Assembly (NCBI RefSeq): GCF_019464535.1
Contig: NZ_CP080507.1
Span: forward strand, 4,080,001 to 4,112,000
Direction of reading: 5' to 3'
Source of the DNA: Horticoccus luteus
Lineage (GTDB): Bacteria > Verrucomicrobiota > Verrucomicrobiia > Opitutales > Opitutaceae
Length of the DNA stretch: 32,000 bases
Each line of letters starts with the position of its first letter. Positions within the stretch are counted from its first letter, which is position 1. The notes under the pieces were generated by a model. That model did not search any database. It was not told where the DNA came from and saw only the letters and a list, made by a program, of their open reading frames with translations. Below are positions 1-32,000 of this stretch, in pieces. A program made the translations under genes and the position numbers.

Positions 1-1
1 C

Positions 2-625
2 GTCGAATCGGCCTGCGCCAAATTCGGTCGCATCGACGCCCTCGTAAACAACGCCGGCTACGGCACGCGCGGTCCGGTGGAACTCGTGCCCCTCGAACTC
101 CTGCGCCGCAATTTCGAGACCAACGTCTTCTCGCTCGTGGCGCTCACGCAACTCGTCCTGCCCGCCATGCGCGAGCGCGGCGATGGCTGCATCGTCAACA
201 TCGGCTCCGTCGCCGGTCGCATCGCCCGCCCGCTCTCCAGCGTTTACGATGCCACGAAGCACGCCTTGGAAGCGTTGACCGACGGATTGCGTGGTGAACT
301 CCGCCCCTTTGGCGTCCGCGCGACGCTCATCCGCCCGGGCTTCATTGCCACAGAATTCATCGCCGCGGCCGATGCGGCGTCCGACGCGGTCACGTCGCAT
401 GCCGGCCCTTACGCGCCGTATTTTCGCGGCGTGCGCGCCGGAGTCCAACGCCTGCGGCGCATCGCCGGCCAGCCGGACGATATTGCGCGGCTCGTCGAAA
501 AGGCCCTCACCGCGCGCTGGCCGCGCGCCCGCTACAACGGCCCGTTTCACGCCCGCGTTTTTCTCGCGTTGAAATGGCTGCTGCCGACCGCAGTGCTCGA
601 ACGCATCACGGCGCTGCGCGCGTGA
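2..625 (+). CDS. short-chain dehydrogenase/reductase (classical SDR), 5-prime end cut by window edge
   Basis: The frame of ORF 77..625 stays open back to nt 2. The upstream translation reads VESACAKFGRIDALVNNAGYG (NNAG motif). The YxxxK active site is seen as SSVYDATKHALEAL, followed by the typical IRPGFI segment. Confidence 0.8.
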   Translation, partial: VESACAKFGRIDALVNNAGYGTRGPVELVPLELLRRNFETNVFSLVALTQLVLPAMRERGDGCIVNIGSVAGRIARPLSSVYDATKHALEALTDGLRGELRPFGVRATLIRPGFIATEFIAAADAASDAVTSHAGPYAPYFRGVRAGVQRLRRIAGQPDDIARLVEKALTARWPRARYNGPFHARVFLALKWLLPTAVLERITALRA

Positions 626-731
626 AACTTGGCGGCTCTGCGCCGGCGCCTGCCGCCAGCGCACGGCGCGGGATCGGTCTCCGACGAAAATTGTCTTCGC
701 GCCGCGCCCGCTTTCGTTGCAACTGAGAGCA

Positions 732-1646
732 ATGACTTACGCCGAGATCGCCGCCGCCCTGCCCACCACCGCCCGCACCTCGATCGACGGGCTCGCGTTT
801 CCCCATCTCGCCTCCGGCAAGGTGCGGGAAATCTTCGATCTCGGCGATGCGTTGCTCCTCGTCGCCACCGACCGGCTCTCCGCGTTCGATGTCATCCTGC
901 CGGACGGTATTCCCGGCAAGGGCGCCATTCTCACGCAGATGAGCCTGTGGTGGTTCGCGCAAACGGCCGGCGTGATTCAAAACCACTTGCTGCCCGATCA
1001 GCCCGGCGAGTTTTCCCGCCGCGGGATCCACGATCGCGATCTCCAGTTGCGCAGCATGATCGTGCGCAAACTCAAGCCGCTCGCGATCGAATGCGTGGCC
1101 CGCGGCTACCTCATCGGCAGCGGCTGGAGTTCGTATCAAAAAACCGGCCAAGTCTGCGGCATTCCGCTTCCGCCCGGCCTTCGCCAGGCCGACCGCCTCC
1201 CGGAACCGATTTTCACCCCCACCACCAAAGCGCCCAAAGGCCAGCACGACGAACCCATCAACGACGCCCAAGGCACCGCCATCGTCGGCGCCGCGCTCTA
1301 CGAAAAGGTGAAGGCCACCAGCCTCGCCCTCTACCGCCTCGGTCACGAACGCGCGCACGCCGCCGGCATGATTCTCGCCGACACGAAATTCGAATTCGGC
1401 ACCGACGCCGCGGGCCGCCTGTTCCTGATCGACGAAGTGCTGACACCTGACTCCTCGCGCTACTGGCCCGCCGATCACTACGCGCCGGATCAATCGCCGC
1501 CGAGCTACGACAAACAATTCGTGCGCGACCATCTGCTCGCGTTGAAGTGGGATCAAAAGCCGCCGGCGCCGCGCCTGCCTGCCGACGTGATCGCCCGCAC
1601 CCAGGAGAAATATCTCGCCGCGCTCCGCAACCTCATCGGGCGTTGA
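732..1646 (+). CDS. purC: phosphoribosylaminoimidazole-succinocarboxamide (SAICAR) synthase, long form
   Basis: ORF 717..1646. I chose the ATG at 732 over the TTG at 717. GKVREIFDLGDALLLVATDRLSAFDVILPDGIPGKGAILTQMSLWWF and ILADTKFEFG are classic PurC segments. Confidence 0.9.
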   Translation: MTYAEIAAALPTTARTSIDGLAFPHLASGKVREIFDLGDALLLVATDRLSAFDVILPDGIPGKGAILTQMSLWWFAQTAGVIQNHLLPDQPGEFSRRGIHDRDLQLRSMIVRKLKPLAIECVARGYLIGSGWSSYQKTGQVCGIPLPPGLRQADRLPEPIFTPTTKAPKGQHDEPINDAQGTAIVGAALYEKVKATSLALYRLGHERAHAAGMILADTKFEFGTDAAGRLFLIDEVLTPDSSRYWPADHYAPDQSPPSYDKQFVRDHLLALKWDQKPPAPRLPADVIARTQEKYLAALRNLIGR

Positions 1647-1728
1647 GCCGACCGGCGCGCATCCGCGCTCGCCGAAGCAGACAACGTTTTCGCTCGCGGG
1701 CGGCACGCAGCTCCGCGCCGCCGGCCAT

Positions 1729-3060
1729 TTACTGCATCACGCCTGAGCGACGTTGCGGCGAGGATTGCTCCCGCGCGGCCCGCATCAGCTCACGGCGCAA
1801 CCAATCGAGCGCAGTGTTCACCGCCCGCACATTCACGACTGCACGCGGGCCGGGAAAATTCAGGCTCTTCGACCACACGCCGTGTGGCGAATAGAGCGCC
1901 ACGAAAATCATCCCCGCCGGATTTTCCTTCGGCCCGCCACATTTCCCGCCGAAGCCCGTGATCGCGAGCGCGTAGTCGGCACCCAGTTTCTCCGCCGCGC
2001 CCGTCGCCAACGCGACCGCGCATTCCGCACTCACCGCGCCGTGCTGCATCATGAGGCACTCGGGCACATCGAGCAGCTGCATCTTCGAATCGTTGGAACA
2101 GCAGATCACGCCGCCCGCAAAAAACTTTCCCGCGCCACACAAGTCTCCGAAGGCCTGCGCAAGTAATCCGCTGGTCGAAGTCTCCGCGACAGCGAGGGTT
2201 TTCTCCTGCGCCCGCAACGCTTCGCCGCACACCTTCGCAATCGAATCCTGGCCAAAGGTGACGAAATCTTCGCCGAGGAGTTGTTCGCATTCGCGACCGA
2301 GCGCGAGAAGCTGCGCTTCGCTGAGCGCGCCAGTGGGCGAACTCAGCCGGCAGTCCACGTGGCCGTGGTGCGCACAAAACGCCACGCTCAACGCCTCCTG
2401 ATGCCGCTGCAGAATCGGCTCCAACCGTATCTCGAGCATCGATTCGCCGATCCCCGCCGTGCGCAACTGCAGATAAGCCTCGCGCGACGCCAGCAACCCG
2501 CGCTCCGCCAGCCGCGGAATGACCTGCTCGGTGAGCATCGGCTGCAATTCGTTCGGCGGCCCCGGCAGCATGCATAACACCTTGCCATCCTGTTCCACCC
2601 ACAGGCCCGGCGCCGTGCCGTTCGGGTTAGCCAGCACTTCGCCGCGCTCGAAACGAAACGCCTGCTTCAGATTGTTCGCCGTCATTTTCTTACCCAGGCG
2701 CGCAAACCGCTCGATGATCGCCTGCTCGATGGCCGCATCGTAAACCAGCGCCTGCCCCAACACCTCCGCGAGCACCTCGCGGGTGCGATCGTCGCACGTC
2801 GGGCCGAGACCGCCGGTGGTGATGATCACGTCCGCTTGCGCCCAACTTTCGCGAAACTGCCGCGCGATGGCGTCCGCCTCATCCGTGATCGTCACGCTGC
2901 GCCGCAGCAACACGCCGCGCCGGCCGAGCTGCGCGCCGATGTAGGTCAGGTGGCTGTTCGGCGTGAGCCCGAGCAACAGCTCGTCGCCCAGCGTCAGCAG
3001 CTCATAATGGAGCTGTGAAACCGGCTTGAGCGGGTGATTGGCCGAACTGGAGGAAACCAT
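1729..3060 (-). CDS. cinA: CinA family protein (MoCF-binding domain plus PncC-like nicotinamide-nucleotide amidohydrolase domain)
   Basis: 443-aa ORF. The N-terminus reads ELLTLGDELLLG...VIITTGGLGPTCDDRTRE (MoaB/CinA motif). The C-terminal half reads TLAVAETSTSGLLA...GGVICCSNDSKMQLL, typical of the CinA/PncC domain. Confidence 0.85.
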   Translation of the reverse strand: MVSSSSANHPLKPVSQLHYELLTLGDELLLGLTPNSHLTYIGAQLGRRGVLLRRSVTITDEADAIARQFRESWAQADVIITTGGLGPTCDDRTREVLAEVLGQALVYDAAIEQAIIERFARLGKKMTANNLKQAFRFERGEVLANPNGTAPGLWVEQDGKVLCMLPGPPNELQPMLTEQVIPRLAERGLLASREAYLQLRTAGIGESMLEIRLEPILQRHQEALSVAFCAHHGHVDCRLSSPTGALSEAQLLALGRECEQLLGEDFVTFGQDSIAKVCGEALRAQEKTLAVAETSTSGLLAQAFGDLCGAGKFFAGGVICCSNDSKMQLLDVPECLMMQHGAVSAECAVALATGAAEKLGADYALAITGFGGKCGGPKENPAGMIFVALYSPHGVWSKSLNFPGPRAVVNVRAVNTALDWLRRELMRAAREQSSPQRRSGVMQ

Positions 3061-3280
3061 ACTTGCGAGGCGGGAGATTAGGCGGAATCTGGAAAAATGC
3101 CAGTTGCGGTGCTAGAACTGGCGTGACCGATCCGCCGATGTTTGCCGACTTATTTCTCCGCCTTTTCCCTGCGTCCGGTTCCGACCTACGGTCTGATCTC
3201 GTCGCACGCCGTGGCTGGAGACCGCGCGCGGCGCACGTTTCCCCGCCGCGCGATGCCGGTGCCCGCGTGGTGGTGTCCGC

Positions 3281-4888
3281 ATGAGCGAAGCCATCAACCT
3301 CAAGGAGAAGGTCCGGCAACTGCCCGACCGGCCCGGCGTTTACCTGATGAAGGACCGCCTCGGCCGCATCATCTACGTCGGCAAAGCGAAGAGCCTCAAG
3401 AAACGCGTCTCGTCTTATTTTCAGCCGTCGCGCGCCTTCACGCTGCAGCAACCGAAAATCCGCGCGCTCATCGACCTCATCACCGATTTCGAAACCATCG
3501 AAGTGAAGTCGGAGCCCGAAGCGCTGCTGCTCGAAGGCAAACTCATCAAGCAGTGGCGGCCGCGCTACAACACCGACTTCACCGACGATAAACGCTTCCT
3601 TCTCGTGCGCGTGGATTTGGGTGAAGAGCTGCCGCGCTTCCGCCTCACGCGGCTGAAAAAGGAGGATCGCTCCCGCTACTTCGGGCCCTTCGCGCACAGC
3701 GGCCTCCTGCGCAAAACCCTCGCGCAGATGCGCCGCCAATTCGGCATCCTGCTCGGCGACGGCACGCCGCACCGCCTGCCCGACGGCTCTTGGCAACTCT
3801 ACGACGACGTGCGCCAGGAGCTCTACGGCTTCCCCAACACCGTCACCAGCGAGCAATACCGCCATCGCGTGAACGACGCGTGCGGCTTCCTCGAAGGCAA
3901 ATCCCGCGAGTGGCTCGAAACGCTTCGCGCCGAGATGGCGTCCGCCGCCGAGAAACACGAATTCGAAAAGGCCGCCGAGCTCCGCGACGTCGTCTTCGCC
4001 CTCGAACGCACACTCGCGAAAACCCGCCGCTTCGAACGCAGCGACCCCACGCGCCCGTCCGCCGACGAAGCCGCCATGCAGGCGCTCGGCGAAGCCCTCG
4101 CCCTCCCCGCGCCGCCGCGCACGATGGAGTGCTTCGACATCTCGCACATCTCCGGCACGTTCGTCGTCGCGTCCATGGTGCACTTCGCGCACGGCCGCCC
4201 GGACAAAGACCATTACCGGCGTTTCCAAATCAAAAGCTTCATCGGCAACGACGATTTTCGCGCCATGGAGGAAGTCGTCGGCCGTCGCTACCGCCGCCTC
4301 GCCGAGGAGCAACGCGCGCTGCCCGATCTCGTCGTGATCGACGGCGGCCGCGGTCAGATCGGCGCCGCGTTGAAAGCGTTTGTGGCGATCGGCCTCACCC
4401 CGCCCGCCCTCATCGGCCTCGCGAAGAAACACGAGACGATCATTTTCCCCGACGAACGCGCGCCCCTCAACCTGCCGCTCTCGCACCCCGGCCTGCAATT
4501 GCTGCAACGCCTGCGCGACGAAGCCCACCGCTTCGCCAACACCTACAACTCGGATCTGCGTTCGAAAAAAATTCGCGAGAGCGTCCTCGACGACTTCGCC
4601 GGCATCGGCCCCGCGCGCCGTGCGGCATTGATGGATCACTTCGGCAGCATCGAACGCCTGCGCGCCGCCCGGGCCTACGAAATCGCCGAGGTGCCCGGAT
4701 TTGGCGGACGCATGGCGGCGGAACTCCACGCGTTTCTGCACCGCGCGCCAGACCCGACAACGGACGTCGCGGCGCCGCCGAGCGCGCCGCTGACGCCACC
4801 CACACCGCCCGCCAGCGACCTCCCCGGCGAAGGTCCCGCGCCCGCCGCGCCCCCGCCCGCACCGCCCCGTGCCGCCCCGAACGCGTAG
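3281..4888 (+). CDS. uvrC: excinuclease ABC subunit C
   Basis: ATG start. GIY-YIG N-terminus (LPDRPGVYLMKDRLGRIIYVGKAKSLKKRVSSYF). UvrB-interaction segment (EFEKAAELRD). Endonuclease domain (ECFDISHISG). C-terminal HhH pair (FAGIGPARRAAL...VPGFGGRMA). It also has an extra Pro/Ala-rich tail of about 50 aa. Confidence 0.9.
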   Translation: MSEAINLKEKVRQLPDRPGVYLMKDRLGRIIYVGKAKSLKKRVSSYFQPSRAFTLQQPKIRALIDLITDFETIEVKSEPEALLLEGKLIKQWRPRYNTDFTDDKRFLLVRVDLGEELPRFRLTRLKKEDRSRYFGPFAHSGLLRKTLAQMRRQFGILLGDGTPHRLPDGSWQLYDDVRQELYGFPNTVTSEQYRHRVNDACGFLEGKSREWLETLRAEMASAAEKHEFEKAAELRDVVFALERTLAKTRRFERSDPTRPSADEAAMQALGEALALPAPPRTMECFDISHISGTFVVASMVHFAHGRPDKDHYRRFQIKSFIGNDDFRAMEEVVGRRYRRLAEEQRALPDLVVIDGGRGQIGAALKAFVAIGLTPPALIGLAKKHETIIFPDERAPLNLPLSHPGLQLLQRLRDEAHRFANTYNSDLRSKKIRESVLDDFAGIGPARRAALMDHFGSIERLRAARAYEIAEVPGFGGRMAAELHAFLHRAPDPTTDVAAPPSAPLTPPTPPASDLPGEGPAPAAPPPAPPRAAPNA

Positions 4889-4924
4889 CGCGCTTCGGGC
4901 ATCGGCCGCCGTTGCGAACACGAA

Positions 4925-4949
4925 AAAGGCGGCCTCGTGGGCCGCCTTT
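4925..4949. terminator. bidirectional intrinsic terminator between convergent uvrC and the DUF481 gene
   Basis: Perfect 10-bp stem AAAGGCGGCC / GGCCGCCTTT with a 5-nt loop (TCGTG). It is flanked by an A-run upstream and TTTGCTT downstream. On the minus strand the stem is followed by TTTTTCGTGTT. Confidence 0.7.
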
Positions 4950-4998
4950 GCTTCGAAGGGTGCTGGGCGCCGTCGTCGACGCGCTCGCGAGGCAAGCG

Positions 4999-6051
4999 TT
5001 ACTGCCAGCTCAGCACGAGGCGCGTGAAATACATCGTGTCCAACTTTTCGACGTCAACGCCCGGCTTGCTGTTGTAATCGTTGCTCACGCCAAGCCGCAG
5101 CGCCCACGCATGCGAGCCAGCGGGCGCCAGGATCGGCAGCTCGTAGTAGGATTCGTGCGTGAGGCGGAAATTGCTGAAATCATTGAAGCTCGGCACAAAC
5201 GCCAGGCGGTTCACCAGCTTCGAGTTCGCGAACTGATACTCGTGGTAAATCCCGAGATCCAAACCGGCGCTGCTCACATTTGCGGTCAGCGGGTTGCTAT
5301 AACCTTCATACCGATACGACAAACCGATGCGGCCCGTGAAGATATGCTTCGGCTGTTTCACGAAGTCGTAGCCGATGCCGGCTGCGGCCACGTTATACAG
5401 CTCGACGTCCTTCACGCGATCGAAGCCGCCCTCGTCGCGCATATACCACGAGCGTTTGCCGGAGAAATTATTCGCGTAATCCACGCCCGCCTTGAACTGG
5501 TCGGCGGACTTCACGCCTTCGCTGACCTGGCGATTGTAGGCCGTGTAGAATTGCAACGTGTCCTGCGGCGTCTTGAGCACCGCGCGGCCGCTGACTTGCG
5601 TGCCGAGTTGCTCGGTGTTGCCCGTCTTGCCGGTCATATCGACCGCCGCTTCGTAGGTCCAGTGCCGCTGCAACGCGGCGACTTGCGGATCCGTGCCGCC
5701 CGGCGACCACGTCGCGGCGACCTTGTCCACCTTGGTCGTCAACTCACCGTCCGGGCCCGCGATCTTCATCGCGCCGCCTTCGCTCGTCACACGTCCCTCG
5801 AGCGTCGTGCCGCTCGCGAGCCGCACCACCAACGGAGCGTTCGTCGTGATCCCCACGACTTCGCTCTGCTTCACGCTGAGATCGCCCGCGTAATCGGTTT
5901 TGAGCGTGATGACGCCGGCATCGATTTTCGTAATCGTGCCGATCAGACGGGCGCCCGAACGCGTTTCCACGACGTCTGCGCGCGCAAAATTACTGGCGAC
6001 CAGCGCTAAAAGGAGAGCGCAGGCTATGGGAAATGAACGACTTAGATTCAT
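4999..6051 (-). CDS. DUF481 (YdiY-like) outer-membrane beta-barrel protein with signal peptide
   Basis: ORF 4999..6081. I chose the internal ATG at 6051, which gives the signal peptide MNLSRSFPIACALLLALVASNFARA. The C-terminal two thirds shows alternating beta-strand patterning and ends in an aromatic residue (LVLSWQ), as in DUF481 porin-like proteins. Confidence 0.7.
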   Translation of the reverse strand: MNLSRSFPIACALLLALVASNFARADVVETRSGARLIGTITKIDAGVITLKTDYAGDLSVKQSEVVGITTNAPLVVRLASGTTLEGRVTSEGGAMKIAGPDGELTTKVDKVAATWSPGGTDPQVAALQRHWTYEAAVDMTGKTGNTEQLGTQVSGRAVLKTPQDTLQFYTAYNRQVSEGVKSADQFKAGVDYANNFSGKRSWYMRDEGGFDRVKDVELYNVAAAGIGYDFVKQPKHIFTGRIGLSYRYEGYSNPLTANVSSAGLDLGIYHEYQFANSKLVNRLAFVPSFNDFSNFRLTHESYYELPILAPAGSHAWALRLGVSNDYNSKPGVDVEKLDTMYFTRLVLSWQ

Positions 6052-6063
6052 AGAACCGAATAT

Positions 6064-6091
6064 TTGACAGGAGGTAGGCACGGATTGTCAA
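6064..6091. promoter_or_regulatory. inverted TTGACA-N16-TGTCAA in the divergent intergenic region (candidate back-to-back -35 boxes or operator)
   Basis: TTGACA lies at 6064..6069 and its reverse complement TGTCAA at 6086..6091. Both sit inside the 125-bp spacer between the divergent DUF481 and methyltransferase genes. The arms are only 6 bp, so a chance match is plausible. Confidence 0.2.
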
Positions 6092-6176
6092 CGCCACACC
6101 CTTGCATTGCCCGGCGGCCGATTGGTGGCTCGACAGCCCTGCGCGTGCGGCATTGGTTCCCGCAGACCCGTTTCCG

Positions 6177-7124
6177 ATGCAACAGTTCGCCCACCGCCCC
6201 GCCCTCATTGTCGCCGATCGCTGGCGCGACTACCAACTGCTCGACTGTGGCGACGGCCTGAAGCAGGAACGCTGGGGCGACATCACACTCGTGCGGCCCG
6301 ATCCGCAGATCATCTGGCCCCGCCACGGCGAAAAGCCCGGCGCGCCCTGGACCAAGTGGGACGGCTTTTATCACCGCGCCGAAACCGGCGGTGGCCGCTG
6401 GGAATATCGCCGCCCGTTGCCCGACCACTGGACCGTCCACTACGAGCCGCTGCAACTCACGTTCAAGATTCACCCCACCAGCTTCAAGCACACCGGCCTC
6501 TTCCCCGAACAGGCGGCCAACTGGGATTGGTTCAGCGCCAAAATCCGCCACGCCGTCGCGCCAGCGACCACCGCCGCCACCGACTCTTGCGAGGCCGCCG
6601 GCCCGCGCTCCGTCAACGTCCTCAACCTCTTCGGCTACACCGGTGCCGCGAGCGTCGCCGCCGCGAAAGCCGGCGCCAGCGTCTGCCATGTCGACGCCGC
6701 CGAAGGCATGGTCAAGTGGGCGCGCGAAAACGCCGCGCTCAGTGGTCTCGCCGAGGCGCCCATCCGCTACATCGTCGACGACTGCCTCAAGTTCGTCCGT
6801 CGCGAGCAACGCCGCGGCCGTCGCTACGACGCCATCATCATGGACCCGCCGACCTACGGCCGCGGTGCGACAGGCGAAATGTGGAAACTCGAGGACCACC
6901 TTTGGGAATTGCTCACCGAGTGCCGCGCCCTGCTGAGCGAACAACCGCTGTTTTTCCTGATCAACGCCTACACCGCGCGCCTCTCGCCGACCGTCGTGGC
7001 AAACCTCCTCGCCGAACTCCTCCACGACCGCGGCGGCCAGATCACCGCCGGCGAAGTCGGCCTGCCAATCCAGCGCGACGGCAAGACGCTCCCCTGCGGC
7101 ATCTACGGCCGCTGGGAAAGTTAG
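6177..7124 (+). CDS. class I SAM-dependent RNA methyltransferase (RlmI / RlmK C-terminal-domain-like)
   Basis: ORF 6102..7124. I chose the ATG at 6177 (MQQFAHRPALIV). The SAM-binding segment is VLNLFGYTGAASVAAAKAGASVCHVDAAEGMVKWARENAALSGL, and the catalytic segment is YDAIIMDPPTYGRG. Confidence 0.7.
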   Translation: MQQFAHRPALIVADRWRDYQLLDCGDGLKQERWGDITLVRPDPQIIWPRHGEKPGAPWTKWDGFYHRAETGGGRWEYRRPLPDHWTVHYEPLQLTFKIHPTSFKHTGLFPEQAANWDWFSAKIRHAVAPATTAATDSCEAAGPRSVNVLNLFGYTGAASVAAAKAGASVCHVDAAEGMVKWARENAALSGLAEAPIRYIVDDCLKFVRREQRRGRRYDAIIMDPPTYGRGATGEMWKLEDHLWELLTECRALLSEQPLFFLINAYTARLSPTVVANLLAELLHDRGGQITAGEVGLPIQRDGKTLPCGIYGRWES

Positions 7125-7414
7125 CCCGGAAAAAGACGCCCGCGTAAGTTCGCCCGCCAGAAGAATTGTAAGCCGGGTGCCCCTCCCGGCGGCATTGGGC
7201 ACCGTCACTGCCGCCGCGTTCAGGCCACTCGTCCCGCTTCCCCGCGCCCTCCCCAGTCGATTTCCACCGGGCTGGTCAGACCATTGCCGAATCTCGCCTT
7301 CGAGTTCGCGCCGGCGGCAAAGTCTGGAGCTGGTTGATAGCTGGGAACGATGCTGTCGCCCTTCTCAGAATCGTGCTCATGCTAATCGTGCGTCAGGGCC
7401 GGTGATGCGTCCCC

Positions 7415-8575
7415 TCACCCCGCTTCAGCGACCGCGAGTTGCCCGCAACCGGCGGCGATGTCGATGCCGCGGCGTTGTCTTACCGTGCTCGGTAGCGCGA
7501 ACTCCTCCGCCAGAATTTTCTGAAACCGCCGCGCCGCCTCCGTGCGGCCCGGCGTGCCCGCGTAACCCGCCGTTGGGTTGAGCGGGATCAAGTTCACCTG
7601 CGCCGGCATCCCGTGCAGCAGCCGGCCGACCGCGCGCGCGTGCTCCGCAGAATCATTCTGCCCCTCGATCAGCGTCCACTCGTAAAAAATCCGGCGGCCC
7701 GTCTCCGCGCTGTAGGTGCGGCACGCCTCCATCAACACATCCAGCGGCCACTTCTTCGCCACCGGAACGAGCGCCGCGCGCTCGGCTTGGGTCGCCGCAT
7801 GCAACGACACCGCCAAGTGCAACGGCGGCTTCTCGCGCGCGAGCCGCAGGATGCCGGGCACTACGCCCACCGTGCTCAACGTGATCCGTTCCCCGCCCAA
7901 CGCGAGACCCGCCGGGTCGCGCAAAATCGCCAGCGCCTGCATCACCGCCTCGTAGTTGTGCAATGGTTCGCCCATCCCCATGAGGACGAGATTGCGCAGC
8001 CGCGGTCCGGCGACGGGCGAGGTCGCCGGCGGTGAGTTTTCGCGAAGCGCGCGCGCCACATGCACGGCCTGCCCCACAATTTCGCCTGCCGTGAGATGAC
8101 GCGTGTACCCCATCTGCCCCGTGGCGCAAAACACGCAGCCCATCGCGCAGCCGACCTGCGAACTTACGCACGCCGTCACGCGTCCATCGAACTGCATCCG
8201 CACCGTCTCAATGCGCTCCCCATCGTCGAGCGCCAGCAGGTATTTTCGCGTAAACCCGTCGCTCGAATCCGTCGCGAGCGCCGTCGCGAGCCGGCCGATG
8301 CGCGTCTCCGCCGCCAGCCGCACCTGCACTTTCGCCGGCAGCTCCGGCATCGCCGCGAACGAATCCGCCAGCGTGACATAGAGATAGCTCCACAGGCGCG
8401 CCGCATGCACCGGCGAAAAATCCCAGCCGGCGAACCGCGCCCGCAACTCCTCCCGGGTAAGGTCGTAGAGATTCAGCGGCGCGGCGGACACTCCGCCGAC
8501 ATAGGCATTGCGGAGCGAAATGACAGATTTTTCCGCGCCGTCTTCGCGCGCTCCGGACACGCGTTGCGCGTTCAC
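7415..8575 (-). CDS. rlmN: 23S rRNA/tRNA adenine-C2 methyltransferase, radical SAM (RlmN)
   Basis: The CxxxCxxC radical-SAM motif is seen as SSQVGCAMGCVFCATGQMGYTRHLTAGEIVGQ. Also present are LVLMGMGEPLHNY and IPLNP. The GTG start overlaps the upstream stop by 4 nt (GTGA). Confidence 0.85.
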   Translation of the reverse strand: MNAQRVSGAREDGAEKSVISLRNAYVGGVSAAPLNLYDLTREELRARFAGWDFSPVHAARLWSYLYVTLADSFAAMPELPAKVQVRLAAETRIGRLATALATDSSDGFTRKYLLALDDGERIETVRMQFDGRVTACVSSQVGCAMGCVFCATGQMGYTRHLTAGEIVGQAVHVARALRENSPPATSPVAGPRLRNLVLMGMGEPLHNYEAVMQALAILRDPAGLALGGERITLSTVGVVPGILRLAREKPPLHLAVSLHAATQAERAALVPVAKKWPLDVLMEACRTYSAETGRRIFYEWTLIEGQNDSAEHARAVGRLLHGMPAQVNLIPLNPTAGYAGTPGRTEAARRFQKILAEEFALPSTVRQRRGIDIAAGCGQLAVAEAG

Positions 8576-9390
8576 CGCAACGACGCCAGCGCCGCCGCGA
8601 TCGGCACGGTCTGCCGTTTCCGTTCGAGAAAAAAGTTTACCTCGGTGTAGCCCACGCCCTGCAACGTCCGCAGCGCGCGGCCATAATCCGCGCCGACGCG
8701 CTCCGGCACATGCGCATCCGCACCCAACACCACGGGGATGCCGCGCGCGTGCATCAACGCCAGCATCGCCGCGCTCGGATTGATCTCGGGAATGGCCTTG
8801 TGCAGGCCGCTGGTGTTCAACTCCATCGCCACGCCGGTCCTGGCAATGCGATCGAGCGCGCGTTCAATATCCGGCTGGATGCGCGCGAAATCCCAATCGC
8901 ACGGCGATTCGTTTTTCACCAAGTCTGGATGCGCGAGCGTGTCGTAGAGTCCTGTCTCCGCTGCTTCCGCGAGATGTTGGAAATAGAGCTGTTGATACGC
9001 GAACCAGTCGCCGCGGAAAAAGCGATCCCGATACTCCGTCACCTGCATGTGCACCGAACCCAGCACGTGGTTCAACGGATGCCGCGCATGGAGTTCCTCC
9101 AACCATCCTTCGACGCCCGGAAAATAATCGCTCTCCAAACCCAGCCGCACATCCACCTTGCCGGCGAATGCTGCCCGCGCGCCCGCAATGAGTCTCACGT
9201 AATCTTCGTATTGCTCCGGATCCATGCGGATCCGATTCGGCGGCAGCCCCGGCAGCGGACAATGGCACGTGAAGATGATCCCTCTCAATCCGCGCGCCTG
9301 CGCGGCCGCCGCATATTCCTCCGGCGTGCCCACGGCGTGTTTGCACAACACCGTATGGCAATGGGATTCGTAGAGAAGCGGTTCGGGCAC
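8572..9390 (-). CDS. histidinol-phosphatase, HisJ/PHP family
   Basis: GTG start at 9390. The N-terminal HCH metal-binding motif (YESHCHTVLC) and GSVH...HPDL...GADAH fit the PHP-domain HisJ pattern. The gene is coupled to rlmN by a 4-bp overlap. Confidence 0.7.
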   Translation of the reverse strand: MPEPLLYESHCHTVLCKHAVGTPEEYAAAAQARGLRGIIFTCHCPLPGLPPNRIRMDPEQYEDYVRLIAGARAAFAGKVDVRLGLESDYFPGVEGWLEELHARHPLNHVLGSVHMQVTEYRDRFFRGDWFAYQQLYFQHLAEAAETGLYDTLAHPDLVKNESPCDWDFARIQPDIERALDRIARTGVAMELNTSGLHKAIPEINPSAAMLALMHARGIPVVLGADAHVPERVGADYGRALRTLQGVGYTEVNFFLERKRQTVPIAAALASLR

Positions 9391-9400
9391 GAAGTGATCT

Positions 9401-9465
9401 GAAAATTAAAATTCCGTCCGGGCCGTCGCCCCCGGTCTGGCCGAATGAACGGCGACCCGGACGGA
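9401..9465 (-). terminator. intrinsic terminator of the GH88-like gene
   Basis: On the minus strand, a long GC stem begins 6 nt after the stop codon: TCCGTCCGGGTCGCC ... GGCGACGGCCCGGACGGA (10 + 5 bp with a small bulge). It is followed by AATTTTAATTTT. Confidence 0.75.
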
Positions 9466-9471
9466 CACGAC

Positions 9472-10884
9472 TTAGAAGAACGTATAGTATTTGCCCGCCG
9501 CCATCCGCGAGATGAGCAGCGCGAGCTCCATCCCGTGATAGTCGCCCCACATCGACGATTCGCCGCAGGGCACCTTGCGCCCTTTCGGAATATGATCCCA
9601 GCCGTTCGGCCGGTGATAAACGCTGTGCAGCAGCAAGCCCTGATGCTTTTTGTCGGTCGACAGATAAGGCTCGGCAAAGAGCGTATCCGCAATCGTGAGG
9701 CCCGCCTGCAGATACTTGTTGCCCGCCGCCTTCTGGCCTTTCGCCACGAGGTAATTGCCGAGGCGAATCAGGCCCTGCGCCGCGATCGCTGCCGCCGAAC
9801 TGTCCACCGGCTCGAAGGCGTTGAACGGATCCGCCGGCTTCTTCGCGTAGTCGCCAAGTTGCCAGGTGTTGAGCGCGTTGCTGTCCCAATACGGCACGCC
9901 GTCCAGCGCCGAGTAACCGTCGATGTAATAATCGCTCGCCGCGCGCGCCGTCTCCAAAAACAAATCCGTCACCGCGCGCCGGCCGCCGACGGCGTCAAGA
10001 TCCACGCCCTGCGCCGCCTCGAGAAACTCCAACTGCTCCGCGAAACCGCAGATGATCCACGCCGCGCCGCGCGTCCACGTCGTGAACGGCGAATAACCCT
10101 GCTGCGAACTCGGGCAGCGGAACTGGCCGTCGTTGCGGTTGAAGATCGACTCATGCGCCACGCGCCCGCGCACGTCGTAAGTGTCGCGCCCCTGCCCGAA
10201 GAACACGTTGAACCGCGCCGTCGTCGCCGCGTGCTCGATCGCGCGATGCAGCAGATTCGTCGGCTTGTCGCCCTCGCCCATCAGCGCGTGGCCGAGCTGG
10301 TGCGCCACCACGAGCGAGCGCATCGAGCGGATCGTGTCCGCGAAAAGCGACTGCGGGCCGTTGAACGAATAAACGTAGCCGCTCGGCACCACGCCCGCGG
10401 AACCCTTCACCGGCGACCACGGCTCGCGGTAACCGGTCGTCGCATGCCGCGCCGCTTGCACCGCGCCCGACACTTTGAGCGCCAGCTCCGTAAAATTCAG
10501 CTCATCCTGATTGTGCGGGATTTTCCCCTCCAGCATCAGCCGCCGCAGGTTGCCGTAGGTGGACACGTTGTTGAACCCATGGTCATGCACGCCGGTGTGC
10601 GACACGTGCGAGGCCATCAATTTCACCGTCTTCTCGCGTCCAAGTTTCAACATCGCCTCGTCGCCCGTGGCGTCGAATTGCAGCAACGCCATGCCAAATT
10701 GAAATCCCTGCGTCCACTCGGTCCACCCGCGCGAGGTGTATTTACCCTTCACGGTAAACACCGGCGTGCCGTTCGCGGGATCCCACGCCGCATCGATCGC
10801 GCGGATCTTCTGCCCGGCGAGCTCAAACACGCGGGCGACTTTGGGTTGGAGCTGCTGGGCGCTCAAGCGGGCGTTGATCTTCAT
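9472..10884 (-). CDS. glycoside hydrolase family 88-like protein (unsaturated glucuronyl hydrolase superfamily), no signal peptide seen
   Basis: 470-aa ORF with an ATG start. WTEWTQGFQFG and HDHGFNN resemble the GH88 W-x-GFW-G and D/H-D-x-GF motifs. The alpha/alpha-barrel-like composition also fits. The family assignment comes from motif memory only. Confidence 0.5.
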   Translation of the reverse strand: MKINARLSAQQLQPKVARVFELAGQKIRAIDAAWDPANGTPVFTVKGKYTSRGWTEWTQGFQFGMALLQFDATGDEAMLKLGREKTVKLMASHVSHTGVHDHGFNNVSTYGNLRRLMLEGKIPHNQDELNFTELALKVSGAVQAARHATTGYREPWSPVKGSAGVVPSGYVYSFNGPQSLFADTIRSMRSLVVAHQLGHALMGEGDKPTNLLHRAIEHAATTARFNVFFGQGRDTYDVRGRVAHESIFNRNDGQFRCPSSQQGYSPFTTWTRGAAWIICGFAEQLEFLEAAQGVDLDAVGGRRAVTDLFLETARAASDYYIDGYSALDGVPYWDSNALNTWQLGDYAKKPADPFNAFEPVDSSAAAIAAQGLIRLGNYLVAKGQKAAGNKYLQAGLTIADTLFAEPYLSTDKKHQGLLLHSVYHRPNGWDHIPKGRKVPCGESSMWGDYHGMELALLISRMAAGKYYTFF

Positions 10885-10990
10885 AAAATAAACGCCGCAC
10901 CTTGCCGGCTTCGGCGCGGTGAAACAAGGGCGAAAGCGACCCGCGCGGGCGCGATTGCCTTTCCCCGGCGTTGCCTGTCAATCTCCGCGC

Positions 10991-11575
10991 GTGCCTCCAT
11001 TCGCCAAGGAGTTCCTCCAGTGCTTCATCCCGCTGTTCGTGGCCATCGACCCCATCGGCCTCGCCGCGATTTTTCTCTTCATGGGGCAGGGCGTGCCGCT
11101 GGCGACGCGCCACCGCATCGCGCGACAAGCCACCTGGACCGGCGGCATCGTCGCCCTCGCGTTTCTTTTTCTCGGCACGACGATTTTTGCGGCGGTCGGC
11201 ATCACCGTCAGCGACTTCCAGATCGCGGGTGGTCTCATTCTCTTCATCCTCGCCACGCGCGACCTCATTCACTCCGCCGCGGAGGAGCCGCCGAAATTCG
11301 GCGATGATTTTGGCGTCGTCCCGCTCGGGATGCCGCTCATCGCCGGGCCGGCGTCGATCACAACCCTGCTCGCCCTCTCGCAGACGCAAGGCGTGTGGGT
11401 CACCCTCGCCGCGCTCGCCGTCAACCTCGTGCTTGTCGCCGTCGCCTTGCTCGGCAGCGCCTGGCTCGGTCGCAAGGTCGGCACCACCGGCCTGCGCGCG
11501 ATTTCGAAAATCATTTCCATGCTCCTCGCCGCGATCGCGATCAGCATGATCCGCCGCGGCTGGGCCTCCGGATGA
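10991..11575 (+). CDS. marC: MarC family (UPF0056) integral membrane protein
   Basis: ORF 10919..11575. I chose the GTG at 10991 because family members begin near FxxxFxxLFxIxxPIG, here FLQCFIPLFVAIDPIGLAAIF. There are about six hydrophobic helices. This start also leaves a 106-bp divergent promoter region. Confidence 0.75.
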   Translation: MPPFAKEFLQCFIPLFVAIDPIGLAAIFLFMGQGVPLATRHRIARQATWTGGIVALAFLFLGTTIFAAVGITVSDFQIAGGLILFILATRDLIHSAAEEPPKFGDDFGVVPLGMPLIAGPASITTLLALSQTQGVWVTLAALAVNLVLVAVALLGSAWLGRKVGTTGLRAISKIISMLLAAIAISMIRRGWASG

Positions 11576-11670
11576 CGAATACGCGCGCCCCGCGTGCCGG
11601 CGGCGGCGCTCGCGGCCTTCTTTTCCTCCACCGAACGCAACGCCCGTGCGCTGGGCGGATGCATCTCTGA

Positions 11671-13152
<1,482 letters not shown>

Positions 13153-13180
13153 CTGACGCCCGATCCTGCGCGCCCCTGCG

Positions 13181-13200
13181 CTGGCCCTCCGGTGGGCCAG
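13181..13200. terminator. possible terminator hairpin between convergent gdhA and the M20 gene
   Basis: CTGGCCC-TCCGGT-GGGCCAG forms a 7-bp GC stem. There is no clear U-tract on either side. Confidence 0.3.
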
Positions 13201-13225
13201 CCAGAGCGCGCCTTGCCGCTTTTCG

Positions 13226-14467
13226 TCAGCCGCTGAACGTCGTCAGCAGCTCCGCGTAAATCTTCGCGCTGCGCACCAACTCGCGCACGTCCGCGCGTTC
13301 ATCCACCGCGTGGTAGTCATCGCCTCCCGGCCCGTAGCCGAGCGTGGGAATTTTCAGGTAGTGCGAGAAAAAGTGCATGTCGTTGAACCCCGTCGACACG
13401 TTGAACACCGTCTTCCCCCCGCGCACGCGGCGCACACAGCCCGCCATCGCCGCGAAGAACGGATGCTCCGGCGCCGAGTAGCACGAATAATTTTCCGAGA
13501 CCTTCTCGACGGTGATCTTGCACTGCGGGATACGGCGCGCCGCCGCCGCGAGAAACGCCCGCAACTCCTTCTCCGCCGCGACATGGTCCTCGACCGCCAG
13601 CACGCGCCGGTCGATCGTGAAACTCGCCCGCGCCGGCACCGTGTTGATCTTGCCGCCCGGGCCCGCCTCGAACACGCCCCCGACATTGATCGTCGGCCGC
13701 ATCGACTTGCCCTCCGGCGTGCGAAACGTCCGCCGCGCCAACTCGCGCTTATACTCCTCCAACGCGAGCACCAGCGCCGACATTTTCTCCAACGCGTTCA
13801 CCCCGTCCTCCGGTTGCGATCCATGCGCCGCGCGCCCGTGCACGATCACGTTGAACCAGAGCACGCCATTGTGCCCGCAACACACCGCGCGCCCTTCCCC
13901 GCCCTCCATCACGAGCGCGTAATCCGGCGAGATCGCCGCGTTCTGCACCACCCAGCCCGTGCCCAGCAGCGAATCCGTTTCCTCGTCCGCCGTAAACGAG
14001 ACTTCGATATTCATCTTCGGCTTCACACCGGTGGCCTTGAGCGCGCGCAACGCCAGCACGAGGCTCGCAATCGAGCCCTTCATATCCGCGGTGCCGCGCC
14101 CGTAAATCCAACCATCGTCCACCGCGCCGCTGAACGCCCCACCGTGCCGCCATTCGCCCGACACCGGCACGACGTCGTAATGAGCGTTGAAATGCACCGT
14201 CTTGGTCGCTCCCGGCACCGCCCGTTTTCCCACGACATTGTAACGCGGATAACCGAACTGCTCCGGCGGCAGGTGCAGCCGCAGAAACGCGTCCGGCACG
14301 CGGTGACGCTTCGCCGCGAGCCCGCACGCCGTCAGTTCACGCGTGAGAAATTCCGTGATCGCCCCGTAATTTTCGCCCGGCGGATTCACCGTGCTCGTCC
14401 GCACCAACTGTGCGAGCAACGCCGTCAGGTCGTCGGTGTGCGCGTCGAGATAGTCCGCCGGGGTCAT
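13226..14467 (-). CDS. M20 family metallopeptidase (ArgE/DapE-type deacylase)
   Basis: ORF 13226..14761. I chose the internal ATG at 14467 (MTPADYLDAHTDDLTALLAQLVRTSTVNPPGENY), because the upstream 98 codons are R/A/G-rich non-coding-like sequence. Motifs seen: NAHYDVVP, GRGTADMKG and FTADEE. Confidence 0.75.
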   Translation of the reverse strand: MTPADYLDAHTDDLTALLAQLVRTSTVNPPGENYGAITEFLTRELTACGLAAKRHRVPDAFLRLHLPPEQFGYPRYNVVGKRAVPGATKTVHFNAHYDVVPVSGEWRHGGAFSGAVDDGWIYGRGTADMKGSIASLVLALRALKATGVKPKMNIEVSFTADEETDSLLGTGWVVQNAAISPDYALVMEGGEGRAVCCGHNGVLWFNVIVHGRAAHGSQPEDGVNALEKMSALVLALEEYKRELARRTFRTPEGKSMRPTINVGGVFEAGPGGKINTVPARASFTIDRRVLAVEDHVAAEKELRAFLAAAARRIPQCKITVEKVSENYSCYSAPEHPFFAAMAGCVRRVRGGKTVFNVSTGFNDMHFFSHYLKIPTLGYGPGGDDYHAVDERADVRELVRSAKIYAELLTTFSG

Positions 14468-14738
14468 GCCGCCGACCCTCCCGCCCGCCGTCCGCTGACC
14501 TGCGCCGCGCGCTGCCGCGCGAGCCGACCGTTTGACCGTAAGCTGCCCTGCGCCAGTTGCATGCCCGTAGAATTCCCGAAACGCGCCGAAACGGAAGCGC
14601 AGAGTGCGCCCCGCCGTCCTTTCTACCGCGTGCGCTTGGCACCCTCCGGCGCGCGTCTCGCCGGCCACCCTGCGCGGCGGCTCGTTTCGAGCTTCGCTTC
14701 GTTTGACAGGGCCACGCGCGGCGGCATGCTCCGGCGCG

Positions 14739-15377
14739 ATGTCTCTCGCTGATTTGCGCAAGGATTACTCGCTCGCCGGCCTCGTGGAAAAGGATTTGGC
14801 GCGCGATCCCTTCCGCCAGTTCGACAAATGGTTTCAGGAGGCGCAAGGCGCCAAGATCCCCGAGCCCAACGCGATGGTCGTGGCCACCGCGACGCGCGAG
14901 GGCCGGCCTTCCACGCGCACCGTTCTCCTCAAAGGGATCGATGGTCGCGGCTTCGTTTTCTACACCAATTACGAAAGCCGCAAAGGCCGCGAAATCGAAG
15001 CCAACGCCCGCGTGTCGCTCCTCTTCCCATGGATCGCGATCGAGCGCCAGATCATCGTGGAGGGCACGGTGACCAAGGTTTCGCGCGAGGAAAGCGCCGC
15101 CTATTTTCACTCCCGCCCGCAAGCCAGCCAGATTGGCGCCTGGGCCTCGCAACAAAGCGCCGTGATCGGCAGCCGCGCGCTGCTCGAACAAGCCTTCAAA
15201 GCCGCCGAGAAAAAATACGCCGGCAGCGAAATCCCCATGCCGCCACAATGGGGCGGCTACCGTGTAAACCCCGAGACCGTGGAATTCTGGCAGGGCCGCC
15301 GCAGCCGCCTCCACGACCGCCTCCGCTATCGCCGCGAAGCCAACGGCGACTGGACGATCGAGCGCCTCTCCCCGTGA
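14739..15377 (+). CDS. pdxH: pyridoxamine 5-prime-phosphate oxidase
   Basis: ATG at 14739 ([10 protein letters not shown]). [54 protein letters not shown] and the C-terminal ERLSP are diagnostic for PdxH. Confidence 0.9.
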
Positions 15378-16915
15378 AGCGCCGCCCGGTGCGCCCGGCC
15401 GTCGATGCGGAATTGCTCGCCGCCGCCGTGCGCGGCCAGGCCGAAGGCGTTTTCATTGCCCGCCGCCGCCTCGGCCCGCGCGGTTTCACGATCCTCTACG
15501 CCAACGACAGCCTCGCGGCGATGGCCGGCCTCGCCCCCGGCGAACTCACCGGCCAGCCCCACGGCGTGCTCCACGCCGATGCCGCCGAACGCGAACGCTT
15601 GCGCACGTGGCTGGCCACTCTCGCGCCCGGTGCCTCGCTCAACGGCGAAGGTTACCTCGTGCGCCGCGGCGGCACGTCCTTCTACGCCGCGTGGACGTTC
15701 AGCCCCGTCTTCGACGACGCCGGCCGCGCGCAGCACATCGTGGCGATTTACCGCGACATCAGCGAAAAACGAAAATTGCAGGAAGCCCTCGCACGCGCCC
15801 AGCGCCTCGACGCCGTCGGCCGGCTCGCGGGCGGCGTCGCCCACGACTTCAACAACCTGATGTCGGTCATCAACGGCTACTGCGAAATCCTCAAGCCCCG
15901 CCTTGGCGCGTTTCCCCAAGCGTTGCACGACATCGAAGAGGTTCACAAAGCCGGCGAGAAAGCCGCCGCCCTTACCCGTCAGCTTCTCGCCTTCGGCCGC
16001 CGCCAGCCGATGCACCCGCAGACGCTCAGCCTCAACGACATCGTGCGCGAAAATGCCAGCCTGCTGGAACGCCTCCTCGGCGAGACCGGCCAGCTGGAGT
16101 TGCGCCTCGCCCCGGCCCCGCTCTACGTGCAGGCCGATCCGGTGCACCTGCAACAGGTGCTGCTCAACCTCACCATCAACGCGCGCGATGCCTTGCGCGA
16201 CAACGGCCGCGTCACCATCAGCACCGCCCCCCGCGAGATCGTGACCGCTCACCATCGCCGCTCCACCGATACTCCGCCCGGGCACTACGTCGTCCTCACC
16301 GTCGCCGACAACGGCACCGGCATGGATGCCCACACGCAGGAGCATTTGTTCGAACCGTTTTTCACCACCAAGCCCGAGGGCAAGGGCACGGGCCTCGGCC
16401 TGCCGATCGTCTATGGCATCGTGCAACAGAGCAACGGCTTCATCACCGTGCGCAGCGCCCCGCTCACCGGCGCCACGTTTGAAATCCTCCTCCCGGCCAC
16501 GACGGCACCGGCGATAACGCCTCCGCCCGCGTTGATCTCCCCGCCCGTGGTCACGCGGGGCAACGAAGCCATTCTCCTGATCGAGCACGACGAGGTGGTG
16601 CGCAAAATGTTCGCCGGCATCCTGACCGCGGACGGCTATCGCGTGACCGCGGCGGCGAGCCTCAAAACCGCCCTCGCGCATCCCGCGCGCTCCGCTCCGC
16701 CCTTCAAACTCCTCATCGCCCGCGTCTCCGGCGAAGCCGAGACGTTCGCGCGCCAGTTGCTCGCCCAACTCCCCGACCTGCGTGTGCTCCGCATGACCGA
16801 GTCGGACACCGTGCCAGCGTTGCGCTGGTGGCCGGAACAGCACCAGACCTCGCTCACGAAACCCTTTGCCTTGAACGAACTGCTCAAAGCCACGCGTCGC
16901 GTGCTCGACGCCTGA
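15374..16915 (+). CDS. PAS-domain sensor histidine kinase with C-terminal degenerate receiver-like domain
   Basis: ORF 14828..16915. I chose the GTG at 15374, which overlaps the pdxH stop (GTGA). It has a PAS-like N-terminus, an H-box ([17 protein letters not shown]), an N-box ([11 protein letters not shown]), G-boxes ([20 protein letters not shown]), and then a CheY-like region (ILLIEHDE ... LTKPF). Confidence 0.8.
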
Positions 16916-16930
16916 TTCGCCCGCGTCGCG

Positions 16931-17650
16931 ATGAATCTGCACGTGCTGCCGATCCGCACCGCCGGTGCCGCCGAAAACATGGCGGCCGATTTCCTCCTGC
17001 TGCAACGCTACCCCGGCGCGCCTGCCGTGCGCTTTCGTCATTATGAATGGCGCGCGCCCGCGTTCACCTTTGGCTTCAGCCAGAAAATCGCGTTCATCCG
17101 CGCCACGCTGCCGCCCGACGAGACCTTCGATCTCTGCCGCCGTCCGACCGGCGGCGGCCTCGTCGATCATCGCGACGACTGGACCTACACCCTCGTCGTC
17201 CCCCGCGGTCATCCGCTCGAGGAGTTGCGCGCCAGCGCGAGCTACCGCGCCACGCACGAATGTCTCGCCGCCGCCCTCGTCCGCCAAGGCGTGCCTGCCC
17301 TGATCAAAACCACCTGCGAACCCGCCGCCGAGGGCAACGCATGCGGCGCGGCCGGCGTGTGTTTCCAACGCGCCGAACTTTACGATGTCGTCCACCGTGA
17401 GTCCGGCGAAAAAATCGCCGGCGCTGCGCAGAAGCGCAACAAGCACGGCCTCCTCTTCCAAGGCTCGCTCTGGCGCCCCGCCGTCGGCGCGCCGCTCGAC
17501 TGGGATCAGTTGCACGACGACTTCGTCGCCGCTCTCGCGGAGTCCCTGGCGGTCCAGGCCGCGCCGACCCCGTGGCCGGACTTCGCGGACGACGAACTCA
17601 GCGGCCTGACCGACGCCTATTCGTCACCCGAGTGGATCGAAGCGCGGTGA
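16931..17650 (+). CDS. lipoate-protein ligase / octanoyltransferase family protein (BPL_LplA_LipB catalytic domain only)
   Basis: 239 aa. RRPTGGGLVDHRDDWTY and the catalytic-lysine segment GEKIAGAAQKR match LplA/LipM-type catalytic domains. There is no LplA C-terminal accessory domain. Confidence 0.7.
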   Translation: MNLHVLPIRTAGAAENMAADFLLLQRYPGAPAVRFRHYEWRAPAFTFGFSQKIAFIRATLPPDETFDLCRRPTGGGLVDHRDDWTYTLVVPRGHPLEELRASASYRATHECLAAALVRQGVPALIKTTCEPAAEGNACGAAGVCFQRAELYDVVHRESGEKIAGAAQKRNKHGLLFQGSLWRPAVGAPLDWDQLHDDFVAALAESLAVQAAPTPWPDFADDELSGLTDAYSSPEWIEAR

Positions 17651-17704
17651 ACGTCGCGCGTTAACGTCAACGCGAGCGCGCTCCACCGCCGCGGCGGCTT
17701 CGCA

Positions 17705-19960
17705 TCACAGAGTCGCCGGAGCGGGCGCCGGCGGAGTCGCCGCCGCCGGGCTATTCGCAGGGCCTGGTGCCGGCGCCGCCGCCGCCGGAGCCGGTGCCGC
17801 GACGCGCGGCCGAAACGGCCACGTGCGCAACGTCTTCGCCGTGAACAGACCTGCGAGCAACAGCACGACGAGCACGTAGAAAAATTTCCGCTTCCGCGCC
17901 GCCGCCTTGTTCACGTAAGGATCGTCCAGCGTGCGATGGGCGTTACCCGGCAGCGTCGCCACCTGCGTGAGCTGGCCACCGAAGGGAATATTGATCTTCA
18001 CCCGACCATTCACCGCCCAGCCGTTGGCATCGAGAATCGGCCCGAGATTGCGATGCCGCAGCTTGAGCGCGGCCATCAGCATCGACGGCCCGGAGATCAG
18101 CACGAAGATCCCCAAAATCACCAACGGCATCTGCCACGGTTCGAGCTTGAGAAAGCCCGACATCACCGCCGCCAGCGCGCTGCCGATCGCGCCCAACGCC
18201 AGACCGATCGCTGCGAAAATGCCGGCGAACTTGGCGATATCGAAGGGCGTGTTCTGCTTCGCGGGCGCACCCGCCAGCGGTGCTGACGCCGCCCCGACTC
18301 CCGCGCTCGCGCGCGCTGTCGCCTCCTTGTCCCAATCCGACGCAAATTTCGCCACCTGGTCGCCGATCATCTTGCCGATGCGTTTATAGGGCGTCCACAT
18401 CGCCTGCCGAATGCTGATCGGGTGTTCGACGATCTTCACGATGCGCGCGTCCCAGTCGCGCCCTTCGCGGTCGTAGAACACGCCATTGCGCCCCGGCATG
18501 AGATTGTCCGCATCGCCGCCGGTGATCGCGGCCGCGAGCGTGAATTTCTCCAGGCCTTTCCGGGCGCACTCGCAATACGCGAGATACGTCTGGCTCAAAT
18601 CCGCGAATTTCGCGTGCCGGTCCATGTCGCCGACGCGCACGCACAACTGGAAACTCCGCCCATCCAGATACAGCGTGCCCGCCTGAAAAATTGCCCAGCG
18701 GTCCGGCTCATAGAAATCGAAGAACGAAACAAAATTGTTCAGCAGCCGATAAAGGTCGCGATAGTAGCGCAGCAACCGGTCCAGATCGCTCACCGCCGCC
18801 ATCTCGGAGGCCAGCGCCGCATCCTTGTGCGAGAGCTCGGTCAACGTCGCTTGCAGCGGCCCCGTCACGAGCTCCCGCAGCCGCGGCAGCCCCAGCGATT
18901 CCACGACCGCTCCCAGTATCTTCGCGCGCCACGCCGCGTAGGGCGCCAGCCGGTCTTTGATCGTCTGCCATTCCGCCCGCGTGAGCTCCGTGCGCGGCCC
19001 CAGCAGCGGCGCCACCGCCTGCGTCGCCAGCGCGGCCAGGCGCGCCGTCCACGCCGGATTCACTTTGCCCGCCAGCGGCAACGCGCTGTCCGCCGCGACC
19101 GGCGCGATCGGCAGCTGCTCCACGGCGGAGGTCTCCGTGGCGAGATTCTTCGCCGCCATCGCGGCAAAGTCTTCCACCGCACCGTTCAACGCGCCCGCGG
19201 CGCGAGGATCGAACGCCGCCAGATTCGCCCGCACAAAATAATCGTCCACCTTCGCCGCCACCGCCGCATAAGCCTCGAACGCCGCGTCCGTCTGCGCGCC
19301 GATCGTCCGCACCGCCTCCGCCACGCCCGCCGCCTGCCACGCCACGTAGTCGCGCGCCGCGGCAAAAAACGCCTCCACCTTGTCCGCGTTGATGCCGACC
19401 TCTCCGCTGCGATCAGGCAGGCCGCCCACCGTCGCGATGATGTCGTTGATCGCTTGCGCCACCGCCGCGTCGCCCGCTGTCGCCGCCGTGATCACGCCAT
19501 CGCCGTTCAACCGCGTCGTCTTGAAAATGAGATCCTGATCAACGGTGTCCTTCGCCGAAATCTCCGTGGCACCCGGTCGCCCCACGCTCACGAGCACCTC
19601 ACGCGCCGCCGCGAGGAGCAACGCACCTTCGGGTGTCTGGTCGTTGATCGCCGCGAGCGGCATCAACGGCGCGGGATCGATGATCACGCCGATATCCTTC
19701 AAGTGCTGGTCGCACCAATGCACCGCCGCCAGCAGCTCCGGCACCCGGATGCGCCCGTCACCATCGAGGTCGATCATGGCGAGCGTGCGCTCGTCGAACT
19801 CCAACCCGCGTACCGGACAGCTTAACGCCGCCCACAACTTTTGATCGAGCTGCCCGAGCGCCTTCAGATCCTCCGCCGTGGAGATCCGCACCTGATCAAA
19901 TCCGCCGATGCGGAAAAATTTCCAGACGTGTTGCTGCGCGCCAAATCCGAATTTGATCAT
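17705..19960 (-). CDS. large hypothetical membrane protein with N-terminal EF-hand-like Ca-binding loop and C-terminal transmembrane helices
   Basis: 751-aa ORF with an ATG start and coding-like composition throughout. It has a canonical DxDxDGxIxxxE loop (DLDGDGRIRVPE), a long Ala-rich helical middle region, and three hydrophobic helices near the C-terminus (FAGIFAAIGLALGAIGSALAAVM, MPLVILGIFVLISGPSMLMAAL, FFYVLVVLLLAGLF). It ends in a Pro/Ala tail. I recognise no family. Confidence 0.6.
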   Translation of the reverse strand: MIKFGFGAQQHVWKFFRIGGFDQVRISTAEDLKALGQLDQKLWAALSCPVRGLEFDERTLAMIDLDGDGRIRVPELLAAVHWCDQHLKDIGVIIDPAPLMPLAAINDQTPEGALLLAAAREVLVSVGRPGATEISAKDTVDQDLIFKTTRLNGDGVITAATAGDAAVAQAINDIIATVGGLPDRSGEVGINADKVEAFFAAARDYVAWQAAGVAEAVRTIGAQTDAAFEAYAAVAAKVDDYFVRANLAAFDPRAAGALNGAVEDFAAMAAKNLATETSAVEQLPIAPVAADSALPLAGKVNPAWTARLAALATQAVAPLLGPRTELTRAEWQTIKDRLAPYAAWRAKILGAVVESLGLPRLRELVTGPLQATLTELSHKDAALASEMAAVSDLDRLLRYYRDLYRLLNNFVSFFDFYEPDRWAIFQAGTLYLDGRSFQLCVRVGDMDRHAKFADLSQTYLAYCECARKGLEKFTLAAAITGGDADNLMPGRNGVFYDREGRDWDARIVKIVEHPISIRQAMWTPYKRIGKMIGDQVAKFASDWDKEATARASAGVGAASAPLAGAPAKQNTPFDIAKFAGIFAAIGLALGAIGSALAAVMSGFLKLEPWQMPLVILGIFVLISGPSMLMAALKLRHRNLGPILDANGWAVNGRVKINIPFGGQLTQVATLPGNAHRTLDDPYVNKAAARKRKFFYVLVVLLLAGLFTAKTLRTWPFRPRVAAPAPAAAAPAPGPANSPAAATPPAPAPATL

Positions 19961-20075
19961 CCCCGCTTTGTGTCGGGCGAAGTCGCCCAGCGCAACCTGC
20001 GAGATGACGGCTTTAGGCCGACGCGTCGCTACGATTTTCGCTGTTCACAGCCGTGTAAAATGCCAGCGTCGCGCC

Positions 20076-21665
20076 ATGCCCCGCCCCCTCCACCTTCCAG
20101 CCTTAGTCGTTGCTCTGTCGCTTGGCCTCGCGCTGACCTCGTGTCAAAAAAAGGAGTCCTCTTCCGGCAACACGCCGGATGCCGCGGCCGCCGCTCGCGT
20201 GGCAACGCCTCAACCCGCCACCGTCGAAATTGTGCCGCCAAAGGAGCGCAGCCCGAGCTTCCTTGCGGTTCAAAAACAGCTTGAGCTCGGCGGCACGCTC
20301 TATGGCTACGTGGACGTCGACGGCGACGCGCTAAAAGTCGCCCGCAGCTTCAAGGACATCATGACGGAGGTGGCCGCCGCCCAGCCGAACCTGCGTTCCT
20401 TCGCGCAACACGACTACGCCGCGATCGCGACGAAGCTCGGCCTGGCCGACGTCAAAGCCATGGGTCTCAGTTCGGTGCCCGACGGCACCGGCTTCTTCCG
20501 CAACCGCCTGTTTCTCTATACGCCCGAAGGCCGTCACGGGTTGCTCGCCGGACTGGGCGGCAAGCCCGCGCCCTTCACCCACCTGAACCTCGCGCCGGCG
20601 AATACCGCCGTCTATTCTGAAGCGGATCTCGATATCGCGGCTGTTTACCAGACCGTGAAAGACGTTGTCGCCGAAGTCGCCGGCGAGCCCGCCAGCAACA
20701 AAATGGAAGCGGCCATCAAGCACGCCAGTGACTCCGCCAAACTCTCGCTGCTCGACCTCATCTACGGCCTGAAGGGCCACAGTGCCATGGTTCTCTGCAT
20801 CGATTCGGTGAAGACCATGCAGATGCCTCCGCCAGCGAGCATCACCCTGCCGGCGTTCTCCCTGCTCGTCTGCGTCGACGGCGTGGGGCCGGTCGTTGAA
20901 AGCGCGCTTGCGCAGGAAGCCGGTTTCCAACGGACCGACGAAGGCGCGTTTCATGTTTATACCAGCGCCAAGCCGGTTGCCGGTTTCGGCTGGACACCCG
21001 TCTTTGTCGTCGATGGCCGCGATCTGTACTTCGCCACCTCCCGCGCGTTTTACGACGAGTGCCGCGCCCAAAAAACCGGGCTGGCGCAACAACCGGAATT
21101 TCAACAGGCCCTCGACCACGTCGGTCACGAGGGCAACGGGCTGTCCTACGTCACGCCGCAATTCTTTGACCACCTGAAGCGCATCGAAAAACTCAACCCG
21201 ACGCTGCCGCCGCCGCTCAAGCAACTGATCACGATGATCATCTCCCGGCTGCCGACGCCTGACCAACCTCTGGTCGGCATTCGCACGAACCTGCCCGACG
21301 GCATCCTCGTGCGTTCCTATATGAACCGCTCGTTCAAACAGGATCTCGCCATGGTTTCTGTCTATAACCCCGTCACGATCGGCCTGATGAGCGCGATGGC
21401 CATTCCTGCATTTCAGAAAGTCCGCACGTCTTCGCAACAAAAGGCGGTGCTCAACAACCTTCGCCAGCTCTCCGCGGCCGCTGACCAATATTATTTGGAA
21501 AACGGGGTCTCCACGACCACGTATGACGAAATCGTCGGCGAAAAGCGTTATATCAAAAAGATCATTCCGGTGATGGGCGAAAATTATCGCGAAATCCGCC
21601 TCGAAGCCGGCCTGCCTCTCCGCATCCGCCTCCCCGACGGCCGCATGGTCGAATACGGGCCCTAA
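20076..21665 (+). CDS. lipoprotein of unknown function with embedded C-terminal pseudopilin-like module
   Basis: ORF 19908..21665. I chose the ATG at 20076, which gives a lipoprotein signal peptide with a lipobox (MPRPLHLPALVVALSLGLALTSC). The last ~104 aa (VTIGLMSAMAIPAFQKVRTSSQQKAVLNNLRQLSAAADQYYLENG...) resemble PVC-type pseudopilins. Confidence 0.7.
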   Translation: MPRPLHLPALVVALSLGLALTSCQKKESSSGNTPDAAAAARVATPQPATVEIVPPKERSPSFLAVQKQLELGGTLYGYVDVDGDALKVARSFKDIMTEVAAAQPNLRSFAQHDYAAIATKLGLADVKAMGLSSVPDGTGFFRNRLFLYTPEGRHGLLAGLGGKPAPFTHLNLAPANTAVYSEADLDIAAVYQTVKDVVAEVAGEPASNKMEAAIKHASDSAKLSLLDLIYGLKGHSAMVLCIDSVKTMQMPPPASITLPAFSLLVCVDGVGPVVESALAQEAGFQRTDEGAFHVYTSAKPVAGFGWTPVFVVDGRDLYFATSRAFYDECRAQKTGLAQQPEFQQALDHVGHEGNGLSYVTPQFFDHLKRIEKLNPTLPPPLKQLITMIISRLPTPDQPLVGIRTNLPDGILVRSYMNRSFKQDLAMVSVYNPVTIGLMSAMAIPAFQKVRTSSQQKAVLNNLRQLSAAADQYYLENGVSTTTYDEIVGEKRYIKKIIPVMGENYREIRLEAGLPLRIRLPDGRMVEYGP

Positions 21666-21868
21666 AACCGCCCGTCGCCCCCGTCTCCGGCGCCGCCCGT
21701 CTTGTATCCCGCGGGGACGCCACTGCGGGCGGTGAGTGGCGCGCTCAAGATTTTCCGGCGCGCGGCGACGCCGGGAAGCGAAGCGCACAGGCTGGCGGTC
21801 GTCATCCGCTGACCTTCGACCTGGTCTGCGTCGTTCGCGCCGTGGACCGGCAAAATCACCCGCGTCCG

Positions 21869-21891
21869 AACCCGCCGCGGCGGGTTGTTTT
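21869..21891 (+). terminator. terminator-like or attenuator-like hairpin in the long spacer upstream of the 979-aa gene
   Basis: AACCCGCCGCGGCGGGTT is self-complementary (about 6-7 bp stem) and is followed by GTTTT. It lies 200 nt after the lipoprotein stop codon and 88 nt before the next start codon. Confidence 0.3.
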
Positions 21892-21978
21892 CGCCCAACG
21901 TCGCAGCCCGTCGATGCCTGGCTGGCGAGCGGAATCATTGGAATTGAAGAGCGAAAAGCGCCCGACCAGCTTCGCGCG

Positions 21979-24918
21979 ATGGTCTCTTCCGACGACGCCA
22001 AAGCTCCTCATCCTGCCTCGCAGACGCCCTCGAGCGGCGCGCTTCCGGCGCTCGATCTCTCGGCCGCCGCGATCGCGCAGCGCTATCGGGCCCGCCGCGA
22101 GTTCATCCTGAGCGAAGCCGTCGCCGCCGTGGTGCCGGGCGATCCCACGCGGGGGAGCAAATTCGATATCGCCGCGTGTTTCCACCGGGGCGAAAAGCGC
22201 GAGGCCGCCCTGGCCCGGCTCGAAGTTCTCGACCGTGCGACGCCCTCCGCGAACATGTTTTGGGCGTATCCCACGGTGACCGTAATGCTGGCCGGCCAGC
22301 AGGCGCTCGATGCGAAGAGTCGCGACCGCATGACCGAATTGTGGCGCACGTATTGGCCGAGCCGGGGCGACACCGAGAACCACTGGCTGCTCAGCTATGC
22401 GAGTTATTATCTCGTGGCGCAAACCCACCCCGACGCGGGACCGGAGTGTTGGTTCAACGGCCGGTCTTCCGCCGAGAATCTGGCCGAAGCCAAAAACTAT
22501 ATAGAACACTGGATCGGCGTCACGACCAGCTACGGGCAGGGAGAATACGATTCTCCCAACTACATCGAGGAATACGCCGTCGGGCTCGCGCTGCTTGCGG
22601 GCTGGGCGCAGGATAAGGCGTTCCGCGACCGTGCGAAGCAGATGCTCGACTATATTTTCTATGATTATGCGGCGGAGACGCTGGACGGGCTTTATGGCGG
22701 GGCGCACAGTCGCGTGTATCCGCGCCATATCATGGCTCCGGGCCGCACCGCGGCGGCCGCCCTCGGCTGGTTGTTGTTTGGCCTGGGCGAGTATGAGCCC
22801 AGCGAGCGACAGGTGACGCGCCATCAACTGCGCGACGAACTGCCGGAGCGCGGCGCCAAATTGATCGCCCTCAGCGGCTACGAGCCGCCGCCGATCTTGG
22901 AACGCATCGCCCGCGAGCGCGCGCAGCCTTATGTCGAACGGGAGCGCAAGCGCACCCGCTGGCGGATGCGGCATGCGGGGCCGGATTCCTTCGTGATCGG
23001 CGACAAGCGCACCGTGCCGGTGTATAAATACAGCTACGTTGACCCTGACTTCATCCTGGGTTCGTCCCAAGGCGGCCTGCTGCAACCGATCCAGCAGCAA
23101 ACGTGGGGACTGATCTGGCGCACGGAAAACGCCGTGATGCGGTGTCCTTCGTTTTTCGGCGTGCAGCCGTATGCTTCGTCGGTTGAGGGCAGCATGTATT
23201 TCCCCGTCGATCCCGCCGTGGTCACCGATTTGATCACGCGCTCGAAGGCGGACTACGACTCACCAGACAAACTCGCCAGCGGTTCACCGTATGAGCAGGT
23301 CGTGCAAAGCGGCCGGGCGCTCATCGCGCTGCAGGACATTCCCGCCTCGGCACTCTTTCACCACATCACGCTTTTTTTCTCCCGTGATTTGGAGCACACC
23401 GTCGAGGATTCGTCCGGTTGGATCTTCACGCAAGGCGGCCCCGTCTACCTTGCCTGCCGACCCTTCGTTCAAGGCCAATGGCGTCCGAACGACTGGACCG
23501 GTTTTCTCAGCGGAGGCGCTGGCGGTATTCTCGTCAGCGGCGATTTCGAGGAGTGGGGCGTAGGGCACCGCTGCTACGTCAGCGAGGCGCATCAAAACGG
23601 CTACATCGTGCAAGTCGCCGCCACACGCGACTTCTCGTCGTTCGCGGCGTTTCAAGACGCCGTGCGCGGGCTGGCGCTGACCTTTTCGCTGTCGCCGACG
23701 CCGGCGGCCACGTTCACCGCTTTGGACGGCACGAAGCTCCAGGTCCGCTATGGCGACACGCCGCACGTGAACGGCGCGCCAGTGGACTACGCCAACTGGC
23801 CGCTCTTCGACAGCCCCTTCGGCCACGCCGCGGTCGGCAGTCGACAGCTCTCTCTCCAGCACGGCGGTGAGACCCAGTTGCTCGATTTTCAAAATCGTCC
23901 CCGTGAGTCTGTCGTCCCGGCTTTGCCACCGGTCCCCGCCGACTCCGCTGCGTCCACCCGGCCGGCGTTCTACGCGGCGTTGACCATGACGAAGGCGCAG
24001 CAGAACACCGCGACGCCGTCCGACTCGGGCTTGTATGAGCGGTTGCCCTCGGGCGAATGGGTGCTCACCGGACCGCGCATTCTCGGCGTGGCGACGCTGG
24101 CGCTCCATCCCACGAACCCAGCCATTCAGTTGATCGCCTCAGCCGACGGCGTGGTCCGCACGGTCGATCACGGCCGGACTTGGCGCAAGACCACCGGTTG
24201 GGAGGTCGCCGACGTGAGGGCCATCGAATTCGACGCGGGCAATCCCGATCTCGTCTACGCTGCCACCATGTGGAGCCCCTTGCGCTCGGTGGATGCCGGA
24301 CAGACTTGGACGTGCACGCAACGCGGGTTGGACCGACTCTATGGCCAGACGTTGATCGCGGACCGACAACAACCAGGACGCGTGTTAATGGGTATGGAGG
24401 AAGGGCTCTACGCCTCGGTCGACGCCGCGCTGACGTGGCAGCGGCTCAACTTTCCCACCGTCACGATTACGCGTCTGCGGCAAAGTCCTGTGCAACCGCA
24501 ACGGTTGCTCGCCGCCACGCTCGTCCAGGGCGCCTGGCTTTCCACTGATGCAGGGGAGACGTGGAAACCCACGGACCCCGCCACGGCGACCGCGCAACTC
24601 TACGCCGCCGCACTGGATTCGCACGATCCCGCCTTGATGGCGATCGGCGGCTGGGGAGCCGGTGTGCGAGTCTCCGGCGACGCGGGCCAAACCTGGGTGG
24701 ACCGCAGCGCAGGTCTGCCTAACCTGAATGTGTTCGTCCTCGCGTTCGATCCGCAGCATCCCGCCCGTTTGTGGGCCTCGACGTTTGAGGAAGGCTCGTT
24801 CTACAGCGATGACCGCGGGCAGACTTGGCAGAATGGCGGACTCTACGGCGCGTATGGCGCGGATTTCGTCTTCGGCCGCGTCGCGACAACTCCGGCGAGC
24901 GCCCATTCGTCCTCGTAA
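21979..24918 (+). CDS. large two-part protein: N-terminal alpha-helical domain of unrecognised family plus C-terminal Asp-box (BNR/sialidase-like) beta-propeller
   Basis: ORF 21736..24918. I chose the ATG at 21979 because the upstream in-frame part is Arg-rich junk. Six Asp-boxes are visible: [35 protein letters not shown] and DDRGQTW. Confidence 0.7.
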
Positions 24919-25006
24919 ACGCAGGTCCGGTGCGACCGATCTTTCCAACGGTTTTTTCTTAAAAGCCGTCTGGCCACCTCACGCGCCACGCTTACCGTTT
25001 CGTCCC

Positions 25007-25372
25007 ATGTTTGAAATCTCGGGCACCATCAAAAAAATCTTCGACGAGCAGACCTTCGGCAGCGGCTTCAACAAGCGCGAGTTCGTGGTGACTGTTCCCG
25101 ACGGACGCTTTCCGCAGGACCTCAAATTCGAAACCGTGAAGGACAAAGTCGCCCTCGTGGGCGCGCTCAAGGTCGGCGAAAAAGTGAAAGTCTCCTTCGA
25201 CATCCGCGGTCGCGAGTGGAAGGAAAACTATTACGTCAACTTGAACGCGTGGAAGATCGAGTCGCTGGACACGGGCGGCCGGGGCCCGGCGTCAACAGAC
25301 GACGGTCCGCCATTGAGTGAACCCGAGCCGGGAGCCGGCAGCATGGATCTTGATGAAGATCCGCCGTTTTGA
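25007..25372 (+). CDS. DUF3127-type OB-fold protein with SSB-like disordered linker and acidic C-terminal tip
   Basis: ORF 24728..25372. I chose the ATG at 25007. The core, [28 protein letters not shown]...[26 protein letters not shown], matches my memory of the DUF3127 family. The C-terminus is Gly/Pro-rich and ends in MDLDEDPPF. Confidence 0.75.
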
Positions 25373-25485
25373 TGCAGCGAACCGCTTGAGTCCGCCAACG
25401 CGCAGCGCAAGCGCCACTTGACGTCTATAGACGCAGAGTCACGCGCGAGAAACATGGTGCCGCAGAGTAACCCAACAACTCCGGA

Positions 25486-25602
25486 CTAACGGTCACCTAT
25501 CACGGTCGTAATATCGTTTTCCAGGAGCGCGGAGAGCGTCTGACTGATGGCGAGGGCGGTTTGCGAGGTGATGCATATACTACAAAGCCAGACTCCTTTC
25601 AT
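25486..25602 (-). CDS. candidate small ORF (38 aa; 56 aa if started at the ATG at 25656) in a lower-GC spacer
   Basis: The minus strand reads AAGGACACACGGAGGCACG-ATG, with a GGAGG Shine-Dalgarno 4 nt before the ATG at 25602. The product is MKGVWLCSICITSQTALAISQTLSALLENDITTVIGDR, ending at the TAG at 25486..25488. It is below the ORF-track length cutoff. Coding status is unproven. Confidence 0.2.
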   Translation of the reverse strand: MKGVWLCSICITSQTALAISQTLSALLENDITTVIGDR

Positions 25603-25686
25603 CGTGCCTCCGTGTGTCCTTTCTCGCAGGCGGATTTTCGGGTGGCGATTGCTCATGATCACGTCAGCGGGGTCGCCTTATCTTTC

Positions 25687-27108
25687 TCATCCAGCGATGT
25701 TCCGCAGCGTAATCACGCACTCCAGATGCCGCGTCTGCGGGAAGAGATCGAATGGCTGCACGGCCGTGAGCATGTAGCCAGCCGCGAGAAATTGTTTCAG
25801 ATCCCGCATCTGCGTCGCCGGATCGCACGAAACGTAAACCACCGCGCGCGGCCCAAAGGCGAAAAGCTGCTGCAGAAACGCTTCGTCGCAGCCCTTCCGC
25901 GGCGGGTCGATGATCACCGCGGTCTCCGTCGCCGGGAAATCCAAACCCGCAAAAATCGCCGCTGCGTCCGCCGCCAGAAAATTGGCGTTGGTGATATGGT
26001 TCGCCGCCGCGTTCTTGCGCGCAAAATCGATACTCGTCGCGCTCAATTCCACGCCGGCCACGCGCTCGAAGGCCGGCGCCGCCGCCAGCGCGAACAGCCC
26101 GCTCCCGCAATACGCATCCACCAGAAACCGCGCGCCGGTTGCTGCGGCCTGCGCACTCACATACGCCGCGAAGGCCGGCAGAATAAACGGGTTGTTCTGA
26201 AAGAAATCGCGCGCGAGAAACTGCAGCCGCAGCGTGCGCGTTCCCCCGCGCTTGTCTTCGCCCTCGCGGCCCGGTCCGACCGGAAGTTCGATCGTCTCCG
26301 TGATCACCGCTTCGTAATTCGTCGTCACCGCGCCGCTCGCTTCGCGCAAGAGCAGCGTCGCCCCGCGCGTGAAGGCGCCCTCCGTCGCCCGCGCGCGCAC
26401 CTCCGCGCGCACCTCCGTCAGGCGCGCGTTGATCGCGGGCGTGGCAATCGGGCATTGCGGCACGTCCACGATCTCGAACCGCGTTCCTTGTCGCAAAAAA
26501 CCGATTGGCAACGCCGGTGCGTTCGTCGTCGCCGGGGCCGTCGCCGTCCCTCCGTTCGCCGCCCCGCTATCCGGCACGGCTCCCGGCACGGTCGTTTCCT
26601 GCTTCGCCGCGGTGGTCGCAGGCTGCGTCATTGCCGCCCGCGGCGCCGCGAAGTGCGGCGTAATTTTCGAACGGTAACCAAACTCGCGCGGCGAGCCGAT
26701 CACGGCCGCCACGGGAAACGTCACCCCCACCATGTGCTGCAACAACTCCTCCACTTGCCGGCGCTTCCACGCGAGCTGTTCGGCGTAGCTGAGATGCTGA
26801 TATTGGCACCCGCCGCAGCGCCCGAACAGCGGACACGACGCCGCGATCCGGTGCGGCGAAGGTGTGAGCACCGTCACAAGATCCGCCTCCGAGAAATTCT
26901 TGTGATTGCGAAACACCCGCGCGCGCACGCGTTCGCCCGGCAGCGTAAACGGCACCATCACCACCCACAGGGTTTCGGCGGCGCCGTCCGTCGCGCGCAG
27001 CGGCATGCGCCCGAGGCCCGCGCCGAGATTCGTCAGCGTCGTGATCTCCAGTTCGATCTCCGCGTGATACGCGAAGGGCTGGTCGTTGAACCGTTTCTTT
27101 TTCCCCAC
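25687..27108 (-). CDS. RNA (uracil-5)-methyltransferase, RumA/TrmA (RlmD-like) family with TRAM domain and 4Fe-4S ligands
   Basis: This is the 3-prime part of the 877-aa ORF 25687..28320. I chose the GTG at 27108 (MGKKKRFNDQPFAYHAEIELEITTLTNLGAGLGR, a TRAM domain), because the upstream part is antisense to the TrmH-like gene. Also present are the cluster cysteines (CPLFGRCGGCQYQH plus VPQCPI), the SAM motif (VDAYCGSGLFAL) and the catalytic segment (VVYVSCDPAT). Confidence 0.8.
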   Translation of the reverse strand: MGKKKRFNDQPFAYHAEIELEITTLTNLGAGLGRMPLRATDGAAETLWVVMVPFTLPGERVRARVFRNHKNFSEADLVTVLTPSPHRIAASCPLFGRCGGCQYQHLSYAEQLAWKRRQVEELLQHMVGVTFPVAAVIGSPREFGYRSKITPHFAAPRAAMTQPATTAAKQETTVPGAVPDSGAANGGTATAPATTNAPALPIGFLRQGTRFEIVDVPQCPIATPAINARLTEVRAEVRARATEGAFTRGATLLLREASGAVTTNYEAVITETIELPVGPGREGEDKRGGTRTLRLQFLARDFFQNNPFILPAFAAYVSAQAAATGARFLVDAYCGSGLFALAAAPAFERVAGVELSATSIDFARKNAAANHITNANFLAADAAAIFAGLDFPATETAVIIDPPRKGCDEAFLQQLFAFGPRAVVYVSCDPATQMRDLKQFLAAGYMLTAVQPFDLFPQTRHLECVITLRNIAG

Positions 27109-27192
27109 GCCCTGAGGAAACACACGCCGCCCGCAAAACGAAGCCGGATTTTTCGCCGTGCCCTCCGCCGGCCGCGCGTTCAAACCAAGCGC

Positions 27193-27999
27193 ATGCCCGT
27201 CGAGAAGATCACCAGCCTCCAAAACCCGCGCGTGAAACAGCTCGTAAAGCTGCGCGACCGGCGCCCGCGCGATGAGGCCGGCGTGTTTCTCGTCGAAGGC
27301 TATCGGCAGATTCGCCGCGCGCTGGAGAAAAACATCGCGCTCACTGAACTCTACTTCTCCCCCGATTGGTTTCTCGGCGAAAATGAACTCGCGCTCATCG
27401 CGCAAGCCGAAGCTGCCGGCGCCCAAACCTTCGAGCTCGCCAAGGACGCGTTCGCCAAAGTCGCGTATCGTGAACGCCCCGACGGCCTCCTCGCCGTCGC
27501 TCCGCAATGGCGCCGCACCCTCAACGACGTGCCCTCCGGCCCCGCGCCCTTTCTTCTCGTCGTGGAAGCCATCGAGAAACCGGGCAACCTCGGCACCATT
27601 CTGCGCAGCGCCGACGCCGCCGGGTGCGACGCCGTGATCGTGTGCGATCCAGTCACCGATGTTTTCAACCCCAACGTTGTGCGCGCCTCGACCGGCGTGC
27701 TTTTTTCCGTGCCCGTGATCATCGCCGACAGTGAGGCCGTGCACGCGTGGCTGCGCGCCCGGGGCATTCGCGCGGTCGCCACCACGCCTGCCGCCACCGC
27801 ACTTTACTCTGACACCGATCTGCGCGGCCCGCTCGCGATCGTCATGGGCAGCGAGCAATACGGACTCAGCGAATTCTGGCTGCAACAAGCCGATGCCACC
27901 GTGCGTATCCCCATGGCCGGCCAGGCCGATTCGCTCAACGTCGCCATGGCGACAATTATCACGCTGTTCGAAGCCGTGCGCCAACGCGCCGGGCGCTGA
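27193..27999 (+). CDS. TrmH/SpoU family RNA 2-prime-O-methyltransferase (RlmB-like)
   Basis: ATG at 27193 inside ORF 25561..27999 (MPVEKITSLQNPRVKQLVKL). SPOUT motifs seen: EKPGNLGTILRSADAAG, AIVMGSEQYGLS and IPMAGQADSLNVAMA. Confidence 0.8.
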   Translation: MPVEKITSLQNPRVKQLVKLRDRRPRDEAGVFLVEGYRQIRRALEKNIALTELYFSPDWFLGENELALIAQAEAAGAQTFELAKDAFAKVAYRERPDGLLAVAPQWRRTLNDVPSGPAPFLLVVEAIEKPGNLGTILRSADAAGCDAVIVCDPVTDVFNPNVVRASTGVLFSVPVIIADSEAVHAWLRARGIRAVATTPAATALYSDTDLRGPLAIVMGSEQYGLSEFWLQQADATVRIPMAGQADSLNVAMATIITLFEAVRQRAGR

Positions 28000-28093
28000 G
28001 AGGCATCTCCCGCCCGCCGAACCGCGGCCGCTGTGGTCATGCGACGCCGCGCACCGTAAGCGCCTGCCGCTGGCCGTGCGCGCGAAGCGCGCG

Positions 28094-30085
28094 CTACACC
28101 TGATCGACGTTTTCGCCGGCGATGAGGTTTTCTGCGAGCTGCTGATCCTGCGCGGCCACCATCCGGCGTTGCACATACGCCTGCTTCTGCGCGCGCTTTT
28201 GCGCCAGATGCAGCGCCCACGCGGCGACTTTGCGCGAACCCGGCGGATGTCGCCGCAGCACGGCGAGCACCAGCCGCTGCACCGGCGGCGGCAGAAAGCG
28301 CTCCACCAACTCGTCCTCAAACGACGCGAACGTGTGCGTGCTGCCGGGATCGCCTTGACGGCCCGCGCGCCCGCGCAACTGGCGGTCGATGCGCCCCGAC
28401 TCGTGCAGCTCCGTTAAGATCACGTGCAACCCGCCGTGACCGGCGACTCCGTGGCCCAGGCGAATATCGGTGCCGCGCCCCGCCATGTTGGTCGCGATGG
28501 TGATGGAGTTGGGCTCGCCCGCGAGACTCACGATCGCGGCCTCCTCCTTGTGCCGCACCGCATTGAGAATCGAGAACGTGAAGCCGCGCGCCGTGAGCAA
28601 ATGGCCCAGATGCTCGCTTGCCGCAACGCTCCGCGTGCCGACGAGAATCGGCTGCCCCTGCGCGTGCAATCGCTCGATTTCGGCGACGATCGCCTTCCAT
28701 TTTTCCGCCGCCGTCACAAAAAACTCTTCGCGCCATTCGGCGCGCACGCACGGCCGATGCGGCGGGATGACCACGAGCGGCAGTTCATACATGCGCCAGA
28801 ATTCGTTGCTCGCTTCCGCCCCCGTGCCGGTGATGCCCGAGAGCAGCCGGAACAACCGGAAAAACCGCTGGAAACTCAGCCGTGCGAGCGACTCCGCGGG
28901 ATTCGTGACCGACACACCTTCCTTCGCCTGCACGGCCTGGTGCAGACCCAGCCGCCACGTGCGACCCGGCATCAAACGACCGGTGAATTCATCGACGATG
29001 ATCACCTGCCCGTCGACCACGACGTATTGCTTGTCGCGCAGAAAAAAGTGCCGCGCATGCAGCGCCTGCGTGACGAGCGTCTCCATCCACGCCGGATGGG
29101 AAAAAACGCCCTCCCCGTGCTCGCGGCACCACGCCGCCACCTTGCCGTGCGCGAGTTCGAGCAGCTTCACTTCCTTGAACTGCACGTTGAGCTCGTAGTC
29201 CTCCCCGACGAGCAGGCTCGCCGCCAGCCGATCCGCCAGCCGCGACGCGTGCAGCAAATCCGCGTTCTCCTGCTCCCGGCTGATGATCAACGGCGTCACC
29301 GCTTCGTCGATCATCTGGTTGTCCGCTTCGTCGACGATCGCCGAATACAACCCACGCTGCACCAGCGGCTGCGTGCCCTGCGGCAGTTTCAGAAAACGCG
29401 CCACCGTGCGCCGTCCCGGATCGGTCAACGGCCCGAGCGCCAGCCGGTCGCGCAGAAAATCCGCCACCAGTTCCTTGCTCGTCGTATAGACGACGCCGGC
29501 GAGATAGTTCGACCGTCGATCCTCCTGCGACATCGGCGCCGAGATGTGCCCGGCGCGCAAACCGCAGGCGCGGTAAAGCGGCGCCAGTTCATTCGCGTCG
29601 CGCTCCGCCAGGTAGTCGTTGGCGGTGATCACGTGGCACGGCAGCCCGAGCCAGCCGAGCGGCACCGCCGCGAGGGAAATCGTCAGCGTTTTGCCCTCGC
29701 CCGTCGCCATCTCCACCAGCCGCCCATGCGCAATGCCGAGCGCGCCCATGATTTGCACCCGATAAGGCCGCAAACCGATTTCGCGGTGCGCCGTCTCCAC
29801 GACCGCGGGCAGCACCTCCTCGAAGATCGAGATCCAGTCGCGGCCGCGCCGCCGCACTTTCGCCCGGCATGCTCGCAGCAAATCCCGCAACTCCAGTTCG
29901 TGCAGCGTCCGCAATGCCTCCGCGGCCGTCTCGATGCGGCCGGCCGACTCCCACAGCTCGCGTTGAAAGCGGCGCCGGCTTTTCCACGCGCCATGCGCGC
30001 GATGCACGAGCGAGTCGAGCCCCTCCGGCAGTTTTTCCAGGCGGCGCGTTTCCGTGCGCCGCACTTCTTCCATCGGCAGCGGCAT
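28094..30085 (-). CDS. truncated SecA-like ATPase (SecA2-type paralog lacking helical-wing and C-terminal domains)
   Basis: 663 aa. Motifs seen: Walker A MATGEGKTL (nt 29687..29710), DEAD-like VDEADNQMIDEAVTPLIIS, FQRFFRLFRLLSGITGTG, TNMAGRGTDI and RGRAGRQGDPGST. The protein ends shortly after the start of the scaffold helix (LHLAQKRAQKQAYVQRR). The ATG lies 3 nt after the upstream stop codon. Confidence 0.8.
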   Translation of the reverse strand: MPLPMEEVRRTETRRLEKLPEGLDSLVHRAHGAWKSRRRFQRELWESAGRIETAAEALRTLHELELRDLLRACRAKVRRRGRDWISIFEEVLPAVVETAHREIGLRPYRVQIMGALGIAHGRLVEMATGEGKTLTISLAAVPLGWLGLPCHVITANDYLAERDANELAPLYRACGLRAGHISAPMSQEDRRSNYLAGVVYTTSKELVADFLRDRLALGPLTDPGRRTVARFLKLPQGTQPLVQRGLYSAIVDEADNQMIDEAVTPLIISREQENADLLHASRLADRLAASLLVGEDYELNVQFKEVKLLELAHGKVAAWCREHGEGVFSHPAWMETLVTQALHARHFFLRDKQYVVVDGQVIIVDEFTGRLMPGRTWRLGLHQAVQAKEGVSVTNPAESLARLSFQRFFRLFRLLSGITGTGAEASNEFWRMYELPLVVIPPHRPCVRAEWREEFFVTAAEKWKAIVAEIERLHAQGQPILVGTRSVAASEHLGHLLTARGFTFSILNAVRHKEEAAIVSLAGEPNSITIATNMAGRGTDIRLGHGVAGHGGLHVILTELHESGRIDRQLRGRAGRQGDPGSTHTFASFEDELVERFLPPPVQRLVLAVLRRHPPGSRKVAAWALHLAQKRAQKQAYVQRRMVAAQDQQLAENLIAGENVDQV

Positions 30086-30088
30086 CGG

Positions 30089-32000
30089 CTAAAGCTGGTA
30101 GTGAGATTGCAACAACTGCCGGAAGTCCCGGCCCCATTGCACGAGCAGCGGCGACCACGGCAGATCGAAGCGGATCACGCCCGTTCGCCCGTGCCACACC
30201 ACGTGGCCCTCTTTCGCCGCCGCCCCGGTCGGCGCCGGCACGCGCGCCACGACGAGAAAGAAAGGTTCGGCCGACCGCAGGCCGCGCGGATCGTCCATGC
30301 GCACGCGCACCGCGCCACCCGTCGCCCAGCCCAACGCCGGCGAAGGCAGCACGTCCTGCCGGCCCGGCACCACGCGCCAGTCGGTCACGCGCAAATCCCG
30401 CCCGGAAGAGCCTTGGAAACGCACCTCCGCGCCATGCAGGTGTCCGCCGAACAAATCGCCCGCGAAGTCCTGCGGCACGACCGCGTAAAAATCCCACAAC
30501 GGCCCGTCGCCGACGAGCTCGCCCACCATCGTCCCGCGCGCCATCCACGTGCCCAGCATGTCATCGCTGTGGGCGGAAACCCATTCGCCCGTCACCGGCG
30601 CGCGAAAATCCAGTTGCTCCTGATCGTGCTCGAGCTGCGCCAGCAACATCTCCACCGATTCGCGCCGCTTCTTCATCGGTGCAATCCCCGCAGCCAATTC
30701 CGTCAGCATCTGCCGCTCCCGCGCGGCCGCTTGTTCCAGATTTGCGCGCGCCGACGCGATCGACAGCGCCAGTTCAGGGTTCTGCAACGTGACCAACGGC
30801 GCGCCTTGCTGTACGCTGGTTCCGCTGGGCACCGCAAAGGATTCCGCCCAGCCGTCGACCGGCGTGAGCACTGTCATCGAGCCCGCGGCCCGCACCACCC
30901 CCGCTGCACGAAAATGCCGCGGAAACGGCACCACCCCCAACAAAATCACAATGACCGCGAGGGCGCCGAACGTCACACCCCACGCCCGTTTGCGCACCCG
31001 CTGGATGCGCGGCTCCCGCGTCAGGTAACGCAGCCCGCCGACGACCGGCATCACAAACGCACCGATGAACGTCACCACACCCGCGAGCAGCCCGATGCCG
31101 AAGTAGCGATCCGCCACGAGCAGGATGATCGAGACCGTGATGAGAATGCGATAAACCCAGCTCGCCACGCCGTAAATCGACAGCCACACCGCTTCCTTCC
31201 GGCTGCGCGCCGGGCTCTCGGTGAATTTGCCGCCAAACGCATATTTCTCGATCATGTGCAGCCACTGGCGCGCCGCCCGCGGCTGCAAATTCGGCGAGTC
31301 GGTCAGATCCGCGAGAATATAATAGCCGTCAAAGCGCAGCAGCGGATTGATATTGAAAATCACCGTGGAGACCGACGCCACGATCATGACGTTATACGCG
31401 AGACTGTTGAGCAGCCCGGCGCCGGTGTTGGCCCAGACGAGCGCCGCGATGCTCGCGAAAAACAACTCCGGGATCATGCCCGCGCAGCCCACCATCACGC
31501 GTTTCCACCGCTCGCGAAAGGCCCAGGCGGCCGTCGCGTCCACATACGGAATCGGCGTGAACACCAGCAGGGTCACACCCATCGCGTGCACCTCGCCCCC
31601 GAATTTTTTCACCGCAAACGCGTGACCGAATTCGTGCACCAGCTTCGCCATCGCGAAGCCGAGATACAACAGGAGGAGGTTGCCCGGTTCGAGAATGCTC
31701 TGCGTCTGGTCCTGCGCCTGATCCCAGTGGTTGATGACCGCCGACAGCCCCAGCCCCACCATCACGATCCACAGCAACCCCGCGCCCGGCGTGCAAAGCC
31801 ATTTCACCACCGGCCACAAGCGCCGCAGAATCGGCTCCGGATCGAGCAGGCGGATACGCAAAAAGAAGATGCCGAAAATCTGTGACTTGATCTCCTGCTG
31901 CACCCGCTTCTGGTGCCGTTGAAACAATTGCGCCGTGTCCGCCGGCACATCCGACGCGATCAGGTTGGATTGATACAACTGCGCCAGCATCGAGACGATC
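30089..32000 (-). CDS. peptidase M50 (site-2-protease-like) fused to a HlyD-type membrane-fusion/adaptor domain; 5-prime end beyond the window
   Basis: The reading frame stays open to the window edge. The HExxH motif is seen as LVHEFGHAF (nt 31622..31636). The second M50 motif is NINPLLRFDGYY. There are multiple transmembrane helices. The C-terminal part has a barrel-sandwich / coiled-coil pattern (VLTPVDGWAE...VQQGAPLVTLQNPEL...coiled coil...FRAPVTGEWV), typical of HlyD/MFP proteins. Confidence 0.75.
   Translation of the reverse strand, partial: IVSMLAQLYQSNLIASDVPADTAQLFQRHQKRVQQEIKSQIFGIFFLRIRLLDPEPILRRLWPVVKWLCTPGAGLLWIVMVGLGLSAVINHWDQAQDQTQSILEPGNLLLLYLGFAMAKLVHEFGHAFAVKKFGGEVHAMGVTLLVFTPIPYVDATAAWAFRERWKRVMVGCAGMIPELFFASIAALVWANTGAGLLNSLAYNVMIVASVSTVIFNINPLLRFDGYYILADLTDSPNLQPRAARQWLHMIEKYAFGGKFTESPARSRKEAVWLSIYGVASWVYRILITVSIILLVADRYFGIGLLAGVVTFIGAFVMPVVGGLRYLTREPRIQRVRKRAWGVTFGALAVIVILLGVVPFPRHFRAAGVVRAAGSMTVLTPVDGWAESFAVPSGTSVQQGAPLVTLQNPELALSIASARANLEQAAARERQMLTELAAGIAPMKKRRESVEMLLAQLEHDQEQLDFRAPVTGEWVSAHSDDMLGTWMARGTMVGELVGDGPLWDFYAVVPQDFAGDLFGGHLHGAEVRFQGSSGRDLRVTDWRVVPGRQDVLPSPALGWATGGAVRVRMDDPRGLRSAEPFFLVVARVPAPTGAAAKEGHVVWHGRTGVIRFDLPWSPLLVQWGRDFRQLLQSHYQL

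Follow-up and report, generated by a model that had tools for sequence, protein, structure and literature searches.

Why would a shortened SecA-type ATPase be encoded directly behind an intramembrane protease that is itself fused to a periplasmic adaptor? This arrangement occurs at the right-hand end of a 32,000-nucleotide stretch of Horticoccus luteus DNA (the window), where the fusion ORF, on the same strand as the SecA-like gene and upstream of it, leaves the window at 32000. The relevant features are as follows.

31952..31999, minus strand: end (~16 residues) of the predicted N-terminal PqqD-like (RRE) domain, the remainder lying beyond the window
30089..>32000, minus strand: last 1,912 nt of the gene for the RRE-M50-adaptor fusion, covering codons 90-725 of 725 and the stop
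30932..31864, minus strand: polytopic membrane region of M50, ~residues 135-445, from AF2 helices and hydropathy peaks
31622..31636, minus strand: HEFGH zinc-binding/catalytic motif of M50, residues 211-215 of the full-length protein; H211, E212 and H215 invariant in 75 homologues
31325..31348, minus strand: NPLLRFDG, third zinc ligand, residues 307-314, conserved in 75 homologues (N307, P308, L309, L310, F312, D313 and G314 invariant)
30092..30931, minus strand: periplasmic adaptor (membrane-fusion-protein) domain, residues 446-725, predicted from AF2 and Foldseek
30086..30088, minus strand: 3-nt spacer CCG between fusion stop and SecA-like start, read in the sequence
28094..30085, minus strand: short SecA-like ATPase gene, 663 aa, from ORF call, Pfam, NCBIfam, AF2 and Foldseek
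29687..29710, minus strand: Walker A MATGEGKT of NBD1; T128, G129, E130, G131 and K132 invariant in 73 homologues
29318..29335, minus strand: DEAD-type Walker B VDEADN; D252, E253 and D255 invariant in the 73-homologue set
28931..29236, minus strand: preprotein cross-linking domain (PPXD), residues 284-385, matching SecA_PP_bind profile positions 9-109 of 110
28121..28237, minus strand: C-terminal helix, residues 617-655, from AF2 and an alignment that reaches residue 603 of B. subtilis SecA
27160..27999, plus strand: convergent SpoU/TrmH-type RNA methyltransferase gene; the ORF ends at 27999, and the start is inferred from the 279-aa product length in a relative (L001), not computed

The 663-aa protein matches the Pfam models SecA_DEAD (1.6e-79), SecA_PP_bind (3.1e-23) and P-loop_SecA (2.6e-54), while the same search found no SecA_SW domain, which the initial annotation had expected to be absent or partial. 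Since SecA_SW is absent, the two-helix finger and wing that are used on SecY are missing. Alignment to B. subtilis SecA in the PDB covers residues 54-603 of that protein (36% identity, E 2e-116). Pfam, this alignment and the AF2 model (pLDDT 84.7, pTM 0.81) agree with the earlier description of a SecA homolog that keeps both motor domains, NBD1 and NBD2, and the preprotein-binding PPXD but has no helical wing, C-terminal linker or zinc finger. The claim that it stops right after the start of the scaffold helix needs adjustment: the protein does end within this first long helix, but about 40 residues of it are kept, the final helix of the model being the counterpart of its initial part and followed by only 8 residues. 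The TNMAGRGTD motif is invariant in the family, as are Walker A and Walker B. A median of 664 aa among 63 complete homologous ORFs indicates that the short length is a family trait.

The fusion gene can be completed from related sequences. A 725-aa protein (P0121) matches the partial product encoded in the window at 99.8% identity over 636 aa, so only the first 89 codons lie outside the window, and the missing 5' end is provided by a contig (L085) with 99.5% nucleotide identity in the overlap. Both protease motifs are present, with AF2 helices at residues 144-179, 194-221, 253-305 and 356-445, and Foldseek aligns the C-terminal half with MacA, MexA and AcrA at probability 1.00 over about 290 columns, and with ZneB at the same probability; the proposed joining of protease and adaptor is real. 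The AF2 model (pLDDT mostly 84-96 here) gives this half a genuine periplasmic-adaptor fold, made up of lipoyl, alpha-hairpin (497-550) and beta-barrel subdomains, the Pfam HlyD_D23 match being weak (0.004). At the other end, residues 20-105 are predicted to follow a beta-beta-beta-alpha-alpha-alpha order; Pfam PqqD is matched by 22 of 33 diverse family members (best 3.8e-5) and PaaA-like_N by three. These features point to a PqqD/RRE-like peptide-recognition domain; in the lineage of the window itself the sequence match is weak (E=0.13). Members of the fusion family number at least 4,185 at E<=1e-30, and a length of ~710-740 aa is typical of most of the 150 best.

At the gene junction, the fusion stop TAG (30089-30091) is followed by CCG and the SecA-like ATG (30083-30085), at the distance first annotated, and this 3-nt spacing makes translational coupling plausible. 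The gap to the first ATG could be measured in 72 related loci and is -4 to +10 nt in about half of them. Downstream, the SecA-like stop lies 94 nt from the convergent methyltransferase gene, and no intrinsic terminator was detected in this gap. The 95% relative L001 carries the same 279-aa gene with SpoU_methylase, and in the window the gene delimits the operon on its 3' side. Immediately upstream of the fusion gene, where a precursor gene had been anticipated, L085 and L001 both carry a gene for a GAF and HlyD adaptor protein.

The pair belongs to a larger unit. Of 65 loci retrieved independently via the protease gene, spread over six or more phyla, 62 have the SecA-like gene directly behind the fusion gene, which bears out the adjacency that the initial annotation proposed to check; these loci belong to Verrucomicrobiota, Desulfobacterota, Nitrospirota, Acidobacteriota, Planctomycetota, Proteobacteria and Spirochaetota. 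The usual order is TolC-like outer-membrane factor, small periplasmic adaptor, GAF plus adaptor, RRE-M50-adaptor fusion and short SecA-like ATPase, with the first two genes either within the operon or divergently transcribed. Genes for the GAF-adaptor, small adaptor and OEP proteins co-occur in 66-74 of 82 loci. The two genes in the window are thus the final pair of a conserved, widespread operon.

When ORFs of at least 50 aa were clustered across the 82 loci, the only families to recur were those of the five-gene module and large LEPR-XLL ORFs. Within flanks of up to 10 kb on each side of the module, a LEPR-XLL ORF (NF012209) was present in 44 of 59 loci and missing from 15; in 32 loci it lies directly downstream of the SecA-like gene on the same strand. 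Shuffled sequences lead one to expect 0.8 occurrences of the motif, whereas 43 were counted, and metagenomic LEPR-XLL genes, retrieved independently, have a SecA-like gene immediately upstream in 10 of 47 cases. Where a metagenomic LEPR-XLL gene is preceded by at least 2.5 kb of sequence, no module is seen nearby in about three quarters of cases, so the link is not one-to-one; one system may serve many dispersed cargoes, or the association may be something looser. The LEPR-XLL proteins of relatives (1,300 to >18,900 aa) have no Sec signal peptide and carry LEPR-XLL at the N-terminus. These giants, mostly encoded downstream of the SecA-like gene, are the best candidates for the cargo in relatives, in place of the small precursor first envisaged. 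The 32-kb window itself contains no LEPR-XLL motif, and no LEPR-XLL gene was found up to 28 kb downstream or 10 kb upstream in the window or L001. No earlier paper linking module and LEPR-XLL proteins was found. In Chlorobium chlorochromatii, LEPRxLL giants 'lack known signals' and share a co-expression cluster with a horizontally acquired secA (bioRxiv 10.64898/2026.03.19.712371).

The reading preferred here, with a probability of roughly 0.55, is that the five products form a type-I-like, envelope-spanning exporter in which the SecA-like ATPase stands in for the ABC transporter, giant LEPR-XLL proteins are the cargo and M50 removes the leader. On the cytoplasmic side, the fusion protein's PqqD-like domain would bind the cargo's N-terminal leader, and the SecA-like motor would clamp the unfolded chain and drive it through the inner membrane using ATP. 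Because its wing and two-helix finger are missing, the motor would be unable to use SecY, and the polytopic M50 domain may form or gate the inner-membrane channel. The leader would be cut off at the M50 active site, and the chain would pass the periplasm and outer membrane via the adaptor domains and the TolC-like channel. What the sequences show is the domain make-up, the conservation of the catalytic motifs, the order and phyletic range of the genes and their linkage to LEPR-XLL genes; module assembly, transport direction, leader cleavage and cargo identity are what we infer. Several points count against this exporter: a cargo gene is absent near the window and L001, 15 of the 59 modules have no LEPR-XLL ORF in their flanks and many metagenomic LEPR-XLL genes have no module, the RRE match in the window's lineage is weak, we know of no M50 protease that acts as a protein-conducting channel, and classical type I substrates exit C-terminus first, whereas the model implies N-terminal recognition. 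The low expression of the module in M. extorquens also counts against it, as only the GAF gene was clearly expressed in exponential phase and the other module genes barely (PMC4452313).

A second, unlikely reading is that the module matures and exports a small RiPP-type peptide, as the epipeptide (YydH/EpeP) and daptide pathways do: a short precursor would dock on the RRE, M50 would remove its leader, the adaptors and TolC-like channel would expel the peptide, and the SecA-like protein would be an accessory ATPase. RiPP intramembrane proteases, which remove leaders, are indeed the closest families of the fusion protein (best HMM matches daptide_HExxH, 1e-51, with 8e-49 for the part in the window, and YydH/LiaK, 4e-9). 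They share HExxH and NPxxxxDG in a polytopic membrane domain, ahead of which lies an N-terminal domain that the daptide protease model covers. The PqqD/RRE-like N-terminus and the lack of a giant gene near the module in the window's lineage fit as well, and EpeP, an M50 protease thought to both cleave and export its own peptide, offers a precedent (PMC10885120); the HMM matches, the N-terminus and EpeP also speak for the giant-protein exporter. However, all RiPP-family scores fall far under the equivalog cut-offs (167-176 vs 300; 35 vs 225), and the fusion protein differs in carrying a ~280-aa periplasmic adaptor and in having a SecA-like ATPase and a TolC-like factor as partners. Among ORFs of at least 50 aa in the 82 loci, neither a modifying enzyme nor a precursor-sized family is conserved; the intergenic gaps inside the operon of one relative (L003) are 36-70 nt, so a precursor gene would not fit; and a PPXD-bearing SecA motor suits long unfolded chains.

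It is also quite doubtful that the module is a signalling or quality-control device, in which GAF senses a ligand, a membrane or cytoplasmic protein is unfolded by the SecA-like ATPase and handed to a site-2-type M50 for regulated intramembrane proteolysis, and the adaptor domains only tether the complex to the envelope. Regulated proteolysis is the classical role of M50/site-2 proteases, and a GAF sensor domain is encoded in the operon, its gene alone being clearly expressed in M. extorquens (PMC4452313). Against this, a TolC-like factor and three adaptor-fold proteins turn up repeatedly (66-74 of 82 loci), which marks a trans-envelope conduit and not a signalling protease; no conserved sigma or anti-sigma genes were found near the module in the 82 loci; and linkage to giant signal-less proteins suits export better.

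That the 663-aa protein is the organism's own SecA, or a SecYEG-dependent SecA2-type accessory with an incidental neighbour, is very improbable. Homology to SecA is clear from the alignment above, no canonical secA was found within the loci retrieved, and NBD1, PPXD and NBD2 have intact ATPase motifs in a predicted fold that superposes on SecY-engaged SecA (Foldseek, 5eul/6itc, TM 0.77-0.78). Yet the protein scores far under every NCBIfam SecA and SecA2 cut-off (e.g. 524 vs 800), which, with the 62/65 adjacency across phyla, upholds the initial view of a conserved dedicated module distinct from housekeeping SecA. In contrast to canonical SecA and Gram-positive SecA2, it is without SecA_SW and most of the scaffold, a shortness kept in the 63 ORFs, and it has a 19-residue NBD1 insert and a longer helical N-terminus; unlike SecA2, its gene is not linked to secY2/asp genes. 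Genomes with such secondary SecA proteins are reported to carry canonical SecA as well, the two not being sister sequences (PMC4452313). An assembly or frameshift artefact behind the fusion or the short SecA is effectively refuted, as both genes are reproduced on independent contigs (L085; L001/L002 at 95% amino acid identity and identical length), P0121, P0001 (95% identical to the SecA-like protein, equal length) and more than 100 homologues of each protein share length and architecture, and a hidden wing domain would not fit in the 94-nt gap.

Compared with type I secretion (PCAT/bacteriocin exporters, HlyB-HlyD-TolC), the module shares an energised inner-membrane part, a membrane-fusion protein and a TolC-like channel, often a very large adhesin-like cargo encoded alongside and, as in PCAT systems, a leader-cleaving protease built into the inner-membrane component. 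It differs in that the operon has no ABC transporter and has as its ATPase a SecA-type DEAD motor equipped with a polypeptide clamp; its protease is of the intramembrane M50 zinc type, whereas that of PCAT is a C39 cysteine peptidase; protease and adaptor form one covalent chain, and there are two or three distinct adaptors; and LEPR-XLL, the candidate signal, is N-terminal, in place of a C-terminal or GG leader. If the exporter reading is true, a shortened SecA-type motor stands in for the usual ABC transporter in giant-protein export. Wing-less SecA domains are also fused inside giant Omnitrophota and Actinobacteria proteins (West-Roberts et al. 2023, bioRxiv 10.1101/2023.11.21.568195); the likeness extends to SecA_DEAD with preprotein binding but no scaffold or wing, association with giant proteins and a proposed aid to export, although the SecA domains there lie within the giant polypeptide and here form a separate 663-aa protein, encoded in one operon alongside adaptor and protease genes.

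The combination, initially said to lack a functional description, has already been described, bioinformatically only, by Kamneva, Poudel & Ward (2015, PLoS One 10:e0129066, PMC4452313), whose "secondary SecA_DEAD" proteins, known from Verrucomicrobia, Planctomycetes, Proteobacteria, Nitrospirae and Chlorobi, are accompanied by M50/HlyD, GAF/HlyD, small HlyD and TolC-like partners. There, too, SecA_DEAD and PP_bind occur without SecA_SW, next to weak-Peptidase_M50 plus HlyD and GAF plus HlyD proteins, with a small HlyD/biotin-lipoyl protein and OEP near. The window pair differs in nothing essential and is a member of this known, computationally described module. These authors proposed that SecA, as the ATPase, stands in for the ABC transporter and that the M50 membrane protein is the pore, and reported no cargo. 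The present analysis adds the PqqD-like N-terminal domain, structural support for the adaptor fold, the link to LEPR-XLL cargo and a spread to Acidobacteriota, Desulfobacterota and Spirochaetota.

The last two genes of the window belong to a conserved five-gene module, and we put at roughly 0.4 the probability that this module represents a distinct, envelope-spanning class of secretion system. Such a system would be energised by a SecA-type motor and not by an ABC protein, would have as dedicated substrates giant proteins that carry the N-terminal LEPR-XLL motif, and would use this motif of about 24 residues as a leader that is bound in the cytoplasm by a PqqD-like domain and removed by an M50 protease during N-to-C export. 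The parts of the module that lie within the window are as follows:

28094..30085, minus strand: ORF call for a 663-aa SecA-like protein (short SecA)
30089 to beyond 32000, minus strand: gene of a fused putative recognition domain, M50 protease and adaptor (the fusion)
31622-31636, minus strand: HEFGH motif of the fusion
31325-31348, minus strand: NPLLRFDG motif of the fusion

The fusion gene is the upstream one, and its junction with the SecA-like gene reads TAG-CCG-ATG, a gap of 3 nt, so that the M50 protease gene followed 3 nt on by a SecA homologue, as described in the initial annotation, is borne out. The next gene upstream falls outside the window and was seen through L085, an overlapping contig (99.5% nucleotide identity over the overlap), and L001, the locus of a close relative; in both, it encodes a protein of 610 aa that combines a GAF domain in the cytoplasm with a periplasmic adaptor. 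The gene order in Actomonas aquatica is TolC-like outer-membrane factor (OEP), small adaptor (242 aa), GAF-adaptor, fusion and SecA-like protein; in L001, an OEP homologue lies about 5 kb upstream, and the small adaptor was not seen over the stretch covered.

A scan of one genome per species with a fusion-protein alignment as query yielded 80 loci, mostly from Verrucomicrobiota, with others from Desulfobacterota, Thermodesulfovibrionia, Terriglobia, Planctomycetota, Proteobacteria and Spirochaetia. Among the 65 with at least 2.1 kb of downstream sequence, the short SecA gene lies directly 3' of the fusion gene in 62, which confirms in related genomes the adjacency noted at the outset. Unsupervised clustering of ORFs of at least 50 aa from 82 loci recovered the fusion in all 82, the GAF-adaptor in 74, the SecA-like protein in 73, the small adaptor in 67 and the OEP in 66, with no further gene as conserved as these five. 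An exhaustive HMMER search returned at least 4,185 fusion-family representatives (50%-identity clusters, E<=1e-30), and most of the best 150 of them are about 710-740 aa long. Three loci of Verrucomicrobiales/Limisphaerales (L064, L073 and L077) have a fusion gene with no SecA-like gene over 5.8-10 kb of downstream sequence; L064 is without the GAF-adaptor as well. No canonical secA was found in any of the fetched loci (32 kb of Horticoccus luteus and locus-sized stretches of relatives).

None of the five conserved genes encodes an ABC transporter. A MacB-like ABC cluster between divergent units occurs only in L001 and a few relatives:

L001:1101-5722, minus strand: MacB-like cluster, flanked by the GAF-adaptor operon and the divergent OEP gene

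It comprises an ABC ATPase (212 aa), an FtsX-like permease (373 aa), a 139-aa ORF, a weakly HlyD-like protein (388 aa; its gene is present in 7 loci) and a weakly OEP-like protein (437 aa).

The fusion gene passes the window edge at 32000, leaving 636 residues visible, and its architecture was derived from an AlphaFold2 model of the full-length form P0121, built with 75 homologues (pLDDT 82.3). In this model, three helices come after three to four strands within residues ~20-105, both zinc-ligand motifs lie inside a polytopic helical stretch (about 135-445), and a C-terminal domain of ~280 residues follows the last membrane helix (425-445). The HEFGH and NPLLRFDG motifs are invariant in the 75 homologues and surrounded by membrane helices in the model, and Peptidase_M50 (PF02163) matches at 3.4e-5 (23.7-25.4 bits, under the gathering score of 27.2); on these motifs and profile matches, the fusion is classed as a divergent member of the M50 (site-2 protease) family. 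The C-terminal domain shows the lipoyl, alpha-hairpin and beta-barrel arrangement of periplasmic adaptors behind its membrane anchor and matches MacA, MexA, AcrA, ZneB and CusB with a Foldseek probability of 1.00 (E down to 5e-13, 260-300 columns), and the original description of this part as HlyD-like was therefore right at the level of fold, its sequence scores being under the Pfam and TIGR cut-offs (HlyD_D23, 0.004).

For the N-terminal two thirds of the fusion, the closest families are RiPP leader-processing intramembrane proteases, namely the daptide HExxH protease (NF041824; 1e-51 over profile positions 2-368, 167-176 bits against a cut-off of 300) and YydH-LiaK (NF058609; 35-36 bits, cut-off 225), to which, as judged by profile scores, it is related without being equivalent. 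A PDB sequence search with the fusion protein and with a profile of its N-terminal domain gave no match. When 33 fusion-family members of many phyla were each scanned alone, PqqD (PF05402) was matched by 22 (best 3.8e-5), PaaA-like_N, another peptide-recognition element (RRE), by 3, and any other family by at most 2. The domain of the window's own lineage, of which only ~16 residues lie inside the window, matches PqqD weakly (E=0.13, 13 bits against 23.4), and its modelled fold runs beta-beta-beta-alpha-alpha-alpha. The N-terminal domain is probably a PqqD-like peptide-recognition element.

These protease and RRE affinities favour an exporter of small, RiPP-like peptides, the most serious rival to our reading, which we nevertheless regard as unlikely: the clustering of ORFs of at least 50 aa revealed neither conserved modifying enzymes nor precursor-sized ORFs, and the intergenic spacing is tight. 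Less probable again is that the fusion acts in signalling or quality control as a protease supplied with substrate by an unfoldase, a proposal that leaves three adaptors and a TolC-like factor unexplained.

In the secretion system that we favour, the motor would be the SecA-like protein. It matches Pfam SecA_DEAD (1.6e-79), SecA_PP_bind (3.1e-23) and P-loop_SecA (2.6e-54), and NBD1, PPXD and NBD2 are all present with their ATPase motifs; no variation was seen across 73 homologues in Walker A (MATGEGKT), the DEAD-type VDEADN or TNMAGRGTD. Compared with solved structures, its alignment covers residues 54-603 of the 841 of B. subtilis SecA and then stops, and its AlphaFold2 model (pLDDT 84.7, pTM 0.81), which ends in a long helix at residues 617-655, superposes best on SecY-engaged SecA (5eul, 6itc; TM 0.77-0.78). 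The protein ends inside the first scaffold helix; the remaining scaffold is absent, as are the two-helix finger, wing, linker and zinc finger. The initial annotation had thus correctly listed the wing, linker and zinc finger as missing, and had placed the end too early, at the very start of a scaffold helix of which ~40 residues are kept; SecA_SW, which it had expected to be absent or partial, gave no match in Pfam. The naming of such proteins is uneven, with 'prepilin peptidase' or 'DEAD/DEAH box helicase' (P0100 and P0103, for example) and many entries of 'hypothetical protein' at NCBI, and 'preprotein translocase subunit SecA' at JGI, because no dedicated family model exists. That the 663-aa protein is simply a housekeeping SecA or a SecA2 is very improbable, since in addition to lacking SecA_SW it scores below every family cut-off, with 524-525 bits for the canonical models (TIGR00963 / NF009538; NCBIfam cut-offs 800-814) and 379-462 bits for the SecA2 models (TIGR03714, TIGR04221, TIGR04397 and NF012136; cut-offs 725-1,100).

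No contig was returned by an exact look-up with the window's SecA-like protein, and the window's genes were compared by way of the 95% relative L001 and of P0121/L085. P0121 (725 aa) shares 99.8% identity with the 636 visible residues of the fusion, so only 89 codons are missing from the window, and the overlapping contig L085 (99.5% nucleotide identity) contributes the 5' end. P0001 is 95% identical to the SecA-like protein of the window and of equal length, and the median across 63 complete homologous ORFs is 664 aa. A convergent SpoU methyltransferase gene lies only 94 nt beyond the end of the SecA-like gene, which leaves no room downstream for a hidden wing domain; a terminator scan of this gap found none. 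An assembly or frameshift artefact, a concern raised in the initial annotation, can be dismissed with near certainty, given that P0121, L085 and P0001 reproduce the genes and that length is conserved. The remainder of the window contains the following:

25687-27999: convergent RNA methyltransferase pair beside the operon end, identified by synteny with L001: on the minus strand a RumA-type tRNA/rRNA U5-methyltransferase, on the plus strand one of SpoU/TrmH type whose gene ends at 27999
24728-25372, plus strand: DUF3127 protein (2e-26)
21736-24918, plus strand: 1,060-aa ORF, C-terminal third with BNR/Asp-box and Sortilin-Vps10-type beta-propeller repeats
14828-16915, plus strand: PAS histidine kinase gene
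11737-13152, plus strand: glutamate dehydrogenase gene
7415-8575, minus strand: radical SAM protein gene
1729-3060, minus strand: CinA/MoCF gene

The last four form an ordinary housekeeping/regulatory set. The real start of the DUF3127 gene is probably an internal Met near 25000, because the match covers only ORF residues 96-178. Two long ORFs, 25687..28320 (minus) and 25561..27999 (plus), were discarded as over-extended high-GC shadows. Pfam gave no match for the N-terminal ~800 residues of the 1,060-aa ORF, nor for ORFs 3002-4921 (minus), 9445-11307 (plus), 17705-19960 (minus) and 19908-21665 (plus).

Candidate cargo is suggested by the sequence downstream of the module in its relatives. In many loci, the same strand carries a huge ORF that starts 120-900 nt past the end of the SecA-like gene and usually exceeds the 10-kb flank:

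L003:12190-22007 (Actomonas aquatica CP139781): giant LEPR-XLL ORF directly downstream of short SecA
about 30 other loci, e.g. L071:14277-22133 and L084:10639-16852: giant LEPR-XLL ORFs directly downstream of short SecA
L015:14274-18356, with the same position in L019-L021, L023 and L024 (Rariglobus/IMCC26134-like clade): NHL-repeat/He_PIG/MBG-domain protein with a signal-peptide-like start

The giant ORFs downstream of the SecA-like gene have no hydrophobic (Sec) signal peptide and carry, 8-25 residues into the protein, the motif F-x-[LIV]-E-x-L-E-x-R-x-L-L-S, which corresponds to the NCBIfam LEPR-XLL domain (NF012209; matches up to 7e-8). The Actomonas protein is annotated at 18,972 aa, and no Pfam domain was detected in its first 3,272 aa or in 2,630 aa of another giant. 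In the one clade listed, the NHL/He_PIG-repeat protein (~1,380 aa) stands between the SecA-like and LEPR-XLL genes. Across 1.4 Mb of loci, the motif occurs 43 times, against 0.8 expected from shuffles, and always heads a large ORF.

In a forward test, 59 scan loci had both a SecA-like gene and 1 kb or more of downstream sequence; 44 of them contained a LEPR-XLL ORF (42 by strict regex and 2 by motif HMM), 32 of these directly 3' of the SecA-like gene on the same strand, and the linkage from module to LEPR-XLL is strong. For the reverse direction, metagenomic DNA was retrieved by the back-translated motif alone. LEPR-XLL genes proved abundant in metagenomes from soil, sediment and freshwater (at least 120 loci, L086-L205), and among 47 distinct genes with at least 2.5 kb upstream, short SecA was immediately upstream of 10 and other module genes were found near two more, about three quarters having no module gene nearby. 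A strict one-to-one linkage is thereby rejected, a result to be anticipated if a single machine were to export several substrates encoded at scattered sites. Regex and motif HMM detected no LEPR-XLL motif in the window or L001. The initial annotation had expected a precursor or cargo gene upstream; that position is occupied by the GAF-adaptor, and in relatives the LEPR-XLL giants are mostly downstream. Literature searches under several spellings of the LEPR motif gave no match, and its link to the module was found in no paper. Two preprints are in keeping with these findings. One describes wing-less SecA domains inside giant Omnitrophota proteins and proposes that they aid export (10.1101/2023.11.21.568195); the other reports that the LEPRxLL giants of Chlorobium chlorochromatii 'lack known signals' and that a horizontally acquired secA belongs to the same co-expression cluster (10.64898/2026.03.19.712371).

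Of the module's components, the ATPase is cytoplasmic and keeps its polypeptide clamp intact, and the membrane protein unites a complete M50 active site, a cytoplasmic domain of recognition type and a periplasmic adaptor; relatives add two further adaptors and a TolC-like factor, and the operon order is conserved. These parts could assemble into one trans-envelope machine, in which the recognition domain would bind the LEPR-XLL leader, the SecA-like motor would thread the chain via a passage that the M50 domain forms or gates, the leader would be cut off, and the adaptors and outer-membrane factor would finish export, the direction of transport being an assumption. The GAF domain may gate the exporter. 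To our knowledge, protein conduction has not been described for any M50 protein. A precedent is provided by EpeP, an M50 protease thought both to cleave and to export its peptide (PMC10885120). The dedicated-export reading of the initial annotation stands, unlike its claim of novelty and its expectations about the position and kind of cargo.

For proteins of 5,000-40,000 residues that are exported without a recognisable signal, the module and the shared N-terminal tag constitute a concrete, testable candidate machine and signal. If the proposal is true, this would be the first case of a SecA-type ATPase energising a tripartite exporter, an intramembrane M50 protease would have been recruited into a secretion apparatus, and signal-less giants such as the symbiosis proteins of Chlorobium chlorochromatii would have an exit route. 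The value of the window itself is more modest, as one more, cargo-less copy, whereas the module, and above all its LEPR-XLL link, merits experimental attention.

Among known systems, type I secretion shares with the module a membrane fusion protein and a TolC-family factor, the OEP being known here from relatives, outside the window; its inner-membrane energiser is an ABC protein, whereas the five conserved module genes include no ABC gene. The combination itself, which the initial annotation had believed undescribed, was reported in 2015 in a purely computational study that named no substrate (Kamneva, Poudel and Ward; PMC4452313), the only work on SecA, M50, HlyD and GAF together that was found; no later experimental study of the SecA-like/M50-HlyD module was encountered in the literature searched. 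In that study, the SecA_DEAD proteins did not group as sisters with the canonical SecA that those genomes also contain, and they lay in a conserved locus with weak Peptidase_M50 plus HlyD, GAF plus HlyD and HlyD/biotin-lipoyl proteins, sometimes with an OEP; it was proposed that ATPase activity might come from the SecA domain and membrane passage from the M50 protein (PMC4452313). The window protein is likewise a SecA_DEAD protein without SecA_SW, adjoining a weak Peptidase_M50 plus HlyD protein, with a GAF plus HlyD protein in the same locus as seen in L085 and L001, and the window is a further copy of this known but uncharacterised module.
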